Positions 1-64,000 of a stretch of 64,000 bases of DNA are shown here, one piece after another. The stretch covers positions 994 through 64,993 of the forward strand of contig JAPUHK010000024.1 of NCBI GenBank assembly GCA_027297745.1. The letters are read 5' to 3'. The notes under the pieces are model-generated. The model ran no database searches. It worked only from the letters and a program-made list of their open reading frames with translations, and was not told where the DNA came from. The stretch comes from Planctomycetota bacterium (GTDB lineage: Bacteria; Planctomycetota; PLA2). The translations under genes were made by a program, and so were the position numbers. Positions within the stretch are counted from its first letter, which is position 1. Each line of letters starts with the position of its first letter.

Positions 1-1004
1 CGCCGCCAGCAGCAGGTCCGTCGACTCGACGCCGATGCGGGAGGCGACGGAGCCCAGCTCGACCCAGGTGACGACCAACGCCTCGCCCCGCCCGAGATCC
101 AAATGCCGGCGCTCCAGGGCGTCGGGCTCGCGCACGCGGATGCCGAGGCCGGCGATGCGCACCTCCTGTAGCTCGTCGCCGTACAGCGCGTCTCCGAAGG
201 AGAACGAGCTTCGATCTTCGTCTTGCGGCGCCGCAACCGCGACGATCTCATCGGTAGGCCAGGGCTCGCGCGCAACCCGGTCGCGTTCACGCAACACGGC
301 CGCCACGTCGATGTCGAGCGGACGGCCGCGCCGCACGACGCGCAGTACGACGTCGTCGTCCCGCAACTCGTCCTCGAGACCGTTCAGCCTGTCGATCGTG
401 TCCCTCAGCGGTCCGGCGGGCTGCAGCAGGAGGTCGCCGGGCTCGAGGCCGATCCTGCGCGCCAGTGTGGATCCCGCGTCCAATTCCGTGACGAGCAGCG
501 CGGTCTGCTTCAGCCGCAGTTGCTTGATCAGCACGGGACTCACCTCACGCGTGACGATCCCGAGCCCTTCGATCTCCCAGGACCCTGGGTGGCGCCTCTC
601 CTTTTGCGCCAGCTTGTTGCGCCTGTTCTCGGCCCAACGCAGGATGCCGAACCGCCGCCGCGCGTCCATGGACCGGTAGCGTTCCGGAGGCTCGGACACG
701 GCCTGTGCGCCGTCCGCCAGCAGCACGTGGCGTTGTGCGGCGGCCACGAGCCTGTACACGCGCCGGCGCACCTCGACGTCCTCGTGGCCGGCCGCGTGTT
801 TCAGGCGCGGCAGCGCGCTCTTGCCGAGGCGCTGGAGCGCCTGCTCGGCTGCGCTGCGTTGCGCGGGTTCCGCATGTCCCAGGCGCTCGATGAGGGCGTC
901 GATGCGCGCCCCTCCGGACTCCTGGGCGCTTGCGACGGTAGCCGCCGGCAGCAGCAGCAGCGCGGCCACGAGCGGCCGCAGGAAGGTCTGGCTGCAGGGG
1001 CGCA
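1..1004 (-). CDS. Secreted PDZ/HEAT-repeat protein, paralog C. It runs off the window edge, so the 3' end is missing.
   Basis: Manual reverse-strand translation from the ATG at 1004 gives MRPCSQTFLRPLVAALLLLPAATVASAQ (signal peptide). A HEAT-like HxxxxVRRRV motif follows. The frame stays open to position 1. It is absent from the ORF track because no stop codon lies inside the window. It parallels the genes at 1048-2109 and 2162-3109. Confidence 0.6.
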
Positions 1005-1047
1005 TCCGTCGCTTTCACGCGGACGCGGATCGCGCCCGCAACGCCCC

Positions 1048-2109
1048 CTAGTTTCCCTGCTTTTGCCGGTCCCGCAAGACCGCACCCACATCGATGCGCA
1101 CGGGCGCCCCGTCGCGCTGCAGGACGAGCATCACGTCCTCCGTCTCGGCCAGCAGCAGCAGTTCGTCGAGGTCGGCCGCGTTTCGGAGGGGCTTGCCGTT
1201 CAAGCGGCGCAGCAGGTCCCCCTTGCGCAGGCCGATGCGCTCGCCGAACGACCCCGGCTCGAGCTTGTCGACGACCCACCCGTGTCCGCCGAGGATGCCG
1301 ACGGGCGTCGACGGGCTGCGCAGCCAGACGCCCACGGCGGGCGCCCGCACGGTGGCGGCCGGGTCGTTCGCACCGACGAGGACCCACTTGATCGCGGCCT
1401 TGCCGCCCGCTTGCCGCATCACGATGCGGAATTGCTGCGGTGCGGGTTGCGCCGGGAACTTCACATCCTTCAGGAACGGGTACTGCGTCTTGAGCTGCGC
1501 TTCGGTGCCTCGCGCCTTCAGGCGACGGTTCGCTTGCGGGCCGGCGCCGGCGGGCGTGCGCGTGCCTGTGAGCGCGAACTGACCCCCGCCCACGCTGCGC
1601 AGCGCGTACTTCGTACGGGCGCCGTTCTCGTCTTTGTGCACGCCGCGCACGTTCCCCGCCAGAACCCCAAGCGCAAGCGCAGCTGCACCCCGCACGCCTA
1701 CCTGCTGGACGATTTCCAGGCGGACGCGCGCCTGATTGATCTTGTTCGGCACGCCCTGCACGATCTGCGGCCGGATGACGAGGACCATGCCGTTCCCGCC
1801 CACCTGCAGGACGGTGTCGGGGTCCCGTTGCGGCTGCGGCCGGGGGTAAGGAGGCTCACCGTCGATGAGCGTGATCAGGCGTTGCACGCGGCGGCGCACT
1901 TCGGCGTCCCTGTGGTGCAGCGCTTTGCGCAGGGCGGGCAGCGCTTCCTCGCCGCGCGCCAGCAGCCGGTCCTCGGCCGCGCCGCGTTCGGCGGGATCGG
2001 GGTGGCCCAGGGCCGCGATCAGATCTTCGGGGGGGGCGTCCTTGCCTGCCGCGTCCGCGACGCCGGTTGCGAGCAGAAGCGCCGGCGCCAACGCGAACAG
2101 GAAACGCAT
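1048..2109 (-). CDS. Secreted PDZ-domain protein with an N-terminal HEAT-like repeat, paralog B.
   Basis: MRFLFALAPALLLATGVADA is a signal peptide. A HEAT-like segment (HHRDAEVRRRVQRL) follows. The C-terminal PDZ-like region reads GILGGHGWVVDKLEPGSFGERIGLRKGDLLRRLNGKPL. The ATG at 2109 is an internal Met of the track ORF. Confidence 0.65.
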   Translation of the reverse strand: MRFLFALAPALLLATGVADAAGKDAPPEDLIAALGHPDPAERGAAEDRLLARGEEALPALRKALHHRDAEVRRRVQRLITLIDGEPPYPRPQPQRDPDTVLQVGGNGMVLVIRPQIVQGVPNKINQARVRLEIVQQVGVRGAAALALGVLAGNVRGVHKDENGARTKYALRSVGGGQFALTGTRTPAGAGPQANRRLKARGTEAQLKTQYPFLKDVKFPAQPAPQQFRIVMRQAGGKAAIKWVLVGANDPAATVRAPAVGVWLRSPSTPVGILGGHGWVVDKLEPGSFGERIGLRKGDLLRRLNGKPLRNAADLDELLLLAETEDVMLVLQRDGAPVRIDVGAVLRDRQKQGN

Positions 2110-2161
2110 GCCATCTACCTCCCGGCCTGCCGAGAGGCCTGGGCCGAAGGCTCTAGTTTCC

Positions 2162-3109
2162 CTAGTCTTGCGACTTCCGCAAGGCTGCGGCCACATCGAT
2201 CTTGCGAGGCCTTGCGCGGCGTACGATTTCGAGCTCGAGGCCCTTGCGCATGATGCGCTCGTCGTTGAGGTCGAGCGCCCTGGAGTCGTCCAGCGTCTCG
2301 CCGTTGAGCCTGACGATCACGTCGTGGCGGCGCAGGCCCGCGCGCGCGGCCGGAGAGCCGCGCAGGACCTCCGTGACGATGTAGCCGGCGCCTTCCGGGA
2401 GCTCCAGGTGGTAGGCCAGCTCCCGGGAGGGCCGTTGCAGCCGCACGCCGAAGTGTCCCAGCGCGAGCCCCCTCGGCAGTCGGCCCGTGATGCGGATCAG
2501 CCCCTCGCCCTCGAAGCGCTTACCCCCATCCGCCACGCGGGCGGGCCGTTCCAGGCCGATGCCCAGAAAGCTGAAGCGCTTCAGGAACGGGTGCTTTTTC
2601 TGCAGCGCTGCCAGCGTGCCCGAGTCGGTGATGCGGCGCGTCTTACCGTCACGGCCGGCCACGCCGGCGTCGAGCTTGTAGACGCCGCCGCCGTCGCTGA
2701 TCAGGCGGTAGTCGATGCGCTCGCCGGACTCGGGGTCGCGGAAGCTGCCTTCCATGGTCTCCGCCGTGACGCCCGGCTTGTTCCCGATCACGATGCGCAC
2801 GCCACCGCTGAAGACGTGCGTGCCTACGGGGCGGAAGCCGCGCAGGATGCGTTCGATCTGGGTGCGCTCCTCCGGGCTCGCCTCGCGCAACGCCGCGCGC
2901 AGCGGTTTCAGCGCAGGGCGGCCGATGGCGGCCAGCCTGCGTTCGGCTTCCGTGCGCTTGAGCGCATCGCGGTGCCGAAGCTGCTCGATCAGCGTGCGGA
3001 TCTCCTCGGTCTTTGCAGCCGCGGGGTCCGGCGCGGGTTGCGGTTCGTCCTGGGCCAGCGCGGCGTGCGCGGTCCAGAGGATCAGGAGCAGAAGAATGGG
3101 ATAGCGCAT
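2162..3109 (-). CDS. Secreted PDZ-domain protein with an N-terminal HEAT-like repeat, paralog A.
   Basis: Signal peptide MRYPILLLLILWTAHAALA. HEAT-like segment LRHRDALKRTEAERRLAAIG. C-terminal PDZ GAGYIVTEVLRGSPAARAGLRRHDVIVRLNGETL. Its ATG lies 1 nt downstream of the anti-sigma stop codon. Confidence 0.7.
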   Translation of the reverse strand: MRYPILLLLILWTAHAALAQDEPQPAPDPAAAKTEEIRTLIEQLRHRDALKRTEAERRLAAIGRPALKPLRAALREASPEERTQIERILRGFRPVGTHVFSGGVRIVIGNKPGVTAETMEGSFRDPESGERIDYRLISDGGGVYKLDAGVAGRDGKTRRITDSGTLAALQKKHPFLKRFSFLGIGLERPARVADGGKRFEGEGLIRITGRLPRGLALGHFGVRLQRPSRELAYHLELPEGAGYIVTEVLRGSPAARAGLRRHDVIVRLNGETLDDSRALDLNDERIMRKGLELEIVRRARPRKIDVAAALRKSQD

Positions 3110-3110
3110 G

Positions 3111-3911
3111 TCAATCGTTCCTGATGAAGGTGATGCCCTCGTGCTTTTTCCGGAGCTCTTCCAACGTACCCTCGTCCTCCCGGATCACGGGAGGGCCTCC
3201 CTCCAGGTTGACGAGCACGAGCTTGAAGCGGCCGTTGCCGAGCCTGAACGTGCTGGCGTAAAAGCGGGTGCCCGCGGGAAGCGCGCGCGGGAAGCTGCCG
3301 TCCTCCAGGTTTCCGCGCGCGATCGAGGAAACCACCACGCTCAGAAAGCCCGGGTCGCGTACGTTCTCAAAGGCCAACTCGAGCTGCGCGATTGTGTCGC
3401 GCACCCGGTTCAGCTGCCGGCGCTCGGAGTCCGTCAGGCGAAGGTGCTGCAGGTCGTCGAGGCGCCGTGCGAGGTCGGTCCGGTGGATGCCCGAACGCAG
3501 ATCGATCAGCTGCCCGTTGAGCTTCTCATACGGTATGGCCGGCCCGAGCTCCGCCGCCCGGCGCAAGAGCGCCTCCGTCTCTGCGAGAGTGATGGCGACT
3601 TCCGTCGGCGGAGTGTCGCCGCGTCCGAACCAGAACGCGGCAGCGTGGGTCAGCAGCAGGATCGCCGCCGCAGCCGCCAGGCCACGTACCGACCAACCGC
3701 GCAGGTTCACCGGCGGGCGTGCGCGCACCTGATCCGCCGTAAACGCCGCCTGCGTCGTCGGGAGCGCTGCGCTGAGCCGCTGCAATGCTTGCAGCTGCTC
3801 CAGCCGCTGCTGCAGCGAGGGTTCCTTGCGCAGGCGTTCCTCGAGCCGCGCGCGATCGGCGCCGGCCAGGCGTCCGTCCAGATGCAGGGAGAGCAACAGA
3901 TGATCGTTCAC
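3111..3911 (-). CDS. Anti-sigma factor with a single transmembrane helix, partner of the upstream ECF sigma factor.
   Basis: A GTG start (VNDHLLLSLHLDGRLAGADRARLEERL) overlaps the sigma stop codon as GTGA. The N-terminal LSxxLDGxL motif is typical of anti-sigma factors. There is one TM helix (GLAAAAAILLLTHAAAFWF) followed by a periplasmic domain. Confidence 0.7.
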   Translation of the reverse strand: MNDHLLLSLHLDGRLAGADRARLEERLRKEPSLQQRLEQLQALQRLSAALPTTQAAFTADQVRARPPVNLRGWSVRGLAAAAAILLLTHAAAFWFGRGDTPPTEVAITLAETEALLRRAAELGPAIPYEKLNGQLIDLRSGIHRTDLARRLDDLQHLRLTDSERRQLNRVRDTIAQLELAFENVRDPGFLSVVVSSIARGNLEDGSFPRALPAGTRFYASTFRLGNGRFKLVLVNLEGGPPVIREDEGTLEELRKKHEGITFIRND

Positions 3912-4513
3912 AGCCACTTCCTCATGCGTTCGAGCACCTTGCGCCGCGCGCGGGCCAGCCGCGTGCTCACGGTCTTCGAGCCGCAGCCGCAAACCACCGA
4001 GGCCTGCTCGTAGCTCAGGCCCTGCACGGCGCACAGCACGTAGACCTCGCGGAACTTGCGCGGCAGCGCGGCCACGGTGGCGCGCAGCGCCTCCTGCGCT
4101 TCCGACAGCACGGCCTGCTCGGCCGGACTCGGCAGCGGCGCGGGGCCGAACTGGTGCTGTTGCGCAGCGCGCTTCTGGTACTTGTCGCGCGCCGCGCGGC
4201 GCCGATAGCCGTCGAGGCACAGGTTGCGCGTGACGGCCCGGATCCAGGCGCGGAAGGGCCGCGTGGGATCGTAGGCCTCAGGCTTACGCAGCAGGCGGAA
4301 GAAGACTTCCTGCCCGATGTCCTCGGCCTGGTCGCGGTCACCCGTCATGAGCCGGGCGAGATCTACGACGCGGTCCCGCCAGCGTTCCACGAGCTCGTCG
4401 AAGGCGGAGCCGTCCCCCTGTGCCACGCGGGCGGCCAGGAACTCGTCCGGGACCGCCGGGGTGGCGTCCGACTCGCGCGCAGCCTGCATCCAGGGACTTA
4501 CGCGCCCCGGCAC
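3908..4513 (-). CDS. ECF (sigma-24 family) RNA polymerase sigma factor.
   Basis: Region-2-like FDELVERWRDRVVDLARLMTGDRDQAEDIGQEVFFRLL. Region-4 helix-turn-helix LSYEQASVVCGCGSKTVSTRLARARRKV. About 200 aa. Confidence 0.85.
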   Translation of the reverse strand: MPGRVSPWMQAARESDATPAVPDEFLAARVAQGDGSAFDELVERWRDRVVDLARLMTGDRDQAEDIGQEVFFRLLRKPEAYDPTRPFRAWIRAVTRNLCLDGYRRRAARDKYQKRAAQQHQFGPAPLPSPAEQAVLSEAQEALRATVAALPRKFREVYVLCAVQGLSYEQASVVCGCGSKTVSTRLARARRKVLERMRKWL

Positions 4514-4526
4514 GGTACTGCTCCCG

Positions 4527-5369
4527 TTACTTTTGGGCCGCCTCGAGGCGCTCCAGGAGCTGCTCGAAGCGCTTCTCGAGCCGGTCCAGGCGCTTCGTCA
4601 ACTCGCGCTCGCGCTCGGTCACCACGGCCGCCGGCTCGAGGAGGACCACCTCCCACCTGCTTGGCTTCAGCTCCCGGAACTTCCAGTGCTGCGGGCGCGA
4701 CGGTTCGCGGTCGCCCGCCTTGCGCATCTCCTTCAGCAACTCCAGGCGGTGTTCGCTGCGCAGCACGGCGGGCTCGTCGCCGGCCTTGCGCGCCTCGACC
4801 AGCGCCGCTTCTTCGCGCGCGATCCAACGCTGCAAGGGCTGGCCCCCAAAGCCGCTGTGCAGCCTGAGGCGCATGCGCGTCACCTGCTCCTGGGCCTTCT
4901 CGAGCCGGCGGCCGATGTCGTCGTAGTCGCGCCGGGGGCGCACGGGTCGCGGCGGAGCGCCCGGCTCCACCTCGACCAGCTCCATATCGACGCGCTCCTC
5001 ACGCCGCCCGCCGAGCTTGATCTCGTCCGAGATCTCCCGGGAGCCGCGGATCAGCTTGTAGCGCACGACGTCGCCCTCGTGGAAGCGGCGCACCGCCTCC
5101 ACCAGCCCCTCCGGACCCTCGATGCGGGTGCCGCCGAACTCCACCAGCACGTCGCCGGTCTTGAAGCCGGCGGCGGCTGCGGCCGATCCCTCGACCACCT
5201 CCTGGATCACTGCGCCGGACTTGACCTTCTCAGGCAGTCCGTACAGTTGCCGCAGCTCGTCGCTGGCAGGCGCGACGCTCACGCCCAAGAAGCCGGTCCG
5301 CTGCTCCTTGGCCGCCGCGGGGGCGATGGCCAGGGCCAGGATGAATAGGGGCAGGGCTCTTCCGATCAT
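4527..5369 (-). CDS. Secreted PDZ-domain protein with a C-terminal coiled coil; first gene of the sigma/anti-sigma operon.
   Basis: Signal peptide MIGRALPLFILALAIAPAAA. PDZ GAVIQEVVEGSAAAAAGFKTGDVLVEFGG. A GGAGAG ribosome-binding site precedes the ATG. It ends 14 nt upstream of the sigma start codon. Confidence 0.7.
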   Translation of the reverse strand: MIGRALPLFILALAIAPAAAKEQRTGFLGVSVAPASDELRQLYGLPEKVKSGAVIQEVVEGSAAAAAGFKTGDVLVEFGGTRIEGPEGLVEAVRRFHEGDVVRYKLIRGSREISDEIKLGGRREERVDMELVEVEPGAPPRPVRPRRDYDDIGRRLEKAQEQVTRMRLRLHSGFGGQPLQRWIAREEAALVEARKAGDEPAVLRSEHRLELLKEMRKAGDREPSRPQHWKFRELKPSRWEVVLLEPAAVVTERERELTKRLDRLEKRFEQLLERLEAAQK

Positions 5370-5529
5370 GACGCTCTCCTTCTGACCTCTCTACGACGGA
5401 AGGCCGGGGCGGAGCTAGTGATTCCCGGGGGGCAATCGCCCGCGCCCGGCGCCTCACAACGAGAGGGCCGGCCGCGGGTAAGCCATAGGGAGGTTGGAAG
5501 CGGGTTGTTAGACTCCTAGCCCCGTGAGC

Positions 5530-7149
5530 ATGACGATCCACGTTCGCAGCCCCGATCAGGACGACCGGCGCCTCGAGTTCCACAAGGCGAAGATCACGGT
5601 CGGGAGCAGCCCCATGTGCGACATCACCATCGCCGGGGACGCCGTGGCCGACGAGCAGGCGGTCCTGGTTCAGCGCGGCGACCACTTCGAGATCTTCGAT
5701 ATCGGGCGCGACGGGGCGGTGCTGGTGGGGGGCCGCCCGTGCCGGCACGGCGACGTCCTGGCGGGGCAGGAGATCTGGATCGGCGACGCGGTCTTGATGC
5801 CGCAGGCGCCCACGAAGGGAGTAGCGTTCGTGGACCGGGGAGAGGGACGCGTGACGGCCACCGTCTCGTCGACCCTCTCGAGCGTCGGCGGGACGTCCGG
5901 CGCGCCCGCCGAGCCGCGCCTGCGCCCGCTGCTCAACGAGGTCGTACGCCTGATCCACTCCATCGGCCGCAGCGAGAACATCTTCGAATCGATCCTCGAC
6001 TCCGTGTTCAGCAGCGCGCCGGTGCTGCGCGCCTTCCTCGCGCTGCGCGATCCCGAAGGCGAGCTGGTGGTCAAGGCGCACCGCAACCGGGAGCACGACG
6101 CGGACGACCAGCCGATCCAGGTCAGCCAGACGCTGGTGGGCAAGGTGCTCGACAGTGGAGAGGCGCTGCTCACCTCGGACGCGGAGGGGGACCCCAACCT
6201 GAACCTGGCGCAGTCGATCCAGAGCCTGCGCATCAAGGCCGCCATCTGCGTACCGCTGGTGGTCGACGGCAAGGTGATCGGGCTTCTGTACGGCGACAAC
6301 CGCGAGCAGCCGGGGATCCTCAACCGCGAGAACCTCGCTTTCCTGAGCGCCCTGGCCGGAGTGGCGGCCGTCGCCGTCGAGAAGTTCCGCTTGCTCGAGG
6401 AATACGACCAAAAGCTGCAGATCGAGCAGGCGCTGGCCATCGCGCGCTCCATTCACCGCAACTTCCTGCCCGCGGGACCGCCGCAGATAGAGGGCTTCGA
6501 CGTCTACGGCGACAGCGAGTCGTGCGACGCGACGGGCGGCGACTATTACGACTTCTTCCCGCTGAGCGAGGACCGCCTGGGCGTCGTGATCGCGGACGTG
6601 GCCGGGCACGGGATCGGCCCCGCCCTGCTGATGGCCAGCGTGCGCGCCACGCTGCGGGCGCTGCTGGTGGACGGGGCGTCGCTGAACGACCTCATGTTCC
6701 GCCTGAACGAGCTGATCAGCGCCGACGTCCGGGACGGCCGCTTCATCACGCTGTTCTTCGGCCTCTTCGACCGCAAGGAGGGGCGGCTGCAGCACATCGG
6801 CGCGGGCCACACGCCCACGATCTGGGTTCGCGGCGGCGGCGGCGCGCCGCGGCAGATCCGCAGCGGGGGCCCCCCGCTGGGCGTTATGAGCGGCGTGCGC
6901 TACGAGGTGGGCGAGGAGATCGCCTTCGAGCCCGGCGACGTCTTCCTGTTCTCCACGGACGGCATCCACGAGGCCATCGATCCGGCCGGCAAGCATTTCG
7001 GCCTGGAGCGGCTGGAGCAGAACCTCAAGGATCACGCGTCAGAGAGCGCTCAGGAGATGGTGGCCGCGGTCCACACGGAGCTGAACGTCCACGTAGACGG
7101 CGAGCCCCTGCGCGACGACACGACATTGGTGGTCGTGAAGATCGTCTGA
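5530..7149 (+). CDS. FHA-GAF-PP2C protein: a serine/threonine phosphatase of the SpoIIE/RsbU type.
   Basis: N-terminal FHA domain (RLEFHKAKITVGSSPMCDITIAGDAVADEQAVLVQRGDHFEIFD). Central GAF-like region. C-terminal PP2C motifs GGDYYDF, VIADVAGHG and DGRFITLFFGLFD. A GTG alternative start lies at 5524. Confidence 0.8.
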   Translation: MTIHVRSPDQDDRRLEFHKAKITVGSSPMCDITIAGDAVADEQAVLVQRGDHFEIFDIGRDGAVLVGGRPCRHGDVLAGQEIWIGDAVLMPQAPTKGVAFVDRGEGRVTATVSSTLSSVGGTSGAPAEPRLRPLLNEVVRLIHSIGRSENIFESILDSVFSSAPVLRAFLALRDPEGELVVKAHRNREHDADDQPIQVSQTLVGKVLDSGEALLTSDAEGDPNLNLAQSIQSLRIKAAICVPLVVDGKVIGLLYGDNREQPGILNRENLAFLSALAGVAAVAVEKFRLLEEYDQKLQIEQALAIARSIHRNFLPAGPPQIEGFDVYGDSESCDATGGDYYDFFPLSEDRLGVVIADVAGHGIGPALLMASVRATLRALLVDGASLNDLMFRLNELISADVRDGRFITLFFGLFDRKEGRLQHIGAGHTPTIWVRGGGGAPRQIRSGGPPLGVMSGVRYEVGEEIAFEPGDVFLFSTDGIHEAIDPAGKHFGLERLEQNLKDHASESAQEMVAAVHTELNVHVDGEPLRDDTTLVVVKIV

Positions 7150-7329
7150 CCGCGTCGCAGGCTCGCGACGGGAGTGGGAGCGGGATCGGGAGAGGAAGCG
7201 AGCGATGGTTCGGGCAGACGTGCGGCCCTGCCGGCGCCCGACGAGGCGTGGAGACGAACGGGCCCGGCTGGGTCTACGCTCCCGTTCCCCCTCCTGCTCC
7301 CGGGCCAAGCCCTCTTCAGAGGCGCGGCC

Positions 7330-7560
7330 CTACTTCTTCGCCTTGGTCTTGGGAGCCTGCTTGGTGGGGGCCGGCTCCTGCTTTTCGGGGCACTCGCACC
7401 AGCCCACGAGGTACCCGCAGTCCAGGCAGAGATCGAAGAGCTCGTGGTCGCAGACGACGCAGCGATAGACGGAGCCCGGGTCCTCATACGCGGTGGCGCC
7501 GCAGTCCTCGCACCGCATCTTCGGGCGGGCAGTCAAACGACGGTAATTGATTTCGTCCAT
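7330..7560 (-). CDS. Small cysteine-rich, zinc-ribbon-like protein.
   Basis: Four metal-ligand pairs (CEDC, CVVC, CLDC, CEC) within 76 aa, followed by a Lys-rich tail. There is no clear SD sequence. The first codons are AT-rich for this genome, so an internal start at MRCEDC is possible. Confidence 0.4.
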   Translation of the reverse strand: MDEINYRRLTARPKMRCEDCGATAYEDPGSVYRCVVCDHELFDLCLDCGYLVGWCECPEKQEPAPTKQAPKTKAKK

Positions 7561-7621
7561 AGGAGTTAGGGCGACGCGGCCCAGCCGCGGCGAAACATTC
7601 TATTCTACCGCCTGGGGGCGT

Positions 7622-8479
7622 TCAGTGCGAGGCCTTCCGGGTCGCCGCGGCGGCCCGGTCGACCAACCTCGCGTCCTTTTCCAGCCCCTGGCCGCGCAGG
7701 TAGCGGGCCCATGCCCCGTAGCGCTCGTGTGTGTCCAACTGCAGGGCCCACAAGAGCTTGGAGCGACAAACCGGGCACAGCAACAGGGGCCGCCGATGCT
7801 CCTCGTCACGGGTCGCCACCCCGTTCATGAGGCAGCGGTAGAAGGTGCAATGTTTCATCGCCAGAACGTGCCCGGCTTCATGGACCGCCATGGCCAAGAG
7901 CCGGCGGCGGGAGCCCGCGGGATCTGCGCTCTGCCAGACCCGGGCCGTGCTGACGATGGCCACCCCCAAGCGCTCCGACCCCCAGCCTTGGACGTAGTTC
8001 AGTCCCTTGGAGTAGAGGTCCCGGTCAGTCACGGCCACCGTGATCAGGGCGTCCTTGGGTCGGCGGGCGGCCACCGCGCGGGCCAGGCCGGTGATGTGCA
8101 CCTGGCGGCGCCGGCGGTTGTACGCGCGCAGCGGGATCGCCCGTGGCTCGAGCAGCTTGGCGGGCCGGCCGTAGAAGGCCGCCAGGCTCGCGCGCACTCG
8201 TTCAGGTAAGCCGGGATCTGTGGCCGGGCGGGTCAGCATGGGCACGACATAGAGCGTCGTGCGGGCGGCGGGCGGCCGGGCCGCGGACGCCTTGTATTCG
8301 GCAAAGGTCTGGCCCTCCTCGCGGTACTGGTCGAGCCACTCGCCGTCCTTCGGCTGGCCGAGGTGCTTCCAGACGCCCGGCGGCACAGGCACGTCCGCGC
8401 GCTTCCCGCCGTACGGGACGAGGAGCAGGAGGCACACTGCGACCGCCTTCATGAGCTGCCCGCGCGCGCGGGCGCTCAT
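7622..8479 (-). CDS. Secreted archaemetzincin-like zinc metallopeptidase (M54 family).
   Basis: HEAGHVLAMKHC followed by CTFYRCLMNG and CPVCRSKL matches the archaemetzincin signature HExxHxxGxxHC plus a Cys4 site. Signal peptide MSARARGQLMKAVAVCLLLLVPYGG. An alternative ATG lies at 8452. The remainder of the 956-aa track ORF is antisense noise. Confidence 0.75.
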   Translation of the reverse strand: MSARARGQLMKAVAVCLLLLVPYGGKRADVPVPPGVWKHLGQPKDGEWLDQYREEGQTFAEYKASAARPPAARTTLYVVPMLTRPATDPGLPERVRASLAAFYGRPAKLLEPRAIPLRAYNRRRRQVHITGLARAVAARRPKDALITVAVTDRDLYSKGLNYVQGWGSERLGVAIVSTARVWQSADPAGSRRRLLAMAVHEAGHVLAMKHCTFYRCLMNGVATRDEEHRRPLLLCPVCRSKLLWALQLDTHERYGAWARYLRGQGLEKDARLVDRAAAATRKASH

Positions 8480-8512
8480 GGTACCCGGCGTACCCGTCCG
8501 GGGGCCCTCCGT

Positions 8513-9658
8513 ATGATCGGTGGCTTGGCCAAGTTGCAAGCGTGTCCCCGCTGCCGCGCGCTGTTGGAGGCGGGCACCAAGAAGTGCCCGTACTGCAGCA
8601 CGCAGGTACAGAAGGCGGCCGTTCTCACGGCCCACGTCCCCGGCGACCTGGGCGACGCCGGCGCCGCGTATCCGCGCGCCGGCCGTGTGCTGATCGGCGT
8701 GTTCGTGGCGCTGTACCTGCTCATGCTCTACTTCGACCCCAACCGGGATGCGGGGATCCAGGGATGGACCACGCGGCCGTCGCATGCGGCCACATACGCC
8801 TTCGGAACGAGCAACCTGTTCGGCATCCGCGCATGCGGCCAGTCCTGGCGCCTCGTGTCGGCTCTGTTCATGCACCTGAGCTTGCTGCACCTGGCCATGA
8901 ACTCGGTCGCCGTGCTGATCCTGGCGCCGCTCGTGGTAGCGGTGCTCGGGCTCAAACGTGCGGGGGTGTTGTTCCTGTTGACCGGCCTGGCGGGCGCGGC
9001 GGCAAGCCATCTGGCGGGCTACGGCGGCGCGGGCGCATCCGGGGCGGTGTGCGGCGCCATAGGAGCGCTGTTGGCCTTCGGCAAACGGGAGGCGGGCCTG
9101 CGCGGCGCGGTCCTGATGCGCGCGATGAAGCAGTGGGTCATGATCCTGGTGCTGTGGACGGTGGTGGCGCTGGCCGCCAACATGAACATCGACCACATCG
9201 CCCACTGGGTCGGATTCGCCGCCGGGCTGGCGCTGGGTTGGTGGGGTGAAGGCGGCAGGGCCGGGCGGCTCAGCGGCGCGCCGCTCTGGAACGCGCTTTT
9301 CTACGCGGGCGCCGCGGCCGTCGTGGCCACGGCGTTCTTCGTGGGCGTGCAGGTGCAGCGCAGCTTTCACGCCCGGGACGTGGCGTTCTACAACCGGGGC
9401 TCCTTCCAGGCCTTGCAGAGGATCCAGCTCAGGCTTCACGGTGGGGGGGAACCTCTCGCGGCGAAGCTGGATCTGCCCGACCCGCCTCCGGGTTCGGAAG
9501 AGCTCGACCAGGCCTTGCGCGAGGCGTGGCAGGCCGTCCGCGAGAGTCCTTCGGCCGCCGCGGCGGTCTCCTCCTTCGACGCCGCCGAGCTGCTCTGGCA
9601 AGCTTGGAGAATCGAGAGCATGTGCCGGTACGGCCCGTGCGCCAACCCGGCGTCGTAA
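8513..9658 (+). CDS. Rhomboid-family intramembrane serine protease with an N-terminal zinc ribbon.
   Basis: N-terminal CPRCRALLEAGTKKCPYCS. Multiple TM helices. Catalytic-type GASGAVCGAIGAL (GxSG) and a downstream His in a TM segment (IAHWVGFAAGLALG). Start taken at the internal Met MIGGLAKLQ. Confidence 0.75.
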   Translation: MIGGLAKLQACPRCRALLEAGTKKCPYCSTQVQKAAVLTAHVPGDLGDAGAAYPRAGRVLIGVFVALYLLMLYFDPNRDAGIQGWTTRPSHAATYAFGTSNLFGIRACGQSWRLVSALFMHLSLLHLAMNSVAVLILAPLVVAVLGLKRAGVLFLLTGLAGAAASHLAGYGGAGASGAVCGAIGALLAFGKREAGLRGAVLMRAMKQWVMILVLWTVVALAANMNIDHIAHWVGFAAGLALGWWGEGGRAGRLSGAPLWNALFYAGAAAVVATAFFVGVQVQRSFHARDVAFYNRGSFQALQRIQLRLHGGGEPLAAKLDLPDPPPGSEELDQALREAWQAVRESPSAAAAVSSFDAAELLWQAWRIESMCRYGPCANPAS

Positions 9659-9754
9659 CGCCTCCGGCCGCTGAGGGGCGTTCATCCGCACCACACAGAG
9701 GCGTATACTGGCGCGCGGCGTCCGAGAGCCGCGTTGCCGGCAAGGGAGGGAAGC

Positions 9755-10612
9755 ATGAGTGAGTATGCACACCCCGGGATGATCGTCTCTACGCAGTGGT
9801 TGGCGGATCATCTCGACGACCCGGGCCTGCGCGTGATCGAGTCGGACGAGGACATCACGCTCTACCACTCCGGGCACATTCCCGGCGCGGTCATGGTCGA
9901 TTGGCAGAGCGAGCTGCAGGACCCCGTCGTGCGCGACTACGTCAACAAGGAGAACTTCGAGAAGTTGATGCGTGCGAAGGGGATCGGGCGCAACGACACG
10001 CTCGTGTTCTACGGCGACAACAGCAACTGGTGGGCCTGCTACGCGCTGTGGGCCTTCAAGATGTTCGGCCACGAGAACATGAAGATCCTCAACGGCGGGC
10101 GCCGGAAGTGGATCGACGAAGGGCGGCCGACATCGACGGACGAACCCGCCTATCCCGCCACGGACTACGAGGCGACGGGTCCGGACTACACGTGGCGCGC
10201 CTTCGCCGATGAGGTTCGCGAGTACGTCGAGGCGGACGGGCAGCTCGTGGACGTGCGCTCGCCCGGCGAATACACGGGCGAGCTGTTGCACATGCCCAAG
10301 TACCCGCAGGAGGGCGCGTTGCGCGCCGGACACATCCCCGGCGGCCGCAGCTGCCCGTGGTCGCGCGCCTGCAACGAGGACGGGACCTTCAAGTCCGCCG
10401 AGGAGCTGAAAGCTCTCTACGAGGGTGAGCTCGGGTTCGACGGCAAGCAAGAAGTGATCGCCTACTGCCGCATCGGCGAGCGCTCCAGCCACACGTGGTT
10501 CGTGCTGAGCTACCTGCTCGGCTACGGCAACGTGCGTAACTACGACGGTTCGTGGACCGAGTGGGGTAACCGCGTCGGCGCTCCCATCGTCAAAGGCGAT
10601 CAGATCCGCTAG
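9755..10612 (+). CDS. Two-domain rhodanese: thiosulfate / 3-mercaptopyruvate sulfurtransferase.
   Basis: A GGGAGGG ribosome-binding site precedes [11 protein letters not shown]. Tandem rhodanese domains. Active-site Cys in CRIGERSS (CRxGx[R/T] loop). Confidence 0.85.
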
Positions 10613-10623
10613 GCCAGCGGGTC

Positions 10624-11028
10624 ATGGACCGCAAGGCGATCATCGAGCGCATCCTGGACCATGCGGAGAGGCCGCGCGGAAAGGCCAAGCTGGATGACCC
10701 GGACCTGGTGCAGGCGGGCGGCAACCCCGGCTGCGGCGACGTGATCATCTGGATGGCGCACCTTGACGCGGAGGGGCGTATCCGCGACGTGGGTTGGGTA
10801 GGCCAGGGTTGCAACCTGAGCCAGGCGGGCGCATCGATGCTCAGCTCCCGGCTCGAGGGGCTCAGCCTGGACGAGATCCTGGAGCTGCCCGCCGACCTGC
10901 TGATCGAGGAGATCGGACCGCAGATGGCGTTGACCCGTCCGGCCTGCAGCAGCCTCGCGCTGAACACGATCAAGACGGCCGTCTACCGCTACAAGCAGGA
11001 GCGGGAGAAGGCCGCGCGGGAGACGTAG
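10624..11028 (+). CDS. SufU/IscU-like Fe-S scaffold protein (NifU N-terminal family).
   Basis: Three conserved Cys in NPGCGD, GQGCNLS and RPACSSL contexts. 134 aa. Confidence 0.7.
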   Translation: MDRKAIIERILDHAERPRGKAKLDDPDLVQAGGNPGCGDVIIWMAHLDAEGRIRDVGWVGQGCNLSQAGASMLSSRLEGLSLDEILELPADLLIEEIGPQMALTRPACSSLALNTIKTAVYRYKQEREKAARET

Positions 11029-11150
11029 GGGGGGCGTTGTCAGAACGAGAACCAACCTACCCCTACCTCTACCCCTGCCTCCGACACTTGCCCCTCCCCT
11101 CGCCCAGGGGAGACGGGCTAGGGGGCAAAGGTAGGGTAGGGGCGGAACAC

Positions 11151-11465
11151 CTACATCAACCCGAGCTGCAGCTTCGCGCCCTCGGACATGCGAGTCATGT
11201 CCCAGGGCGGGTCCCACACCAGCTCGACGGTCGACTTGGTGACGCCTTCGACCCCTTTCACCTTCGTCTCGACCTCGGGCGGCAGCGTGCCGGCCACCGG
11301 GCAGGCGGGCGACGTGAGCGTCATCTTGATCGTGACCTCGTTGTCGTCGTTGATGGCGATGTCGTAGATCAACCCGAGCTGATAGATGTCGACGGGGATC
11401 TCGGGGTCGTAGCAGGTCTTCAGGGCGTCGACCACGCGGTCGTGGAGCGTCGTTTCTTCTGCCAT
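11151..11465 (-). CDS. sufT: SufT / DUF59 (MIP18 family) Fe-S assembly protein.
   Basis: 104 aa. YDPEIPVDIYQLGLIY and TLTSPACPVAG motifs are typical of DUF59/SufT. Confidence 0.75.
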   Translation of the reverse strand: MAEETTLHDRVVDALKTCYDPEIPVDIYQLGLIYDIAINDDNEVTIKMTLTSPACPVAGTLPPEVETKVKGVEGVTKSTVELVWDPPWDMTRMSEGAKLQLGLM

Positions 11466-11469
11466 CGTC

Positions 11470-11919
11470 TCACTCCGTGGTAACGGGAGTCTTCTTCTCG
11501 TTGAGCGCCGCCTGGAGGGTGTGCCAGGGCAAAGTAGCGCACTTCACACGCACCGGGAAGGCGCGCACGCCGAGCAGCACCACGAGCTTGCCGACCTTGT
11601 TGCGGGACTCCTCGTCGTCCTTCCGGCCCGTGACCAGGTCGTGGAAGGTCTGAAACAGCTCCGTCGCCTCCGTCACGGTCTTGCCCTTCAGCATCTGCGT
11701 CATGAGCGAGGCCGACGCGGTGGAGATGGCGCAGCCTTGGCCCTGGAAGCTGACATCCTCGACGACGTTCCCGTCCAGCTTCACGAACACGTGCACCTCA
11801 TCGCCGCACAGGGGGTTGTAGCCGTCGGCGCTGCGCGCGTCCGGGAGCGCGCGGTAGTTGCGCGGCTTGCGGCCGTGATCCAGGATCAGCTCCTGGTAGA
11901 GCTCGCGCAGGTCGCTCAT
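11470..11919 (-). CDS. sufU: SufU (NifU-family) sulfur-acceptor scaffold.
   Basis: MSDLRELYQELILDHGRKPRN. GYNPLCGDE, GQGCAISTA and KCATLPW motifs. Overlaps the sufS stop codon by 4 nt. Only the 3' 450 nt of the 428-aa track ORF is real. Confidence 0.8.
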   Translation of the reverse strand: MSDLRELYQELILDHGRKPRNYRALPDARSADGYNPLCGDEVHVFVKLDGNVVEDVSFQGQGCAISTASASLMTQMLKGKTVTEATELFQTFHDLVTGRKDDEESRNKVGKLVVLLGVRAFPVRVKCATLPWHTLQAALNEKKTPVTTE

Positions 11920-13181
11920 GCGCCGAAGAACTCTCGGGAGGCTTCCAGCGCCCGCACGAACGTGTCGACCTCCTCGAGCGAGTTGTAGAAGGCGAAGGAG
12001 GCGCGCGTCGTGGCCGGCACGCCGAACCGCTTCATCAGGGGCTGCGTGCAGTGGTGCCCCGTGCGCACGGCGATGCCTTCCTGGTCGAGGAAGGTGCCGA
12101 GGTCGTGCGGGTGCGCCCAGTCGGTGACGAAGGAGAGCACCGCCGCCTTGCATGTGGACGTGCCGAACAGCCGCACGCCGCCGATCTGCTGCAGGCCGTG
12201 CGTCGCGCGCGCCAACAGGCTCGTCTCGTGGGCGATGATGCCGTCGAAGCCGCCGAATCCCTCCAGATACTCGAGCGCCGCCGCGAAGCCGACGGCGGCC
12301 GCGACCGACGGCGTGCCCGCCTCGAACTTGCCCGGCGGCTCCCGGAACGTGGACTTGTCGAGCTGCACCGAGAGGATCATCTCGCCGCCGCCCTGGTAGG
12401 GGGGCATGCTCTCCAGCCACTTGTGCTTGCCGTACAGCACCCCCGTTCCCATCGGGCCGAACGCCTTGTGGCTGCTGAGCGCGTAGAAGTCGCAGTCGAG
12501 CTCCTGCAGGTCGACCTTCATGTGCGGCACCGCCTGCGCGCCGTCGAGCAGCACCGGGATGTCGCGCTCGTGGGCCAGCGCGACCATGCCCTTGACCGGG
12601 TTGACGGTGCCGAGCGTGTTCGACACGTGTACGAGCGCCACCAGCTTGGTGCGCTCCGTCAGCAGGTTGCCGTACGCCTCCAGGTCGAGCTGGCCGGAAT
12701 CGGTCACCGGCACGACCGTCAAGTGCGCCCCCACTGACTCGCACAGGAGCTGCCACGGCACGATGTTGGAGTGGTGCTCCATGGTCGTGATCAGCACCTC
12801 GTCGCCCGCGCCCACGTGCTGGCGGCCGAAGCTGGACGCGACCAGGTTGATGGCTTCCGTAGCGCCGCGCACGAAGACGATCTCGCTCACGTCGCCGGCG
12901 TTCAGGAAGCGCCGCACGGTCTCGCGCGCGCCCTCGTAGGCCTCGGTCGCCGCCTGGCTGAGCGCGTGCACGCCGCGATGCACGTTCGAGTTGATCTCCG
13001 TGTAGAAGCGCTGCAGGCGCTCGAGCACCACGCGCGGCTTCTGCGCGCTGGCGGCGTTGTCGAGGTAGACCAGCGGCTTCCCGTGCACGCTGCGTTCGAG
13101 CAGCGGGAAGTCGGCGCGCACGCGCTCGACGTCGATCGGCGCCACGGGCGAGCTGGCCCGGACTTCCTCGAGCGTGCTCAT
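11916..13181 (-). CDS. sufS: Cysteine desulfurase SufS (class II aminotransferase, group II).
   Basis: PLP-binding Lys in ALSSHKAFGP. Conserved active-site Cys in RTGHHCTQP. About 420 aa. Confidence 0.9.
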   Translation of the reverse strand: MSTLEEVRASSPVAPIDVERVRADFPLLERSVHGKPLVYLDNAASAQKPRVVLERLQRFYTEINSNVHRGVHALSQAATEAYEGARETVRRFLNAGDVSEIVFVRGATEAINLVASSFGRQHVGAGDEVLITTMEHHSNIVPWQLLCESVGAHLTVVPVTDSGQLDLEAYGNLLTERTKLVALVHVSNTLGTVNPVKGMVALAHERDIPVLLDGAQAVPHMKVDLQELDCDFYALSSHKAFGPMGTGVLYGKHKWLESMPPYQGGGEMILSVQLDKSTFREPPGKFEAGTPSVAAAVGFAAALEYLEGFGGFDGIIAHETSLLARATHGLQQIGGVRLFGTSTCKAAVLSFVTDWAHPHDLGTFLDQEGIAVRTGHHCTQPLMKRFGVPATTRASFAFYNSLEEVDTFVRALEASREFFGA

Positions 13182-13188
13182 CTCGCGC

Positions 13189-14429
13189 CTAGCCCTCCTC
13201 GTTCCCCGGCAGGCGGCTGTCTAACAGCCGGTCCGCCCGTTCGCGCACCGCAGCAACGTCGAGCCGCTTCGTGATCTCGCCCGCGAAGGCCCGGATCAGC
13301 AGGTTGCGCGCGCGGTCCTTCGTCAGCCCGCGGCTGCGCAGGTAGAACAGCGCCTGCTCGTCGAGCTGTCCGATCGTGGCGCCGTGCGAGCACTTCACGT
13401 CGTCGGCGTAGATCTCGAGCTGCGGCTGGGTGTCCATGACCGCGGTGTCGGTCAGGAGCAGGTTGGCGTTCGACTGGAACGCGTCCGTCTTCTGCGCATC
13501 CTCGTAGACGTGGATGCGCCCCGTGAAGACGCCGGACGACGCGTCGTCCAGAATGCCCTTGTACAGCTCGTGGCTTTCGCAGTGCGGCACCCGGTGCTCG
13601 ATGAGCGTGTGGTTGTCGACGTGCTGCGAGCCGCGCGTCATGAACAGGCCGTTGAGGGTGCCGAGGCTGCCCTCGCCACGTAGCGCGGCGGTGATGTCGT
13701 TGCGCGTGAGCCGGCCGCCGAGCGTCACGACGTTCGACGTGTAGCGGCTGTCGCGCGCCTGGCTCACCCAGACGTTCGACGTGTGGAAGGCGGACTCGTT
13801 CTCGAGCTGCAGGCGCGTGTGCTTCAGCGCGGCGTTTTCCGAGACCAGGACGACACCGACCGCGTTCGTCCAGTGCTCGCCGGTGCCCAGCGAGACGTAG
13901 GTCTCGACGATCTCGGCGCGCCCGTTGCGCTTGACGTGGTAGACGTTGCGCGGATGGCAGGCCTTGCCGTCCGTCCCGATGAACAGGACGTGCAGCGGCT
14001 CCGCAAGCTCGCCCTCCACCTCGACCACGGCCCCGTCCTCGAGGAACGCGGTGTTGAGCGCGACGAACGCCGGGGCGTCGTCCTTCAGCTCGAAGTCGAT
14101 CGTGTCCCGGATGCTGGCCAAGCTGACGCCGACCTGCGCGTCCGAGAGGTCGGCGCGGTAGTGGCCGTCCACGAAGACGAGACTGCCGCCGAAGCCGAGG
14201 CGGGCGACGTCGTCCGGAGTGACGCCGTTCGTGGACGGCCGCCCGAGCGTCAGGTCGCTCTTGGCGATCGGCGCCACGTTGGTGAAGCGCCAGTCCTCCA
14301 GATGCGTGTCGGGGAACCCGAGCTCCTTGAAGCGCGCGATGCCCTCGGTGCGCAGCGCGTGCAGCGCATCGGCCCCGCGCTCCTGCACGAGCGCCTCGTG
14401 GTCCCGAAGGATGCGTTCCATGGTGTCGG

Positions 14430-14433
<4 letters not shown>
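13189..14433 (-). CDS. sufD: Fe-S cluster assembly protein SufD.
   Basis: Position between sufC and sufS. C-terminal SufBD signature (QLEIYADDVKCSHGATIGQLDEQALFYLRSRG). Confidence 0.85.
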
Positions 14434-15185
<752 letters not shown>

Positions 15186-15236
15186 GTCTTTCGTTCTTCC
15201 TCTTCGCGCTTTCGCGTTCGTTGTCTCAGGGTTTCT

Positions 15237-16700
<1,464 letters not shown>

Positions 16701-16702
16701 GC

Positions 16703-17140
16703 CTATTGCACCTTTTCGAGGGGGGGAAACGTGACCGTGGTGGCCATATCGCTGAGCGGGATGTTGCGCAGCGCGTCGCGCACGGCCTGGTTGATGCGCT
16801 GCCAGTTCGTGCGCACGGGGCAGCAGAACTCGATGCCGCACTCGTCGGTGGCGGTGTCGAGGCACTCGGTCAGCGCGATGGGGCCCTCGGTAGCTTCGAT
16901 GATCTCCGCCACCGTGATCTCCTCGGCGGGGCGCGGGAGGCTGTAGCCGCCCTTCACGCCGCGGTACGAGACCAGCAGCCCCGCGCGGCCGAGCGCCTTC
17001 AGCGTCTTGCTGACGGTGGGCAGCGGCAGGCCCGCGCACTTGGCCAGGTCGCGGGCGTTCTGGACCTTCTTCTCGGGCGCGCCCGCGAAGTGGGTCATCA
17101 GAACGATGGCGTAGTCGGCCTGTCGGGTGAGTCTCAGCAT
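16703..17140 (-). CDS. Rrf2-family transcriptional regulator (IscR/SufR-like) with Cys ligands for an Fe-S cluster.
   Basis: N-terminal winged HTH ([39 protein letters not shown]). Cys cluster [17 protein letters not shown]. It sits 2 nt upstream of sufB and is the first gene of the suf operon. Confidence 0.85.
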
Positions 17141-17154
17141 GGGGCCCTCTCAAA

Positions 17155-17175
17155 ACAGGACTCTCGCGGTCCTGT
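17155..17175. promoter_or_regulatory. Perfect 7-bp inverted repeat ACAGGAC-N7-GTCCTGT, 15 nt upstream of the rrf2 start codon; candidate autoregulatory operator of the Rrf2 regulator.
   Basis: Seen directly in the sequence. Rrf2 regulators such as IscR bind palindromic sites overlapping their own promoters. A second palindrome, AGAGTACTCT, lies at 17184-17193. Confidence 0.45.
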
Positions 17176-17370
17176 ATGAAGAAAGAGTACTCTACAGACC
17201 CTATTTAGCTCGGTCAATCTTTCGCGCCCGCTCCCCGTCGGTTGCTCCGATCCCCTGCAAATCGTTGATCGGTAGGGCGTTGCGCGCCTCGGGGCGCGGC
17301 GCGTCTGCCACGCCTCCAGGGGTCTACATGGTTGCTCTGCCGCCGGTCGCGGACTGGGGGTGCCCCATCG

Positions 17371-18525
17371 CTACCGGCCGGTGCGGAGGGCCTGGACGGC
17401 CTCAACGACCCGGTCGGCGGCACGGTCGACCTCGGCCTCAGTCGTCGGGCGGCCGATGCCGAAGCGAAGGGCTGCCAGGGCCAGCTGCCGCGAGATCCCC
17501 ATGGCCTGCAGCACGTGGGAGGGGTCGACCTTGTCGGAGTGGCAGGCGGAGCCCGTGGAGAGCGCCAGGTCGGGCAGCGCCAGCAGCAGCGACTCGCCGT
17601 CCACGCCGTCGAAGCAGACGTTGAGGTTGCCGGGCAGCCTGGCCTCGCGGCAGCCGTTCACGTGCACGCCGTCGAGCCGCTCGAGCAGCGCGCCTTCGAG
17701 CCGGTCGCGCAACCGCGCCGTGCGTTCCGCCTCCTGCCCGGGCTCCTGCCGGCACAGCTCGCAGGCCATGCCGAGACCGACGATGCCGGGCACGTTCGAG
17801 GTGCCGGAGCGCATGCCGCGTTCGTGTCCTCCGCCGTGCATCTGGATCGTGATCTTCACCTCGGGGTCACGGCGCCGCACGTATAGCGCGCCGCAGCCCT
17901 TCGGCCCGTAGAACTTGTGCGCCGTCAACGAAGCCAGGTGTACGTGGTCCTTGCGCACGTCGAAAGGCACGCGGCCGACGGCCTGCGCCGCGTCCGTGTG
18001 GAACAGGATGCCGCGCGCCTCGGCCAGCTGGCCGATCTTGCGGACGCGATGTAGCGTGCCGACCTCGTTGTTGGCGGCCATCAGCGTGATCAGGACCGTC
18101 TGCTCCGTGAGCGCCGCCTCCACGTCCTCGATCCGCACGCGCCCGTCGGGCCCGACGGGGACCCATGTCACCTGCGCGCCGCGCGCCTCGACCTCGGCGA
18201 GCGAATCGAGCACCGCCGAGTGCTCCGTGCGGGCGGAGACGATGTGCGTGCCCGCGCCGCCGCATGCCTCGAAAACGCCCTTGATGGCCAGGTTGTCCGA
18301 TTCCGTGGCACCGGAAGTGAAGACGATCTCACGGGCCTCCGCCCCGATCAGCGCCGCAACGCGCTTGCGGGCCACCTGGACCGCCTCCTCGGCGCGCCAG
18401 CCGTAGGCGTGCCGGCTGGCGGCGTTCCCGAAATCGGCCTCGAAGAAGGGCAGCATCTCCTTCAGCACGCGGGGGTCCACCGGCGTGGTCGCGTGGTAGT
18501 CGAGGTAGATAGGGGGCTCAGCCAC
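17371..18525 (-). CDS. iscS: Cysteine desulfurase of the IscS/NifS type (class I).
   Basis: PLP-Lys in LASLTAHKFYGPKG. Active-site loop SSGSACHS-like (LSTGSACHSDKV). GTG start preceded by AGGATAAGG. Confidence 0.88.
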   Translation of the reverse strand: MAEPPIYLDYHATTPVDPRVLKEMLPFFEADFGNAASRHAYGWRAEEAVQVARKRVAALIGAEAREIVFTSGATESDNLAIKGVFEACGGAGTHIVSARTEHSAVLDSLAEVEARGAQVTWVPVGPDGRVRIEDVEAALTEQTVLITLMAANNEVGTLHRVRKIGQLAEARGILFHTDAAQAVGRVPFDVRKDHVHLASLTAHKFYGPKGCGALYVRRRDPEVKITIQMHGGGHERGMRSGTSNVPGIVGLGMACELCRQEPGQEAERTARLRDRLEGALLERLDGVHVNGCREARLPGNLNVCFDGVDGESLLLALPDLALSTGSACHSDKVDPSHVLQAMGISRQLALAALRFGIGRPTTEAEVDRAADRVVEAVQALRTGR

Positions 18526-18596
18526 GGGGCCTTATCCTAGCTTTCCAGCTCTGAGTACTGCTCGGACAGCAGATATGGGGGATATACTGACTAGCA

Positions 18597-18932
18597 ATGT
18601 CCAAGCTGGCCATGACCGACAAGGCGGCGGAGAAGATCCTCGAGTTCGTCGCCAAAGACTCCAAGAAACTCCAGGAACCCGGCCTGCGCGTGCGCCTGAC
18701 CGGCGGCGGCTGCTCCGGCTACATGTATCAGTACTCGCTGGACGACGGCCCCGCCGAGGGCGACGAGGTTATCGAGCACAACGGCGCCAGGCTGTTCGTG
18801 GACAAGAAGTCGCTCTTCTTCTTGGCGAACTCGGTCGTGGACTACGCAGAGTCGCTCATGAACTCCGGGTTCCGCGTTCAGAACCCGAACGCCAAGGGCG
18901 CCTGCGGCTGCGGCGAGAGCGTCTCTTTCTAG
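18597..18932 (+). CDS. A-type Fe-S carrier protein (HesB/IscA/ErpA family).
   Basis: 111 aa. C-terminal CGCGESF signature. Conserved Cys in GGGCSG. Confidence 0.85.
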   Translation: MSKLAMTDKAAEKILEFVAKDSKKLQEPGLRVRLTGGGCSGYMYQYSLDDGPAEGDEVIEHNGARLFVDKKSLFFLANSVVDYAESLMNSGFRVQNPNAKGACGCGESVSF

Positions 18933-18960
18933 CTCTCAGCTGAGAGCTGACAGCTCTAGA
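18927..18960. terminator. Nested perfect palindromes between convergent genes; candidate bidirectional terminator.
   Basis: TCTAGCTCTCAGCTGAGAGCTGACAGCTCTAGA contains the 18-bp perfect palindrome AGCTCTCAGCTGAGAGCT. It spans the stop codons of the A-type carrier gene (+) and the divergent nuoB paralog (-). It is not followed by a classic T-tract. Confidence 0.4.
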
Positions 18961-19489
18961 TGAGCGTGTCCTTGACCTGCGCGACGAGCTCCGCGGCGGG
19001 CTGCTCCTCGGAGATCTTGTCTTGCAGCTCCATGAGGCCCTTGAGCACGGCCTCAGGGCGCGGCGGACAGCCCGAGATGTACAGGTCGACGGGTATCACC
19101 TCGTCGATGCCCTGGACCACGGGGTAGGAGCGGAACATGCCGCCCGAGGAGGCGCAGGCCCCCATGGCGATGCACCACTTGGGCTCCGACATCTGGTCCC
19201 ATACCCGCTTGACGACGTCGGCCATCTTGTAGGTCAAGGTGCCGGCTACGACCATCACGTCCGCCTGGCGCGGGCTGAAACGGGCCACCTCGGCCCCGAA
19301 GCGGGCCAGGTCGTAGCGCGAGCAGGCAACGGCCATGAACTCGATGGCGCAGCAGCTCAAGCCCATCGGGAGGGGCCAGAGGGAGTTCTTCCGGCTCCAG
19401 TTGATGAGCGCGTCGAGCCGTGAGAGGAAGAAACCGCCTTCCTGCTCGTGCTCGGTGACCTGGAGGTCCAGCGTGGTCGGGTTGGTCAT
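18956..19489 (-). CDS. Stand-alone NuoB-like protein (complex I 20-kDa / hydrogenase small-subunit family); second nuoB paralog.
   Basis: MTNPTTLDL... with the N2-cluster ligand pattern [13 protein letters not shown] and GCPP. It is divergent from nuoA and shares a 160-bp intergenic region with it. Start chosen at an internal ATG. Confidence 0.75.
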
Positions 19490-19650
19490 GGCCACGGAAA
19501 GTGTACCCCGCGACTCGTGCGGGGGCACCCTCGGGGGGCCGGGGCCGTCCGCGAATCTGGAAAGCCCTTGGTGCCACTGGAATAATCCCCTCTTTCGCGC
19601 CCAGGTATACGCACCCGATCGTGACACTCCAACTGCTCTTGGCCTCGACG

Positions 19651-20124
19651 ATGTTCCACAACTTGGGGAACGTGCTGATCTTCGCCCTGTTCGGCGGGGT
19701 CTTCGTCTGGGTGAACCTGTTCGTGATCGGCAAGCTCCTGCTGCGCCGGCCGCACAAGCCCAAGTTCGGCGAAAAGGAAGAGACCTACGAGTGCGGCGAG
19801 CCCACGATCGGCGACGCCTGGATCCGCTTCGACATCCGCTTCTACACGCTGGCGCTCATCTTTCTGATCTTCGACATCGAAGTGGCGCTGCTCTTCCCGT
19901 GGGCCGTGGCGTACGACGAGTTCATCGCCGCCGGCTTCGGGGCCGGCGCCTTTTTCGAAGTGCTGATCTTCCTGGTCGTGCTGGGCGTGGGCCTGGCCTA
20001 CGTCTGGTTGCGCAAGGACCTGAATTGGACCAGCACGCTGCCCGGACCGGCGGTGCCCGAGGAGGCGCTCGCAGGGGACGCAGTGGAAGAGAGCAAGCCC
20101 GCACAGGAGGAGGTCTCGGCATGA
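19651..20124 (+). CDS. nuoA: NADH-quinone oxidoreductase subunit A.
   Basis: Three TM helices. Conserved YECGEP and [12 protein letters not shown] motifs. A GTG alternative start lies at 19621. Confidence 0.85.
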
Positions 20125-21065
20125 CGCAGCAAGCACCCTCACGCCCGGGCCGCCCGGCGCACATGGCGCCGCCGGAGCGCTTCGACCCCGAGCTCGAGCG
20201 CACGATCCTCGTGACCAAAGCGGAGTGGCTGATCGACTGGAGCCGCAAGTCCGCCCTCTGGCCGCTCGGCTTCGGTCTCGCCTGCTGCGCGATCGAGATG
20301 ATCTCGACCGCTATGACGCGCTTCGACATCTCGCGTTTCGGCGCCGAGGTGTTCCGCGCCACGCCGCGTCAGGCCGACGTGATGATCGTGGCCGGCACGG
20401 TCACCCACAAGATGGCGCCCCGCGTGCGCCGGCTCTACGACCAGATGTCGGAGCCCAAGTGGGTGATCGCGATGGGCGCCTGCACCGTGGGCGGCGGGCC
20501 CTACTTCGTCTACGGCTACCACGTCGTGAAGGGCGTGGACAAGATCGTCCCCGTCGACATCTACCTGCCCGGCTGCCCGCCGCGCCCGGAAGCCCTGCTC
20601 GAGGCCATCATGCGCCTGCAGGAGCTGGTGCTCTCGCGCAGCAAGCGCATCCAGGGCAAGGATCCGCAGTACACGCCCCCCGAGCCCGGCTCGCGGCAGG
20701 CGGTAGCGGACAACGTCTCGCCCGCCGAGCCGTGGGAGACCGAGAAGGCGCACAAGTTCGACGACCCGAAGCGCGAGCGCGAGGCCCAGGTGCAGGCCGC
20801 GAAGGCGGAAGTCGCCAAGAAGCGCGCCGAGGCTGCTAAGAAGAAGGCCGAGGCCGAGGCCGCCGAGACCGAAGGGGCGCCGAAGCCGGAGGCAAAGGCG
20901 GCCGAAGAGCCCGCAGCGCCCCCGGCGCAACCGGCACCCGCCGAAGAGGGGCCTGCCGCCGAAGCGCCTCCCGCGGCAGAGCCGCAAGGGGAGCGCGAAG
21001 GCGACGCTCCCGAGCAGCCTGATGTGGGGGCCGGCGGCGACGAAGGAAAGGGCGCAGGCGAATGA
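20121..21065 (+). CDS. nuoB: NADH-quinone oxidoreductase subunit B with a roughly 130-aa Ala/Glu/Lys/Pro-rich C-terminal extension.
   Basis: [14 protein letters not shown] and PGCPP motifs. ATGA overlap with nuoA. The tail reads [50 protein letters not shown]. Confidence 0.88.
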
Positions 21066-21547
21066 CCGTGGCCGAGGCTCTGAAGCAAGCGCTGGGCGAG
21101 GCCGTCGAGGAAGTCGTCGACGAGGGGCCGAACCCCTTCGTGCGCGTCAAGGCTCAGAGCATCGTCGAAGCCTCGCGCGTGCTCAAGGACCAGTGCGGCG
21201 TCGAGATGCTGCACCTGATCAGCGGCGTCGACTACGCCGACCGCATGGAGGTCGTCTACCACTTCGCGACGCTGGGCGCCGCGGGCTCGTCGGATTCCGG
21301 CGTCCCCGCGTCGTTCCCCTGCGTGAAGGTGACGCTGCCGCGCGACAACCCGGTCGTGCCCACGCTGAGCGGCGAGTGGCGCTCCGCCAACTGGATGGAG
21401 CGCGAGACCTGGGACCTGCTCGGCATCCGCTTCGAAGGCCACCCGCATCACTACCGCATCCTTTGCCCCGAGGACTGGGTGGGGCACCCGCTGCGCAAGG
21501 ACTACGTGTTCCCCACCGAGTACCACGGGATCGACTGCACGGAATGA
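21062..21547 (+). CDS. nuoC: NADH-quinone oxidoreductase subunit C (30-kDa subunit).
   Basis: [17 protein letters not shown] motif. ATGA overlaps at both ends. Confidence 0.88.
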
Positions 21548-22716
21548 CCCCTGACATCAAGATCGACCACGACGAGCGGGCGGCTCCGGCGATCCCGCGC
21601 GACGTCCAGACCGAGGAGATGATCTTCAACCTCGGTCCCCAGCACCCGGCTACGCACGGCGTGCTGCGCGTGGTCGTGCGTACCGACGGCGAGATCGTGC
21701 TCGGTTGCCAGCCGCTGATCGGCAACCTGCACCGCTGCGCCGAGAAGATCATCGAGTCGCTCAGCTACGTGCAGGGCCTGCCCTACGTGGACCGCATGGA
21801 CTACCTGGGCTCGCTCAACAACGAGCTGGGCATCGCGCTGGTGGTGGAGAAGGCGGCGGGCATCGAGGTGCCCAAGCGCGGCCAGTACCTGCGCGTGATC
21901 ACCTGCGAGATCAACCGCGTCATCAGCCACCTGTTCAGCGCCGGGCAGTTCGGCCTCGACATGGGCGCTTTCACGCCCTTCCTGTACATGTTTCGCGAGC
22001 GGGAGGAGGGCATCCTGCTGCTCAACGAGATCACGGGCGGCCGGCTCCTGTACCACTACATCCGCTACGGGGGCGTCACGCGCGACGCGCCGGAGGGCTG
22101 GCTCGGGCGGGTCGTGAAGTGGTGCGACGTGGTCGACGGGCACCTCGACGAATACAACAACCTGCTCACGTACAACCGCATTTTCCTGAACCGCACCTGC
22201 GGCGTGGCCCTGTTGCAGAAGGATGTTTGTCTGAAATACGCCGCCACGGGGCCGATCCTGCGCGGCGCGGGCATAAAGCGCGATCTGCGCAAGGACATGC
22301 CCTACTCGAGCTACGAGGACTTCGACTTCGAGATCCCCGTGGGGCCCTTCGAGCACGGCGTGGCCGGCGACAGCTGGAACCGGCACCGCCAGCGGCTGTA
22401 CGAGATCGAGGAGAGCCTGAAGATCATCCGCCAGGCGTGCGCGAACCTCCCCGACGGCGACGTCGGCAACCGCAAGGTGACGCGCGCCTGGAAGGCGCCC
22501 CCGGGTGAGGCCTACGTGGCCACGGAAGCGCCGCGCGGCGAGCTGTCGTTCTATTTCATCTCCGACGGCGGCCGGAAACCGTACCGCATGAAGGCGCGCG
22601 GGCCGTCCTTCAACAACATCGCCGTTCTGGAGACGGAGGCGCGCGGCCTGATGCTGGCCGACCTGATCGCGCTGATCGGATCGGTCGACATCACGCTGGG
22701 GGAGGTGGACCGGTGA
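21544..22716 (+). CDS. nuoD: NADH-quinone oxidoreductase subunit D (49-kDa subunit).
   Basis: [14 protein letters not shown] and C-terminal RSYDPC-like region. 390 aa. Only the 3' part of the 564-aa track ORF is coding. Confidence 0.9.
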
Positions 22717-23813
22717 TCGCCGCGGCGCAGCCGGTCAGCACCGCCATCGCGGACTTCCTCGCGGAACTGGTCGGCATGCCGCCCAACTGGTTCTTCAGCG
22801 CGATCGCCATGCTGCTCGTGGCGACGGGGGTGCTGATGCTGGTGGTCACGCCCGTGGGGCTTGGCGGCGTGTACATCGAGCGCAAGTTCGCCGGGCGCAT
22901 GCAGAACCGCCGCGGCCCGAACCGTGTCGGTCCTTACGGGCTGCTGCAGACGCTGGCCGACGGCGTGAAGCTGCTGGCCAAAGAGGACATCATCGCGCCG
23001 AGCACGGATGCGCCGCTGTTCCGGCTGGCGCCCTACGTGGTGTTCATCGGCGCCTTCACCGGGTTCGTGGTGCTGCCGTACGCGCCGGGCATCGTGGCCG
23101 GGCCGCTGGACGTCGGCGTGCTCCTCTTCCTGGCGTTGATCGCCTTCGAGACGATCGGCATCGTCATGGCGGGCTGGTCCAGCAACAACAAGTGGAGCCT
23201 GCTCGGCGGCATGCGCGAGGTGGCGCAGGTCGTCAGTTACGAGTTGCCGCTCGGCATCGCCGCCATGTGCCCCGTGATCGCGGCCGGCACGATGTCCTTG
23301 AACGGCATCACGGATTACCAGGGCGGCGGCGGCATCTTCGGCTGGCTGATCCTGCGTAACGGGTACTGGGCTGTGGTGATGGTCCCGGCCTTCCTGATCT
23401 TCTATGTCTCCGGCCTGGCCGCCGCCAAGCGCGCGCCCTTCGACCTTCCGGAGGCGGAGTCGGAGCTGGTCGCCGGCTTCCACACCGAGTACTCGGGCAT
23501 GCGCTTCGGCATGTTCTTCCTGCCCGAGTACGCGCTGATGCTGTCCATATCGGGTGTGACCAGCGTGCTGTTCCTCGGCGGCTATCACGATCCCTTCGGG
23601 CTGAGCGGCCCCGGCGGCACGTTCCACGACGTGTGGTGGTGGGGCCTTCTGTGGTTCTTCCTGAAGACCACGTTCCTGTTCCTGAGTCAGATCTGCCTGC
23701 GTTGGACGCTGCCGCGCATGCGCATCGACCAGGTTATGTACCTCTGCTACAAGGTGCTGCTTCCCGCAAGCCTGGCGTGCCTGGTCGGGACCGCAGCGCT
23801 GAGGTTGCTGTAG
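22713..23813 (+). CDS. nuoH: NADH-quinone oxidoreductase subunit H. It directly follows nuoD; no nuoE, nuoF or nuoG is present.
   Basis: Polytopic. Conserved RKFAGRMQNRRGPNRVGPYGLLQ and EYSGMRFG motifs. Confidence 0.9.
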   Translation: MIAAAQPVSTAIADFLAELVGMPPNWFFSAIAMLLVATGVLMLVVTPVGLGGVYIERKFAGRMQNRRGPNRVGPYGLLQTLADGVKLLAKEDIIAPSTDAPLFRLAPYVVFIGAFTGFVVLPYAPGIVAGPLDVGVLLFLALIAFETIGIVMAGWSSNNKWSLLGGMREVAQVVSYELPLGIAAMCPVIAAGTMSLNGITDYQGGGGIFGWLILRNGYWAVVMVPAFLIFYVSGLAAAKRAPFDLPEAESELVAGFHTEYSGMRFGMFFLPEYALMLSISGVTSVLFLGGYHDPFGLSGPGGTFHDVWWWGLLWFFLKTTFLFLSQICLRWTLPRMRIDQVMYLCYKVLLPASLACLVGTAALRLL

Positions 23814-23815
23814 TC

Positions 23816-24283
23816 ATGAAAAACTGGTTCGCACGCATCTGGCACGGTCTCAAGACGACGCTGATCGGGCTGAGCATCACGGTGCCCTACCTGTTCCGCA
23901 AGCCCTACACGCTGCAGTACCCCGAAGAGGTGCCCGACATCCCGGAGACGGAGCGCGGGCTGCACAACTTCGAGATCGACAAGTGCATCGCGTGCTACCA
24001 GTGCGCCAAGATCTGCCCCGTCGACTGCATCGCGATCGAGGACGAGATCAAGGGCAAGAACGCGGTACTGCTCAAGTTCGAGATCGACTACACGAAGTGC
24101 CTGTTCTGCGCGCTGTGCTGCGAGCCCTGCCCGACGGAGTGCATCCTCATGGGGCCCACGTTCGACCTCGTCGGCTACACGCGGGACGAGGTGATCATCG
24201 ACTACGCGGATCGCGAGAATCCGCGCACCTGGAGCGCGGGGGAGCAGATCCCCTATCCGATCGCGTCGTTCGCGAGGAAGTGA
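23816..24283 (+). CDS. nuoI: NADH-quinone oxidoreductase subunit I (2x[4Fe-4S]).
   Basis: CIACYQCAKICP and CLFCALCCEPCP ferredoxin motifs. Confidence 0.9.
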   Translation: MKNWFARIWHGLKTTLIGLSITVPYLFRKPYTLQYPEEVPDIPETERGLHNFEIDKCIACYQCAKICPVDCIAIEDEIKGKNAVLLKFEIDYTKCLFCALCCEPCPTECILMGPTFDLVGYTRDEVIIDYADRENPRTWSAGEQIPYPIASFARK

Positions 24284-24287
24284 TCCG

Positions 24288-24785
24288 ATGAGCCCGGAGC
24301 CGCTTCTCTTCTGGATCTTCGCCTCCGTGTGCGTCGTCGGCGGCCTCATGGCCGTGCTGCTGCCGCGCATCGTGCACGCCGTCTTCAGCCTGTTCCTGTG
24401 CTTCTGTGGCGTGGCCGCGATCTACGCGGTGGCGGGCGCCGACTTCCTGGCCGTCGCGCAGCTCGTGATCTACGTCGGCGGCGTGATCATCCTGTTCAGC
24501 TTCGGCATCCTGCTCACGGGCCGCACGGCGACCTCGCTGGGCCCGAAGGAGGTGCGCAACCGCCCGTTCGGCGTGGCGCTGGGCGCGGCGCTGTTCCTCG
24601 GGCTCATGTCCGCCATCTCCGCCGGCGGCTTCAAGGTGGGCACAGCGGACGTCGGCGAGCCCACGACCGAGAGCATCGGCAAGCTGTTGCTCGGCGACTA
24701 CATCATCGCCTTCGAGTTCGCCTCGGTGTTGCTGCTCGTGGCGCTGGTGGGGGCCGCCTTCCTGGTGCGGAGGACGCAGACGTGA
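24288..24785 (+). CDS. nuoJ: NADH-quinone oxidoreductase subunit J.
   Basis: 165 aa. Five TM helices. Position in the operon. Confidence 0.8.
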   Translation: MSPEPLLFWIFASVCVVGGLMAVLLPRIVHAVFSLFLCFCGVAAIYAVAGADFLAVAQLVIYVGGVIILFSFGILLTGRTATSLGPKEVRNRPFGVALGAALFLGLMSAISAGGFKVGTADVGEPTTESIGKLLLGDYIIAFEFASVLLLVALVGAAFLVRRTQT

Positions 24786-25087
24786 GCATCAGTCTCTACC
24801 ACTACCTCGGCCTCGGCGCAGCGCTGTTCGCGATCGGCGTGATCGGCGTGGTCACGCGCCGCAACGCGATCGGCCTGCTGATCGGCGTCGAGCTGATCCT
24901 CAACGCCGCCAACATCAACCTGGTCGGCTTCAGCCGTTTCAGCGGAAAGCTGGAGCCCCAGGTCTTCGCCCTGTTCGTCATCGTCCTGGCCGCCGCGGAG
25001 GCGGCTGTGGCCCTGGCCATCGTTCTGCAGCTGTTCGACAAGCGCAAGGACGTGGACGTGGACCGCGCCAGCGCGCTCAAGGGGTGA
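24782..25087 (+). CDS. nuoK: NADH-quinone oxidoreductase subunit K.
   Basis: GTG start overlapping the nuoJ stop codon (GTGA). About 100 aa with three TM helices. Conserved GVELILNAANINL. Confidence 0.82.
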   Translation: MSISLYHYLGLGAALFAIGVIGVVTRRNAIGLLIGVELILNAANINLVGFSRFSGKLEPQVFALFVIVLAAAEAAVALAIVLQLFDKRKDVDVDRASALKG

Positions 25088-25097
25088 CGCCGAAGTC

Positions 25098-27056
25098 ATG
25101 ATGCACGCCCTTCCCTCCTACGCCGTCTGGATCGTGCTGGCGCCCGCGCTGGCCGCGCTCTTGCAGAACTTTTGCGGCAAGCTGCTGCCGCGCAAGGGCG
25201 ACTGGCTCGTCGTGGGCGGCATGGGCGTCTCGCTCGCGCTGTCGCTGATGGTGCTGATGGAGTGGAGGGCCCTCGATCCGGGCCACTACTTCGAAGGCAG
25301 CGTCACCTGGTTCCAGTTGACGGGCGGCATCTCGTTCTCCGTCGGCATCGTGATCGACGGCCTGACCGCGGCCATGCTGATCGTGGTCACGCTGGTCTCG
25401 CTGCTCGTGTTCGTGTTCTCGATGGGCTACATGAAGGGCGACCGGCACTACGACCGCTTCTTCTTCTGGCTCTCGTTCTTCAGCACCTCGATGCTGATCC
25501 TGGTGGTGGCCGACAACCTGCTGCTGCTGTTCGTCGGCTGGGAGCTGGTGGGGCTTTGCAGCTACAAGCTGATCGGCTTCTGGGGCCAGGACCTGGCCAA
25601 CGCGGAGGCGGCCAAGAAGGCCTTCATCACCACCCGCGTGGGCGACGTCGGGATGCTGATCGGCATCCTCATGATGTACAAGGCCTGCGGCACGCTCTCG
25701 TTGCAGGGCGTGTTCGCGCAGGTGCAGGCCGGAGCGATCCAGGGCAGCGCGCTGACCTGGGCCGGCATCGCGCTGTTCCTCGGCGCGGTCGGCAAGTCGG
25801 CGCAGTTCCCGCTGCACGTCTGGCTGCCGGACGCCATGGCGGGCCCGACGCCTGTCAGCGCGCTGATCCACGCGGCCACGATGGTGGCGGCGGGGGTCTA
25901 CTTCGCGGCGCGCATGTTCCCGATCTTCACGCCGCAGGCGCTGTACTTCATCGCCTGGACGGGCGGTGTGACCGCGCTGCTGGCGGCGCTCATCGCGGTC
26001 ACGCAGACGGACATAAAGAAGGTGCTGGCCTACTCCACGATCAGCCAGCTCGGCTACATGATCCTCGGCGTCGGCGTGGGCGCTCCGTGGGCGGCCATGT
26101 TCCACCTGTGCACGCACGCCATGTTCAAGGCCTGCCTGTTCCTCGGCTCCGGCTCCGTGATCCACGCCATGCATCACACCCAGGAGCTCGAGGACATGGG
26201 CGGCCTGCGCAAGAAGATGCCGGTCACCTTCTGGACCTTCGTGGTCAGCACGCTCGCGCTGGCCGGCATCCCCTTGTTCAGCGGCTTCATGTCGAAGGAC
26301 GCAATCCTGTTCGAGGCGTTGCACAGCGGGCAGACGGCGCTGTTCGCGATCGGGCTCGGTGCCGCCTTCCTGACCGCTTTCTACATGACGCGCATGCTGT
26401 GGCTGTGCTTCATGGGCGAGCCGCGCAACCGGGAGAAGCACGACCACGCGCACGAGTCGCCCGTGAGCATGACGCTGCCGCTGGTCGTGCTGGCACTGCT
26501 CTCGATCGGGATCTTCTGGGGCGGGTTCGCGGACGACTATTTCACGACGCCCGCCTACCACGCGGACTACCCGCAGACGGCGGAGGTGGCGGCGGCTTAT
26601 GCGCCAGCGGGAGAGGTGCGCGCTCATCCACACCACCCGGTGTGGTTCCTGCTGCTGGCGAGCGCGATGGGTCTCGGCGGCATCGCGCTGGGCATCGCGC
26701 TGTTCCGCTCCGGCAAGCGGGACCAGGACACGGTGCTCTTGCCCGAAGGGCTGCACCGCACGGCGAAGAACAAGTACTACCTCGACGACCTCTACCTGGG
26801 CTGGGGCTTCGTCGGGCTCGGTGACACGCTCAGCCGTTGGAGCCGCGTGGCCGACGACCGCGCGGTCGACGGCGCGGTCAACGGTGTCGGCAGCGCGGGC
26901 GTGACCGTCGCCGAGATCAGCGGGGACGCGGACCAGGTCATCGTGGACGGCGCTGTCAACCTGGTCGCGGACGCCACGGACGCGGTAGGCGGCGTGGCCA
27001 GTAGCGCGCAGACGGGGCGCATTCGGAACTACCTGGGAGCAGCACGACGGTCGTGA
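25098..27056 (+). CDS. nuoL: NADH-quinone oxidoreductase subunit L (antiporter-like).
   Basis: 652 aa, polytopic. WLPDAMAGPTPVSALIHAATMVAAGVY motif. Confidence 0.9.
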   Translation: MMHALPSYAVWIVLAPALAALLQNFCGKLLPRKGDWLVVGGMGVSLALSLMVLMEWRALDPGHYFEGSVTWFQLTGGISFSVGIVIDGLTAAMLIVVTLVSLLVFVFSMGYMKGDRHYDRFFFWLSFFSTSMLILVVADNLLLLFVGWELVGLCSYKLIGFWGQDLANAEAAKKAFITTRVGDVGMLIGILMMYKACGTLSLQGVFAQVQAGAIQGSALTWAGIALFLGAVGKSAQFPLHVWLPDAMAGPTPVSALIHAATMVAAGVYFAARMFPIFTPQALYFIAWTGGVTALLAALIAVTQTDIKKVLAYSTISQLGYMILGVGVGAPWAAMFHLCTHAMFKACLFLGSGSVIHAMHHTQELEDMGGLRKKMPVTFWTFVVSTLALAGIPLFSGFMSKDAILFEALHSGQTALFAIGLGAAFLTAFYMTRMLWLCFMGEPRNREKHDHAHESPVSMTLPLVVLALLSIGIFWGGFADDYFTTPAYHADYPQTAEVAAAYAPAGEVRAHPHHPVWFLLLASAMGLGGIALGIALFRSGKRDQDTVLLPEGLHRTAKNKYYLDDLYLGWGFVGLGDTLSRWSRVADDRAVDGAVNGVGSAGVTVAEISGDADQVIVDGAVNLVADATDAVGGVASSAQTGRIRNYLGAARRS

Positions 27057-27073
27057 TTCTGCTTTAGGAAACG

Positions 27074-28624
27074 ATGAACGAACTCACGTATGCGATCTTC
27101 CTCCCGCTGGTCGGGATGCTGGCGGTGCTCTTGACCAACAAGGAGAAGCCGCAGCAGGCGCGCGTGGTCGGCTTCCTGTTCACGCTCGTCACCTTCGGGC
27201 TGTGCACCCTGGTGGCGCTGCAGTGCTTCAACGCGGGCGACGTGGACGGCTACCACTACCGCGTCCAGGCAGTGTGGATCGACCTCGGCGGCAGCTTCCA
27301 GGTGCACTACTCGATCGGCGTGGACGGCCTCAGCGGCATGCTGATCTTCCTGACGGGGCTGCTGGGCGTGTGCGCCGCGCTGGCGTCGTGGAACATCAAG
27401 CAGGGCACGCGCGGCTACTGGGCCATGTTCCTGCTCTTGCACACGGGCGTGATCGGCACCTTCGCCTCGCTGGACCTGTTCCTGTTCTACGTCTTCTGGG
27501 AGATCGTGCTCCTGCCGATGTACTTCCTGATCGGCGTGTGGGGCGGCCCGCGGCGCAGGTACGCGGCGATCAAGTTCTTCCTGTACACGCTGTTCGGCTC
27601 GGTCTTCCTGCTGGCCGGCATCCTGGTCACCTACTTCGCGCTGACGGCCACGGGGTCCGGCTTCGCCGGCAACCCATTCAGCATTCCAGAGATCACGGCC
27701 TACGCGAGGGTGACGGACAACATCATGGCGCCCTTCGGCGAGAGCGCGCACACGATCGCGACGCTCGTGTTCTGGGGCCTGTTCGTCGCCTTCGCGATCA
27801 AGGTGCCAGTCTTCCCGTTCCACACGTGGTTGCCGGACGCCCACGTCGAGGCGCCGACGCCCATCTCCGTGATCCTGGCGGGCATCCTGCTGAAGCTCGG
27901 CGCGTACGGCATGCTGCGCATCGGGTTCCCGTTCTTCCCAAAGATCTTGCACGAGATGGCCTTCTATCTCGGCGTGCTGGGAATGATCAACATCATCTAC
28001 GGCGCGCTGGTGGCCATGGCGCAGACCGACTTCAAGCGGCTCGTGGCCTACTCGTCGGTCTCGCACATGGGCTTCGTCATCCTCGGCTTCGCCGCGATGA
28101 CGCCGGAATCGCTGAACGGCGCGATCCTGATGATGTTCAACCACGGCACGATCAGCGGCCTGTTGTTCCTGGTGGTGGGCGTCGTGTACGACCGCGCGCA
28201 TCACCGCGACCTGGGACGTTTCGGCGGGCTGATGTGGAACATGCCGATCTACGCCGCAATCAGCGGCGTGGCAATCTTCGCCTCGCTCGGCCTGCCCGGC
28301 TTGAGCGGTTTCATCGGCGAGATACTGACCCTCCTCGGGTCCTTCAAGACGACCTTCTACGAGCACGCCGGCCTGATCACGGTCGTGTGCACGATCGGCC
28401 TGGTGTTGACCGCGGCCTACTACCTGCGGGCGCTGCAGCGCGTCTTTTTGGGCGAGACCAACCCTGAGTGCGAGTCGTTCCCCGACGTCGACACGCGCGA
28501 GATCGGCTCGATGGTGCCGCTCCTGGTGCCGACGATCGTCTTCGGCATCTATCCCGCGCCGCTGATCGACCTGATCCAGGGTCCCGTGAGTAGCCTCGTG
28601 CTGATGGTGAAGAGTCTGGGCTGA
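27074..28624 (+). CDS. nuoM: NADH-quinone oxidoreductase subunit M.
   Basis: 516 aa. WLPDAHVEAPTPISVILAGILLKLGAYG motif. Confidence 0.9.
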   Translation: MNELTYAIFLPLVGMLAVLLTNKEKPQQARVVGFLFTLVTFGLCTLVALQCFNAGDVDGYHYRVQAVWIDLGGSFQVHYSIGVDGLSGMLIFLTGLLGVCAALASWNIKQGTRGYWAMFLLLHTGVIGTFASLDLFLFYVFWEIVLLPMYFLIGVWGGPRRRYAAIKFFLYTLFGSVFLLAGILVTYFALTATGSGFAGNPFSIPEITAYARVTDNIMAPFGESAHTIATLVFWGLFVAFAIKVPVFPFHTWLPDAHVEAPTPISVILAGILLKLGAYGMLRIGFPFFPKILHEMAFYLGVLGMINIIYGALVAMAQTDFKRLVAYSSVSHMGFVILGFAAMTPESLNGAILMMFNHGTISGLLFLVVGVVYDRAHHRDLGRFGGLMWNMPIYAAISGVAIFASLGLPGLSGFIGEILTLLGSFKTTFYEHAGLITVVCTIGLVLTAAYYLRALQRVFLGETNPECESFPDVDTREIGSMVPLLVPTIVFGIYPAPLIDLIQGPVSSLVLMVKSLG

Positions 28625-30183
28625 TGCTGCTGGGTGCGGAAGCCTTTATCCCCGACGTCTCGGCGTTGTTCAGCCACTTCGGCGCGGAAGTCGTGCTGGC
28701 GTTGGGGATCCCCTTGCTCCTCGTGGCGGACCTGTTCACCCGCCGCAACAAGGAGTCGGTCACCGGCGCTCTCTCGCTGGTGCTGTTGACCGTCGCCCTC
28801 GTGCTCGGGCTCTGGCAGGACTCCTCCAGCAGCGTCGGTCTGACGAGCCTCTTGCGCGCGGACGGGCTGGCCAAGGGCTTCCGCGTGATCGCGCTGGCCA
28901 GCGGCGTGATCACCGCGGTGGCAGCACTGCGCGGCGGTGACGCGGTGCGCCACCGGACGGAGTTCTTCGTGCTCCTGATGGGGGCCGTACTCGGCGCCTG
29001 CCTCACGGCGGCCGCGAACGAGATGGCCATGCTGTACCTCGCGATCGAGACGCTGTCGATCGCCGGGTACCTGCTGGCCGGCTTCAAGCGGCGCGATCCG
29101 CAGGGCTCGGAGGCCGCGCTGAAGTACATCATCTTCGGCGCCATCTCCTCCGGCATGATGCTGTACGGCCTGACCTTGCTGTACGGCTTCGGCGGGACGA
29201 GCCTCTTGACCACGCCGCCGGGCGCCCCTGAAGGCACCGTTTCGCTGCAGTCCTATCTGCAAGAGAACGCCTCGGCGCTCGCCATGAAGCCCGCCTTCAT
29301 CGCCGCCGTGGTGCTGGTGTTCGCGGGCCTGGCCTACAAGATCGCCGCGGCGCCGTTCCATTTCTGGTGCCCCGACGTCTACCAGGGCGCGCCCACCTCG
29401 GTGGCGGGTTTCCTGGCCGTTGCCGGAAAGGGCGCCGGGCTGGCCGCCTTCATCCGCATCGTGCAGGCCGTCACCGGCGGCGCCGGCGACCACATCACGG
29501 ACCTCTTGGCCAGGCACAACGACGTGATCCGCACGGTGCTGATCGGCATGTCGATCGCGACCATGACGATCGGGAACGTAGCCGCGCTGCGCCAGCGCAA
29601 CGCCAAGCGGATTCTGGCCTACAGCGCCATCGCGCACGCGGGCTACATCCTGATGGGTCTCACGGTCACCAGCCGCGCGGGCGCGACGGCCATGCTCTTC
29701 TACATGGGCGTCTACGTGTTCATGACGTTCGGCGCCTTCTTCATGGTGGCGCTCGTGGAGCGCGAAAAGGGTAGCTGCGACCTGTCGGCCTTCGAGGGGC
29801 TCGGGTTCCGTGCGCCCTTCTTCGCCGTGTCCTTCGCGATCGTGCTGATCAGCCTGACGGGCCTGCCGCCGACCGGCGGCTTTTGGGCCAAGGTGTTCCT
29901 GTTCGAGGGCGTGTTCAGCTACGGCGGCGCGCACTCCTCGAGCCTGTACCTGTGGTTCGGCGTGATCGGCCTGCTCAACGGGGTCATCTCGCTGGTCTAC
30001 TACGCCCGCTTCCTGAAGGCCATGTACCTGGCCGACCCGGAGCACAACACCGGCTCCGGGCTGGAGCTCGGCCTGGCGGACAAGAGCATGGTGTTCGCCA
30101 TGACGCTGCCGCAGCTGGTGCTCGGCGTGATGTTCGCTGGGCTCTACGAGACGGCGCAGCTTCTGGTCGTGGATCTCTTCTGA
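28624..30183 (+). CDS. nuoN: NADH-quinone oxidoreductase subunit N.
   Basis: 519 aa. WCPDVYQGAPTSVAGFLAVAGKGAG motif. TGATG overlap with nuoM. Confidence 0.88.
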   Translation: MLLGAEAFIPDVSALFSHFGAEVVLALGIPLLLVADLFTRRNKESVTGALSLVLLTVALVLGLWQDSSSSVGLTSLLRADGLAKGFRVIALASGVITAVAALRGGDAVRHRTEFFVLLMGAVLGACLTAAANEMAMLYLAIETLSIAGYLLAGFKRRDPQGSEAALKYIIFGAISSGMMLYGLTLLYGFGGTSLLTTPPGAPEGTVSLQSYLQENASALAMKPAFIAAVVLVFAGLAYKIAAAPFHFWCPDVYQGAPTSVAGFLAVAGKGAGLAAFIRIVQAVTGGAGDHITDLLARHNDVIRTVLIGMSIATMTIGNVAALRQRNAKRILAYSAIAHAGYILMGLTVTSRAGATAMLFYMGVYVFMTFGAFFMVALVEREKGSCDLSAFEGLGFRAPFFAVSFAIVLISLTGLPPTGGFWAKVFLFEGVFSYGGAHSSSLYLWFGVIGLLNGVISLVYYARFLKAMYLADPEHNTGSGLELGLADKSMVFAMTLPQLVLGVMFAGLYETAQLLVVDLF

Positions 30184-30674
30184 TGAATCGCGAGGCACGC
30201 ATCACCTACTTGAACCGCGTACTGGCGGCGACGTCGAACTCGCTCTTGCAGTACATCTCTGTGGCCACGCCGTACGTGCCGCCCGAGTGCGAGGACCAGA
30301 TGGAAGAGGTCACGCGCCTGATCGACGAGGAAGCGCAGCAGGTCGCGCGCATCGTGGATCTGATCGAGGAGCGCGACGGCGTGCCGTCGGCGGGCATCTT
30401 CCCGTTCTGGAACGTCGACCTGAACTACCTCGACTTCCGCTTCCTGGCGCGCTTCGCCGCACAGAAGCAGGGCGAGATCGTGGACGGGCTCGAGCGCGAC
30501 CTCGACAACCTGCGCGGCGACCCCGACGCCTTCACCGCGGTGGGGGAGATCCTGAAAGAGAAGCGCGCGCACCTCGACGTGCTGCGCTCGTTCGCCGGCA
30601 TGGATCAGCCGGAACCCGAAGCCGCCGCGGAAGAAGCTCCCGCCGAAGCGCCCGCCGAACCCGCAGGCGAGTAG
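30184..30674 (+). CDS. Hypothetical acidic protein co-transcribed with nuoN; possible accessory subunit.
   Basis: Its ATG immediately follows the nuoN stop codon (TGATG). 163 aa with no TM helix. The Pro/Ala/Glu tail resembles the NuoB tail. No family recognised. Confidence 0.5.
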
Positions 30675-30682
30675 CCGAGCTC

Positions 30683-32320
30683 CTAGCCTGACCCTGGCGG
30701 CTTGATGCCGGCCCACCGCTCCAGGTAGGGCAGCACGACCTCACTCACCTCTTCCCGCGGGCGGCTGCCGAGGTAGCGTGCCGCCTCGCGCGAGCCCGCC
30801 TCGGGGTCGATCTGCACGAGCGCGCCGATGGCGAAGAACTGATCCCCGGCCCTCGGATGGGCGAGGAAGTCGAGCAGGATCCGTTCCGCCCTTGGGCCGC
30901 CCATCTTGCCCAGCGCGCCCAGAAGATACGGCCGCACGCCGTCCCACCCGGGGCGCAGCAGCTTGTCCTCGAAGTGAGGCGCGCCCGCGGGCTCCCGCAG
31001 TTCCCCAAGCGCGCCGGCGGCGCTATAGAAGAGACCGGCGTCCTCCGACTCCGCGACGAGGTCGAGCAGGTAGCGGCGCGTCTCCGGCGTGTCCGCAGCG
31101 CCCATGGCGCGCAGGATCGTGTAGCGCGCGGAGCGGGGGAATGCCGGATCACCGGCCGCCGTGATGAGGTGCGCCTCGTACCCGGGCGACCAGGCCTCGC
31201 GCAGGAGGCGCTCGAACCACGCGCCTTGCCTGCCTCCGCGCAGCAAGGCCAGCAGCGCGAGCAAGCCCTGCTCGCCGTGGCCGTTCAGCTTCTCGATGGC
31301 TTCGAGCGCCTCCTCGTCCAGCTTGTCTTGCTGATGCTGGTTGCGCACGGCCTCCTCTGCCTCGAGCGCTGCCTGGAGCGCCGGCGCGGGGACCTTCAAG
31401 GCCGCCGCGGCGCGCTGAAGCTTCGAGTCCCGCGTGCGCGGGCGGCCGCGCTGCTTGGCCGCTTGCTGTTTTGCAACCGGCCTCTCAGCCGAGGCGGCAC
31501 GCGCGGCGGCGAGCTGCTCGACTAGAACACGTTCGCGCTCCCGCGCCGCCTCCAGTTCCCGGTGCAGGTCAGGGCCGTGCGGCGCGCGCGCGACCCGCTG
31601 CGCCGGCTCCGCGTCCGACCTTCCGGGCAACGCGGCGCCAATGCCCACGCCGACGATTCCCGTGGCGGCGACGGCGGCGGTAACGATGGCGGCGGTCTTG
31701 TACTTCATGACTTCTCCAAGGATGAGCTGGGACGACGCGTGCGCGCAGTCGGCCAGGAACCAGGGCACCGCGAGCAGGGGAAGGGCGAGCCAGGGTGCGA
31801 GCGAGCCGAGCAGGAGCGTGCGCGCACGCTGGAGCCGCTTCTTGACGGCGGACTGCGTAATGCCGAGCAGCCCGGCTACCTCGTTTGTCGTGAGCCCTTC
31901 GAAGTAGTGCAGCACGACCGGGTCGCGGTAGCCTGCCGCAAGCCGGTCCACGCCGTCGCGCAGGCGACGGAACTCCTCGGCGCGCATGGCCGCCGCCGCG
32001 GGCGTCGGCGCCTGCGGCAAGTGTGCGAGCCGCCGGGAAAGCTCGTGTTGCCGCCGGTGTTGCGCCTTGTGCCGGTACGCGATGCGCACGACCGCCGTGA
32101 CGAGCCAGGGCATGACCGGGGCGTCGAGCGGCCCCCCGCGTTTGTGCAGTAGCGAGAGGTAGGCGGTGTGGACCGCGTCCTCAGCCTCGTCCGGCGAGCC
32201 GATGCGGCGCGCCACCGCGAGCAGCTTCGGCCGCGTCCGGCGCACGACCTCCTCGGCCGCCTCCTCGTCCGCGTCCCGCAGGTAGCGGTCGACGAGATCT
32301 TCCAGCGTCTCCCTGGCCAT
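30683..32320 (-). CDS. ECF sigma factor fused to a transmembrane segment and a C-terminal HEAT/armadillo-like repeat domain.
   Basis: N-terminal sigma regions 2 and 4 (DAVHTAYLSLLHKRGG..., LTTNEVAGLLGITQSAVKKRLQRART). A TM helix (AAIVTAAVAATGIVGVGIGAAL). A coiled coil and HEAT-like repeats. It is a single uninterrupted 545-aa frame. Confidence 0.65.
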   Translation of the reverse strand: MARETLEDLVDRYLRDADEEAAEEVVRRTRPKLLAVARRIGSPDEAEDAVHTAYLSLLHKRGGPLDAPVMPWLVTAVVRIAYRHKAQHRRQHELSRRLAHLPQAPTPAAAAMRAEEFRRLRDGVDRLAAGYRDPVVLHYFEGLTTNEVAGLLGITQSAVKKRLQRARTLLLGSLAPWLALPLLAVPWFLADCAHASSQLILGEVMKYKTAAIVTAAVAATGIVGVGIGAALPGRSDAEPAQRVARAPHGPDLHRELEAARERERVLVEQLAAARAASAERPVAKQQAAKQRGRPRTRDSKLQRAAAALKVPAPALQAALEAEEAVRNQHQQDKLDEEALEAIEKLNGHGEQGLLALLALLRGGRQGAWFERLLREAWSPGYEAHLITAAGDPAFPRSARYTILRAMGAADTPETRRYLLDLVAESEDAGLFYSAAGALGELREPAGAPHFEDKLLRPGWDGVRPYLLGALGKMGGPRAERILLDFLAHPRAGDQFFAIGALVQIDPEAGSREAARYLGSRPREEVSEVVLPYLERWAGIKPPGSG

Positions 32321-32418
32321 GGCACCCCCATAGTGCCTGCCGCGGGCGCGCGGTGACACACGTTAAGGGTCGCCTCCCCGGGCCGGACGCCGCGAGGCGA
32401 AGTCCAAGGGGCTAGGAG

Positions 32419-33474
32419 CTACGCGTCCCAGGTCAGGTTGACGGTGCCGGCGGATGCGGAGGCGAGCTCGTCGAGGCGCGCCATCATCTTGTCCGCGCAG
32501 GCGGCGAAGGCCTTGGCTGGGGCGCCGTCGGGCTGCGAGAACACGATCGGCGTGCCCTCGTCGCCGCTGGGCGTGATCGACGTGTCGATCGGAAAGCTGC
32601 CGAGCAGCGGCAAGTTGAACTTCTTGGCTGCCTTCTCCCCCGCGCCCTGCAGGAAGATGTGCGTCTCGTGGCCGCACTCGGGGCAGACGAAGCCGGCCAT
32701 GTTCTCGATCACGCCCGTCACCGGCACGCGCACCGACTGGAACATCTCGACCGCCTTCTCGACGTCGAGCAGCGCCACGTCCTGCGGCGTCGTGACCACC
32801 AACGCGCCCGACAGCGGCACGGTCTGCGCCAGGCTCAAGACCGCGTCACCGGTGCCCGGCGGCAGGTCGACCACAAGCAGGTCGAGCTCGCCCCACGCGA
32901 CGTTGGTCAACAGTTGCGTGACCATGCGCCCGACCAGTGGGCCGCGCCAGACGACGGCTTGCTGGCCCGGAGGCGTCAGGAAGGCGATCGAGATCACCTT
33001 CAGGCCGTGCGCGTTGGCGGGGATCACGCGCCGCTGCTCGTCGGCGGCCGCGCGGTGGTTGCGCGTGCCCGTCATGATGGCCGCGCTCGGCCCGTGGATG
33101 TCCGCGTCCAAGAGGCCGATCTTGAGCCCCTTGCGCACGAGCGCCGCGGCCAGGTTGACGGCGACGGTGGACTTGCCCACGCCGCCCTTGCCGCTGCCCA
33201 CGGCCAGAATGCGCTTCACGCCCTCGAGCGGCGCCGGTCCCTGCGGAGCGTCGGCCTGCGCCGGCGCCTGGAACGCTACGAACACTTCTTTCACACCGTC
33301 CAGCGTGCCGACGCGCCGCTTCACCTCTTCGGCGAAGCCCGGCTTCTGTCCCATGGGGACGTCGGTCACGACGCTGACCGTGATCCGGCCCTCCGATTCC
33401 TTGATCTCGGGGACCTGCTCGGGCTTGAGGATGTCCGCCAGCGTGGAGCGGACCTGCTCGATGCGCGTCTTCAT
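32419..33474 (-). CDS. apbC: Mrp/ApbC/NBP35-family Fe-S cluster carrier ATPase.
   Basis: Walker A GKGGVGKST. CPECGH (CxxC) cluster-binding motif. N-terminal DUF59-like domain. ATGA overlap with the upstream MBL-fold gene. Confidence 0.88.
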   Translation of the reverse strand: MKTRIEQVRSTLADILKPEQVPEIKESEGRITVSVVTDVPMGQKPGFAEEVKRRVGTLDGVKEVFVAFQAPAQADAPQGPAPLEGVKRILAVGSGKGGVGKSTVAVNLAAALVRKGLKIGLLDADIHGPSAAIMTGTRNHRAAADEQRRVIPANAHGLKVISIAFLTPPGQQAVVWRGPLVGRMVTQLLTNVAWGELDLLVVDLPPGTGDAVLSLAQTVPLSGALVVTTPQDVALLDVEKAVEMFQSVRVPVTGVIENMAGFVCPECGHETHIFLQGAGEKAAKKFNLPLLGSFPIDTSITPSGDEGTPIVFSQPDGAPAKAFAACADKMMARLDELASASAGTVNLTWDA

Positions 33475-34307
33475 CAGATGGTGACCTCCTCGCCCTTGCC
33501 GAACCCGCCCTCCTCGACGACGCGGCAGGCCGTGCAATTCACGTCGTGCTCGAAGAAGAGCGTCCAGCCCTCACGCGCGGCCTGCGACAGGATGCGCTGC
33601 TTCTCCTCCAGCGTCGACAGAGGGTTGTTGTCGTAGGCCATCACATACGGCAGCCGCAGGTGCGTCGTCGTCGGCACCAGGTCGGCCGTGTAGAGCAGCG
33701 TCTGTTCCCCGTCGCTCAGCTTCGGCAGCTGCATGCCGGGCGTGTGCCCGTCGACGACCACGACTTCGAGCCCGTCGTCCAACTTCCCGGGGCCGTCCAT
33801 CAGCCGAAAGCGGCCTTCGCGGTACAGCGGCAGGAAGTCGTCGGGGCGGAAGCTCCCGCGGTCCTTGGCCGTGGGGTCGCGCGCCCATTCCAGCTGCGAG
33901 CGCTGCACGTGGTAGCGCGCGCGCGGGAAGGTGGGGGAGCCGTCGGTGCGCGTGGCGCCGCCGGCGTGGTCGAAGTGCAGGTGCGTCAGCAGCACGTCCG
34001 TGATGCCGTCCGGATCGACGTCGGCCGCGCGCAGCGCCTCGTCGGGCATCATCCCGTCGTAGGCGTAGATGGCGTTCTTCTTGGCGTCGAACTTGTCACC
34101 GAGGCCCGTATCCACGAGCCACGTGCGCTCCGGTCCGCGCAAGACCAGCAGGCGCGCGCACATGGCGATGCGGTTGTGGTCGTCGGGCGGGTTGGTGCCC
34201 GCCCACAGCACCCGCGGCACGACTCCGAACATGGCGCCCCCGTCCAGGCCGAACGTCCCGGCTTGCACTGCGATCACTTCGTACGCGCCGATTCTCATGG
34301 GGGACAC
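33474..34307 (-). CDS. MBL-fold metallo-hydrolase.
   Basis: THLHFDHAGG (HxHxDH) metal-binding motif. The GTG start at 34307 can be replaced by the ATG at 34298. Confidence 0.8.
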   Translation of the reverse strand: MSPMRIGAYEVIAVQAGTFGLDGGAMFGVVPRVLWAGTNPPDDHNRIAMCARLLVLRGPERTWLVDTGLGDKFDAKKNAIYAYDGMMPDEALRAADVDPDGITDVLLTHLHFDHAGGATRTDGSPTFPRARYHVQRSQLEWARDPTAKDRGSFRPDDFLPLYREGRFRLMDGPGKLDDGLEVVVVDGHTPGMQLPKLSDGEQTLLYTADLVPTTTHLRLPYVMAYDNNPLSTLEEKQRILSQAAREGWTLFFEHDVNCTACRVVEEGGFGKGEEVTI

Positions 34308-34398
34308 ATTCTCTCAGCATGCTCAAACTCTCCCCCGTGCGCGTCGGGCTCGGGCACGTGTGGCGGACTCGGACTCGGGCTCGGGTTGGGCGGGGAGG

Positions 34399-35853
34399 TC
34401 AGTCCACCAGGATCCGCACCACCCGGCGGGAGTGCGGACCGCCCGCCTCGCCGACGCCGCCCATGAGCAGGATCGAGCCGTCCAGCGGCTTCTCGGAGAC
34501 GTGCCCCGCGAACGGCACGGGCAGGCGCGGGCTGAAGATGTAGTGCACGCGCGCGTCGGGAATGGGACCCGGCAGATACTCGACGATCTCGCACGAATCC
34601 AGCGCGGGGTCGCCCGGCAACGCGACATTGAAGCCGCCCACGGCCAGGAACAGGTTCGGGCCGATGGACGAGAACGTGTGCTCCCCGCGGCGCTCGAAGA
34701 ACAGCTCCGTCGCGAAGTAGGTGAAGCCCACCCGCGAGTCGACGATGGAGACCGTGCGCTGGTCGCCCGACGCCACGAGCAGCCGGTCGCTGCTGAGCTG
34801 GACGGCCGCGGCGCGCCAGCGGAAGGCGCCCTCGTTGTGGGACGCGAGATGCACTCCATCGTAGAAGGCCCCGATGCCTTGCAGGTTGCCCACGCCGATG
34901 TAGGTGATGTCGAAGTTCATCTGCACCTGTACGTGCTGCGCGGTGGGCACGGTGAGCTGGCCCACGGGAATCCACGTCGCGCCGATGAGCCGCTCCACGC
35001 TCGCAATGGGCGCGCCTCCCGCGCCGAAGCCGCCCGAGACCAACACGTGCTCGGCGCCGAACAGCGGGCTGGCGGCGTGCCAGCGCCGGGCTTCGAGCAT
35101 GGGGGGCGCGGGCGTGAAGGTCTCCGTCGCGGGATCGTAGTACTCGGTGGTTGCCAGCGGCGGCCCGCCCACCGTGCTGATTCCGCCGGCGATCAGCACG
35201 CGGCCGTCGCGCAGCACCGTGACCGTGTGTTCGGCGCGCGGCTCCAGCATGGTCGAGTTGGCGAAGCGGAACGTGCTCGTCGCCTCGTCGTAGATCTCGA
35301 CCGTGTCGGTCGCCGTCTGCGCGTCGCTGTAGCCGCCGAAGACCATGATCACGCCGTTGATCGACAGCGAGCGCGCCCGGAAGCGGCCCACAAGCAGCCT
35401 CTCGCCCAGGTCGACGATCTGATCCGGCCGCAGCGTCGGGGTGGGGTTGTCGGTGATGAAGGTGAAGACGTAGTCCGCGCCGAGCGCTTCGCCGCTCGCG
35501 CTCTGCACGCTCCCGCTCAAGACCACGCGGTAGACCGTGTTCTGGATGAGAGGAACGCTGGGCACGAAGCGCACCAGGACGTTGTTGCCGGCGCTCTTCT
35601 GCACGACGCCCGGCACGGGCACGCCCGCGGCCGTCTCCACGCGGAACGTATTGCCGTTCACGGACGCGAGGTTGGCGGGGATGTTGAAGATGATCGAGAT
35701 CGGCGCGCCGACGGCGACGTCTATGCCGCCCGGCGCAGGCAGGCTGCCGGTAACCGCGAAGCCGGTCCCGACGGCCGCACCGCCGTCCCCGCCTCCGCCG
35801 CCGCAAGCCGCGAGGCAGGCAACCACCACCAACCACAACACACGCACGCCCAT
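34399..35853 (-). CDS. Lipoprotein with an Ig-like N-terminal domain and Kelch-type beta-propeller repeats.
   Basis: Signal plus lipobox LAACGGGGG. An SbsA-Ig-like segment. Repeated GGxxxxGxxxxxxEYYD / GG..y motifs typical of Kelch blades. GGAG ribosome-binding site before the ATG at 35853. Confidence 0.65.
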   Translation of the reverse strand: MGVRVLWLVVVACLAACGGGGGDGGAAVGTGFAVTGSLPAPGGIDVAVGAPISIIFNIPANLASVNGNTFRVETAAGVPVPGVVQKSAGNNVLVRFVPSVPLIQNTVYRVVLSGSVQSASGEALGADYVFTFITDNPTPTLRPDQIVDLGERLLVGRFRARSLSINGVIMVFGGYSDAQTATDTVEIYDEATSTFRFANSTMLEPRAEHTVTVLRDGRVLIAGGISTVGGPPLATTEYYDPATETFTPAPPMLEARRWHAASPLFGAEHVLVSGGFGAGGAPIASVERLIGATWIPVGQLTVPTAQHVQVQMNFDITYIGVGNLQGIGAFYDGVHLASHNEGAFRWRAAAVQLSSDRLLVASGDQRTVSIVDSRVGFTYFATELFFERRGEHTFSSIGPNLFLAVGGFNVALPGDPALDSCEIVEYLPGPIPDARVHYIFSPRLPVPFAGHVSEKPLDGSILLMGGVGEAGGPHSRRVVRILVD

Positions 35854-35920
35854 ACGTGCTCCAGTCTTCAGGCCCAACCGGCAGCCATCCTACCCCGAGG
35901 CGAAGAGGGCGGGGGCGCAG

Positions 35921-36202
35921 CTATTCGTCGGCCTGCGCGGCCTCGTCTTCGGGGCGCAAGCCGGTCTCGTGGAACTCCTTGCGGGCGGCGGCGTAGGCGT
36001 CCGGGTCCAGCTCCTCCAGCACGAAGGCGTCGGGGTCCCTGGCGATGCGCTCCAGGTAGGGGATGCACCAGCCGCAGCCGGTGCCCGCGTCCAGGCAGTT
36101 GCTCATTTGCGACACCCGCTGCGGCCTCTCACGGCGCGCGAAGTTCACCAGCTTACGCAGCGAGACCTTGAAGCAGTAACAGACCTTGTCGTCGAGTTGC
36201 AC
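35921..36202 (-). CDS. BFD-like [2Fe-2S]-binding domain protein (bacterioferritin-associated ferredoxin-like).
   Basis: 93 aa. The CYC...C..C pattern (VCYCFKVSLRKL ... GTGCGWC) is typical of the BFD domain. GTG start assumed. The remainder of the 324-aa track ORF is non-coding. Confidence 0.55.
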   Translation of the reverse strand: MQLDDKVCYCFKVSLRKLVNFARRERPQRVSQMSNCLDAGTGCGWCIPYLERIARDPDAFVLEELDPDAYAAARKEFHETGLRPEDEAAQADE

Positions 36203-36338
36203 GGGCCGGGCGGCGAGTCTACCACCGTACGACCGTGCGGGAGCAGGCGCAGGACTCCAGGGCGCCTCGCGGGGCGCCGATAGTGGAATAGAATTACGGC
36301 GTCCGTTTTCGGACGGGACGGCGTTAAGCAAGGCAAGC

Positions 36339-37379
36339 ATGCGGTTCTGGCTCCCTCTTCTGTGCCTGCTCTTGGCAACGCACCCCGCCCAGGCCGGCAA
36401 GGCCGATCGCCTCGCGGGTGAAGCGCGCAAGCTGGCCGAGTCCGTCGACGAGATCTGGCAGGCATTGCTGGATGACCACGAGGAGGTCTCGGACGAGGAT
36501 CTGCAGAAGCTGATCGATGTGTCCGGCAAGGCCGCCGACTTGTACGGCGAGGTGCTGGAGCTCGAGGACCGCGCCGGCATCGACGAGCGCATCGTGCGCC
36601 TGAGCAGGCGCATCCAGGCCGCCCTGCAGCTGCGTGCGCAGCGCGCGGCCGCCGCGGGGGGCGAGGTCGACCCGACGGCGCCGCCGGAGCAGGCCGGCCC
36701 CACGGCTGCAGGGACGGCCCCGAAGCCGCCCGGCTCCGGGGTCAGCGAGCGGGACCGCCAGCGGCAGGAACGCGGCACGCGCACGCAGAAGCTGCCGCCG
36801 ACGACGGCGGAGGCCTTCGCCAAGGTGCCGGTGCCGGAGGAGACCAGGCGGCAACAGCTGCGCCACGAGTCCGACCTGCGCAAGTTCATTCTCAACTACG
36901 CCGCCGCCCGCAGGTTAGGCACGCTCGTCACGCGTTGCACCAACTGCAACGGCTCGGGCCGCATTGGGCTCGGCAAGCGCGGCAGGGACGGCAAGGCCAT
37001 CTACCTGGCCTGCCGGCAGTGTTACGGCGAGGGCGCGCACCTGAACTCCCACGCCGCCCGCAAGGCCTTCTGGCTCTCGAAATCGCCCTACTACCGCGCC
37101 AAGGAGATCAATCGCGCCCGGTTCGAGGAGAAGCTCAAGAAGTGGGGGCGCAAGCCCACGAGCATCCGCGAGTTCCTGCGCAAGGTGAAGCTGGAGTCGG
37201 TCGAGTACCACGGCCTGTGGGCCATGGCGAGCTACACCGAGTACGTGCGCAAGGTCCATCCGCGCAAGAAGAAGCTCACGCGCGAGGTGAACGCGTACTT
37301 CATCCGCATCGGCCGGCGCTGGTTCTTCTTCGACGCGCGCGCGGATCGCGAGTTCCTGGAAGCGCACACGCCGCACTAG
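36339..37379 (+). CDS. Secreted hypothetical protein with DnaJ-type CxxCxGxG zinc-finger-like motifs.
   Basis: Signal peptide MRFWLPLLCLLLATHPAQA. CTNCNGSGRIG and CRQCYGEGAH motifs. Basic C-terminus. Confidence 0.6.
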   Translation: MRFWLPLLCLLLATHPAQAGKADRLAGEARKLAESVDEIWQALLDDHEEVSDEDLQKLIDVSGKAADLYGEVLELEDRAGIDERIVRLSRRIQAALQLRAQRAAAAGGEVDPTAPPEQAGPTAAGTAPKPPGSGVSERDRQRQERGTRTQKLPPTTAEAFAKVPVPEETRRQQLRHESDLRKFILNYAAARRLGTLVTRCTNCNGSGRIGLGKRGRDGKAIYLACRQCYGEGAHLNSHAARKAFWLSKSPYYRAKEINRARFEEKLKKWGRKPTSIREFLRKVKLESVEYHGLWAMASYTEYVRKVHPRKKKLTREVNAYFIRIGRRWFFFDARADREFLEAHTPH

Positions 37380-37587
37380 GCGCTCGGGCCTCGGCGGCCC
37401 TGGTTATCGGACGCTGCTTGCGCGGGCTCCTGCGATCCTTGTAGAATCCGCGCGGCCGGACGATTCACCCCTTCTGGTGAGGGCGAACGGACTGAGAATA
37501 GGGGTGATGGTGTCAAGGGCCTGAGAACGGAAGGGGGAGCGCGTTCCGGCGAGGAGGCTTGCGCCGGGCTCCCCCTTTCCCACAAAA

Positions 37588-37618
37588 GAAAACGCGCCGG
37601 AAGTCCGGCGCGTTCCTC
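37588..37618. terminator. Bidirectional rho-independent terminator.
   Basis: Hairpin GCGCCGGA-agt-TCCGGCGC. On the minus strand it is followed by TTTTCTTTTGTGG, downstream of the EEP gene. A T-rich run also follows on the plus strand. Confidence 0.6.
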
Positions 37619-37636
37619 TTTCGGTCGCGGTGAACG

Positions 37637-38665
37637 CTAGTCGTTGTCGGTCTCGGGCACGCGCAGCGTGATCCATACCGGGCGATGGTCGCTGACCGCG
37701 CGGGCCGCCGCCGCATCGTTGCCGCCGTAGATCGTCTCGTCGAACTTGCGCGTTCCGGACGTTCCGGTCCACTCCGTCGTGTGCTTCGGATGGATGAAGA
37801 TCTGATCGAAGTTGGTGCGTCCCCGCACGCCGGTGAACGTCAGGTCGTCGACGGTCGGCCTCAGGCCGGAGTTTTGGAGCAGCGCCTCGAAGGCCGGGTC
37901 GCCGCTGTCCAACTTGAAGTCGCCCATCAGGATCACGTCGCGGTCACCGGGCGTCGCCGCCTGGATACGGTCCCAGGCCGCGGCCAGCGCGCTCACCTCG
38001 GCCTTGCAGTGCGCCAGCGTGTGGCCGGGGTAGATGTGCACGGCCGCCAGCGTGAAGTCGAAGCCGCCGCCGGTCGTGAAGCCGGCGAAGACTACGTCGC
38101 GCGTCAGCTCGTTGTCCGGGTCGGCATCGACCTTCAGCCCGCCGGCCATGCGGATCGCGGAGGAATCCCACAGGAGCCCGATGCGCTGCCGGTGGCCACT
38201 GGCCTCTCCCAGCTCCGGGCTGGCCGCATGTTTCCAGGAGGAGCCGAACTCGCTCGCCAGGCGCTCCAGCGACTGCTCGCTGCGGACACCCGCCAGAACC
38301 ACGATCTGCATGCCCTCGACGGTCCGGGCGATGGCGCTGCGCGCTTCCGCGCTGCTCATGCGCTGCACGTTCCACCACATGACGCTCACGGTCGGGCCCG
38401 GAGTGGGCTGCGAGGGCAAGACCACCTTGGGGGTGGGCTGCACTTTGGCCACCGGCTCCACCCCGGCCACGGGCTCTTCCCGAGGGGGCGGGGTCATGAC
38501 CGTGGCCGGCGTCGGCTCTTCCGTGGGGACGTCCCTGATCATGGGGACAGCGCCGGGCTCGCCCGCCACGGCGGTGCCGAGGGTCGGCTCACGGTAGTCG
38601 GGGCCGGTCCCCTGGCAGGCCGCCAAAGCAGCGGCCAAGGCGGCGGCGACGAAGACTCTGGGCAT
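37637..38665 (-). CDS. Exo/endonuclease/phosphatase (EEP) family lipoprotein.
   Basis: Lipobox LAACQG. A Pro-rich linker. An EEP core (VMWWNVQ ... ILMGDFKLD ... SDHRPVWITL). Confidence 0.75.
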   Translation of the reverse strand: MPRVFVAAALAAALAACQGTGPDYREPTLGTAVAGEPGAVPMIRDVPTEEPTPATVMTPPPREEPVAGVEPVAKVQPTPKVVLPSQPTPGPTVSVMWWNVQRMSSAEARSAIARTVEGMQIVVLAGVRSEQSLERLASEFGSSWKHAASPELGEASGHRQRIGLLWDSSAIRMAGGLKVDADPDNELTRDVVFAGFTTGGGFDFTLAAVHIYPGHTLAHCKAEVSALAAAWDRIQAATPGDRDVILMGDFKLDSGDPAFEALLQNSGLRPTVDDLTFTGVRGRTNFDQIFIHPKHTTEWTGTSGTRKFDETIYGGNDAAAARAVSDHRPVWITLRVPETDND

Positions 38666-39142
38666 GTTCTCCTCCTAGCTTGGGCTAGTGTCGCCACGGC
38701 CGCTGGTGGCGTCCAGACCTTATTCGGCCCCTCGAGGGCGATTCGGGCCGCTTGTCCCAGAGCGACGCAACCGCCTGACAGATGGGGCCCCCTTTGTCGA
38801 TTTCGGTCGACGACGGGACCCGTCCCTGGCCTGAAAGCCGGCCTTCCAGAAGTTCGCTCTGTGGGTGTGCGGCGCCCCGCTGCGGCGGGTCCGGGCACGC
38901 CCGTTGCGGTCGGGACGCGGCAGTAATCGACGATTCCCGAGCCGGCGCTCCGCACACACCCGCAGTAGCCGCGGCTAGTGCATTCGGACGCCGGCCGGGG
39001 CGGGGCTTCGACACCTGGACGGCGGTGCGAGGGGCGCGGGCCGGGGCCCGACTTGGGGCCTTCATGCCCTAAATGCGCCAAGCGCTCGCTGACACCGCGG
39101 CCGAGATGCCTGAGAATGCATGACCAGAGAGAGGAGATCTTC

Positions 39143-39889
39143 ATGACGAGAGTTGGTTTGGGTGTGTTCGTGGTTGCGTTGGTGACTCTGGGGTTGGTCG
39201 GCGTCGGCTGCAAGGGCACGACCAGCGGCGACTCGGGGTGCGGCGCCTGTGGAGACGGGTGCGCTGCATGCGGTGCGTGCGGCGCCTGCGGCGCTTGCGG
39301 CGACGGTTGCGGTGCAGGTTGCGGTGCGTGCGGCGGCTGTGCAGGCTGCGGCGACGGTTGCGGCGGCTGTGGCGGTAAGAGCGGCTGTGGCACTTGCGGC
39401 GACGGTTGTGGCGGATGTGGCGGCAAGAGTGGTTGTGCCTCCGCGTGTGGTTGCGGTGGCTGTGGCTGTGGCGGTTGCGGTTGCGGCGGCGGGGCGAGCA
39501 CGTCCAGCTCCGACCAAAAGCACGCCAAGGAGTTGTTCGCCTCCTACAAGAGTTGGCGCAAGATGACCGACGCGCCCTTCAAGAGCAAGGGCCACGGCAA
39601 CATGATGGTGCACGACTGGGTCAACTCGCGTGCGCTGGCCACCTTCCGGGCCAAAAAGGGCAGCTACGTGCCCGGCGCGGCCCTGGCCAAGACGGGCTGG
39701 AAGGGCGATACGCTCAAGAAGGTGTGGCTCATGGAGAAGCGCGGCAGCGGCTACGACAAGGAGAACGGGGACTGGTGGTACGCACAGCTCAACGCCGCCG
39801 GCAAGGTGGAGAAGGCGGGCAAGGCCTCGGGCTGCATCGACTGCCACGGGGGCGCCGACAACGACTACGTCTTCGGCCTGAAGAAGTAG
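39143..39889 (+). CDS. Lipoprotein with a metallothionein-like Cys-Gly repeat linker and a C-terminal CxxCH domain resembling cytochrome P460 / c'-beta.
   Basis: A GAGAGGAG ribosome-binding site precedes the ATG. Lipobox LVGVGC. About 26 Cys occur in roughly 95 aa of [18 protein letters not shown] repeats. The C-terminal domain of about 120 aa ends with [10 protein letters not shown], the single heme-binding motif. Confidence 0.7.
39238..39500 (+). repeat. Imperfect tandem TGCGGC(G/A)(C/G)NTGYGGC repeat encoding the Cys-Gly stretch.
   Basis: Seen directly in the DNA. Its antisense strand gives a spurious Pro/Gln-rich ORF (38539-39528). Confidence 0.8.
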
Positions 39890-39920
39890 ACCGTGTTGCC
39901 CCAGCGGGGGCCCGCCCCTG

Positions 39921-40823
39921 CTAGAGCTTCCTTACGGCCCGCACCAGAGCCGCGGCGGTCGCCGCTGGGAGCGGTCGCGTGCGCCAGTCGGGTTCTCCCG
40001 CCCACGAGCCCAAGATCTTGTAGGCGCAGCCGTAGGGCTGTGTGGGGCCGAGGCCGCATGCCAGGTCGAACCAGAGCACGCCGCGGCGCTCGCCGCCGCC
40101 CATGTCCCTGAAGTGTTGGCCCGCGTCTTCGTCGTGCAGGCGCACAAGCCCGGGGCGCTCCCGCAAGAACTCCCCGATGTGCCAGCGCAAGGGACCGTAG
40201 GACACGTCGTGCTGCATCTCGAGGCTCGCCTCTACGAGACGCAGGATGCCGCCCTGCGTCTGGTAGGTCTTGCGCCACTCGAACAGATGTGCGGGCGAGT
40301 CGGCCAGGCGCCGGGCGTCCTTGCCGTCGATAAGCGGATCGCCGGCATCGTAGAAGCTGGCCTCGATGGTAAAGCAGCGTCCGGGCAACGCCGGACGCGG
40401 GTAGTGCTTGACCAGAACGCGCAGCGGCCGCGTCTCCGCGGCACCGCGGGCGGCAGCCTGCACGGTCCGCCAGCCGTCAACGATGCGACCGGTCGTGTCC
40501 TTGACGAACAGGTCGTCCGTTTGCGCCGGCAACCCGAGCGCACCCAGCGCCTCCACGAAGGCCGCCGCCTGGCCGGCCCCCGGACGCACGACCAGCTCCG
40601 GCGGGCAGCTTGCAGGCACGCGTTCGTGCTCGCGCGTGGACAGTAGGAGCGGCGTCATGCGCCGTACGGGCACGACACCCCTGCGGTAGGTGCCCAGGTA
40701 GTAGGAGTCCGGGTCCACCGGGGGCGGCTCGGGCCCCGTGGCCGGGCCGAGCGGCTGGCCTACGACGGCGCCGCTGATCCCACCGAAGAGAGCCGCGAAG
40801 GCCAGTACCGCCGCTGTGCGCAC
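39921..40823 (-). CDS. Secreted hypothetical protein.
   Basis: Signal peptide MRTAAVLAFAALFGGISGAVVG. 300 aa. No recognised family. Confidence 0.55.
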   Translation of the reverse strand: MRTAAVLAFAALFGGISGAVVGQPLGPATGPEPPPVDPDSYYLGTYRRGVVPVRRMTPLLLSTREHERVPASCPPELVVRPGAGQAAAFVEALGALGLPAQTDDLFVKDTTGRIVDGWRTVQAAARGAAETRPLRVLVKHYPRPALPGRCFTIEASFYDAGDPLIDGKDARRLADSPAHLFEWRKTYQTQGGILRLVEASLEMQHDVSYGPLRWHIGEFLRERPGLVRLHDEDAGQHFRDMGGGERRGVLWFDLACGLGPTQPYGCAYKILGSWAGEPDWRTRPLPAATAAALVRAVRKL

Positions 40824-40858
40824 GCCTGGAAGACGTACGAGACGCGCCGGGAGTTCCG

Positions 40859-41434
40859 CTAGGCGCTAACCGACTCTTCGGGGGCCTCGACCACTTCGGG
40901 CTCGTCCGACGTCTTGGCAGGCTCGTCGCGCAGCAGGCGCTGCACCAGCTCGCGCGCCGCGGACACGTCCGGCTCCTGCAGGCAGCGGTCGAGATCTTGG
41001 AGCAGTTCCTGCCGGTCGCGCATGCTCTGCGCGAGGGTGTTTACTTCGGTCGCCATCGTCTTCAGGTAGTCGCGCTTGCGCAGCGAGAGCCGCTGGTCGA
41101 GGTTGCCGGTGTTGATGCCCTTGAGCGCGCGCTCGATGACGAAAGCCGGGCCCGCCACGCGGTGGCTGACCAGGATGATCACGGTGAACAGGATGCAGGC
41201 CGCCAGCACGAAGTAGATCAGGTTGGCGCGCAGCATCACCTCGCGCGTCTCCTGCGCGTTGAGCTGCTCGATGGTGCCCTGGCCCGGCAGCAGGAACAGT
41301 GCTGCGAGATACAGCCCCGCCACGCCGAGCAGCACGGCCAACATGTAGAAGGCCATCGTCAACTGCATGCGGTTGTTGACGAGGTATGAGAGCCGGCGGA
41401 AAGACCGGCGTTCCTTCGGCTTGGATTCCGACAC
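40859..41434 (-). CDS. Small membrane protein with two TM helices and a HAMP-like linker.
   Basis: Two TM helices (AFYMLAVLLGVAGLYLAALFLL, LIYFVLAACILFTVIILV). An amphipathic HAMP-like helix follows (AGPAFVIERALKGINTGNLDQRL). Confidence 0.55.
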   Translation of the reverse strand: MSESKPKERRSFRRLSYLVNNRMQLTMAFYMLAVLLGVAGLYLAALFLLPGQGTIEQLNAQETREVMLRANLIYFVLAACILFTVIILVSHRVAGPAFVIERALKGINTGNLDQRLSLRKRDYLKTMATEVNTLAQSMRDRQELLQDLDRCLQEPDVSAARELVQRLLRDEPAKTSDEPEVVEAPEESVSA

Positions 41435-41623
41435 GTACGCACCTCCTGGCCCGAGCGGGGCTACCCATGGCCCATCGACCAGATGGGGCGCCCAGCCTTA
41501 GCCCGCTGCAACGCCCCGAATCTCGGGCCTGGGGCCGCTCCGGAGCGTCCCCGGCGCGCGCCGTAAACCGCTCGACGTGCCCTGCTCGTGCGGGATTTGA
41601 GGTAGATACGGAGCACCAGGAGG

Positions 41624-42979
41624 GTGCCCATGAGCTACGACGTGATCGTTTTCGGGGCCGGCAACGCAAACGACGTGGTGCGCATGGCCGGGAAGGCGGG
41701 CCTGCGGGTGGCTGTGGTGGAGAAGGGGCCGCTCGGCGGCACCTGCGCCAACCGCGGCTGCATCCCCTCGAAGCTGATGATCGCGTACGCGGATCGCGCC
41801 GGCCAGGTGCGCTCTGCGGGCCGCTTCCACATAGAGGCGGAGCTGCGTTCGATCGACGGCGGCAAGATCATCGAGGAGACCTTCGGCTACACGCGCCGCT
41901 TCGACAAGCTGGTGGAGGACGGCTATCCGGAAGGCGTCGAAGTGCACCGCGGACACGGGACCTTCGTCGACAACCACACGGTCGCCGTCAACGGCACGGA
42001 GCTGCGCGGCGACAAGATCGTGCTGGCGACGGGCTCGCGCCCGCGCCGGCCCGACATCCCCGGGCTGCAGGGCACGCCGTACTGGACCAGCGACGAGGTG
42101 TTCGAGATGGAGCGCCTGCCGGCCTCGCTCACGATCGTCGGCGGCGGCTACATCGGCTGTGAGCTGAGCCACTTCTTCAACGGTGTGGGCGTCGAGACGA
42201 CCCTCCTGGTGCGCACCGAGCACCTCCTGGGCCGCGAGGACGAGGAGGCCTGCGCCGTCATGCAGAAGGGCTTCACAGAGCGCGTCCCGACACGCTTCAA
42301 CGTGTTCGTGGAGGCCGTGGCCCACGAAGACGGGAGCTTCCTGCTGACGCTCAGCGACGGGAGCGAGCACACCTCCGAGGCGCTGTTGTTCGCCATCGGC
42401 CGCATCCCCAACAGCGACCAGATCGCCATCGAGAACACGGACTTGAAGCCGAACGCGCATGGCTACGTCGAGTCCGACGACCACCTGCGCACATCGGTGC
42501 CGCACATCTATTCGCTGGGCGACGTGGCAGGGCGCTACTTCTTCACGCACACGTCCAGTTTCGAGGCGGCCTACCTCGGCCGGCAGATCGTCGAGGGGCT
42601 CGACGAGCCGATCGACTACGGGCCTGTAGGGCATGCAATCTTCACGTCGCCGGAGATCGCCGGCGTGGGGGCGACCGAGCAAGAGCTGAAGGAGCGCGGG
42701 GAGGACTACGTGGCGGCATCCGTGCCCTACTCGTCCTACACGAAGGGGCGCGCGCTCAAGGAAGAGCATGGGCTGTTCAAGCTCATCCTCGACCGCGAGG
42801 GCAAGATCCTCGGCTGCCACGTCGTCGGGCACGAGGCGTCGGTGCTTCTGCACGAGGTCTTGCCCGTGATGAAATGGCGCAACCACGTCAGCTCGATCAC
42901 GGACGTGATCCACGTGCACCCGTCGCTGCCGGAGATCGTGCGCGGCGCCGCGGGCAAGGCCGCGGCGCTGCTGAAGTAA
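41624..42979 (+). CDS. Class I pyridine nucleotide-disulfide oxidoreductase (Lpd/Gor/MerA-like flavoprotein disulfide reductase).
   Basis: FAD motif VIVFGAGNAN. Redox-active GGTCANRGCIPSK. NAD(P) Rossmann IVGGGYIGCE. C-terminal dimerisation His-Pro motif HVHPSLPE. Confidence 0.85.
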   Translation: MPMSYDVIVFGAGNANDVVRMAGKAGLRVAVVEKGPLGGTCANRGCIPSKLMIAYADRAGQVRSAGRFHIEAELRSIDGGKIIEETFGYTRRFDKLVEDGYPEGVEVHRGHGTFVDNHTVAVNGTELRGDKIVLATGSRPRRPDIPGLQGTPYWTSDEVFEMERLPASLTIVGGGYIGCELSHFFNGVGVETTLLVRTEHLLGREDEEACAVMQKGFTERVPTRFNVFVEAVAHEDGSFLLTLSDGSEHTSEALLFAIGRIPNSDQIAIENTDLKPNAHGYVESDDHLRTSVPHIYSLGDVAGRYFFTHTSSFEAAYLGRQIVEGLDEPIDYGPVGHAIFTSPEIAGVGATEQELKERGEDYVAASVPYSSYTKGRALKEEHGLFKLILDREGKILGCHVVGHEASVLLHEVLPVMKWRNHVSSITDVIHVHPSLPEIVRGAAGKAAALLK

Positions 42980-43038
42980 CTGTTACCCGATGTAACGGCC
43001 GCAACACGTTTAGCAGAACGGACTTGGGGATCGAGGCT

Positions 43039-43101
43039 TGCGGCATGCGTGCCGCATCGCTGACAACGCTACGAACAAGGATCTGCGGCAGCCGTGCCGC
43101 A
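43039..43101. promoter_or_regulatory. Two tandem TGCGGCA-N4-TGCCGCA palindromes, flanked by two copies of the 11-mer palindrome GTAACTGTTAC; candidate operator sites.
   Basis: Seen directly. The palindromes are at 43039-43056 and 43084-43101. The 11-mer copies are at 42976-42986 and 43154-43164. All lie between the disulfide-reductase gene and the hypothetical/DUF488/radical-SAM operon. Confidence 0.4.
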
Positions 43102-43167
43102 TGCTGGTAGTCGTAATCTCTACGTGTGAAGGACATTGCGACTGTTAGAAGCGGTAACTGTTACTTC

Positions 43168-43473
43168 ATGGACGGTGACTTCATGGACGGTGCTCAGGCC
43201 AGGCTCGCCGCGTTGCGCGTGATGCAGGACGTGCTGGACGGGAGCGTACGGCGGGTGGGGGAGCTGCGCCGGGCGTGGCCGCCGGCCGAAGCTGATTTCC
43301 TGCTGAAGCGGGCGCGCCAGGAGGCGGAGCACTACCTGGTCACGGGCGGGGAGCTCGAGCGCCGTTTCGTGGCCATGCTGCGCTCGTTTCTGGAACGCGG
43401 CGGCACGGCCGGGGAGCTCGAGCAGGCCTACGATGAGGTGATCCGAGTCCACAACGAGGAGACGGGTGACTAG
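43168..43473 (+). CDS. Hypothetical protein.
   Basis: About 100 aa. The start is ambiguous (ATGs at 43126, 43168 and 43183). The 3' end overlaps the DUF488 start by 8 nt. No family recognised. Confidence 0.4.
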   Translation: MDGDFMDGAQARLAALRVMQDVLDGSVRRVGELRRAWPPAEADFLLKRARQEAEHYLVTGGELERRFVAMLRSFLERGGTAGELEQAYDEVIRVHNEETGD

Positions 43474-44011
43474 CCCGAAGCTCTTCACCGTCGGCCACAG
43501 CAACCGCACGGCGCCGGATCTCGTGCGGCTGCTGCTTGCGCACGGCATCCGCACCGTGTGCGACGTGCGCGCCTTTCCGAAGTCGAGCCGCTGGCCGCAT
43601 TTCGACCGCGAGGCGCTGGAGCCTGTGTTGCAGGACGCCGGGATCGAGTACGTCTGGCTCGGCGAGCCGCTCGGCGGCTACCGCAAGGGCAAACGCACGG
43701 ACTCGGTGCACACGGCGCTGGACAGCTTCCGCAGCTACGCGGATCACATGGAGAGCGACGAGTTCCGTGCAGGGATCGCGCGCTTGCTAGCGCTCGCGTG
43801 CGAGACGCCGACGGCCTACCTGTGCGCCGAGAAGGACTGGCGCCGCTGCCACCGGCGCCTGATCTCAGACCACCTCGTGGAGCTCGAGGGCGCCGCAGTG
43901 GTCCACCTGCTGGCAGCGGACGCCTGTGAGGCCCACGCGCTGGACCCGCGTGCCCGCGTCGTGGCGGGGCGCCTGGTGTACGACCGGGGCGCGCAGGCCG
44001 AGCTCTTCTGA
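43466..44011 (+). CDS. DUF488-family protein.
   Basis: LFTVGHSNRT ... CAEKDWRRCHRRLI is characteristic of DUF488. GTG start. Confidence 0.7.
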   Translation: MTSPKLFTVGHSNRTAPDLVRLLLAHGIRTVCDVRAFPKSSRWPHFDREALEPVLQDAGIEYVWLGEPLGGYRKGKRTDSVHTALDSFRSYADHMESDEFRAGIARLLALACETPTAYLCAEKDWRRCHRRLISDHLVELEGAAVVHLLAADACEAHALDPRARVVAGRLVYDRGAQAELF

Positions 44012-44051
44012 CGCCGCGCTGTCCCGGGCTTCTGTTAGGCTTTTGTTAGGT

Positions 44052-45077
44052 ATGCTGACAAGGGTCGAGAACCCGCCGAACCCGTGGCACTCCCAGCACC
44101 AGGAGTGGGTTGGACCGCCGCCGCCTGCACGCCTGCAGGTCTACGAAGAGAGGGCCAGGTCGATCGTGGTTGAGAACCGGAGCCCAGACGTGGGCTTCGG
44201 TTTCTCCATCAACCCCTACAGGGGGTGTTTTCACGGGTGCTCCTACTGCTACGCGAGGCCCACGCACCAGTACCTCGACTTCGGCGCGGGCACGGACTTC
44301 GAGCGCAAGATCGTCGTGAAGGTCAACGCGCCGGAGCTTCTGCGCGAGCGCTTTCTCAAGCCTTCGTGGCGGGGCGATCTGATCGCACTTTCGGGCAACA
44401 CCGATTGCTATCAGCCGCTCGAAGCCACCTACGGGATCACCCGCCGCATCCTCGAGGTCTGCGCGGAGTTCCGCAATCCAGTGGCCGTGATCACGAAGGC
44501 GGCGCTGATCCGGCGCGACGTCGACGTGCTTTGCGAGCTGGCGCGCCGGGCGCAGCTGTCGGTCTCTTTCAGCATCCCGTTCGTCGACGAATGGATGGCG
44601 CGGCAGATCGAGCCTTACGCGCCGTCCCCGGACATGCGCTTTGGGGCCATGCGCGTGCTGGCCGAGGCCGGGATTCCGGTCGGCGTGGCCGTGGCTCCGC
44701 TGATCCCCGGACTGAACGACAGCCAGGTGACCGCGATCCTGGAGCGGGCGCGCGATTGCGGCGCGCGCAGCGCGTTCAAGATCCTGCTGCGCCTCCCCGC
44801 GGAGGTGAAGGACGTGTTCATCCCCCGCCTGCGGCGCTCCTACCCGGGGCGTTCGAAGCGTGTGCTGAACGCGCTCAAGGAGATGCGCGGCGGCGCCCTG
44901 TACACCGCGCAGTTCGGCAGCCGCATGCGCGGCCGCGGACACCGCTGGAAGGCGCTCGAGGACCTGTTCGAGGTCACCTGCCGACGGCTCGGGCTCAACG
45001 CGCGCCGCACGGAGGAAGAGCCGACGACCTTCCGCCGGCCGTGCACGCAGCTCTCGTTGCTCGACCCTACGCCGTGA
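44052..45077 (+). CDS. Radical SAM protein (SPL / DNA-photolyase-like radical SAM family).
   Basis: CFHGCSYCYA (CxxxCxxC) near the N-terminus. About 340 aa. Start taken at the internal Met MLTRVENPP. Confidence 0.75.
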   Translation: MLTRVENPPNPWHSQHQEWVGPPPPARLQVYEERARSIVVENRSPDVGFGFSINPYRGCFHGCSYCYARPTHQYLDFGAGTDFERKIVVKVNAPELLRERFLKPSWRGDLIALSGNTDCYQPLEATYGITRRILEVCAEFRNPVAVITKAALIRRDVDVLCELARRAQLSVSFSIPFVDEWMARQIEPYAPSPDMRFGAMRVLAEAGIPVGVAVAPLIPGLNDSQVTAILERARDCGARSAFKILLRLPAEVKDVFIPRLRRSYPGRSKRVLNALKEMRGGALYTAQFGSRMRGRGHRWKALEDLFEVTCRRLGLNARRTEEEPTTFRRPCTQLSLLDPTP

Positions 45078-45635
45078 AGATGCCCGGCGGGGCGTCCAGG
45101 TGTCCGCCGCTCGCGCCCGTGGCGACCACCTCCGCCGACAACTGGCCGCAGCCCATACCCTCCCGCTTGCCGGCGCTGTAGCGGGTCTTGACGGGGCAGC
45201 GCAACGCGCGCAGCCGTGTCGTGAACCGCTTCACCTCGTCCCACGACGGGGGCCGGAAGGCGCTGTCCGTGTCGTTGTAGGGGATCACGTTGAGGATGTA
45301 GCGCGAAGGCGCAGCCGAACGCGCAGCCCGCCTGCGACGACAGGCAGAGCGTGACCGCCCGCGCGTTCCGGATCAGGACGGTCTCGACGATCTCGCCGGG
45401 AGCGGTGCGGAAGAGCAGCTTGCGCGTGCCGTCCTCGGCCCGGCGTACGGCAACGGTCTCGAGCAGCGGTCCGAAACGCGCGCGGTCCCGCAGCCGCAGC
45501 CCGCGGTCGAGCCCGTCCCAATCTAGCGCCCCTCTTGTGCACGGCGAGCGCGATGCGGCGTGCGACTTCGTCGGCCACGCCGAGCGTCTCCGCGAGTGCG
45601 GGGATGGGGACGTCACGCAGGTGCGGCCTGTGCAC
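45067..45635 (-). pseudogene. rlmN: Decayed remnant of rlmN (23S rRNA m2A2503 / tRNA methyltransferase, radical SAM), with about 600 nt deleted internally and frameshifts.
   Basis: Three frames each carry a recognisable RlmN segment. N-terminus: LRDVPIPALAETLGVADEVARRIALAVHKRGA. Cluster region: VETVLIRNARAVTLCLSSQAGCAFGCAF. C-terminus: IPYNDTDSAFRPPSWDEVKRFTTRLRALRCPVKTRYSAGKREGMGCGQLS. The radical-SAM core between the CxxxCxxC motif and the C-terminal domain is missing. Only about 20 nt separate the two segments. Confidence 0.7.
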
Positions 45636-45673
45636 GGGGGCACGAGCCTACCAGTCTCATCCCGCCTTGGACG

Positions 45674-46318
45674 CTACGCGCGCACGGTGCGCACCGCGCG
45701 CTTCGCTCCCCACGGCTGCGGCACCCAGCCCGAAGCCGTGATCCAGCAGAACGTGAGCGCAGCGGAGATGCCTACCGTGTAGACGGCCGCCGTGGCCAGG
45801 AGGCGGCTCTGCAGCGCCGCAGCCAACAGGCCGACGGTGCTGAGCAGCGTCACCGCGTACATGGCGAGCATGACCAGCGACGCGAAGATGCCGCCGAGCA
45901 CCGCCGTCACGCAGCGCCTCTGCTGAGGGGAGAAGTCGAGCGGGCCCGTGAGCGTGATGGTCACGACGCAGGCAAGCGCCAGGCCCATCAGCAGAGCCGC
46001 GTAGCCGATCAGGTGCGGCACGGCGAAGCCGGCCAGCAGCGTCACGCCCGCCATGCGCCAGGCCACCCAGCCGACGCGGGCACAGCTCTCCGCCAGTTGG
46101 GGCCGGGGACAGACGCCTGAGCTCAGGGGCCTGAGCGGCATGTGCTGCGCGATGCCGTTGATCAGCTCGCGGAAGCAGGCCGCCTCGATGCGGATGCGGG
46201 AAAGGCCCTGCTCCCGCAAGGCGCGCCGTGTCTCCAGCAGGTCCTCCCGGAACTGGGGCCGGATATCGCCCGGCACCGCGCACGAGAGGAGCTTCACCCA
46301 TACCTGTGCGTGCGACAT
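45674..46318 (-). CDS. Membrane protein with a cytoplasmic N-terminal domain and four or five TM helices.
   Basis: MSHAQVWVKLLSCAVPGDIRPQFREDLLETRRAL is followed by hydrophobic helices. No family recognised. Confidence 0.5.
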   Translation of the reverse strand: MSHAQVWVKLLSCAVPGDIRPQFREDLLETRRALREQGLSRIRIEAACFRELINGIAQHMPLRPLSSGVCPRPQLAESCARVGWVAWRMAGVTLLAGFAVPHLIGYAALLMGLALACVVTITLTGPLDFSPQQRRCVTAVLGGIFASLVMLAMYAVTLLSTVGLLAAALQSRLLATAAVYTVGISAALTFCWITASGWVPQPWGAKRAVRTVRA

Positions 46319-46528
46319 TGGTGGTTGAACCTCCGTGTTGCACCTTGGCACGAAACCGTGCAGGGGCAAACCGGTTTACAGGGATGAAGCCTCTCTGTGG
46401 CCCGGATGTCCTCCAACGACACAGCTCCGGCCCGATTCGATACAGAAGGGACCTGGACCGATACACCGGAGCGGGACCCGGGCCTGGTCTACAATCACAG
46501 CGCCCGAAAACCCCGATCGGAGCCCGCC

Positions 46529-48169
46529 ATGTACCAAAACCGCATCCGCCCCCGGCACGGCGTAGGCCTCACGCTGCTGTGCCTCGCGCTCCTCGCCGCG
46601 CCCGTCTGGGCAACCTGTGGCGGCGGCGGCGGCGGCGGCCGCGGCGGCGCCGGGCAGGCCTACAAGACGAACTGGATGACCAGCTGGAAAAAGACGCTGT
46701 CGGACGCGGAGCTCAAGGAACAGGGCGTCCTGTTGTACTTCCAGCCCCGCAGCTCGTCGGAGCACCGCTTCTTCAAGACGAAGTGGCCCAACGACGTCTC
46801 CAAGGAGCGTTTCTTCTACAAGGTCCGCGGCACGAGCGAAGAGGCCGAGAAGATGCGCGCACAATACCGCGTGGAAGGGAAGAAGCACCACGTCTTCATC
46901 TGCGACTGGCACGGCAACGTGTTCAAGTCCTTCGCGACCACCGACCGCGCCAAGTTCCGGAGCGGCGCCCTGAAGGGTCCCCTGTACGGCATACAGCGCT
47001 CGGTCAAGCGCTTGCGCAAGAAGATCGCGCAGAACACCGCGAAGGCTGAAAAGGCCCTCGAAAGGAAATCGTACCCCACGGCCATCAAGGCGCTGAAGTC
47101 CGCGCAGGAGTACACGGGCTATCCCGAGGTCGAGCAGTCCAAGAAGCTGTGGCAGCAGTTGGAGAAGGAGGGCCTGAGCCAGTTGGAAGCCGCCCTGCAA
47201 CTCGAGAATCCCGAGCGCCGCAAGAAGCTCAACGCGCTCAAGCGGACCTTCAAGCGGACGGGCGTCGAGAAGGCGGCGGCCAAGGCGCTGGCCAAGGAGA
47301 ACGGCAAGCGCGAAGCCTCCGTGCCGGCGGAGCGCGCGCATGACGACGCCACGATGAAGGCGCCGTCGCTGGCGGAGCGCATCTGCGCCGAGCTGTTTGT
47401 GGACGACGGCTCCACCACGATCGCGGAGCTCGTCGACGCGGCCGTCCAGGAGGGCCTGCGGCACGAGAACGCGGCTCGCTACGAGGACGCGCTGCGCGCC
47501 TACGAGCGTGCCGTGCGGCTCGATCCCAAGGACCCCGTCCCGCTCGTCTACCTCGGTGAGCTGCACCGGCATCACATGGGGCGCTGGGATGACGCCGAGC
47601 GGGCCTTCCGCCGCGTGCTGGAGCTCGACGGTCAGGACCACGCGGTCGCCGTCGCGCTGCACGGCATCGGCAAGATGACCATCTGGCGCGGCGACAACGA
47701 AGCCGGCCTGAAGCTGCTAGCGGGCTCCATCGAGCGTTCGCCGACGGCGTTGTGCTACCGCAACCTGGCCGTCTACTGGAACACCGAGGGCGACGCCGGG
47801 AAGGCCTTCGCCTACGCCACCAAGGCCTACGAGCTCGAGCCGCGTGACTCCTACAACCAGGTCTTCTACTCCGTGTACCTGCTCCTGAACGGGCGTGGGG
47901 AGCAGGCGCAGCGCCTCATGGCCGCCGCCGAGTTCGATCCGTCCATGTCGTACAACTACGCCTGCTATCACGCTGTGCGCGGGGATCGCGACCAGGTGTT
48001 GGCGTACCTGAAGCGCCACTTCTACGAGTACGAGAAGTACGCCGCGGTACGTTCCTTCGAGATGGCGGAGGCGCGCATGGACAGCTTCTTCGCGCGCTGG
48101 TTGGAGGATCCGGAGTTCAAGCAGGTCACGAAGCTTGCCGGCAAGACGCCCTGGCTGCGCGAGGGCTAG
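46529..48169 (+). CDS. Secreted TPR-repeat protein with a thioredoxin-fold-like N-terminal domain.
   Basis: Signal peptide MYQNRIRPRHGVGLTLLCLALLAAPVWA, then a Gly run. TPR-like repeats in the C-terminal half (YEDALRAYERAVRLDPKDPVPLVYLGELH...). Confidence 0.65.
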   Translation: MYQNRIRPRHGVGLTLLCLALLAAPVWATCGGGGGGGRGGAGQAYKTNWMTSWKKTLSDAELKEQGVLLYFQPRSSSEHRFFKTKWPNDVSKERFFYKVRGTSEEAEKMRAQYRVEGKKHHVFICDWHGNVFKSFATTDRAKFRSGALKGPLYGIQRSVKRLRKKIAQNTAKAEKALERKSYPTAIKALKSAQEYTGYPEVEQSKKLWQQLEKEGLSQLEAALQLENPERRKKLNALKRTFKRTGVEKAAAKALAKENGKREASVPAERAHDDATMKAPSLAERICAELFVDDGSTTIAELVDAAVQEGLRHENAARYEDALRAYERAVRLDPKDPVPLVYLGELHRHHMGRWDDAERAFRRVLELDGQDHAVAVALHGIGKMTIWRGDNEAGLKLLAGSIERSPTALCYRNLAVYWNTEGDAGKAFAYATKAYELEPRDSYNQVFYSVYLLLNGRGEQAQRLMAAAEFDPSMSYNYACYHAVRGDRDQVLAYLKRHFYEYEKYAAVRSFEMAEARMDSFFARWLEDPEFKQVTKLAGKTPWLREG

Positions 48170-48185
48170 CGTTTTCAGATAGACC

Positions 48186-48725
48186 CTAAGCGCCCGGCCG
48201 TGCGCGCATCGACGCGTTGAACGCCTTGCTGCCGCCGGGCGGGATGCTGAGGAAGCGCCAAGCGGGTCCCGCGAACGTGCGCGCGATGAGCAGGATCTGT
48301 CCCGTGTGGTAGCCGTAGTGGCCGACCTGGCGCACGAGCGCGCGCGAGACGGTCACCGGCTGCGTGCGGATCGTCACCGTGGCCTCCAGGTCGGCCTCGC
48401 GCAGGCCGCGCAGCGTCTCGAACAGCGTCTCCCAGGCCTCCTCCCAACGCCCCATGAGCTCGTCGCGGCCGGCGAGGTCGTTGATGAACTCCTGCTCCCG
48501 GTTGCGCCAGGGCTTCTCGCCGTCGCTGGTGAGGAAGTCGGTCCAGCGCGAGCGCAGATTACCGGCCATGTGCTTCATGATCACGGCGATGGAGTTCAGG
48601 CCGCCTGCGGGCGCCTCCTGCATGTGCTGCCAGCTGATCTGGCCGATCGCGTCTTCGGCGATCTTCTTGTAGTAGCGGAACTCGGCTTCCACGGCGTCGA
48701 GGAGCTTGTCTTTCAACGGGTTCAC
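48186..48725 (-). CDS. DinB/YfiT-like (DUF1572-type) four-helix-bundle protein.
   Basis: 179 aa. H-x-H pattern (MKHMAGNLRSRW..., GHYGYHTGQI) typical of DinB_2. Confidence 0.6.
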   Translation of the reverse strand: MNPLKDKLLDAVEAEFRYYKKIAEDAIGQISWQHMQEAPAGGLNSIAVIMKHMAGNLRSRWTDFLTSDGEKPWRNREQEFINDLAGRDELMGRWEEAWETLFETLRGLREADLEATVTIRTQPVTVSRALVRQVGHYGYHTGQILLIARTFAGPAWRFLSIPPGGSKAFNASMRARPGA

Positions 48726-49066
48726 GGACCCACCTTATCCTCCGCGGCGGCGGCGTGGCTCAACACAGGGTCTTGGTCTTGGGTACCTTGGCCCGCACGA
48801 GGTCGTCGAGCCGCGCGCGCTGCTCGCCGACGCCCGCACCGGTACTGTTGCGGCGTAAGGAACAGCAGTACGCCCTCAGGCGCGATGACTGCCTTGCAGA
48901 ATGCGTTCCAGCCCATCTCCGAGCTGGCCATGCCGACCGTCGCGGCCTTCAGGCCGTCTTCGCGCATGACCATTTCGACTTCGTGCCGCGCGTCGCCCTT
49001 GTGGGCGCGGACGAACTCCTCCGTGGTCCACTGGTAGCGGATGTGGATGGGCGCCTCGTCGTTCAT
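48722..49066 (-). CDS. Small hypothetical protein; possible frameshift in the 3' third.
   Basis: The N-terminal 70 aa look protein-like. The C-terminal tail (RCGRRRAARAARRPRAGQG) looks like out-of-frame translation. An alternative frame gives GAGVGEQRARLDDLVRAKVPKTKTLC*. Confidence 0.35.
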   Translation of the reverse strand: MNDEAPIHIRYQWTTEEFVRAHKGDARHEVEMVMREDGLKAATVGMASSEMGWNAFCKAVIAPEGVLLFLTPQQYRCGRRRAARAARRPRAGQGTQDQDPVLSHAAAAEDKVGP

Positions 49067-49078
49067 GGCGCGGGCACC

Positions 49079-49450
49079 TTACCCGCCCGGGCTGCGCTCT
49101 TCGAGCGCGACGCGCCGCCCGTCCGGGTCCTGCAGCTCGGCCACGCGGATCCCCGGACCCGGTTCGTGCGGGGTGCCGACGCACACGCCGTTGCGCTCCA
49201 GCGCCGCAACGGCGGCGGCCAGGTCGTCGACGCGGAACAGGAGCTCGTCGGGTGAGCGGCCGAAGTCCTCCGGCGCGTACTCCATGCCCTCCCAAGGCCC
49301 ACGCAGGCAGAGCAGCGCTTCGCCCGTGTCGAAGACCGCCCAGCCGGGGTGCACGGCCTGCGCCGTCAAACCCAACGTGTCGCGATAAAACTCTACGGCG
49401 CGCTCAAAGTCGCGCACCAGCAGCACGATGCGGCCGACGTGCATTCCCAT
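49079..49450 (-). CDS. Glyoxalase / bleomycin-resistance (VOC) family protein.
   Basis: MGMHVGRIVLLVRDFERAVEFYRDTLGL ... about 123 aa. Only the 3' portion of the 246-aa track ORF. Confidence 0.7.
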   Translation of the reverse strand: MGMHVGRIVLLVRDFERAVEFYRDTLGLTAQAVHPGWAVFDTGEALLCLRGPWEGMEYAPEDFGRSPDELLFRVDDLAAAVAALERNGVCVGTPHEPGPGIRVAELQDPDGRRVALEERSPGG

Positions 49451-49455
49451 GCGGC

Positions 49456-50649
49456 CTAGTCTCCCGCGAGGATCTCCTCGAGCTGTTCCACGCTGCGGAA
49501 GGCCGTCGTCCTGACGTCGCGCAGGGTCTCGGTCAGAAGCCCCCGGTGGACCTGCGCGGGGCCGCACAGCACGGCCACCCGCGGCCCGGCGCGGGCGCTC
49601 TTCGTGCTGCCGAGCAGCTTGCGGAAGCGCACGGCGGACGCCTCGTCGTCCCACACCGTCCACACGACGACCAAGAACCGCTCGCCGTCCTGGTAGACCT
49701 GCGCCTGGTCGCCGCCCCAGCGCAGGTCGTCGGGCAGGCCGCCGCCGATCTGCTCCACAGACAACGGCTTCGGCGCGGTGTCCGGACGTAGCGCCCAGAC
49801 CCAGTCCGCGATCGTCCACTCCCCGAGCACCGTGCGCGCGGCGAGCTTCCAGCCCGCGCCGAGGCGGTCGGACAAATCCGGCACGATCACGGCCAGCGGC
49901 GGATCGTTGCGCTCCGGATGCAGGACCTGCTCGGTGCTGACGGGAGGGTTGAGGTACAGCGCGTCGCAGGCGTCGCGCAAGCCGCCCTTCGCGTGCGCGA
50001 GCAGGTAGCGCGCTCCCGCGACGTAGGGATGGTAGGTCCAGCGCACGGCGTACGGCTCGCAGCCCTCGATGTCCAGCCGCTCCGGCAGCGCCTCGATCTT
50101 GTCCCGCATGCCGTCGAGCGATCCCGTGGGCCAGGACAGCTCATGCAACACGGCCTCGCCCTCCTTGGCCGCGGCGCGCGCCCAATTCACGTCGTCGAAG
50201 TAGCCGTCTATGGCGGGCGGTGCGTTGAAGAGGCGGCTGTGGCGCGCTTGCACGGCGTGCATCAGCGCGTGCGCCAGCTGCGGCTCGCGCAGCTCCGCCG
50301 GCGTGTCCGTGAAGTAGACCAGCCGGTCATCGCTCAGGTGGTAGTAGCCGCGGTAGCGCCTGCGAACCTCGTCGTACGCTTCGTCCGCATCTTGTCCGGC
50401 CGGAACAATGCCGAGCGTGCGCCACAGCACCGCGTAGGGCTCGTTCGTCTTCGTGGGTTGTGCGGCGACGCGCTTGTGCCACTCGGTGCGGGGGATCACT
50501 TCGAGTTGCAGGCGGTCGTCGAGCTTCAGGCCGCGCAACTCCTGCAGCCGCGTCGCTACCTTGCGAAAGCCCTCTTGCGGCGTCCACGAGTCCGCGCGGG
50601 CGCTGAAGGCGAGTGCACAGAGCAGTGCCGTGGGTAGGCGGACGCTCAT
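49456..50649 (-). CDS. Secreted hypothetical protein.
   Basis: Signal peptide MSVRLPTALLCALAFSARA. 397 aa. No recognised family. Only the 3' part of the 573-aa track ORF. Confidence 0.55.
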   Translation of the reverse strand: MSVRLPTALLCALAFSARADSWTPQEGFRKVATRLQELRGLKLDDRLQLEVIPRTEWHKRVAAQPTKTNEPYAVLWRTLGIVPAGQDADEAYDEVRRRYRGYYHLSDDRLVYFTDTPAELREPQLAHALMHAVQARHSRLFNAPPAIDGYFDDVNWARAAAKEGEAVLHELSWPTGSLDGMRDKIEALPERLDIEGCEPYAVRWTYHPYVAGARYLLAHAKGGLRDACDALYLNPPVSTEQVLHPERNDPPLAVIVPDLSDRLGAGWKLAARTVLGEWTIADWVWALRPDTAPKPLSVEQIGGGLPDDLRWGGDQAQVYQDGERFLVVVWTVWDDEASAVRFRKLLGSTKSARAGPRVAVLCGPAQVHRGLLTETLRDVRTTAFRSVEQLEEILAGD

Positions 50650-50801
50650 CGGCGTCCAGCCTACCCGGCGCGTTACCGCAGCGCATGGGCCCGCAGGCGA
50701 CCCTCGCGTACGACGAACGCACGCCCGCGCCCCGCCGCCCGGTTGGCGGCCCGGTCGTACGGAACGGCAGAGCATCGGGCGCCGTGATACCGCGGCGCGG
50801 C

Positions 50802-51329
50802 CTACGGGTCGTAGAAGACCTGGGTCCACCAGGGGCCGCCCGAGGCGTTGTGCACACCCACGCCGAGCCGCGTGAAGGACGCGCTGAGGATGTTGGCGCG
50901 GTGGCCGGCGGAGTTCATCCAGGCGATCATGACCGACACCGGGTCCGGCTGGCCGCGCGCGATGTTCTCGCCCGCCGCGCTCCAGGTGATGCCGGCCAGC
51001 GAGAGCCGGTCCCACGGCATCTGGCCGTCCGGGTTCTGGTGATCGAAGAAGGCGCGCAGGTCCATGTCGACGCTGTGGTCGTAGGCCACCTGGGACGTGG
51101 GGTCGTGCCAGGTCAGGGGCGCGACTCCCGCATTGACCCGCTCGACGTTCGTGAGGTCGAAGACCTGCATCGCCCAAGCGAGTTCCTGAACGGACATCTG
51201 CCCGCCGCCGCCGCCGCCGGTGCCGATCGAGGTGGTCCCGGAATCGCTGCTGCCGGTGCAGGCGGGAACCAGCAGCAACAGCGCGGTCAGTGCGGCGGTG
51301 AGGAAGGGAGTCCGTTTCAGCATGGACAT
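50802..51329 (-). CDS. CAP/SCP/PR-1-like domain lipoprotein.
   Basis: Lipobox LLVPACTGS. A Gly-rich linker. CAP signatures HYTQVVW-like (GHRANIL, WWTQVFYDP). Confidence 0.7.
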   Translation of the reverse strand: MSMLKRTPFLTAALTALLLLVPACTGSSDSGTTSIGTGGGGGGQMSVQELAWAMQVFDLTNVERVNAGVAPLTWHDPTSQVAYDHSVDMDLRAFFDHQNPDGQMPWDRLSLAGITWSAAGENIARGQPDPVSVMIAWMNSAGHRANILSASFTRLGVGVHNASGGPWWTQVFYDP

Positions 51330-51401
51330 TACGCTGCCTAATCTTCGTCGCCCCCGGCCGGGGCTTGAGGCGGCGCCCAAAGGCCCCATTCTGGAGGGCT
51401 T

Positions 51402-52745
51402 TCAGGGCTGCCGCGGAGCGCGCATCGCGCGCCCGTGCTGGTGCAGCGTCAGGGCCACGACCCTGCCGTCCTGCTTGTGGAAGGTGATGCGCGCGTCGAC
51501 CACTTTGTAGAAGAAGCTCGTCTCCGACTCGGGAAAGACCTGCAGCTTGGCCTGGCCTGTGGCCTGCACCATGAGCTTGTCGCCCTCGCGGGTGACCGTC
51601 AGCACAAACTGCGGCGTGAGCGCGTACGCGCCCGCGTAGGCGTCGTAGATCTTCGGGTCGACCTGCGCCTCCCGGGGCGGCTGCTCTCCACGCAGCAGCT
51701 TCATGATCCGCCGGCCGACGCTGTCGATCACGCCGTCGGCCGTGTTGCTGAGAATGACGAGAGCGTGCCCGCGCTGCGTGTCCACCGCTGCGAAGGAGTG
51801 GTAGCCGCCGGTCTGGCCGTTGTGCCTACGGTAGCCGAGCGGGTCGATGTGCCAGCCGAGCCCGAGCTTTTGCGCCTGGGGCGCGCCGGGCTTGTGGTGT
51901 ACCTTGCGCGCCAGCGCCAGGGCCGCGTGCATGCCGCCGTCCTTCTCTGCCAGATTCGCCTGCAGGAACGCCAGCATGTCGCGCACGGAGGAGCGAATGC
52001 CGCCCGCTCCGGCCAGCGTGGGGATGTCCCAGGTGGAGGACGGCACCCCGTTGGCCCGGTAGGGGGGTGCGAGCCGCTTGCGCATGTCCTGCGTGTACAC
52101 GATGCGCGTGCTCGGCATACCGAGCGGCTCCGTGATGCGCTCGACGAGCAGCGCCTCGTAGCTCTTGCCCGCCTTGCGCGCCAGCGCATGCCCTAGCAGG
52201 CCTGCGCCGAGGTTGCTATACGCGCTCTTCAGCCCTGGAGCGCGCTTCAAGGTGCAGCCGGACAAGAAGGCGTACATCAGCGCCGGCGTGTAGTCCGCGT
52301 AGGGATTGTTGGGATCCTTCGGGGCGAAGTTGCTCGGCATGCGCGGCAAGGCCGAGGTGTGCGTGGAGAGATCGACCAACGTGATCTTGCGCCCCCCGTG
52401 CGCCGGCACCTGCACCGTGTCGGGCAAGAGCTGCTCGAGCGGCTGGTCGAGGCGGACGCTGCCGTCCTGCACGAGCGCCGCCAACAGCACGCCCGTAAAG
52501 ACCTTGCTGATCGATCCGATCTCGTAGACGGTGTCCTGATCGGGCACGTCTTTCTCGCCCACTGTGACCTTGCCGTACCCGCGCACCCACGGCTGCTTGT
52601 CGCGCGCCTCGATCACGCCGATCGTCATCCCCACGACGCTGCCGCTCCCGATTACCGGCTGCGCGAGGGCGTCGACCTCCCGCGCGAGGTCTTTGGCGGC
52701 CGCGCACGGCAGGGCCACGAGCAAGATGAGCAGAACGCCTCTCAT
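51402..52745 (-). CDS. Secreted serine hydrolase of the beta-lactamase / penicillin-binding-protein family (class C-like).
   Basis: Signal peptide MRGVLLILLVALPCAAA. SxxK motif in YEIGSISKVF. A YxN-type motif (YSNLG). About 447 aa. Confidence 0.8.
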   Translation of the reverse strand: MRGVLLILLVALPCAAAKDLAREVDALAQPVIGSGSVVGMTIGVIEARDKQPWVRGYGKVTVGEKDVPDQDTVYEIGSISKVFTGVLLAALVQDGSVRLDQPLEQLLPDTVQVPAHGGRKITLVDLSTHTSALPRMPSNFAPKDPNNPYADYTPALMYAFLSGCTLKRAPGLKSAYSNLGAGLLGHALARKAGKSYEALLVERITEPLGMPSTRIVYTQDMRKRLAPPYRANGVPSSTWDIPTLAGAGGIRSSVRDMLAFLQANLAEKDGGMHAALALARKVHHKPGAPQAQKLGLGWHIDPLGYRRHNGQTGGYHSFAAVDTQRGHALVILSNTADGVIDSVGRRIMKLLRGEQPPREAQVDPKIYDAYAGAYALTPQFVLTVTREGDKLMVQATGQAKLQVFPESETSFFYKVVDARITFHKQDGRVVALTLHQHGRAMRAPRQP

Positions 52746-52990
52746 GACCACCCTCCAAGGGTAATCGACGGCGCGCCCACGCACGACGCTGCCGTCTGCG
52801 CACGCGCGCAAGCGCGTAGGCGCACGGTGGCGATTGGACGAATGCGTGCAGTCGTTCCAACCACGCCGCCCGTGCGCCGGATCCCCGTTGGAGCGCTCGA
52901 ACCTTATCGTGCACCGCGAGCGGCACCCGTGTTGCGTATGCGGAGGCGGGCTAAGGGACGAGCGGAGCCTCAACCGAGAGAGGAGAGCTC

Positions 52991-53496
52991 ATGCGTAAGG
53001 GAACGATCGCCCTGTGTCTACTCGTCTGTGCTGCAGGCACCTACGCGGCAGTCGAGTGGACCGTCGGCAACGGAGACGCAGGCGGGGCCAATCTGCATCA
53101 GATGGGCAAGTCCGGCATCAAGGCTCGCATCCGTATCGTGGATCACGGTGACCCGGCCGCGGGTCTCGAGGTGACGGGCACGGCCACGGGCCTCGACCCG
53201 GGCCAAGCCTATTTCTCGCTGTTTTACGACAGCAGGGCCAAGCCCTCCGGTCCTTCGGCCTGCGCGCCCAACGTGCCGGGCGCCCTGACCCCGCCTCAGA
53301 TGTTCATCTCCTTCTGGCAGGTGGACGGCAACGGCAACGGCACGCTGCACGTGACCAAGACCGGCCCCTCCTACGCCGCTCTGGGCGCCCTGGGGGGGCC
53401 ATGTCGATCCGTCTGGGCGCCACCGGCGCGCTGCAGGCCTGCGGTAAGGTCACTCCCGCCGACGAGTCCGCGCGCACCTGCCGCCTCCAGCGTTGA
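52991..53496 (+). CDS. Secreted Cu/Zn-SOD-fold (CHRD-like) protein interrupted by a frameshift at a G7 homopolymer.
   Basis: Signal peptide MRKGTIALCLLVCAAGTYAA. LEVTGTATGLDPGQAYFSLFYD resembles the SodC beta-barrel, but the His ligands are replaced. After the G-run at 53392-53398 the shifted frame reads MSIRLGATGALQACGKV, matching the SodC C-terminal (SRLACGVIG) motif, and stops at 53496. Confidence 0.45.
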
Positions 53497-53566
53497 CCCA
53501 CGATCCCAACGAAAAGCGGGGCGCCCGTTTCAGGGCGCCCCGCGCTGTTGGCTGTGAGTCCGTGGA

Positions 53567-56395
53567 CTAGGGTCCGCTGACGTAGTTGCCGGCGTTGCCC
53601 CCGATGTTGCCGTTGGCGTCCAGCCAGGAGTCCAGGTGGATTCCGATGGCCGGGTCGGGGTTGGTCAGCCTGTCGATCAGCGTGCCCGTCAGCGGTCCCG
53701 CCATGGTCGGGTTGGGCGTGCCCGTGCGCAAGCTCGGGCCCGTCCCCGGCATGAGCGGGTGGTTGCTGGAGCTCGTCGGAGTTCCGTCCGCGAGCACGAT
53801 GCTGTCCAGGTTGTAAGCGATGCGGGTCATGAACGTGGCCGGGTCGAAGGCCGTCGCCGGCGCGACCGTCACGTTCTGGATGCCCGGATCGGCGAAGATG
53901 CCGTACCGGTTCGGGTTCTGGTCCAGCGGGTTGATAGCGCCGCCGTTCCCGTCGAACAGGAACAGCCCCGTACCCAGGCCGGCCACCATGTGCACCCAGA
54001 AGGGTGAGTTCATCTGGTTGCCGGAGTTCTGGCCGAAGTGCTGCCTCAGCTCCGTGAAGTCCAGTTGATCGTAGCTTCCGCTCGCCATGGCGGAACGGAA
54101 GGCCACGTACTCGGTCCCGTACTGCTGCATACCCGCCTCGGTGATGTGGCACGCGACGCAGTAGCGCGGGCCCTCCATGGTGGAGGTGACGCGGCCGCGG
54201 ATCGAGTGGGCCATCATCGCGTTGTGACCGAGCGAGGGCGTTTGGTTGGGGTCGCTCCCCTGCGCCTTGCGGTCGGAGAACGTGAAGATGCTGGACAGCT
54301 GGTTGTTGCGGTCCTCCCACTGGAAGAACATCTTCGTGTTCGAGCTGACCTGCGTGATCTCGTTGTGCGGGCTGATGCCCAGCGCCATGAACACGGGCGA
54401 CTGGTACACGAACTCGGCCTCGTCCTCCTCGAAGACGATGCGCTCGCCCGTGATGTTGCTGAAGTCATTCGAGTACTCGCCCTTCAGGTGACAGCCCATG
54501 CACGTGTTCGTCCACGAAGCGTGGCAGGACGCGCAGTCCAGGTCGTCCGTGTGGCTGAAGTTGCTCGGGACCGCGTTGTTCGCCTGGATCGGACCTATGC
54601 CGGTCGTGCCCAGGCCGTCGTCACGGCCCATCGCATAGGAGGCCTTGTCGCTGTACAGGGGCGCCCCGCTGAACGGGTGCGTCCGGCCCGTGTTCACGGT
54701 GACGTCCAGCGTCTGCGGGACGAAGTGACGCGCGCCCGTGAGACGGCTGTACAGGTAGAAGTGGCCGTCGCTCTCCAGCACGACGTGCGCCAGGGTGTTC
54801 CCCTCGCCGTCCACCGCCAGCTCCTGGGTGGTGTTGTCGTAGGCCGTGCCTTGAGCCGTCTGGGCATAGGCCGCGACGCCGCCGTGGCAGCTCTCGCAAC
54901 GGATCCCCACGGCGTGCTCCATGCGGCTCACGATCTTGCCGCCGCTCGGGGAGGTCACGTCGCCGCCGTGCAGGTCGAAGCTGCCGTGGCAGTCGATGCA
55001 GCCCATGCCGGCCTCGTAGTGCACGTCGGGCGGGGTGTCGTCGCGGCCGTCGTCGTCGTAGTCCTCCTCGAGGAGGTACTGGTTGCGGTTGCGCCCGTTG
55101 AACTCGCGGTTCCCCAACCGGATCAGGACGCCGTTCTGGTCGTAGATCGGCAGGTTGGGGTCGAACAGGCGCGTGTCGCCGGAGGTCGTCCGGTAACTTC
55201 CCGGCTGCGACGGGTACTGGAAGCCGCGCCGCACGTCCTGGTTCTGGTCGAGGCGGATGCCCCAGTACTGCATGACCGTGCGGTTCGAGCCCTGGTGGCA
55301 GCCGGCGCAGGCGTAGTCGTCGATGCCCTGGACGAACTCGCCGCTGGACAACGTCTTGGCCACGGTGCGGATCAGGTGGCGGGCGACGTGCGGCAGCTCG
55401 GGCTCGTCGATGTCGTCCGGATCGTACGGCTCCATGCGGTTGAGGTTCGGATCGTTGCTGGTGGAGCGCCCGCTCAGGCTGTGGCGCATGTGGCACGCCG
55501 AGCAACCCGAGCCGCGGTAGTCGCCGTAGCGGTTGTTCGCGCCGGCGCTGCCGAGGTGGCAGTCTCCGCAGGTGTAGGCGATCTGCTCGTGATAGAGCTT
55601 CGCCAGCGGGGAGTCCGTGATCGCCTGGCCCGTCAGCGGATCGATGTCGTCATCGAGCTCGGCGGCGTCGAAATCCGGGTTGTTGCGGATGTCGTTCGGG
55701 CCGTTGTTGAAGCGCCGGCTGTAGACCGGGAACTCCATCAGGTTTTGCACCGAACCGAAGGTCGTCGGGTCGAAGCTCTGGTCCGTGACGGCGCGAATGC
55801 CCAGGTCGGCGGCCGTGTCCTCGTAGCCCGTGTACCCCATCTGGTTGTCCACGCCGGCCGCGAACATCGCGCCGGAGAAGATGCCCATCTCGGTGGCGAT
55901 CGGGCTCTGGGACACGATCTGCGCGTGGTTCGCGTGGCACTGGCCGCAGCTGCGGTTCTGCGTGACCACGCGGATGTCGGCCGGGCTGACGAACTGCAGC
56001 CAGTCCAGCGCGCTGTAGGTCTGCCCGTTCGCGGCCGTGTAGTCCGGGAACTTGTCCGGACCGGCCAGGGTCAGCCGGTTGAAGTAGGCGTGGTCGTTGT
56101 TGATCCAGTTCTGCCGGTCGCCGATCTCGGGCGGCGCCGGGACGTGGCTCGAGGCCCTGTCCGTCCCGTTCGGGTTTCCGCCGTGGCAGGTGGTGCACAG
56201 CAGGTTGCTGGCGCCCGTGAAGGGGTGTGGGTTCTCGAGGCCCGGGCCCCCGTAGTTGTTGTCCACGGAGCCGTTGTGGCAGGTCATGCACGACTGGGCC
56301 GACGCTGTGATCGCGCGGCCGCTGGAGTCGACGCAGCCCGTCACGACGAACGCCAGTAGGAAGATGACTGAGAGGAGACCTCTGTGATGAGTCAT
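53567..56395 (-). CDS. Undecaheme c-type cytochrome lipoprotein (outer-membrane / extracellular multiheme cytochrome candidate).
   Basis: Lipobox LAFVVTGC. Eleven CxxCH motifs (CMTCH, CTTCH, CGQCH, CGDCH, CSACH, CAGCH, CIDCH, CESCH, CASCH, CMGCH, CVACH) in about 940 aa. The ATG at 56395 has an alternative GTG at 56407. Confidence 0.85.
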   Translation of the reverse strand: MTHHRGLLSVIFLLAFVVTGCVDSSGRAITASAQSCMTCHNGSVDNNYGGPGLENPHPFTGASNLLCTTCHGGNPNGTDRASSHVPAPPEIGDRQNWINNDHAYFNRLTLAGPDKFPDYTAANGQTYSALDWLQFVSPADIRVVTQNRSCGQCHANHAQIVSQSPIATEMGIFSGAMFAAGVDNQMGYTGYEDTAADLGIRAVTDQSFDPTTFGSVQNLMEFPVYSRRFNNGPNDIRNNPDFDAAELDDDIDPLTGQAITDSPLAKLYHEQIAYTCGDCHLGSAGANNRYGDYRGSGCSACHMRHSLSGRSTSNDPNLNRMEPYDPDDIDEPELPHVARHLIRTVAKTLSSGEFVQGIDDYACAGCHQGSNRTVMQYWGIRLDQNQDVRRGFQYPSQPGSYRTTSGDTRLFDPNLPIYDQNGVLIRLGNREFNGRNRNQYLLEEDYDDDGRDDTPPDVHYEAGMGCIDCHGSFDLHGGDVTSPSGGKIVSRMEHAVGIRCESCHGGVAAYAQTAQGTAYDNTTQELAVDGEGNTLAHVVLESDGHFYLYSRLTGARHFVPQTLDVTVNTGRTHPFSGAPLYSDKASYAMGRDDGLGTTGIGPIQANNAVPSNFSHTDDLDCASCHASWTNTCMGCHLKGEYSNDFSNITGERIVFEEDEAEFVYQSPVFMALGISPHNEITQVSSNTKMFFQWEDRNNQLSSIFTFSDRKAQGSDPNQTPSLGHNAMMAHSIRGRVTSTMEGPRYCVACHITEAGMQQYGTEYVAFRSAMASGSYDQLDFTELRQHFGQNSGNQMNSPFWVHMVAGLGTGLFLFDGNGGAINPLDQNPNRYGIFADPGIQNVTVAPATAFDPATFMTRIAYNLDSIVLADGTPTSSSNHPLMPGTGPSLRTGTPNPTMAGPLTGTLIDRLTNPDPAIGIHLDSWLDANGNIGGNAGNYVSGP

Positions 56396-56630
56396 TTCTG
56401 ATCTCACTTTGCCCGACCCCTCCGGCGGCGACCGCCGGAGTCCGAGCGAGAGGGCGTGAGAGCCGGCCCCACGAGGGAGAGACCAACACGCGGTAGTCCG
56501 ATGCTAGGAACGGGTATCACTTGGAGGGGGGCCTGAGAGACGCAACTTGAGACTTCAGCCGGAGCGTCTCGTTGTGAGGCGGCTCGATCGGAAACGCCGG
56601 CGGTCTGCCCCACAAACCGTGCGGGGCCGC

Positions 56631-57278
56631 TCAATTGACGGCCGGCACCCATGCCGTGGGCACGTGGCACTCGTGGCAGTTGTCGACGAAGCCCAGCGGG
56701 ATGTGGGGGGGATTGGTGGTGTTGTTCCGGTCGTCCACGTGGCACGTGACGCACTCGGTGTCCACGGGGATGAAGTTGCCGACCCGCGCGCCCGGGTGGC
56801 AGCGGTAGCAGGCCACCAACGTGTGGGCGCCGAGCAGCGGGAAGCGCGTCCGGTCGTGGAGCGCGATCTGGCCCACGGGGCGCCAGGTCTGCTCGGTGTG
56901 GCAGCGGGTGCAGTCCTTGTCCAGGTCGCCGTAGTGGTAGTCCTCGTGGCAGCCCGTGCAGCCCTGCGAGTGGAAGATCGCCACAGGCCCGCGGTCGTTG
57001 TGGCAACGCAGACATTGCGCCTGCTCATGAGCCCCGTTGAGAGCGAAGCCGGTGTTGGCCAGGTGGTTGAACTTGAAGTCGCTCTTGAGCTTGTTCCAGT
57101 CACCGCCCACGTGGCACAGCTGACAGTCGGCCGGGAACGAGTCGTGCGGCAGGACCGGTCCGAAACCCGCCCACCAACGGTGCTGCTTGCCGGTCAGCGG
57201 GCGCGCGGCGGCGCAGGCCAACAGGATCGCGCTCAGGAGCGCGATCGCGATCGGGCGTCTACGGAATCGGAATCGCAT
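56631..57278 (-). CDS. Periplasmic heptaheme c-type cytochrome.
   Basis: Signal peptide MRFRFRRRPIAIALLSAILLACAAA. Seven CxxCH motifs (CQLCH, CLRCH, CTGCH, CTRCH, CYRCH, CVTCH, CHECH) in about 215 aa. A GAGAG ribosome-binding site lies 12 nt after the OMP stop codon. Confidence 0.85.
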   Translation of the reverse strand: MRFRFRRRPIAIALLSAILLACAAARPLTGKQHRWWAGFGPVLPHDSFPADCQLCHVGGDWNKLKSDFKFNHLANTGFALNGAHEQAQCLRCHNDRGPVAIFHSQGCTGCHEDYHYGDLDKDCTRCHTEQTWRPVGQIALHDRTRFPLLGAHTLVACYRCHPGARVGNFIPVDTECVTCHVDDRNNTTNPPHIPLGFVDNCHECHVPTAWVPAVN

Positions 57279-57290
57279 GGGTATCAACTC

Positions 57291-59081
57291 TCAAAAGCCC
57301 TTCTGCCAGGTGAACCCAGCGGACCACGAGATCTCCTTGTCGTAGGCGACGACCTCCCCGAACACGTAGACGTCCCAGTTTCCGACGCGATAGACGCTCA
57401 AGCTGCCGCGCAGACGTTGCTGCACCAGGTCGTCCCGGTTCGCGTTCAGGCCGTGGATGTGGTGGAAGGCAAGCTCGTACATCAGGTCCCACCTGCCCTT
57501 GGCCGTCGTGCGGCCGTAGAGGAGACGCACGCCCGCCACGCTCTCGTACTGGCCGATGTTGCCGTAGCCGACGAGGTCCAGGTGCGCCTGGCGCCGCAGC
57601 GTCTGTTCGACGCCGATGTCGAACGCGCCGCCGCTGCCGTCCTCGTCGACCCAGCCGCTGACGTGCCCGTGCAGGCGCCTGTCGGCGCCCAGCATCTTCC
57701 AGAGGTTCAGCGCCAGCCGGTCGAACTCGTTGTTCGCCAGGTCGGCGGCGAAGACGATGGGACGGTATTCGCCCTCCCGCAAGAGCTCTGCGAACGCCCA
57801 GTGCTGATAGAGGAACTGGATGCCGCCCCGGGCGAAGGTGCGGTTCAGGGAGGCGATGGCCTGCGTGATCTCTATGCCTGAGCCCTTGATCGGGTCGCTG
57901 GCGGAGTAGAAGTCGACCCAGATCGTGGCGTGGAAGGCCCAGCCGTCCACCGGCAGAACGTGCATGCGGGCCACCAGGAGGTCGCGGTCCGGGTTGCCGT
58001 TGTTCCAGGTCTTCTGGAAGCCGCCGGCGATCAGGAAACGCTCGTTCGGGTCCTGCACCCACTCGTACCAGCCCGCCAGCTGGAAGTCCTCGAAGGTGTC
58101 GAAGTCGTCGTTCAGCTCCGGCATGTAGCCCATGCTCACGCCGTAGCGGTGCCCGTTGTCGCCCCTATGCGCCCACTGCAGGCCGTCCAGCACGCCGAAC
58201 TCGGGCATGCCGTGCTGCAGGAAGCGGCCGACCTCCCAGCGGTTGCTGTTGAAGCGATTTCCGCCGCGGAAATAGGAGAGGCGGCGCAGCAGGAAGTCCC
58301 CCGTGAGGTCGCTGTTGTACTTGTAGTTCGCCAGGTAGGCCGCCTCCGCGTTGAGGCGGAAGCCGCCGCCCTTGCCGAAGGGATTCGAGTAGGTCAGGTC
58401 CGTGCCGACTCGCAAGTAGGAGCTGGTGAAGTCGCTGTCGGGGTTGTCCGTCACCGCGGCGCTCACATAGGTGAAGCCGGCGAGCCCCTTCCGGCGGTTC
58501 TTGGGGCGCACGGCTCCGGTCTCGGCCAGCAGCGACTTGCTCGTGGACCACTCCTCGTCCTTGTTCTTCCAGGGCGGGTGTTCCGGAGTCTCGCCCTCGG
58601 TGCCCGCGGCAGCAGCGCCTCCGGCTGCCGCTGCACCTGCGGCGACTCCGGCGCCGTCTTTGTCCTTGTCTTCCGGCTCGCCTTCGCCTTCCGGCTTGGT
58701 GCCTTCCCCTTCAGGCTGTCCGCCTTCGGGTTCCGGTTGCAGTTCGGGCTCCGGCTCAGGATCGGGTTGCGTGAAGCGCGAAGCCGGGATCAGCACTTCG
58801 CCGCGCGTGCCCGCTTCGGGAACGAACTTGGCGTCGCGCATCTCGACCACCGCGCTGCGCGCGCGGACCGAGAGCACGGTTCCGGAATAGGTGCCGCCCT
58901 GGCGCGGGAAGAAGGACACGACGTCGCCGATGGCGAGGCCGTCCCGCTTGCCGCGGTCGATGGTGACCGAGGCTCCGGGTCCCGCGGAGCTCACGCGCAG
59001 GGACACACGTTCCAGCTCTTCCTGCGCCCATGCGGACACGCAGGTCCACAGGACCATGGAGAGCAGAATTACAAGCCTCAC
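57291..59081 (-). CDS. Outer-membrane beta-barrel protein (porin-like), candidate sheath of a porin-cytochrome conduit.
   Basis: A GTG start overlaps the upstream stop codon (GTGA) and is preceded by GGAAGGAAGA. Signal peptide MRLVILLSMVLWTCVSAWA. An acidic PEPE/Gly-Ala low-complexity linker. Alternating amphipathic beta-strands. C-terminal aromatic residues FTWQKGF. Confidence 0.75.
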   Translation of the reverse strand: MRLVILLSMVLWTCVSAWAQEELERVSLRVSSAGPGASVTIDRGKRDGLAIGDVVSFFPRQGGTYSGTVLSVRARSAVVEMRDAKFVPEAGTRGEVLIPASRFTQPDPEPEPELQPEPEGGQPEGEGTKPEGEGEPEDKDKDGAGVAAGAAAAGGAAAAGTEGETPEHPPWKNKDEEWSTSKSLLAETGAVRPKNRRKGLAGFTYVSAAVTDNPDSDFTSSYLRVGTDLTYSNPFGKGGGFRLNAEAAYLANYKYNSDLTGDFLLRRLSYFRGGNRFNSNRWEVGRFLQHGMPEFGVLDGLQWAHRGDNGHRYGVSMGYMPELNDDFDTFEDFQLAGWYEWVQDPNERFLIAGGFQKTWNNGNPDRDLLVARMHVLPVDGWAFHATIWVDFYSASDPIKGSGIEITQAIASLNRTFARGGIQFLYQHWAFAELLREGEYRPIVFAADLANNEFDRLALNLWKMLGADRRLHGHVSGWVDEDGSGGAFDIGVEQTLRRQAHLDLVGYGNIGQYESVAGVRLLYGRTTAKGRWDLMYELAFHHIHGLNANRDDLVQQRLRGSLSVYRVGNWDVYVFGEVVAYDKEISWSAGFTWQKGF

Positions 59082-61156
59082 CGCTTTTCTTCCTTCGCGC
59101 CCCGGCGGAACGGGTTCTCGTCCTCGCCGTGGCAATCGGCGCACCTGCCCCCCATCGGGCGATAGCGGATGAAGTCTTTACCGTTCTCGCGAACTGGTAA
59201 ATGGCAGGCGGAGCAGGCCAGGGGGGTGTGGGCCTCCCCGAGCTGGAAGCTCGAGTCCAGGTCGTGGCGGAAGCTCAGGTCCGTGAAGGCCGCAGCGGCA
59301 GGCCTGTGGCAGCTCCGGCAGTCGGTCAGCCCCTTCACCTCGAACTGCCCGGCATGGGAATCCTGGTGGCAATCCGAGCAGTGGCCGCCCTTGGCGCGGG
59401 CCCAGGTGCGCCCGGCCTCGTCCGGCTCCCGCAGGGGGGTGTGGCAGTCGGCGCAGTCGACTTTCTTGTGCTGGCCGACCAGGGCGAAGCCGGTCCAGCG
59501 CTTGTGGTCGAAGCCGTTCGGGAAGGTCCGGAACGAGCTCTCGCCGTGGCAGCGCTCGCAGCCGGTCTTGCCCTTGAAGGTGCGCGGCATGCCGGGCTTG
59601 TCGAAGTCGTTCTTGTGCGGATCGATGTGGCACGTGTCGCACCCCTCGTACACGCCGAAGCGATCCGAGACGCGGCCGAACGTGCGGCCGAAGCGGTCGG
59701 GTTCCGGGGTGCGCGGGTGGCAGGCCTCGCACTCCTCCTGCGCGTGGGCCGCGACTAGCGGGAACCCCGTCCACGGGCCGTGGTCGAAGGCCTCGGGCGG
59801 GATGTCCCGGAAGTCCGTGGCCAGGTGGCAGTCGGCGCAGCGGCCGTACGTGCTCGCCGATGTCTCCGGCGCGAACTGCTCGAAGAACCCCTCGTGCGGG
59901 TCCGGATGGCATCCGGCGCACTTGACGGGAGTCCCGTGGAACACGCGCGGGCTGCCCTCGATGGGCGCCGCCTCGTGGCACGCGTTGCAGTCGGTCTCGA
60001 TATGGCTGCCGATCAAAGGCAGGGACGTCTCCGCGTGCATCTCGACGCTGAAGATGTGCGGCTCGAAGTAGAGCGTCCCGTGGCAGGCGACGCACGCGCC
60101 GCTCTTGAACGAACCCTCGCCGAACTGGCCGCCGTGGGGATCCTCGTGGCACGCGGCGCAGTCGTCGGCCGCGCGGGCCGGGTAGCGGGCCTTGAAGTCC
60201 TCGTGGTTGAGATCGTGGCAGTCCGCGCAGCCCACTTCGTGATGCGGATCGGTGAGCGAGAACCCGGAGCTTTCGTGCTGCTCCACGGTCATCTCCCCGA
60301 GCTGCCTGTCGTTCCAGGTCGTGTGCTCCGCGCGATGGCACACGTCACAGGCGGCGCCGGTGGGGCGGGAGACCTGCAACGCGACGCCGTCGACGAAACC
60401 CTCGGCGTGCGAGTTCGCGTGGCAGTCCACGCACATGCGCGCGGCCGGGGCGCGATTCTCGCCTAGCGCCTCGAGCGTGTAGGGCTCGTTCGCGTGGCAG
60501 GAGCGGCACTCCATGTTGCTGTGGCCGCCGATCAGCTGCAGGTAGTCCTCGTGGCCGCGCGACTCCAGCTCCGCCCAGGCGCGTTGCCCGTGGCACTGGA
60601 CGCAGCTCAGCGCCGCGTAGCGGCCCTCGTGCACATCCCCGTGGCACGTCGTGCACTCCTGGTCGAGCCCGATGTAGCGCGTCGCGCCCTCCGGCAGGAT
60701 CTCGATGTTCACCTGCAGGTGGCACTCGTTGCAGGCCAGCTCGATGTGCCGGCCGTCCATGGGGAAGCGGATCATGTTGTGGTCGAACTCCGCCGGGTCG
60801 GGCACGCCCGCGGCCGCGAAGCTCTGCCGGTTGACGATGGCGAAGCCCGCGCCGTGGTGCTCGCTGTGGCACAACGCGCACAGCATGGCCTTGTTCCCAA
60901 TCACGCCGTGGAGTCCGTTTCCGGCGGCGATCTGCGCGTCGATCGTCTTGTGGCACTCGAGACACGCATCCGACATGCTCAGGAACAATCCGCCGTGGCA
61001 CGCGGAGCAGCTCTCGCCGCGGTTCAGGTCGCCCACGCGCGCGTGGACGGCCGTGACCTCTCCCGGTGACTTGCGCCCGAGGTGGCCGATCACGACGTAG
61101 AGCACCGCCGCAGCCGAGGCCAGGCCGATCCAGAGGCCGGGACGTCCCAGCTTCAA
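59078..61156 (-). CDS. Membrane-anchored 23-heme c-type cytochrome.
   Basis: N-terminal signal-anchor (LWIGLASAAAVLYVVIGHL). 23 CxxCH motifs counted by eye in 692 aa, about one per 30 residues. A TTG start overlaps the upstream stop codon. Confidence 0.85.
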   Translation of the reverse strand: MKLGRPGLWIGLASAAAVLYVVIGHLGRKSPGEVTAVHARVGDLNRGESCSACHGGLFLSMSDACLECHKTIDAQIAAGNGLHGVIGNKAMLCALCHSEHHGAGFAIVNRQSFAAAGVPDPAEFDHNMIRFPMDGRHIELACNECHLQVNIEILPEGATRYIGLDQECTTCHGDVHEGRYAALSCVQCHGQRAWAELESRGHEDYLQLIGGHSNMECRSCHANEPYTLEALGENRAPAARMCVDCHANSHAEGFVDGVALQVSRPTGAACDVCHRAEHTTWNDRQLGEMTVEQHESSGFSLTDPHHEVGCADCHDLNHEDFKARYPARAADDCAACHEDPHGGQFGEGSFKSGACVACHGTLYFEPHIFSVEMHAETSLPLIGSHIETDCNACHEAAPIEGSPRVFHGTPVKCAGCHPDPHEGFFEQFAPETSASTYGRCADCHLATDFRDIPPEAFDHGPWTGFPLVAAHAQEECEACHPRTPEPDRFGRTFGRVSDRFGVYEGCDTCHIDPHKNDFDKPGMPRTFKGKTGCERCHGESSFRTFPNGFDHKRWTGFALVGQHKKVDCADCHTPLREPDEAGRTWARAKGGHCSDCHQDSHAGQFEVKGLTDCRSCHRPAAAAFTDLSFRHDLDSSFQLGEAHTPLACSACHLPVRENGKDFIRYRPMGGRCADCHGEDENPFRRGAKEEKR

Positions 61157-63378
61157 CTTTTGCCCCCGAAGAAGAAGGGGTAGTACGCGAGCGCGTAGAC
61201 GATGTGGATTACCACCAGCAGCACCATCAGCGCCGCCATCCAGCGGTGCAACCAGCGCCAGGTGCCGAGCACCGCGCGCAGGTCCTCATAGTGCGCCGCC
61301 ATGAGCGCCGTGCGGTGTGCCTTGCGCGCGAGCTGCATCGTTTCCTTGATCTGCTCCTCGTCGATGCCCTCTTCACGCCCTTCGTCCTCCAGGCGTGTGA
61401 GCAAGCGCTTCAAGCCGCCCCGGCCGGTCAGCATGGACAGCACGCGCCCAAGGAACCCCGAGCCCCATTGCTTCTTCTCGATCAGCTCATCCACCGCGCT
61501 GCGCGCCCGTTCGCGGTACTCCCGTTGGCCCTGGTCCCACTCCTCGGACATGCGGCCGAGGCGGGCCTTGACCTCCTGCAGCTCCAGCTCGCGTCCGTTC
61601 GCGGCGCGCGGCACGCAGGCGTAGAAGTAGCGTCCGATGGCGCCGGTGACCAACAGCACCGCCAGCGCCCAAAAGGCGTGCCCCGCGACGGTGTTGCCGG
61701 GCGCCATGGCGCCGTGCAGCGTCGCCAGCAAGAGCGCCAGGATGCCCGTGGCGACGTGGCTCGTCATCCAGATCTGCAGGGAGCCGACGTTGAGCCGGAA
61801 GCGCGGCGAACGCCGCACCAGATAAAGGAGGTTCACGAGGATCAGCGCGGTCGCGCCGATGCCCAGCCACAGGCCGAGGCCGAGGCCCGGGCGCAGCAGC
61901 GCATGCTTCGGGTGCGCGGCGCGCGCGGAGGCCGGCAGGCCGTAGTAGTCCGCGTGCACCATGACCCAGACCAACGCGGCCAGCGAGAGTGTGAAGCCGA
62001 TGCCGAGCGCGTGGACCAGGCCCGTGCCCTGCTCGCCGAGCTGGGGCGCCGCCTTGCGCAGCGACGGGTCGAAGGACACGCCCGAGCGTTCGAGCAGCTC
62101 CAGCGGCGCGCTGCCGCCCGCCATCACGAACACCTCGTCGTTCGGCAACGTGCGCGTCGCCGTGCCGTAGCCGCTCTGCACCGTGAGCTCGACCGAGTCC
62201 GGACGGATCGCCCGCACTTCGCTGTTGAACAGGACCTCGAGCTTGCCCTCGCGCAGGCATTCGTCCAGGCGCTCCTGGTTCTTGGGTCGAATGCGGAAGA
62301 AGCTCTCCTTGCGGTACGAGAGCGTCACCTGGTTCCCCGGTTGCTCCGCGAGACCCATGGCCGCCTCGACCGCGCTGTCGCCGCCGCCGACGACCAACGT
62401 GCGCCGGTGCTGGTACGAGTGGGCGTCCAGCAGGCTGTAGGCCACCTTGGACAGGTCTTCGCCTTCCACGCCGAGCTTGCGCGGCGAGCCGCGGCGGCCC
62501 ACCGCCAGACAGACGTTGCGCGCCGTGTAACTGCCGGTCTTGGTGCGCACGACGTAATTGCCGTCGTCGTCCCGGCTAAGACCCACGAACGTCTCCTGGG
62601 AGCGGATCGGCAGCTGCTGCTCCTCCGCGATGTGCGCCCACAGCTCGACCAGCTCTTCCTTCGTGTAACTGGACTTCAGGCGGCCGTAGAGCGGCAGGTC
62701 GACCGGCTGGCTCATGATCAGCTTGCGCCGCGGGTACTTCGCGACCGTGCCGCCGGGCCCGCTCTCCTGGTCCAGCGTCACGAACTTCAGGCCGTGGCGC
62801 TTGGCCTCGAGCGAACACGCCAGGCCGGCGGGGCCGGCGCCGACCACGCACAGGTCCAGCGTGCCGTTGGGGTTGGGCTCGTGCTCCAGGCGCCGCGCGA
62901 CTTCGCCCGCTACGGCCGTTCCGTGGTCGACGGCGGTCTTGATCAGCGAGTGCGCGGTCACCTCACCCGCGAGGAACAGCCCGGGCGAGCCCACGGCCTC
63001 GAGCTGTTCGGTCAGGACCGGGATGTCCCGGCGCTCGGCGATGTCGCTCAGCGTGACCTTGATCGCGCCGACGGGGCACTCGCGCTCACACAGGGCATGG
63101 CCGACGCAGCGCGCGCCGTGCACGACCATGGCCTGGCCGTGCACGAGCTTCAGCACCTGGTCCTCGGGACAGACGTCGACGCACGTGCCGCAGCCCAGGC
63201 AGCGGGACAGATCGACGACGGGTTGGGCGAGCTGGGCCTTGTCACTCCCCTGACGGACCGCCTGCTCACGGTCGCCCAGCGCGCGGCGCATGCGCCGGAG
63301 CTCCAGGCGCCGCGCGATCGCCACCATGAGGGATAGGCCTAGGGCGACTACGACTCCAATAAGGAGGGGCCAACTCAT
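61153..63378 (-). CDS. Membrane-bound fusion oxidoreductase: N-terminal TM helix + 2x[4Fe-4S] ferredoxin + FAD/NAD(P)-binding (TrxB/GltD-like) domain + C-terminal polytopic domain with His-bearing TM helices (putative cytochrome b).
   Basis: CLGCGTCVDVCP and CVGHALCERECP. Rossmann motifs VVGAGPAGLA and VVGGGDSAVEAA. Five or six C-terminal TM helices with conserved His (MVHADYYG, TSHVATGILALLLATLHG, GHAFWALAVLL, VVIHIVYAL). GGAG ribosome-binding site before the ATG at 63378. Confidence 0.75.
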   Translation of the reverse strand: MSWPLLIGVVVALGLSLMVAIARRLELRRMRRALGDREQAVRQGSDKAQLAQPVVDLSRCLGCGTCVDVCPEDQVLKLVHGQAMVVHGARCVGHALCERECPVGAIKVTLSDIAERRDIPVLTEQLEAVGSPGLFLAGEVTAHSLIKTAVDHGTAVAGEVARRLEHEPNPNGTLDLCVVGAGPAGLACSLEAKRHGLKFVTLDQESGPGGTVAKYPRRKLIMSQPVDLPLYGRLKSSYTKEELVELWAHIAEEQQLPIRSQETFVGLSRDDDGNYVVRTKTGSYTARNVCLAVGRRGSPRKLGVEGEDLSKVAYSLLDAHSYQHRRTLVVGGGDSAVEAAMGLAEQPGNQVTLSYRKESFFRIRPKNQERLDECLREGKLEVLFNSEVRAIRPDSVELTVQSGYGTATRTLPNDEVFVMAGGSAPLELLERSGVSFDPSLRKAAPQLGEQGTGLVHALGIGFTLSLAALVWVMVHADYYGLPASARAAHPKHALLRPGLGLGLWLGIGATALILVNLLYLVRRSPRFRLNVGSLQIWMTSHVATGILALLLATLHGAMAPGNTVAGHAFWALAVLLVTGAIGRYFYACVPRAANGRELELQEVKARLGRMSEEWDQGQREYRERARSAVDELIEKKQWGSGFLGRVLSMLTGRGGLKRLLTRLEDEGREEGIDEEQIKETMQLARKAHRTALMAAHYEDLRAVLGTWRWLHRWMAALMVLLVVIHIVYALAYYPFFFGGKS

Positions 63379-63435
63379 GCCTTCACTCCGGCCTCAGTGC
63401 TATGCCCTCCTGCCCGACCTCCCAGACCCGCCCGT

Positions 63436-63978
63436 CTACTTGCCGCCGGCGCTTCGCGCCCTGAGCTCCCGGTCCCGGGAGCTGCCGCTGACGTTCATGG
63501 ACGTGGCCTTGCGTCGCGTCTCGCCCTGGCTGAAGGCCGGGGCAGGCGGGCCCTCGACGGGCTGGGCGGCGCTCACGGGCAGGGCGGCCGACTCGACATA
63601 CGCGCGAGCAGCCTTCAGGCAGGCGTCGAACTCGCCGTCGAGATCAGAGACCCGCTTGGCCAGCGCGCGCGCTTCGCCCTGGATCTCGGACACGGCCACG
63701 GGGTTGAGGTCGTTGCCCAGGAAGAGCGCGTGGTCGCGCAGGCTGTTGTTGACCGCATCATAGGACGCCAGGGCGGGCTCCGCGGCCGCGACGATGGCGT
63801 GGTAACGCTCGCGAGTCTCCACCAAGCGGTTGCGGCTGCGCTGGCGCAGCTCCACGCTGCTGATGTCCTTGAGGTCATCGGCCCACTGATCGAAGACCGG
63901 ATCGCTCGAGTCCTTCATGTTCTCGATGCTGTCCCGAAGCTTTTCGGCCTGCTCCTCGGAGTTCTCGATGGCCGTCAT
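63436..63978 (-). CDS. Hypothetical protein (coiled-coil rich), possibly N-terminally truncated by the window edge.
   Basis: 180-aa track ORF ending 57 nt upstream of the oxidoreductase gene. No family recognised. Confidence 0.4.
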   Translation of the reverse strand: MTAIENSEEQAEKLRDSIENMKDSSDPVFDQWADDLKDISSVELRQRSRNRLVETRERYHAIVAAAEPALASYDAVNNSLRDHALFLGNDLNPVAVSEIQGEARALAKRVSDLDGEFDACLKAARAYVESAALPVSAAQPVEGPPAPAFSQGETRRKATSMNVSGSSRDRELRARSAGGK

Positions 63979-64000
63979 GAACTCCCCGTAGGCCGTAACC

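Follow-up and report, generated by a model that had tools for sequence, protein, structure and literature searches.

Five adjacent genes, here called A to E, lie within the window (the whole stretch of DNA analysed, 64,000 nucleotides) and appear to encode a wire of c-type cytochromes, 41 hemes in all, that would lead electrons from the cytoplasm outward across the whole cell envelope, bypassing the quinone pool. We put the probability of this reading at about 0.6. Input from NAD(P)H rather than from the quinone pool is, as far as checked, undescribed for porin-cytochrome conduits. The reading builds on features that are observed or computed: the genes (Table 1), their motifs and domain families, the fold of the barrel, the signal types, and a strict linkage.

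Table 1. Features of the cluster and its flanks, in window coordinates
Feature	Position	Strand	Remarks
Gene A	61153-63378	minus	741 aa
A residues 53-110, ferredoxin-like Fe-S domain	63049-63222	minus	seven invariant Cys
A residues 175-440, thioredoxin-reductase-fold FAD/NAD(P)H domain	62059-62856	minus	without redox-active CxxC
A residues 454-731, five-helix membrane domain	61186-62019	minus	cytoplasmic helical insert of ~110 aa
Gene B	59078-61156	minus	692 aa
Gene C	57291-59081	minus	596 aa; GTG start overlaps stop of B
C residues 23-99, small N-terminal beta domain	58785-59015	minus	six strands, pLDDT 81-93
C residues 199-595, 22-strand beta-barrel	57297-58487	minus	DSSP on AF2 model, mostly pLDDT >90
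Gene D	56631-57278	minus	215 aa; 218 aa if start is TTG at 57287
D/E intergenic spacer	56408-56630	minus	223 nt; 235 nt with ATG start of E
Gene E	53567-56407 or 53567-56395	minus	GTG start, 946 aa, or ATG start, 942 aa
Intrinsic-terminator-like hairpin	53516-53543	minus	directly after stop of E
DUF2959-family gene	63436-63999	minus	upstream of A; cut by window end

Gene structure and conservation of the cluster

All five minus-strand open reading frames of the preliminary description are found, and each has a third-position GC content of 0.87-0.93, as is typical of real genes (the window is 68-70% GC). The heme counts given there are exact: there are 23 CxxCH motifs in B, 7 in D, and 11 in E, and both A and C lack the motif. 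Because the motif is absent from all 37 other likely genes of the window, 41 copies in three neighbouring genes are far more than chance would give. The tight coupling that had been claimed is seen from A through D, where stop and start codons overlap (TTGA at A/B, GTGA at B/C) or are separated by a 12-nt spacer (C/D), but it does not extend across the D/E gap of 223-235 nt. A search of this gap for a terminator-like site, a σ70-like site, and an Rfam match found none of these; in related loci its length varies, and at times one to several genes lie inside it. The hairpin that follows E has 11 G-C pairs in its stem, a 6-nt loop, and then a T run (TTTTCGTT), and probably marks the end of the operon. 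At the other side of the cluster, the DUF2959 gene matches its Pfam family at 6.3e-22 over profile positions 63-188 of 190; since the match lacks the profile start, the N-terminus of this gene lies beyond base 64000. A homolog is found upstream of A in 44 of 73 related loci, and in the longer ones the genes ResB/CcsB and CcsA, for cytochrome c maturation, lie before it.

Linkage was assessed in 80 species-level loci that were retrieved through A and screened by tblastn with six window proteins; the denominators are the loci on contigs long enough. B follows A in 69/69 loci, C is present in 63/64, and D in 56/57, and the gene order is the same in loci retrieved through C. E is found within 10 kb in 28/45 loci and is absent from that distance in 17/45. 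The invariant unit is A-B-C-D, and E together with the upstream DUF2959 gene defines one of two subtypes. (In the second subtype, E is absent, the D homolog is enlarged to 13-25 hemes, and more multiheme lipoproteins come after it.) The expectation that homologs are linked rather than scattered as single genes thus holds for the first four genes and for E only in part.

The 80 species-level genomes with the cluster are labelled Planctomycetota or just 'bacterium'. A cultured carrier is Saltatorellus ferox Poly30, an isolate grown aerobically; such growth is a poor fit to simple anaerobic metal respiration. Where homologs of the cluster proteins are named, they are called 'hypothetical protein', 'NAD(P)-binding domain-containing protein', or 'thioredoxin reductase'. 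Full-text literature searches found no published account of this gene arrangement, in agreement with the earlier remark that it is undescribed, as far as checked.

Protein A, a candidate input module

On the basis of its sequence, A is proposed as a candidate module for electron input. It joins an N-terminal anchor to Fe-S, FAD/NAD(P)H, and membrane domains, in this order, and matches the Pfam families Fer4_7 (2.1e-8) and Pyr_redox_3 (3.4e-45). More than 120 full-length homologs are 60-72% identical to A, and one more is 95% identical. The N-terminal region had been taken for a 2x[4Fe-4S] ferredoxin. The Fe-S domain is there, but the cluster content needs amendment: in 59 sequences the invariant Cys residues are C60, C63, C66, C70, C91, C97, and C101, and the second motif is CxxxxxCxxxCP, its middle Cys replaced by H, I, or V. 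With seven instead of eight conserved Cys, the domain probably holds one [4Fe-4S] and one [3Fe-4S] cluster. Within the flavin domain the GxGxxG and GGGDSA motifs are invariant, and the nearest solved structures are YpdA/Bdr (7a7b, 5.8e-22) and thioredoxin reductase-like ferredoxin-NADP reductases. A redox-active CxxC was not found in A, whose CxxC pairs are confined to the Fe-S motif.

The polytopic domain, previously called His-rich, does contain five membrane helices, but its His-rich character reduces to four invariant residues, H541 and H555 on one helix and H711 and H725 on another, with a spacing of 14 residues in each case. DUF4405 and ferric-reductase domains show the same two-heme-b pattern, and the domain of A is predicted to bind two b hemes. 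A itself scores below the Pfam cut-offs against Ferric_reduct (8.7e-4) and DUF4405 (1.4e-3); its homologs match the Ferric_reduct, DUF4405, and cytochrome b561 families, as does the stand-alone relative P0398, which reaches 27.9 bits against DUF4405 (cut-off 26.7). Binding of heme b has been shown experimentally for a member of DUF4405 that has four His in its centre (PMC11334425). The helices of A are taken from an AF2 model of moderate quality (pLDDT 72.7, pTM 0.48). The N-terminal helix is followed by nine Arg/Lys, no twin-arginine signal was found in A, and the five membrane helices come after the cofactor domains. Given the nine basic residues behind the anchor and the lack of a twin-arginine signal, the predicted topology must place the Fe-S and FAD domains in the cytoplasm, with both His-bearing helices running from inside to outside.

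The cytochromes and the outer-membrane barrel

B was described as signal-anchored, and it does start with a single hydrophobic helix that has no obvious cleavage site; this helix and the SPGP motif after it are conserved across homologs. The anchor is plain, and no quinol site is seen in B. A repeat alignment resolves B into two hemes plus seven three-heme repeats, and it matches the Pfam family Cytochrome_C7 (1.3e-30). There are 23 hemes in 53 of 67 homologs and 22, 24, 26, or 29 in the rest. The C-terminal third has a weak likeness to MtrA/DmsE (60.9 bits, cut-off 192), and B is without a detectable sequence relative in the PDB.

C is without any family match, but its earlier designation as an outer-membrane beta-barrel is upheld by the AlphaFold model, which shows a 22-strand barrel of this kind (pLDDT 87) whose structural neighbours are all outer-membrane barrels. 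The nearest are Occ-family substrate porins, and many unrelated barrels are as close as MtrB. The barrel is preceded by a cleavable-looking signal peptide, the small beta domain, whose invariant residues include R29, D42, R43, and G44, and a disordered, acidic, Pro-rich linker of ~90 aa (residues 110-190 at pLDDT 41-63). F596, the terminal residue, is nearly invariant. Homologs of the barrel (105 aligned) are 36-49% identical.

D has, in addition to its CxxCH motifs, one extra Cys, which lies in a lipobox (…ILLAC). Because this Cys is kept in 64/64 homologs, D is predicted to be a lipoprotein; the heptaheme assignment stands, but D would not be a soluble periplasmic protein. D is the preferred candidate, and most likely the right one, for the cytochrome inside barrel C. 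E was correctly described as an undecaheme lipoprotein: it too has one lipobox Cys (…VVTGC), and both the 11 hemes and the lipobox recur in 31/31 homologs. Its matches to the c3/c7, MtrC, and ExtM families are weak and all below threshold. More than 120 homologs are 56-69% identical to E, those with a source name all being 'hypothetical protein'; compared with the barrel homologs, this level is unusually high for a promiscuous surface reductase and may mean that E is a specific enzyme or has a specific partner. E is a candidate for the terminal, surface-side component. The anchors of A and B, the signal peptide of C, and the lipoboxes of D and E fit the chain from inner membrane to surface that had been suggested.

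Electron path, alternatives, and known systems

The path that we infer, with its cofactors, protein contacts, and acceptor, would begin with the oxidation of cytoplasmic NAD(P)H at the thioredoxin-reductase-fold FAD domain of A. Electrons would pass through A's own Fe-S domain, by way of the probable [4Fe-4S] and [3Fe-4S] clusters, and cross the inner membrane on two stacked b hemes, one liganded by H541 and H711 on the cytoplasmic side and the other by H555 and H725 on the periplasmic side. B, anchored beside A, would receive them, and its 23 hemes could bridge the periplasm. The next carrier would be the cytochrome enclosed by barrel C, most likely D or, alternatively, the MtrA-like C-terminal end of B, and on the far side they would reach E, which would pass them to an extracellular or surface acceptor. 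The direction of flow had been called undecidable from sequence. The predicted topology nevertheless favours outward flow on thermodynamic grounds, because transfer from cytoplasmic NAD(P)H to Fe(III), Mn(IV), humic substances, or O2 is downhill and would be assisted by the membrane potential, whereas inward flow would be uphill in redox terms and against that potential. Outward flow through A would pump no protons and would dissipate the membrane potential, and for this reason the role is likely that of a redox valve or of surface reductive chemistry, such as the reduction of mineral or chelated Fe(III)/Mn(IV), possibly for iron acquisition; classical energy-conserving respiration is less likely.

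An unlikely alternative, though one with several points in its favour, is that the system serves a periplasmic purpose. A, B, and D would feed NAD(P)H electrons to E as a substrate-specific reductase on the periplasmic face of the outer membrane (for sulfur or nitrogen species, for example, or for oxyanions like selenite and tellurite), and C would be a channel for E's soluble substrate or product, with no electrons crossing the outer membrane. The high conservation of E extends over ~940 aa, and with only 11 hemes in 942 aa the protein has large, enzyme-like non-heme regions. Its best curated match is ExtM, from a Geobacter selenite/tellurite reduction operon (59 bits, cut-off 800), and its sole PDB sequence match is a nitrite reductase (E-value 0.094). 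The inner leaflet of the outer membrane is the default place of a lipoprotein unless it is exported, and the nearest structural matches of C, as noted, are substrate porins. However, neither CxxCK nor another atypical heme motif was found in E, and its conserved His/Met suffice as sixth ligands for all 11 hemes, which leaves no obvious open catalytic heme. In addition, the second subtype, which lacks E and has a larger D homolog and further multiheme lipoproteins, looks like a wire extension rather than an enzyme, and a 22-strand barrel translationally coupled to a small 7-heme cytochrome is a hallmark of porin-cytochrome conduits.

Porin-cytochrome complexes can run in either direction, MtoAB and PioAB of Fe(II) oxidisers being the established example, and the sequence itself leaves the direction unfixed. 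The conduit might take up electrons from a cathode, from a syntrophic partner, or from Fe(II) or Mn(II) outside the cell and pass them through E/D, C, and B to A, which would reduce NAD(P)+ for biosynthesis, and several MAGs with the cluster (OFTM genomes) do come from an Fe/Mn-oxidising biofilm (PMC10732223). This direction is highly improbable: with a cytoplasmic NAD(P) site and a two-heme relay, electrons would move against the membrane potential, Fe(II) or Mn(II) could reduce NAD(P)+ (about -320 mV) only in a strongly uphill reaction, and A lacks a proton-coupled or quinone module to pay for it. Known Fe(II) oxidisers use cytochrome oxidases and reverse flow via bc1/complex I rather than a direct relay. 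It also seems very unlikely that A is a maintenance or assembly factor, which would keep heme or apocytochrome thiols reduced in the periplasm or drive NAD(P)H-dependent repair like MsrQ, while an unlinked dehydrogenase fed B from the quinol pool. The ResB/CcsA maturation genes just upstream in related loci, the closeness of the flavin domain to the thiol-related YpdA/TrxR family, and the service of two-heme-b relatives such as MsrQ to repair enzymes (PMC11334425) point that way. On the other hand, disulfide reductases have a redox-active CxxC that A lacks. A is also the best conserved of the set (homologs that cover 92-100% of it are 60-72% identical) and is a fusion protein translationally coupled to B, which follows it in 69/69 loci on contigs long enough. 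No quinol-oxidising module (NapC/NirT, NrfD, or CbcL-type cytochrome b) was detected in the five window proteins or in the Pfam gene tables of the three related loci that have such tables, and the plain anchor of B offers no quinol site.

The cluster has the order of barrel, small multiheme cytochrome, and large multiheme lipoprotein that is seen in the OmbB-OmaB-OmcB and Ext complexes of Geobacter sulfurreducens. Sizes and heme counts are close (7 in D and 11 in E versus 8 in OmaB and 12 in OmcB); some Ext clusters also have lipoprotein cytochromes, and E weakly matches ExtM. No member of the cluster reaches any curated family cut-off, and, unlike the Geobacter complexes, D is a predicted lipoprotein and C has an extra N-terminal domain and linker. 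The input also differs: Geobacter uses the quinol-oxidising inner-membrane cytochromes ImcH, CbcL, and CbcBA with soluble periplasmic three-heme carriers, whereas here one operon encodes a fused NAD(P)H/Fe-S/heme-b protein and, after it, an anchored protein with 23 hemes. As a chain of three-heme c7-like repeats, B resembles the Geobacter c7 'nanowire' cytochromes (GSU1996 family), and heme numbers among its homologs step by three (23, 26, 29), but B is anchored in the inner membrane and about twice as long. Against Shewanella MtrCAB all scores fall below the cut-offs; C has 22 strands versus 26 in MtrB and is structurally nearer to Occ porins and ushers, and the quinol dehydrogenase CymA has no counterpart in the cluster.

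The membrane domain of A shares with the NOX/FRE ferric reductase domain, MsrQ, and PepSY-like and DUF4405 proteins the arrangement of four His on two helices for two stacked b hemes (PMC11334425), and, as in NADPH oxidases and yeast and plant ferric reductases, it forms one protein with an NAD(P)H flavoprotein of the cytoplasm, by which electrons would exit directly from the cell side. The flavoprotein of A has a thioredoxin-reductase fold and is N-terminal, whereas that of NOX is of the ferredoxin-NADP-reductase type and C-terminal; A also adds an Fe-S domain to the path and a ~110-aa cytoplasmic helical insert. Its acceptor would be a 23-heme cytochrome c rather than the O2, Fe(III)-chelate, or flavinylated protein of other two-heme-b carriers. 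A dedicated NADH entry for extracellular electron transfer, apart from the main respiratory chain, is known from Listeria (Ndh2, EetA/B, PplA), but that route still depends on a dedicated quinone, together with flavinylated proteins, and belongs to a Gram-positive envelope, without hemes or an outer-membrane barrel. A normal complex I is encoded in the same window, so A would add to the cell's NAD(P)H outlets instead of being the only one.

Layout, linkage and distribution of the gene cluster

The five ORFs designated A to E have a third-codon-position GC of 0.87-0.93, like the other real genes of the window, in which GC is 66-71%. B, D and E contain 23, 7 and 11 CxxCH motifs, respectively, as the preliminary description had claimed. 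A and C contain none, and the motif is also absent from all of the window's 37 further likely genes. The TTGA and GTGA start/stop overlaps (at A/B and B/C, respectively) and the 12-nt spacer between C and D are real, so the tight coupling proposed for all five genes stands from A through D; however, D and E are separated by a gap of 223-235 nt. Since this gap has no terminator-like site, and a strong hairpin with a T run comes after E, a single transcript would still be possible. A promoter scan of 53-64 kb gave no sigma-70-like site, and no Rfam family was found in the same interval.

Coordinates of the cluster, its sequence features and other genes named in the text (window coordinates unless a contig is given)
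Feature	Position	Strand	Remarks
Cluster A-E	53567-63378	-	five consecutive ORFs
Gene A	61153-63378	-	741 aa
Gene B	59078-61156	-	692 aa
Gene C	57291-59081	-	596 aa if the GTG overlapping the B stop is the start
Gene D	56631-57278	-	215 aa
Gene E	53567-56395 or 56407	-	942 or 946 aa
Acidic linker of C, PEPEPELQPEPEGGQPEGEG…AAAGGAAAAG	58535-58780	-	residues about 101-182; Pro/Glu/Gly/Ala-rich, low complexity
Invariant acidic loop of E, EDYDDDGRDDTPPD	55037-55075	-	residues 445-457 of the 942-aa form
Strong hairpin and T run	53543-53516	-	3' of E
188-aa ORF	52991-53557	+	N-terminus resembles a signal peptide; convergent with the end of E; no Pfam match
SUF Fe-S cluster assembly region	11916-18932		
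Class-V aminotransferases (cysteine desulfurase type), two	11916-13181 and 17371-18525		within SUF region
SufC-like ABC ATPase	14430-15185		within SUF region
SufB/D	15237-17153		within SUF region
A-type Fe-S carrier	18597-18932	+	within SUF region
Complex I genes	21022-30183	+	49-kDa/NuoD-like, NuoH, NuoJ, three NuoL/M/N-type antiporter subunits
Saltatorellus ferox Poly30 locus (L042)	NZ_CP036434, about 1.690-1.712 Mb		A to D contiguous, with 23 hemes in B and 7 in D; A at about 1,700,235-1,702,466

When a single genome was scanned for each species, 335 stretches encoding a relative of A were retrieved, and the best 80 of these loci were examined; their records are labelled Planctomycetota, a subgroup of Planctomycetota, or only 'bacterium'. 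Linkage was counted by tblastn with the window proteins over loci with enough sequence. Rather than occurring as unlinked single genes, homologs of A through D stay together, with B following A in 69 of 69 loci, C following in 63 of 64 and D in 56 of 57. A homolog of E lies within 10 kb in 28 of 45 loci. Of the five-gene unit first proposed, then, A-B-C-D is the invariant part, and E is not always included. A DUF2959 gene is present upstream in 44 of 73 loci, and loci retrieved through C have the identical gene order, with the cytochrome c maturation genes ResB/CcsA just upstream.

Two subtypes of the cluster exist. The window has the subtype in which DUF2959 and E are present, B carries 23 hemes and D carries 7. 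In the second, paralogous form (loci L071, L076, L079 and others), identity to the window proteins is 52-57% for A and 24-33% for C. B there carries 26 hemes, and both E and DUF2959 are missing; the D homolog retains the lipobox and the N-terminal module but has grown to 13-25 hemes. L071 and L076 are the two second-subtype loci with readable downstream genes, and in both of them further lipoproteins with 12-16 hemes follow. At least five metagenome-assembled genomes (MAGs) carry both subtypes (L008/L074, L037/L052, L011/L078, L005/L079 and L051/L073).

The sole cultured carrier among the best 80 loci is the fully sequenced Saltatorellus ferox Poly30 (DSM 103386), in which E lies about 4.7 kb beyond D with three unrelated genes between them; most other carriers are uncultured genomes. 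This isolate was cultured aerobically, and the strain description in the Saltatorellota preprint makes no mention of cytochromes or anaerobic growth.

Just downstream of E in the window are genes for a beta-lactamase-family protein with DUF3471 and a CAP-domain secreted protein (50802-52973, minus strand). A beta-lactamase-family gene is also found near the cluster in locus L001 (18142-19221), which is probably a coincidence.

The inner-membrane protein A and the 23-heme cytochrome B

Pfam places a 4Fe-4S ferredoxin domain at residues 53-110 of A; residues 175-440 match Pyr_redox_3 (3.4e-45), a flavoprotein domain of the two-Rossmann kind. (The best homolog of A, 95% identical, is on a contig of 2.9 kb.) The ferredoxin domain had been described as binding two [4Fe-4S] clusters, but an alignment of 59 full-length homologs gives seven invariant Cys rather than eight: the first motif is complete, and the second, C91-x5-C97-x3-C101-P, lacks its middle Cys in 59 of 59 sequences. 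Because only seven Cys ligands are present, A probably carries one [4Fe-4S] and one [3Fe-4S] cluster.

The flavoprotein domain has the two-Rossmann fold for FAD and NAD(P)H of thioredoxin reductase (TrxR) and YpdA, and its nearest solved relatives are YpdA/Bdr (7a7b, 5.8e-22) and the thioredoxin-reductase-like ferredoxin-NADP reductases. Foldseek with the full model of A, a search to which the membrane domain is invisible, gave TrxR-fold matches only, with Bdr and TrxR at the top. Several sources annotate A as a thioredoxin or bacillithiol-disulfide reductase. This assignment was rejected since A has no CxxC outside the Fe-S motif, and hence no redox-active one, and falls far below the equivalog cut-offs (150 bits against 339.9 for TIGR04018; 71.5 against 343 for TIGR01292); in addition, the domain is fused to Fe-S and heme-b modules.

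The C-terminal 290 residues of A comprise five membrane helices plus, on the cytoplasmic side, a helical insert of about 110 aa. Just four His of this part are invariant in the 59 sequences, H541 and H555 on helix 534-555 and H711 and H725 on helix 708-731; they are 14 residues apart in each helix and are placed where they could ligate two stacked hemes, as in two-heme membrane cytochromes. Nine Arg/Lys come after the N-terminal helix and A has no twin-arginine signal, which argues that the cofactor domains are cytoplasmic. With these domains inside, both His-bearing helices would run from inside to outside, so that H541 would pair with H711 and H555 with H725 at equal depths.

The membrane domain itself scores under the cut-offs for DUF4405 (19.5 bits; cut-off 26.7) and Ferric_reduct (19.8; cut-off 28). 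Several close homologs of A do match Ferric_reduct, DUF4405 or cytochrome b561, through precomputed hits to PF14358, PF01794 or PF01292; a stand-alone relative of the domain, P0398, reaches 27.9 bits on DUF4405, above the cut-off. When the domain alone was used in a whole-library search, 1478 representatives were matched, P0398, P0405 and P0412 among them. Many are stand-alone proteins of about 297 aa that include the cytoplasmic insert, and others have different architectures of 380-1125 aa; the relatives with a named organism, which are the 297-aa P0412 cluster and forms of 558 and 1125 aa, are all three from Planctomycetota. Heme b binding has been shown for a purified DUF4405 protein of Oscillospiraceae that has four central His, and its authors proposed that it moves electrons across the cytoplasmic membrane (PMC11334425). 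From its sequence, A reads as a predicted path from NAD(P)H to FAD, Fe-S, one heme b, a second heme b and the periplasm.

Protein B starts with a single hydrophobic helix that lacks an obvious cleavage site and is followed by an SPGP motif; both are conserved in 67 homologs. Its 23 hemes are arranged as two plus seven c7-type three-heme repeats (Pfam Cytochrome_C7, 1.3e-30, and repeat alignment), and the number is 23 in 53 of the 67 homologs and 22, 24, 26 or 29 in the remainder. The 12-heme protein GSU1996 is about 12 nm long; at a comparable spacing an extended B could bridge a periplasm. A sequence search of the PDB found no relatives of B, and its C-terminal third (residues 505-683) is weakly MtrA/DmsE-like, with 60.9 bits on TIGR03508 (cut-off 192.2). 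In the public MAG of locus L003, five short genes were called on the minus strand (7816-9868) over a B homolog that is intact by tblastn (45% identity, residues 1-683); this would seem to be a mistake of gene calling in the public record and not a loss of B.

The outer-membrane barrel, the lipoprotein cytochromes and known systems

No curated family in Pfam or NCBIfam matched C. Scoring of the 8000 candidates with the most words in common with the query gave at least 148 homologs at E<=0.001. Among these, the 120 matches listed are 34-49% identical to C, with 49% for the best; the named ones are all 'hypothetical protein', and those with an organism are from Planctomycetota, Planctomycetes or Planctomycetaceae. 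An AlphaFold2 model built with 106 sequences (pLDDT 87, pTM 0.79) bears out the proposed outer-membrane beta-barrel, with 22 antiparallel strands at residues 199-595 and a near-invariant terminal Phe. In the model, the signal peptide is followed by a six-strand beta domain (residues 23-99), which is joined to the barrel by an acidic linker that is poorly conserved, varies in length among homologs, and is disordered or of low confidence (residues 110-190). As modelled, the barrel is big enough to house a protein domain and has no particular likeness to MtrB.

Outside their heme motifs, D and E have one Cys each, and in both it lies in a lipobox. D had been taken to be a soluble periplasmic cytochrome, but this Cys is kept in 64 of 64 homologs, which makes D a predicted lipoprotein instead; it has one heme for about every 27 aa. 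A lookup of the exact D sequence matched no record. In E, the lipobox Cys is kept in 31 of 31 homologs, and the number of hemes is always 11 (31/31). E has no atypical heme motif, and its conserved His and Met are sufficient for six-coordinate hemes. The acidic loop of E, just ahead of the seventh heme motif, resembles a DxDxDG-type calcium-binding motif. More than 120 homologs of E are 56-69% identical to it, higher than for 105 aligned homologs of C (36-49%) or for B by tblastn (33-54%); again the named ones are all 'hypothetical protein'. D and E have only below-cut-off matches in Pfam and NCBIfam, and the only PDB sequence match of E is a nitrite reductase (E=0.094).

By predicted function, the system falls in the class of Mtr, Pcc and Ext, the porin-cytochrome conduits. 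The barrel lies beside the multiheme cytochromes B (63/64 loci) and D (56/57), and there are two multiheme lipoprotein candidates for the outer face, E (lipobox Cys in 31/31) and D (64/64). Classing the system as an Mtr or Pcc homolog was considered and set aside, as no defining family model was reached. On TIGR03508 (MtrA/DmsE), D has no match and B stays below the cut-off; on the MtrC/OmcA-domain family PF22113, E reaches 20.8 bits (cut-off 30); and C falls outside the MtrB/PioB family. E has a lipobox, but it has 11 hemes and not the 10 of an MtrC-type surface decaheme. The gene order mirrors ombB-omaB-omcB of Geobacter Pcc, a likeness of gene order and heme numbers only; no Pcc-specific model was matched in NCBIfam or Pfam, libraries that may lack OmbB/OmaB models. 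The outer-membrane half is best described as a new family of familiar design.

The logic of A is like that of NOX, FRE or the DUF4405 carriers, but it is made from different parts. In NOX and FRE, the FAD/NADPH domain is C-terminal and of the ferredoxin-NADP-reductase type; in contrast, the flavin domain of A is TrxR-fold (YpdA-like), lies N-terminal to the membrane domain and is preceded by an Fe-S domain, which places A outside the NOX/FRE class. No description of the cluster was found in the literature searched; a preprint on extracellular electron transfer (EET) in peat has Acidobacteriota and Verrucomicrobiota as its subject.

Predicted electron path, direction and physiological role

All functional statements on the cluster are inferred from sequence, predicted structure and gene context. 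In the proposed mechanism, A would export the electrons of NAD(P)H across the inner membrane, B would relay them through the periplasm, a cytochrome inside the barrel of C would take them over the outer membrane, and E would receive them and hand them to an acceptor. The preferred candidate for the cytochrome within C is D, because it is small, its gene is coupled to that of C, and it is the module that grows in clusters lacking E; an alternative is the end of B that resembles MtrA. We would give odds of roughly three in ten to the most far-reaching form of this reading, namely that many Planctomycetota possess a formerly unnoticed, quinone-independent and NAD(P)H-driven electron export through the inner membrane, periplasm and outer membrane (a 'bacterial NOX' with a 41-heme extension cord), perhaps used for surface reduction, as set out below.

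The direction of flow, previously held to be undecidable from sequence, can be argued from A. Its NAD(P) site is predicted to be cytoplasmic and to feed a two-heme relay, and it has neither a quinone module nor a proton-coupled one. Outward flow would then be favoured both by redox potential and by membrane potential; no quinol-oxidising module was detected in the five window proteins or in three related loci with Pfam gene tables. Inward electron uptake, such as Fe(II) oxidation, would have to deliver electrons to NAD(P)+ uphill in redox potential and against the membrane potential, and on these thermodynamic grounds it is ranked low, as a most improbable direction. A different alternative concerns E, whose high conservation and low heme density would suit a specific periplasmic reductase with C as its substrate porin. 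However, a subtype without E exists, and we consider such an enzyme unlikely. That A is instead a maturation or repair factor is very unlikely, given its missing CxxC, its strict coupling to B and the same lack of a detected quinol-oxidising module.

Outward export through A would dissipate membrane potential. In addition, nuoD, H, J, L, M and N in the window indicate that the host would have a standard NADH:quinone oxidoreductase besides A. These two points favour a role as a redox valve or in surface reduction over classical energy-conserving respiration, and such a role fits with one carrier being an isolate grown under ordinary aerobic conditions.

To our knowledge, all well-studied Gram-negative EET systems draw on the quinol pool for their electrons (via CymA, ImcH, CbcL or CbcBA), and this link is how EET is tied to energy conservation. 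The present cluster swaps the quinol step for a fused NAD(P)H-flavin/Fe-S/two-heme-b protein coupled translationally to the 23-heme B. What surprises is the inner-membrane half, predicted to be fed by NAD(P)H independently of quinones and paired with an anchored 23-heme cytochrome. If it works as proposed, electrons of cytoplasmic pyridine nucleotides would go straight to the cell surface; the energetics would differ, since the process would dissipate membrane potential, and the physiology would be that of a redox valve or of reductive metal acquisition, not of respiration. Planctomycetota are abundant in sediments, in wastewater and on marine particles, and a direct role for them in Fe, Mn and humic redox cycling would be predicted.

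Since at least one carrier was cultured aerobically, the cluster may naturally serve some purpose other than anaerobic respiration, such as reductive chemistry powered by NAD(P)H on the cell surface. Candidate reactions could include the dissolution of particulate Fe(III) or Mn oxides for iron acquisition and the reduction of O2 to extracellular superoxide. Production of extracellular reductant and superoxide by marine heterotrophs is widespread and poorly explained, and the cluster, if this is true, would give it an enzymatic source. The hypothesis of electron export is directly testable, as the cluster is present in the cultured and fully sequenced Poly30.

At least nine MAGs from the Fe/Mn-oxidising biofilm of the Oslofjord tunnel (OFTM) carry the cluster; the paper on these genomes flagged iron reduction, by FeGenie, in only four Planctomycetota MAGs (PMC10732223). 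Current iron-gene pipelines probably miss the cluster, since the annotations of four of its five proteins are no more than hypothetical or generic.

Follow-up and report, generated by a model that had tools for sequence, protein, structure and literature searches.

Stable hairpins such as those in the 5' UTR of ompA, in the intercistronic regions of papBA and puf, and in the 5' stabilisers that adjoin a Shine-Dalgarno sequence stabilise mRNA or tune its translation. For the cytochrome gene omcB, both operon and monocistronic transcripts have reportedly been found. The porin-cytochrome (Pcc) clusters, for instance ombB-omaB-omcB of Geobacter (PMC4282303), offer the closest gene context for the locus described here, a five-gene operon on the minus strand of the 64-kb stretch of planctomycete DNA analysed in this work (hereafter the window), of which the last gene encodes an undecaheme lipoprotein cytochrome (table 1). 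Unlike the Geobacter clusters, however, the window encodes proteins that are not detectably members of the Geobacter families, with a porin that is putative, and it adds upstream a 23-haem cytochrome and a membrane oxidoreductase carrying FAD and 4Fe-4S domains. A literature search found no paper on this cytochrome gene cluster in Planctomycetota.

A further described system is relevant to the relatives of this locus, namely the promoters of the sigma-28 class (FliA / SigD / WhiG). Their consensus has been given as TAAAGWWY-N11/12-RYCGAWRN in Chlamydia (PMC8762339) and as TAAAGTTT-N11-GCCGATAA elsewhere (PMC7286023), while the sigma-28 promoter of Pseudomonas aeruginosa fliC reads TCTAAAG / GCCGATAA (PMC12784957).

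The Operon and the Start of Its Last Gene

The first gene of the operon encodes an unusual fusion protein, in which an N-terminal transmembrane segment is combined with a 2x[4Fe-4S] ferredoxin, an FAD/NAD(P) pyridine-nucleotide-disulfide oxidoreductase and a C-terminal membrane domain that is multi-span and rich in His; it may serve the conduit as its module for electron input at the inner membrane. The 692-aa cytochrome that follows has one hydrophobic segment, at its N-terminus, and a weak match to the DmsE family of decaheme proteins that lies below the cut-off. NCBIfam models returned only weak matches of the ExtM / DmsE type for the operon proteins, all under the cut-off; the putative porin has no Pfam match, and a lookup of the exact heptaheme protein returned no record. 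The signal-peptide region of the heptaheme gene contains a second perfect 9-bp inverted repeat, GATCGCGCT-cagg-AGCGCGATC (57225-57246).

Table 1. Features of the cytochrome operon and of the spacer before its last gene, in the order of transcription (window coordinates)
Feature	Position	Strand	Description
741-aa protein	61153-63378	-	First gene of the operon; 2x[4Fe-4S] ferredoxin + FAD/NAD(P) oxidoreductase + C-terminal membrane domain
692-aa cytochrome	59078-61156	-	23 CXXCH motifs
Putative porin, ~596-617 aa	57291-59081	-	Ends ...WQKGF, typical of outer-membrane barrels
Heptaheme c-type cytochrome, 218 aa	56631-57287	-	7 CXXCH; Pfam matches to Cytochrome_C7 / MtrC domains
Non-coding spacer	56396-56630	-	Heptaheme stop at 56631; 235 nt to ATG, 223 nt to GTG
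Weak hairpin just 3' of the heptaheme stop	56607-56627	-	GCCCCGCA-cgguu-UGUGGGGC, then ...CGUUUCC
Isolated -10-like CCGATCG	56585-56591	-	PWM -10 block 7.5 bits; no -35-like partner at 16-18 nt
GTCTCAAGTT, -35-like half of the clade motif GCTCAAG(A/T)	56544-56553	-	PWM -35 block 10.2 bits
Perfect 9-bp stem with 3-nt loop	56440-56420	-	CUCCGGCGG-ucg-CCGCCGGAG; arms 56440-56432 and 56428-56420, loop UCG 56431-56429
Shine-Dalgarno-like GGAGGGG	56417-56423	-	First four bases (GGAG) within the 3' arm of the hairpin
Candidate undecaheme starts	GTG 56407-56405, ATG 56395-56393	-	From the sequence
Undecaheme lipoprotein cytochrome, 942/946 aa	53567-56395	-	11 CXXCH; lipobox VVTGC
Canonical intrinsic terminator at the operon end	53543-53516	-	11-bp GC stem, then UUUUCGUU; z = -4.96

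The genes of the operon are tightly packed up to the heptaheme gene: those for the 741-aa and 692-aa proteins overlap by TTGA, those for the 692-aa and 617-aa proteins by GTGA, and the gap between the 617-aa and 218-aa genes is 3 nt (TTG start) or 12 nt (ATG start). An earlier note on this DNA, which had put these junctions at 0 to 12 nt, was right about their tightness, the exact picture being two overlaps and one short gap; its figure of 235 nt for the last junction holds if translation begins at the ATG and falls to the shorter value of table 1 if it begins at the GTG. The evidence on the two codons is divided. In relatives the protein starts 19-20 residues ahead of the lipobox Cys, which favours the ATG of the window, a codon that has no good Shine-Dalgarno box; of the two, only the GTG is preceded, at 11 nt, by a GGAGG box. 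Upstream of both, the frame of the undecaheme gene stays open to 56503 without offering another start codon.

Searches for other genes or known RNA elements in the spacer were negative. The short open reading frames within it (26-32 aa), as well as a 203-aa ORF running through it in an alternative frame, were rejected as genes because the corresponding spacers of relatives vary from 34 to 473 nt and are not alignable, and because their GC3 does not show the coding signature of the real genes. Rfam 15 gave no match at gathering score in the whole window; a permissive scan of 55900-57200 yielded chance-level matches only, all outside the spacer, and no tRNA or tmRNA was found. Folded as a whole, the spacer has no unusual structure (z = -1.2), and the weak hairpin just after the heptaheme stop is not significant in its context (z = -1.57), with a run of only 3 U after the stem.

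The Spacer Is Retained in Relatives

The undecaheme protein has more than 1500 homologues (1515), nearly all from metagenome-assembled genomes of Planctomycetota. A genome scan provided a set of 80 loci for comparison, including those of Saltatorellus ferox and Rohdeia mirabilis. The closest relatives are L081 and L082, the undecaheme proteins of which have merely 69% and 63% identity, respectively, to that of the window; consequently, there is no near relative with which a covariation analysis of the window hairpin could be made. For the closest homologue (P0001, 904 aa), the public gene call appears to start too far downstream (L081:2868-2977): an in-frame ATG at ~2868 would give a proper lipoprotein signal peptide (MSQTGRGLSVTLLLALVVGC) and reduce its spacer from 262 nt to ~153 nt.

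In 47 loci the undecaheme gene directly follows the heptaheme gene, and all 47 have a spacer between the two, with a median of ~125 nt, whereas the median at the preceding junction, between porin and heptaheme genes, is ~1 nt (55 loci). On this evidence the arrangement of the cluster, compact apart from a gap ahead of its final gene, is conserved in Planctomycetota of the Saltatorellus clade, and no accident of the window's genome. The conservation does not extend to the letters of the spacer. Relatives' spacers show no overall alignment, and comparison of the window spacer with those of its closest relatives (by alignment) and of all loci (by blastn-short) gave no meaningful similarity; without alignable sequence, homology between the hairpin of the window and those of its relatives cannot be shown.

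A Bipartite Motif Upstream of the Undecaheme Gene in Relatives

What many of the relatives' spacers do share is a bipartite motif, GCTCAAG(A/T)-N16-18-(Y)CGA(T/A)(A/G). In its strict form it occurs on the coding strand within 400 nt upstream of the undecaheme gene in 31 of the 80 loci (examples are L037:3984-4020, L056:5854-5890, L047:5878-5914 and L065:5856-5892), as against 15 matches elsewhere in 1.97 Mb (both strands), corresponding to a 128-fold enrichment at the junction. Scored with a position weight matrix (PWM) at a threshold of at least 17 bits, the motif is found at the junction of 33 loci versus 5 matches elsewhere. Most of the remaining spacers carry degenerate forms (CTAAAG, CTAAG, CTTAAG, CTTCAG) with CGAWR at the same spacing; the k-mers shared among motif-less spacers are only GC-rich noise and the -10-like TCGAAGGA. 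The -35-like block is TCAAG, in a few cases TAAAG or CTAAG, followed after 16-18 nt (mode 18) by a -10-like block in which CGA is invariant and succeeded by T/A and then G/A; from the -10-like end to the start codon downstream, the distance is 47-150 nt, in rare cases more. Since loci whose undecaheme gene does not directly follow a heptaheme gene (L019, L005, L043 and L060) have the motif as well, it belongs to the undecaheme gene. No consensus RNA structure could be predicted for the motif region (zero pairs), nor was there a third conserved block of the kind found with ECF factors (AAC upstream of TCAAG), and for these reasons we read the motif as acting at the level of DNA. Taken together, these features are those of an alternative-sigma-factor promoter.

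Among described promoters, the motif appears closest to the sigma-28 class, as a resemblance and not as a demonstrated membership. Both are bipartite, and the downstream block, YCGA(T/A)(A/G), matches RYCGAWRN; upstream, CTCAAG(A/T) stands against (C)TAAAG(W), with the canonical sigma-28-like CTAAAG present in one relative (L078) and CTAAG in two others (L007 and L046). In most copies of the clade, however, the second letter of the -35 pentamer is C where sigma-28 promoters have A, and the distance from pentamer to CGA is mostly 1-2 bp longer than the 16-17 nt of the sigma-28 class. The function of the gene also differs, for the targets of sigma-28 are flagellar or sporulation genes and that of the clade motif is a multiheme cytochrome; no flagellar genes were found in the window or in the relatives' loci examined. 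The window departs further from the sigma-28 class in that its spacer has no -10 block.

A few matches away from the junction deserve mention. One of the five strong ones, GAGCTCAAG-N17-CCGATAAAT (L054:12609-12643, minus strand), is intergenic and lies upstream of a gene for a small RNA-binding protein of RRM type. Within the window, a strict match on the minus strand, CCTCAAG-N16-CGAAGA (51335-51368), falls in the 73-nt gap between a beta-lactamase-like gene and one for a CAP/SCP-domain lipoprotein, with only ~12 nt between its end and the ATG of MSMLKRTPF...; either a genuine promoter whose leader is very short or chance could account for it, ~1 match being expected in 128 kb. Another match, at 24072 on the plus strand, is a chance occurrence and lies inside the coding sequence of a NuoI-like 2x[4Fe-4S] protein (23817-24283, plus strand), a member of an apparent NADH:quinone oxidoreductase (nuo) operon at ~20.7-30.2 kb. 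Altogether, the number of matches elsewhere in the window fits the expectation by chance.

The Hairpin Next to the Ribosome-Binding Site

The inverted repeat that had originally been described as a perfect 7-bp stem at 56422-56440 is indeed present and perfect, and it extends to 9 bp. On folding it gives a stable stem-loop (-18.8 kcal/mol, z = -3.7 versus shuffles), set within a spacer that is unremarkable as a whole. Such a stem appears in 0.92% of 5000 dinucleotide shuffles of the spacer, and the 64 kb of the window contain only 6 sites where 9 bp or more pair perfectly around a loop of 3-8 nt, frequencies which place the hairpin beyond chance. Allowing up to 3 mismatches, its pattern has no second copy in the window; as a single site, it was discarded as a candidate REP-like repeat.

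The 3' end of the hairpin is 12 nt ahead of the GTG, and its 3' arm runs into the Shine-Dalgarno-like box. In a 66-nt fold, an outer helix GCUCGG/UCGGGC encloses the remainder of the GGAGGGG box, and the probability that the Shine-Dalgarno sequence is unpaired is 0.25 if the start is the GTG and 0.32 if it is the ATG. Such occlusion presupposes the GTG start and may be peculiar to the window's genome.

The corresponding position in relatives is also structured, to a modest degree. The last 64 nt of their leaders have a mean z of -0.86 ± 0.20 against shuffles (n = 44), with 23% below -2, versus -0.29 ± 0.16 (n = 48), with 6% below -2, for control leaders of the same loci; the excess is ~0.57 z units (p ~0.03). 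The strongest hairpins tend to end 11-23 nt ahead of the start codon, just upstream of a purine-rich Shine-Dalgarno box, and pairing of the Shine-Dalgarno window itself does not exceed that in control genes (unpaired probability 0.44 versus 0.38). These hairpins are unrelated in sequence and several of them need G-U pairs, which indicates a function at the level of RNA rather than DNA. The recurring feature is thus a stem-loop immediately 5' of an accessible ribosome-binding site, a layout that speaks for a 5' stabiliser or an insulator more than for a translational lock. The stem of the window goes beyond this pattern by also intruding into the Shine-Dalgarno-like box.

With the hairpins of ompA, papBA and puf and with other 5' stabilisers, the hairpin of the window has in common that it is stable, GC-rich and devoid of a U tract, and that it lies immediately upstream of, or overlaps, the ribosome-binding site of a distal cistron. 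It has no sequence homology to any characterised element, Rfam having given no match.

Possible Functions of the Spacer

What, then, is the role of this spacer? Our preferred explanation, put forward tentatively, is that it constitutes the 5' regulatory or leader region of the undecaheme gene, in which the stem-loop adjacent to the ribosome-binding site tunes mRNA stability or translation. The gap would be kept throughout the clade before the gene for the outer-surface cytochrome, the other genes of the operon being translationally coupled; most relatives would have in it the alternative-sigma-type promoter motif GCTCAAG-N16-18-CGAWR and then a leader tending to hold a stem-loop upstream of the ribosome-binding site. 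Given that the promoter motif is not intact in the window's genome, its undecaheme gene would probably depend for the most part on read-through transcription coming from the cytochrome and porin genes that precede it. There the hairpin would act on the RNA, since it adjoins and partly occludes the Shine-Dalgarno box, and its likely roles would be to set the translation initiation of the last cistron and/or to shield the downstream mRNA from 5'-dependent decay after processing. The location of the hairpin would also be compatible with the RNA-processing site, or control of stoichiometry, that an earlier reading of this DNA had suggested.

Two of the alternatives concern the hairpin itself. The earlier note had proposed an internal attenuator, that is, a leaky terminator that would lower transcription of the surface cytochrome relative to the periplasmic genes. 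In its perfect GC-rich stem, short loop and intergenic location, the hairpin does resemble Rho-independent terminators and attenuators; it is stable, and the cell may require unequal amounts of the proteins encoded on either side of it. However, no U tract follows it (the next letters are GGGUCGGGCAAAGUG / GGGUCGGGCAAAGUGAGAUCAGAAAUG), there is neither an upstream leader peptide nor an evident alternative antiterminator fold, and the stem is embedded in the ribosome-binding region of the next gene, the Shine-Dalgarno box of which it overlaps just before the GTG. The terminator scan did not flag it, the only real terminator being that at the operon end, where the same operon closes with a canonical U tract. 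Moreover, hairpins with a U tract behind them (at least 5 U in 9 nt) are absent from all 47 homologous spacers, so that termination inside the spacer is not a feature of the family. The spacer hairpin is not a transcription terminator, and the attenuator proposal, having failed on all these points, is very improbable. (Elsewhere in the window, a perfect 10-bp GC-rich inverted repeat, AACGCGCCGG-aagt-CCGGCGCGTT at 37591-37614, lies just past the 3' end of the minus-strand gene 37637-38674 and is probably its terminator hairpin.) We also consider it improbable, if less so, that the perfect 21-bp palindrome CTCCGGCGG-TCG-CCGCCGGAG is a DNA operator by which a dimeric regulator blocks or activates the undecaheme gene. 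As DNA the palindrome is flawless, free of G-U pairs and without a second copy in the window, and it sits just upstream of the start codon; yet the sequence divergence and the G-U pairs of the equivalent hairpins in relatives speak for RNA, and no regulator gene is evident beside the operon.

The other alternatives concern the spacer as a whole. An internal promoter, which the earlier note had also suggested, finds support in the gene family, on account of the relatives' motif, but not in the window. In the latter, the -35-like half-site scores within the range of relatives' -35 blocks, but no CGAWR follows its TCAAG (56550-56546) at 16-18 nt, where the best -10 block scores -4.0 bits, and the lone TCAAG would be expected ~0.1 times by chance in 235 nt. 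The isolated -10-like CCGATCG (56591-56585) lies upstream of TCAAG, not downstream; the best bipartite score of the window is 6.3 bits, compared with 17-28 bits in relatives. An intact motif is equally absent from the two closest relatives, L081 and L082, and promoter prediction did not come to the rescue of the suggestion, for sites resembling those of sigma-70 (TTGACA-N16-18-TATAAT-like) number zero in 53000-64000 on either strand. It is nonetheless conceivable, if unlikely, that a functional promoter for an alternative sigma factor persists in the window spacer even though the motif is degenerate, in which case the undecaheme gene would have a separate transcript with the hairpin as a 5'-proximal stabiliser; besides the half-site, the family-wide motif at the same junction and a spacer length similar to that of motif-bearing relatives are in favour of this possibility. 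Slightly less likely still is that the spacer is a decaying, non-functional remnant of an ancestral regulatory region and the hairpin a chance GC-rich palindrome. This would be in keeping with the unexceptional fold of the whole spacer, the broken motif and the lack of sequence conservation with relatives, but it has to contend with the rarity of the stem among shuffled spacers, the excess of structure at the same position in relatives and the retention of a spacer in every one of them. A broader scenario, which we regard as rather doubtful, is that in the Saltatorellus clade the surface cytochrome of the porin-cytochrome conduit has its own promoter, recognised by a sigma-28-family factor (FliA/WhiG-like) or by another, dedicated alternative sigma, and that the lineage of the window has lost this promoter, keeping only post-transcriptional control based on the hairpin.

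Implications for Planctomycete Electron Conduits

Taken by itself, the feature of the window is an ordinary leader or intercistronic hairpin, and the clade-wide motif resembling sigma-28 promoters is more interesting. This promoter-like, clade-specific motif is also the more useful by-product of the analysis, as it can be searched for genome-wide to define a regulon. If the reading of the spacer as a regulatory leader is right, expression of the surface cytochrome would be uncoupled from that of the translationally coupled periplasmic and porin genes in a widespread and unstudied electron-conduit operon of planctomycetes, which would be a plausible way of setting the stoichiometry of the subunits. 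If, instead, the scenario of an own promoter in the clade is true, display of this cytochrome of extracellular electron transfer would be tied to a programme of the cell cycle, of motility or of development, independently of the periplasmic parts of the conduit.

Follow-up and report, generated by a model that had tools for sequence, protein, structure and literature searches.

A widespread planctomycetal Fe-S/flavoprotein/putative di-haem b fusion as a candidate entry module of a PCC3-like cytochrome conduit

We identified in Planctomycetota a 741-aa fusion protein that, on balance and by a modest margin over even odds, we propose to feed electrons into a PCC3-like trans-envelope cytochrome conduit at the inner membrane, as an entry module that would bypass the quinone pool and resemble a bacterial counterpart of NADPH oxidase/ferric reductase. 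Its gene lies in the window, a 64,000-nucleotide stretch of a planctomycetal contig, on the minus strand, as do all the features described below. The ATG-started open reading frame spans exactly 61153-63378. The ORF list, domain matches and full-length homologues define an N-terminal transmembrane (TM) anchor, an Fe-S domain, a flavoprotein and a five-TM domain of di-haem b type, so that the four parts of the original prediction are all present, with corrections to several of them. This is a genuine gene and not a chance reading frame, since more than 120 protein clusters share the full architecture (about 740 aa each, 60-95% identity) and the key residues are invariant. The MSW.LL N-terminus is also kept in the homologues. 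Nor is the fusion unusual, as had been thought: relatives were found in 395 species genomes, and the best 80 of these 395 are essentially all Planctomycetota, the cultured Saltatorellus ferox included, and many Planctomycetota carry it as a standard protein. Homologues as distant as about 30% identity still have the fused architecture.

Residue conservation was counted over 54 full-length homologues. The N-terminal anchor (aa 4-22; 63313..63369) has a Kyte-Doolittle score of 2.57 and a charge bias indicating an N-out/C-in orientation, with an average of 8.4 K+R over the 30 residues that follow the helix and no K or R preceding it among the 54 homologues; no twin-arginine motif was found ahead of the helix in the homologues. 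By the positive-inside rule, the predicted cytoplasmic side holds the Fe-S/FAD module together with the TM2-TM3 loop and a helical insert of the membrane domain, and a periplasmic Fe-S/FAD module, which would have spoken against the original prediction, is not what the charge bias indicates.

The ferredoxin-type domain (aa 53-107; 63058..63222) matches Pfam Fer4_7, Fer4 and Fer4_10. Its first motif is C60-x2-C63-x2-C66-x3-C70-P and its second C91-x5-C97-x3-C101-P, which gives seven invariant cysteines in the 54 sequences. At aa 94, where the eighth ligand would be expected, 31 of the 54 sequences have H, 14 have V and 9 have I. Because this residue is not a cysteine, the second motif reads C-x5-C-x3-CP and resembles that of SdhB/FrdB, which we take to be of the [3Fe-4S] type. 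The seven invariant cysteines and this resemblance indicate that the domain probably binds one [4Fe-4S] and one [3Fe-4S] cluster, instead of the two [4Fe-4S] clusters first proposed.

The flavoprotein (aa 174-440; 62059..62859) contains two dinucleotide-binding domains (Pyr_redox_3, E 3.4e-45), with the FAD motif G180-A-G-P-A-G185, the NAD(P)H motif G331-G-G-D-S-A-V-E338, and invariant R356 and R362. Its top PDB sequence matches are YpdA/Bdr (7a7b, 5.8e-22) and the TrxR-type ferredoxin:NADP+ reductases (FNRs) 2zbw and 3ab1. By sequence it is thus closest to YpdA/Bdr, TrxR and TrxR-type FNR, and not to GltD/SudA as had been suggested. The predicted absence of a CxxC disulfide does hold: outside the Fe-S domain no CxxC occurs in the 741 aa, the remaining cysteines being 177, 188, 290, 374 and 588.

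TM segments, a structure model and sub-threshold family matches characterize the C-terminal membrane domain (aa 451-741; 61156..62028) as a putative di-haem b domain of the PCC3/PCC4 'IMP' type. The AF2 model of this domain alone had a pLDDT of 88.6 and a pTM of 0.80; the pTM of the full-length model was 0.50. Two of the five helices carry an invariant H-x13-H pair, fewer than the conserved histidine on every helix initially claimed. These are TM3 (W537-x3-H541-x13-H555; 61711..61779) and TM5 (W707-x3-H711-x13-H725; 61174..61266), and both pairs are conserved in 54/54 sequences. The charge-bias topology puts one histidine of each pair near each membrane face, H541 and H711 on the cytoplasmic side and H555 and H725 on the periplasmic side. 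Five other histidines are kept in 41-53 of the 54 sequences: H567, H696 and, in the periplasmic loop, H475, H489 and H492. A conserved motif of the periplasmic loop, YYxLP..R..H.xH, may be where quinone or a partner binds. TM4 (aa 564-589; 61612..61689) contains an SGxxG-type motif, T578-G-A-I-G582-R-Y, followed by P590 and G595-R-E-L-E; G579, G582, R583 and P590 are invariant.

This conservation extends to stand-alone relatives of the membrane domain at about 20-32% identity. They share H541 and H555 and the invariant TM4 residues; in their own numbering, neither W268 nor H272 varies in the A2 or the A3 alignment, and H286, the equivalent of H725, is invariant in A3 and at least 90% conserved in A2, so that all four TM histidines are invariant in A3. 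They also share the cytoplasmic insert between TM4 and TM5 (aa 590-704, about 120 aa; 61267..61611), which is helical in the structure model, carries a mean of 22 K+R per 121 aa and is possibly a docking platform for the Fe-S/flavin module.

An exhaustive search with the membrane domain returned 1,484 representatives. Among 56 family members, 33 matched DUF4405, 17 Ferric_reduct and 13 Ni_hydr_CYTB, all of which we take to be di-haem b families; these matches, the only ones at family level, are all below the gathering thresholds and span the last helix only. No transporter family was found among the profile matches, so a non-redox transporter with unconserved histidines is not what this domain resembles. 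In fold searches the best membrane match was CybB, a modest hit amid many helical bundles; apart from it no haem protein was matched significantly, neither STEAP nor MsrQ nor NOX, to which we liken the fusion as an NAD(P)H:cytochrome entry module. Together these data suggest a putative di-haem b carrier. Such a proposal is already published for this domain: He et al. (2017) described a hypothetical di-haem trans-membrane 'IMP' of PCC3/PCC4 porin-cytochrome clusters, SGxxG-type motif included, whose motif set matches that of the fusion (PMC5566968).

The genomic context is that of a cytochrome conduit. The next gene encodes a 692-aa c-type cytochrome (59078..61156) with 23 CxxCH motifs (30 aa per haem), Pfam Cytochrome_C7 and Cytochrom_c3_2 matches and an N-terminal hydrophobic anchor or signal. 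Its listed TTG start overlaps the stop of the fusion gene by 4 nt, and in 84/84 loci the gene immediately after the fusion gene is a homologue of this cytochrome gene, which bears out the expected co-occurrence with multihaem cytochromes. A gene for a secreted porin-like protein follows (57291..59144; likely start the GTG at 59081, overlapping the stop of the cytochrome gene). This protein has a signal peptide and ends in ...WQKGF; it has no Pfam or NCBIfam match and no TM helix (maximum Kyte-Doolittle 1.1), and its C-terminal Phe and cluster position point to a putative outer-membrane beta-barrel. Then comes a 218-aa lipoprotein with seven CxxCH motifs and the lipobox LLAC (56631..57287), conserved across loci at 47-65% identity; the porin-like and 7-haem genes come next at every locus where the contig reaches. 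A 946-aa lipoprotein with 11 CxxCH motifs and the lipobox VTGC (53567..56407), presumably at the cell surface, is restricted to a closer subfamily of loci. After this last cytochrome gene, a terminator-like hairpin of 11 G-C pairs with a T-run (53516..53543) closes the operon. At the other end, the fusion gene is the first redox gene but possibly not the first gene of the operon, as had been stated: a DUF2959 gene truncated by the edge of the window (63436..64000; E 6e-22, profile positions 63-188 of 190) precedes it by 57 nt on the same strand, occupies this position in most closer-subfamily loci, and may be co-transcribed, no terminator having been found between the two.

In other phyla, a TM-anchored Fer4+Pyr_redox_3 protein is encoded by its own gene next to that of the stand-alone membrane protein in 8/9 contexts; in an Acidobacteria context the neighbor is a non-homologous FNR-type reductase (FAD_binding_6/NAD_binding_1/Fer2). 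A cytoplasmic NAD(P)-reductase is thus adjacent in 9/9 contexts, and multihaem cytochromes in 8/9.

In the route we propose, the TrxR-like FAD domain would oxidize NAD(P)H, probably NADPH, in the cytoplasm and pass single electrons through the [4Fe-4S] and then the [3Fe-4S] cluster to a cytoplasm-side haem b (H541/H711), from which they would pass through the membrane to a second haem b on the periplasmic side (H555/H725) and on to the membrane-tethered 23-haem cytochrome. The porin-like protein and the two haem lipoproteins would complete the path to an extracellular acceptor, with Fe(III)/Mn(IV) minerals and humic substances as candidates. The wiring of NAD(P)H to cytochromes through a di-haem b domain, as originally predicted, is supported by the invariant TM histidines, the topology, the family matches and the 84/84 and 9/9 linkages; that no quinone would be required along the way is our inference.

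A quinone-active membrane domain is the foremost alternative, and one that we consider appreciably less probable. The fusion would then be an NAD(P)H:quinone oxidoreductase, like di-haem succinate:menaquinone reductase, with electrons passing from the flavoprotein via [3Fe-4S] and two haems to a periplasmic-side quinone, or a quinol:cytochrome oxidoreductase, electrons reaching the cytochromes through the quinone pool or while equilibrating with it. Type-B SQR/QFR and NarGHI likewise have a cytoplasmic [3Fe-4S] cluster adjoining a five-TM di-haem anchor, CybB is a quinone reductase, and the conserved Tyr, Arg and His of the periplasmic loop would fit. A quinone-active IMP was also proposed for PCC3/PCC4 (PMC5566968). 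However, no recognizable quinone-site family signature was found in the membrane domain, the pairing with cytoplasmic NAD(P)-reductases would be needless for a simple quinol dehydrogenase, and the translational and syntenic coupling to the 23-haem cytochrome suggests direct haem-to-haem transfer. The quinone-active and quinone-bypassing readings are compatible and not mutually exclusive.

Inward flow, in which Fe(II), Mn(II), reduced humics or a cathode would feed the conduit and the fusion would reduce NAD(P)+ or ferredoxin, appears unlikely. In other systems, multihaem conduits can run in either direction, as discussed in PMC10734462. PCC3 was, moreover, discovered in Fe(II)-oxidizing bacteria and discussed there as an electron-uptake system. 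Established bioenergetics nevertheless disfavors this direction, which the original prediction had offered as an option: the NAD(P)+/NAD(P)H couple is more negative than those of Fe(II)/Mn(II) by several hundred mV, electrons would move against the membrane potential, and the fusion has no evident energy coupling, with neither an ion-translocating subunit nor a second, bifurcating flavin. The kinship with YpdA/Bdr, TrxR and TrxR-type FNR could also suggest a membrane-tethered low-molecular-weight-thiol/disulfide reductase or an FNR for cytoplasmic metabolism, with a structural or regulatory link to the cytochromes (for example, redox sensing, or the provision of reducing power to cytochrome maturation), but this is highly improbable given the lack of a CxxC or of a Cys at the YpdA GGGPCG position, scores (150 and 71) far under the respective family cut-offs (340 and 343), the Fe-S domain always attached to the flavoprotein, and the retention of membrane protein and cytochromes where a non-homologous FNR/2Fe-2S protein has taken the place of the reductase, which argues for a generic electron-input role.

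On the proposed quinone-bypassing path, the membrane potential would help drive electrons outward, so that the route would consume and not conserve proton-motive force, and the conduit would function either as a sink for electrons or in metal reduction. An outward electron-only route that dissipates the membrane potential would be an odd design for respiration. To our knowledge, all characterized Gram-negative pathways of this kind need the quinone pool. If our proposal is correct, these Planctomycetota would connect NAD(P)H to surface cytochromes for extracellular electron transfer, apparently without it.

The gene at 61153-63378 (reverse strand) is an open reading frame of exactly this extent that starts with ATG and encodes a protein of 741 aa. 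This fusion protein combines a hydrophobic helix at the N-terminus (aa 4-22), a ferredoxin-type Fe-S domain (aa 53-107; Pfam Fer4-family matches), a two-Rossmann flavoprotein (aa 174-440; Pfam Pyr_redox_3, E 3.4e-45) and about 290 C-terminal residues with five hydrophobic segments and many His, for which no family match above threshold was obtained. The reading frame, the Pfam domains and the hydrophobic segments thus confirm the observation that the four parts are joined in one polypeptide. The AF2 model of the full-length protein had a pTM of 0.50. The original prediction had also called the fusion unusual, a label that was dropped in view of its prevalence, as relatives of the fusion protein were found in 395 species-representative genomes. 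Essentially all of the best 80 of these 395 were labelled Planctomycetota or subgroups thereof (a few just "bacterium"), and one of these 80 is the cultured Saltatorellus ferox Poly30, which has a complete genome (locus L044). The fused architecture extends to proteins in which the membrane domain is only ~30% identical. For residue conservation, 54 full-length fusion homologues with 61-95% identity were aligned (alignment A1).

Seven Cys of the Fe-S domain (positions 60, 63, 66, 70, 91, 97 and 101) are invariant in A1 (n=54). The first cluster motif is complete, and the second reads C91-x5-C97-x3-C101-P because the position expected for the eighth ligand, aa 94, is occupied by His (31 sequences), Val (14) or Ile (9). 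The [3Fe-4S] site of SdhB/FrdB shows this C-x5-C-x3-CP pattern, with a hydrophobic residue in place of the missing Cys. Judging from these motifs, a [4Fe-4S] and a [3Fe-4S] cluster are the most likely content of the domain; where aa 94 is His, the second site might instead be a His-ligated [4Fe-4S] cluster. By its Pfam matches, the domain belongs to the Fer4 fold family but, with its seven Cys, is not the canonical 2x[4Fe-4S] ferredoxin that had been proposed, which has two CxxCxxCxxxCP motifs and eight Cys. The unfused Fe-S flavoprotein of Bacteroidota (Sunxiuqinia; 9874-11211 of locus L085) has C-x5-C-x3-CP in both motifs and six Cys, with Ser and His in the two missing-ligand positions; this pattern suggests two [3Fe-4S] clusters or non-Cys ligation.

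The flavoprotein domain retains the GAGPAG motif for FAD and the GGGDSAVE motif for NAD(P)H throughout A1. R356 and R362 are invariant, and position 357 is Lys or Arg (A1, n=54). NADPH is suggested as the preferred substrate because these residues fall at what we take to be the positions where the E. coli thioredoxin reductase (TrxR) binds the 2'-phosphate. The closest relatives by sequence in the PDB were YpdA/Bdr (7a7b, 5.8e-22) and the TrxR-type ferredoxin-NADP+ reductases 2zbw and 3ab1. These enzymes share the two-Rossmann FAD/NAD(P)H fold class with aa 174-440 and also lack the CxxC of TrxR, but they are soluble and have neither Fe-S nor membrane domain. No CxxC was found in the fusion protein outside the Fe-S domain, as had been predicted for the flavoprotein.

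Assignment to a known enzyme of this fold class was rejected in three cases. The top NCBIfam model, the YpdA-like TIGR04018, scored 150 bits against a cut-off of 339.9, and the FAD motif is GAGPAG instead of the GGGPCG of bacillithiol-disulfide reductases of the YpdA/Bdr type; the active-site Cys of YpdA is presumably located in this GGGPCG motif, at a position that is Ala in the fusion protein. A thioredoxin reductase (TIGR01292; 71.5 vs 343 bits) would carry a CxxC in the NADPH domain. The likeness to GltD/SudA put forward in the original prediction was not recovered either: the match of PRK12771 is limited to aa 58-110 and that of PRK12770 to aa 320-358, each scoring far under its cut-off, and no GltD/SudA structure was among the PDB sequence matches, save a weak match to NfnA (E 1.5e-5). 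About 20 kb away, the window also encodes an apparently ordinary class-I pyridine-nucleotide-disulfide oxidoreductase of 451 aa (41624-42979, forward strand; Pyr_redox_2 plus dimerisation domain), which is unrelated to the cytochrome cluster.

Exactly four His of the membrane domain (aa 451-741) are invariant in A1 (n=54): H541 and H555 on its third transmembrane helix (TM3), and H711 and H725 on its last. Each pair is spaced as H-x13-H, with an invariant Trp at -4 (W537 and W707). G579, G582, R583 and P590, the latter located after the fourth helix, are invariant as well, and the other His are conserved only in part. Invariant His are thus confined to two helices and do not occur on every one, as had been thought. 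Regarding topology, the 3-aa segment before the N-terminal helix of the protein has zero charge, the next 30 aa contain a mean of 8.4 Lys plus Arg (A1, n=54), and a twin-arginine motif ahead of this helix is absent. Within the membrane domain, the TM2-TM3 loop has 4.1 Lys plus Arg in 14 residues and the TM4-TM5 insert of about 120 aa is highly charged, while few of these residues occur in the TM1-TM2 and TM3-TM4 loops and in the C-terminal tail (A1). Because of this charge bias, the positive-inside rule would place the Fe-S/FAD module, as predicted, and the TM4-TM5 insert in the cytoplasm, and the bias speaks against a periplasmic location of the module. By the same rule, H541 and H711 would lie near the cytoplasmic face and H555 and H725 near the periplasmic face, an arrangement that would correspond to two haems, each with bis-His ligation, one above the other in the membrane.

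With aa 440-741 as the query, an exhaustive HMMER search yielded 1,484 representatives at the 50% clustering level, among them stand-alone proteins of ~290 aa and proteins with other N-terminal extensions. In stand-alone relatives with 20-32% identity (alignments A2 and A3), both Trp, the GxxG motif and P590 are invariant or almost so; all four His are invariant and R583 is at least 90% conserved in A3, and H725 is at least 90% conserved in A2. When 56 members were scanned one by one against Pfam, only sub-threshold matches were obtained, namely to DUF4405 (PF14358; 33/56), Ferric_reduct (17/56) and Ni_hydr_CYTB (13/56), which are all di-haem b families, and no transporter family recurred. This result and the conservation of the four His favor the redox domain of the original prediction over a transporter. 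The AF2 model of the membrane domain alone (pLDDT 88.6, pTM 0.80) has five TM helices. No significant match was found when this model was compared with the PDB using Foldseek (best E 0.47) or when the family profile was searched against PDB sequences, where cytochrome b6 appeared at E ~2-7 over the last helix only. A kinship with the four-helix di-haem bundles of prokaryotic cytochrome b561 (PF01292; e.g., E. coli CybB) or DUF4405 is possible; CybB gave a modest fold match among many helical bundles. Some relatives of the membrane domain (P0226, of 1125 aa, P0160, P0170 and P0203) have no reductase but begin with a Pro/Ala/acidic-rich stretch of 100-850 aa that is apparently disordered and contains no recognisable domain.

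In its motifs, the membrane domain matches a protein already described. He et al. (2017, PMC5566968) defined the hypothetical porin-cytochrome clusters PCC3 and PCC4. They noted that an inner-membrane protein (IMP) is conserved in them, which is ~300 aa long and has five TM helices; W-x3-H-x13-H is found on both TM3 and TM5, and TM4 carries SGxxG. They proposed this IMP to be a ferric-reductase-domain-like di-haem b protein, possibly active with quinones. Compared with this published description, aa 451-741 carry the exact motif set: five TM helices in both the hydrophobic segments and the model, W537/H541/H555 and W707/H711/H725, and T578-G579-A-I-G582 on TM4, a motif that begins with Thr in the close family and has the consensus SGxIG in A3. 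A di-haem b carrier across the membrane is proposed in both cases. The clusters are alike as well: the periplasmic cytochromes of PCC3, which is present in Gallionellaceae (PMC10734462), have 21-27 haems and that of the window has 23, and a protein with a predicted porin-like fold and extracellular multihaem cytochromes are encoded alongside. They differ from PCC3/PCC4 in gene order and in having two smaller lipoprotein cytochromes, not one very large extracellular one. A quinone site in the membrane domain is possible; the conserved periplasmic loop YYxLP..R..H.xH may be such a site or one for a partner. Unlike the IMP as described, however, the membrane domain is fused to, or in other phyla encoded beside, a cytoplasmic NAD(P)H flavoprotein with Fe-S clusters, which would point to NAD(P)H as the source of the electrons and away from the quinone pool proposed by He et al.

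The unfused relatives point to the same pairing. In all nine contexts analyzed, the stand-alone membrane proteins adjoin a gene for a cytoplasmic NAD(P)-flavoprotein/Fe-S protein. This is the same TM-anchored Fer4+Pyr_redox_3 protein (~445-464 aa) in eight of them, with a gene that lies downstream, upstream-overlapping or divergent. The ninth context, from Acidobacteria (7610-9939 of locus L086), is the only one with an FNR-type neighbor: a non-homologous, membrane-anchored reductase of 464 aa with FAD_binding_6, NAD_binding_1 and a C-terminal 2Fe-2S domain, whose gene precedes that of the membrane protein with a 4-nt overlap. It is a non-homologous replacement of the electron-input module. 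That the reductase can be swapped for an unrelated one while the membrane protein and the cytochromes stay argues that its role would be generic electron input from NAD(P)H. Multihaem cytochromes are encoded in 8/9 of the stand-alone clusters, and locus L090 is the exact unfused equivalent of the order in the window: reductase, membrane protein (4-nt overlap) and a 661-aa cytochrome. Two clusters with a stand-alone membrane protein (3631-6180 of L091 and 3685-6195 of L092) encode an AMIN-domain protein of ~840 aa between the multihaem cytochromes and the membrane protein/reductase pair. Elsewhere this place is taken by the porin-like gene, and the AMIN-domain protein may be an outer-membrane component of another kind.

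In the window, the gene directly downstream of the fusion gene on the same strand shares 4 nt with the end of the fusion gene (61153-61156, reverse strand), going by its listed start. It encodes a cytochrome of 692 aa that contains 23 CxxCH motifs, or one haem per 30 aa, and begins with a hydrophobic anchor. A PDB sequence search with this 23-haem cytochrome returned zero matches. Its stop would in turn overlap the start of the porin-like gene (59078-59081, reverse strand) if the GTG at 59081 is used, and such overlaps between successive genes of the cluster suggest translational coupling. The porin-like protein (617 aa, secreted, of no family, ending in ...WQKGF) is probably an outer-membrane barrel; its amphipathic beta-strand ratio of 1.34 lies between those of the controls (1.0 and 2.59). 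At aa ~125-185 (58590-58770, reverse strand), a low-complexity linker, PEPEPELQPEPEGG...AAGAAAAGGAAAAG, first acidic/Pro-rich and then Ala/Gly-rich, divides a small N-terminal domain from the putative barrel. Genes for a 7-haem lipoprotein and, as the last cytochrome, an 11-haem lipoprotein follow on the same strand, up to a strong terminator (53543-53516) beyond which the genes are unrelated to the cluster. Upstream, the fusion gene is preceded on its own strand, at a distance of 57 nt and with no intervening terminator, by a DUF2959 gene that runs past the end of the window (63436-64000, reverse strand), and a sigma-70 promoter scan found no site within the cluster.

This linkage is conserved. 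In 84/84 loci, the gene after the fusion gene encodes a homologue of the 23-haem cytochrome, usually 0-100 nt away, and the porin-like and 7-haem genes come next wherever the contig continues. The 11-haem gene and DUF2959 belong to the closer subfamily only; DUF2959 is found at the matching position in most loci of this subfamily (e.g., L001-L004 and L006-L009) and not beside the distant paralogous clusters. Several Planctomycetota genomes have two paralogous whole clusters (L008/L082, L037/L055, L021/L081 and L054/L080), each made up of the fusion gene and the genes for a roughly 23-haem cytochrome, the porin-like protein and the 7-haem protein; the 11-haem gene and DUF2959 are present in just one of the two copies.

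A path for the electrons can be proposed from what was observed: the domains that are joined, the invariant residues, the charge bias of the topology and the linked genes. The identity of the cofactors, the way the electrons run, their partner and their acceptor are what we infer. Electrons from cytoplasmic NAD(P)H would enter the FAD of the TrxR-like domain, pass through the [4Fe-4S] to the [3Fe-4S] cluster, cross the membrane via an inner and an outer haem b, and leave through the 23-haem cytochrome to the porin and surface cytochromes. We tentatively propose, at slightly less than an even chance, that this one operon encodes the complete wire, which would bypass quinones and include a 23-haem cytochrome spanning the periplasm. 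The original prediction is partly supported: its core idea, an NAD(P)H module connected to cytochromes through a di-haem domain, holds, although several of its details were corrected. Outward flow would be aided by the membrane potential with the proton of NAD(P)H left inside, so that the route would dissipate proton-motive force. This fits a route that disposes of reductant or reduces metals better than one that conserves energy. Flow in reverse, from an extracellular donor to NAD(P)+, has a low probability for energetic reasons alone, as both the redox potential and the membrane potential would oppose it, and nothing that could serve as a coupling device is apparent.

By analogy, a chain like that of NADPH oxidases and ferric reductases (NOX/FRE) would be the most economical reading of the outward route. 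In both, electrons would pass from cytoplasmic NAD(P)H to a flavin, an inner haem b, a surface-side haem b and an extracytoplasmic acceptor. The ferric reductase domain has four canonical haem-ligating His on TM3 and TM5, spaced H-x13-H and H-x12/13-H (Zhang et al. 2013, PMC3591440), and the membrane domain has this arrangement, as two H-x13-H pairs. Its matches to Ferric_reduct (PF01794) are weak, at 20.1-20.5 bits over the last helix only against a gathering threshold of 28. It has five TM helices and an ~120-aa cytoplasmic insert instead of the six-TM core, and no fold match of the domain to NOX or STEAP was found, nor similarity to the MsrQ fold. The reductase is N-terminal, of the Pyr_redox_3/TrxR type and has two Fe-S clusters, not C-terminal and FNR-like (FAD_binding_8 plus NAD_binding_6), and the acceptor would be a multihaem cytochrome rather than O2, an Fe(III) chelate or a flavinylated protein.

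The chain would also be architecturally parallel to di-haem succinate:menaquinone reductase and NarGHI, in which a [3Fe-4S] cluster feeds a five-TM di-haem anchor. Type B succinate:menaquinone reductase/fumarate reductase and NarGHI likewise have a cytoplasmic flavoprotein or catalytic part and an Fe-S chain that ends in a [3Fe-4S] cluster of the C-x5-C-x3-CP type, and their electrons cross the membrane through two haems b with bis-His ligation. They belong to other protein families, are not single polypeptides, and act on succinate, fumarate or nitrate instead of NAD(P)H; no quinone-site family signature was recognised in the fusion, and its partner would be a cytochrome c conduit.

In pathway position, the fusion protein would correspond to CymA of Shewanella and ImcH, CbcL and CbcBA of Geobacter, which feed periplasmic multihaem cytochromes from the inner membrane and, through them, a porin-cytochrome outer-membrane complex (Mtr, Pcc OmaB-OmbB-OmcB or ExtABCD conduits). 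These proteins are quinol oxidisers with c-type haems (CymA and ImcH) or with HydC/FdnI-like or cytochrome-bc-like b-haem domains, and none of them has a flavin or an NAD(P)H site. The gene order in the window (periplasmic cytochrome, porin, lipoprotein cytochromes) resembles, as we understand it, that of ExtABCD. Membership in the Pcc/Ext or Mtr component families (DmsE/MtrA decahaem, ExtM/N/O, MtrC) was rejected on model cut-offs (decahem_SO 60.9 bits vs 192; ExtM 58.9 vs 800, both NCBIfam), with a partial match to Mtrc-MtrF_II-IV_dom (42.5 bits, cut-off 30) in the 23-haem protein only. The likeness is one of organisation, not of family.

The membrane module and the cluster type are already known from the bioinformatic description of 2017 (PMC5566968), as are NAD-binding fusions of ferric-reductase-domain-like proteins, namely the bacterial MsrQ-like-NAD-binding fusions (Meheust et al. 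2021, PMC8238504). We found no description in the literature of the pairing or fusion of the IMP module with a TrxR-like Fe-S flavoprotein, which is likewise absent from a 2026 preprint on extracellular electron transfer in peat and from a paper on Verrucomicrobia porin-cytochrome clusters, nor of the quinone-independent input that the pairing implies. To our knowledge, every characterised Gram-negative pathway of extracellular electron transfer (Mtr/CymA, ImcH, CbcL, CbcBA) draws on the quinone pool. If our reading is true, the module would be the first quinone-independent inner-membrane entry point for such transfer. Functionally, it would be the prokaryotic counterpart of NADPH oxidase/ferric reductase, here coupled with a porin-cytochrome complex. 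The module occurs fused in hundreds of Planctomycetota species and as two separate genes in contigs assigned to Bacteroidota and Acidobacteria. Its bioenergetic design would be a different one, in which no energy is conserved and the membrane potential assists, and would suit the disposal of reductant or the reduction of metals. For engineered electron export from the NAD(P)H pool, the version on one polypeptide would be attractive as a part. As the cultured S. ferox Poly30 carries the cluster, the hypothesis is open to direct test.

The IMP of PCC3/PCC4 would then be reinterpreted and given a concrete function. We know of no metal respiration in Planctomycetota. In this phylum, our reading would give a function to a protein whose present annotation in hundreds of genomes is just "NAD(P)-binding domain-containing protein" or "thioredoxin reductase", as well as to the large multihaem cytochromes.
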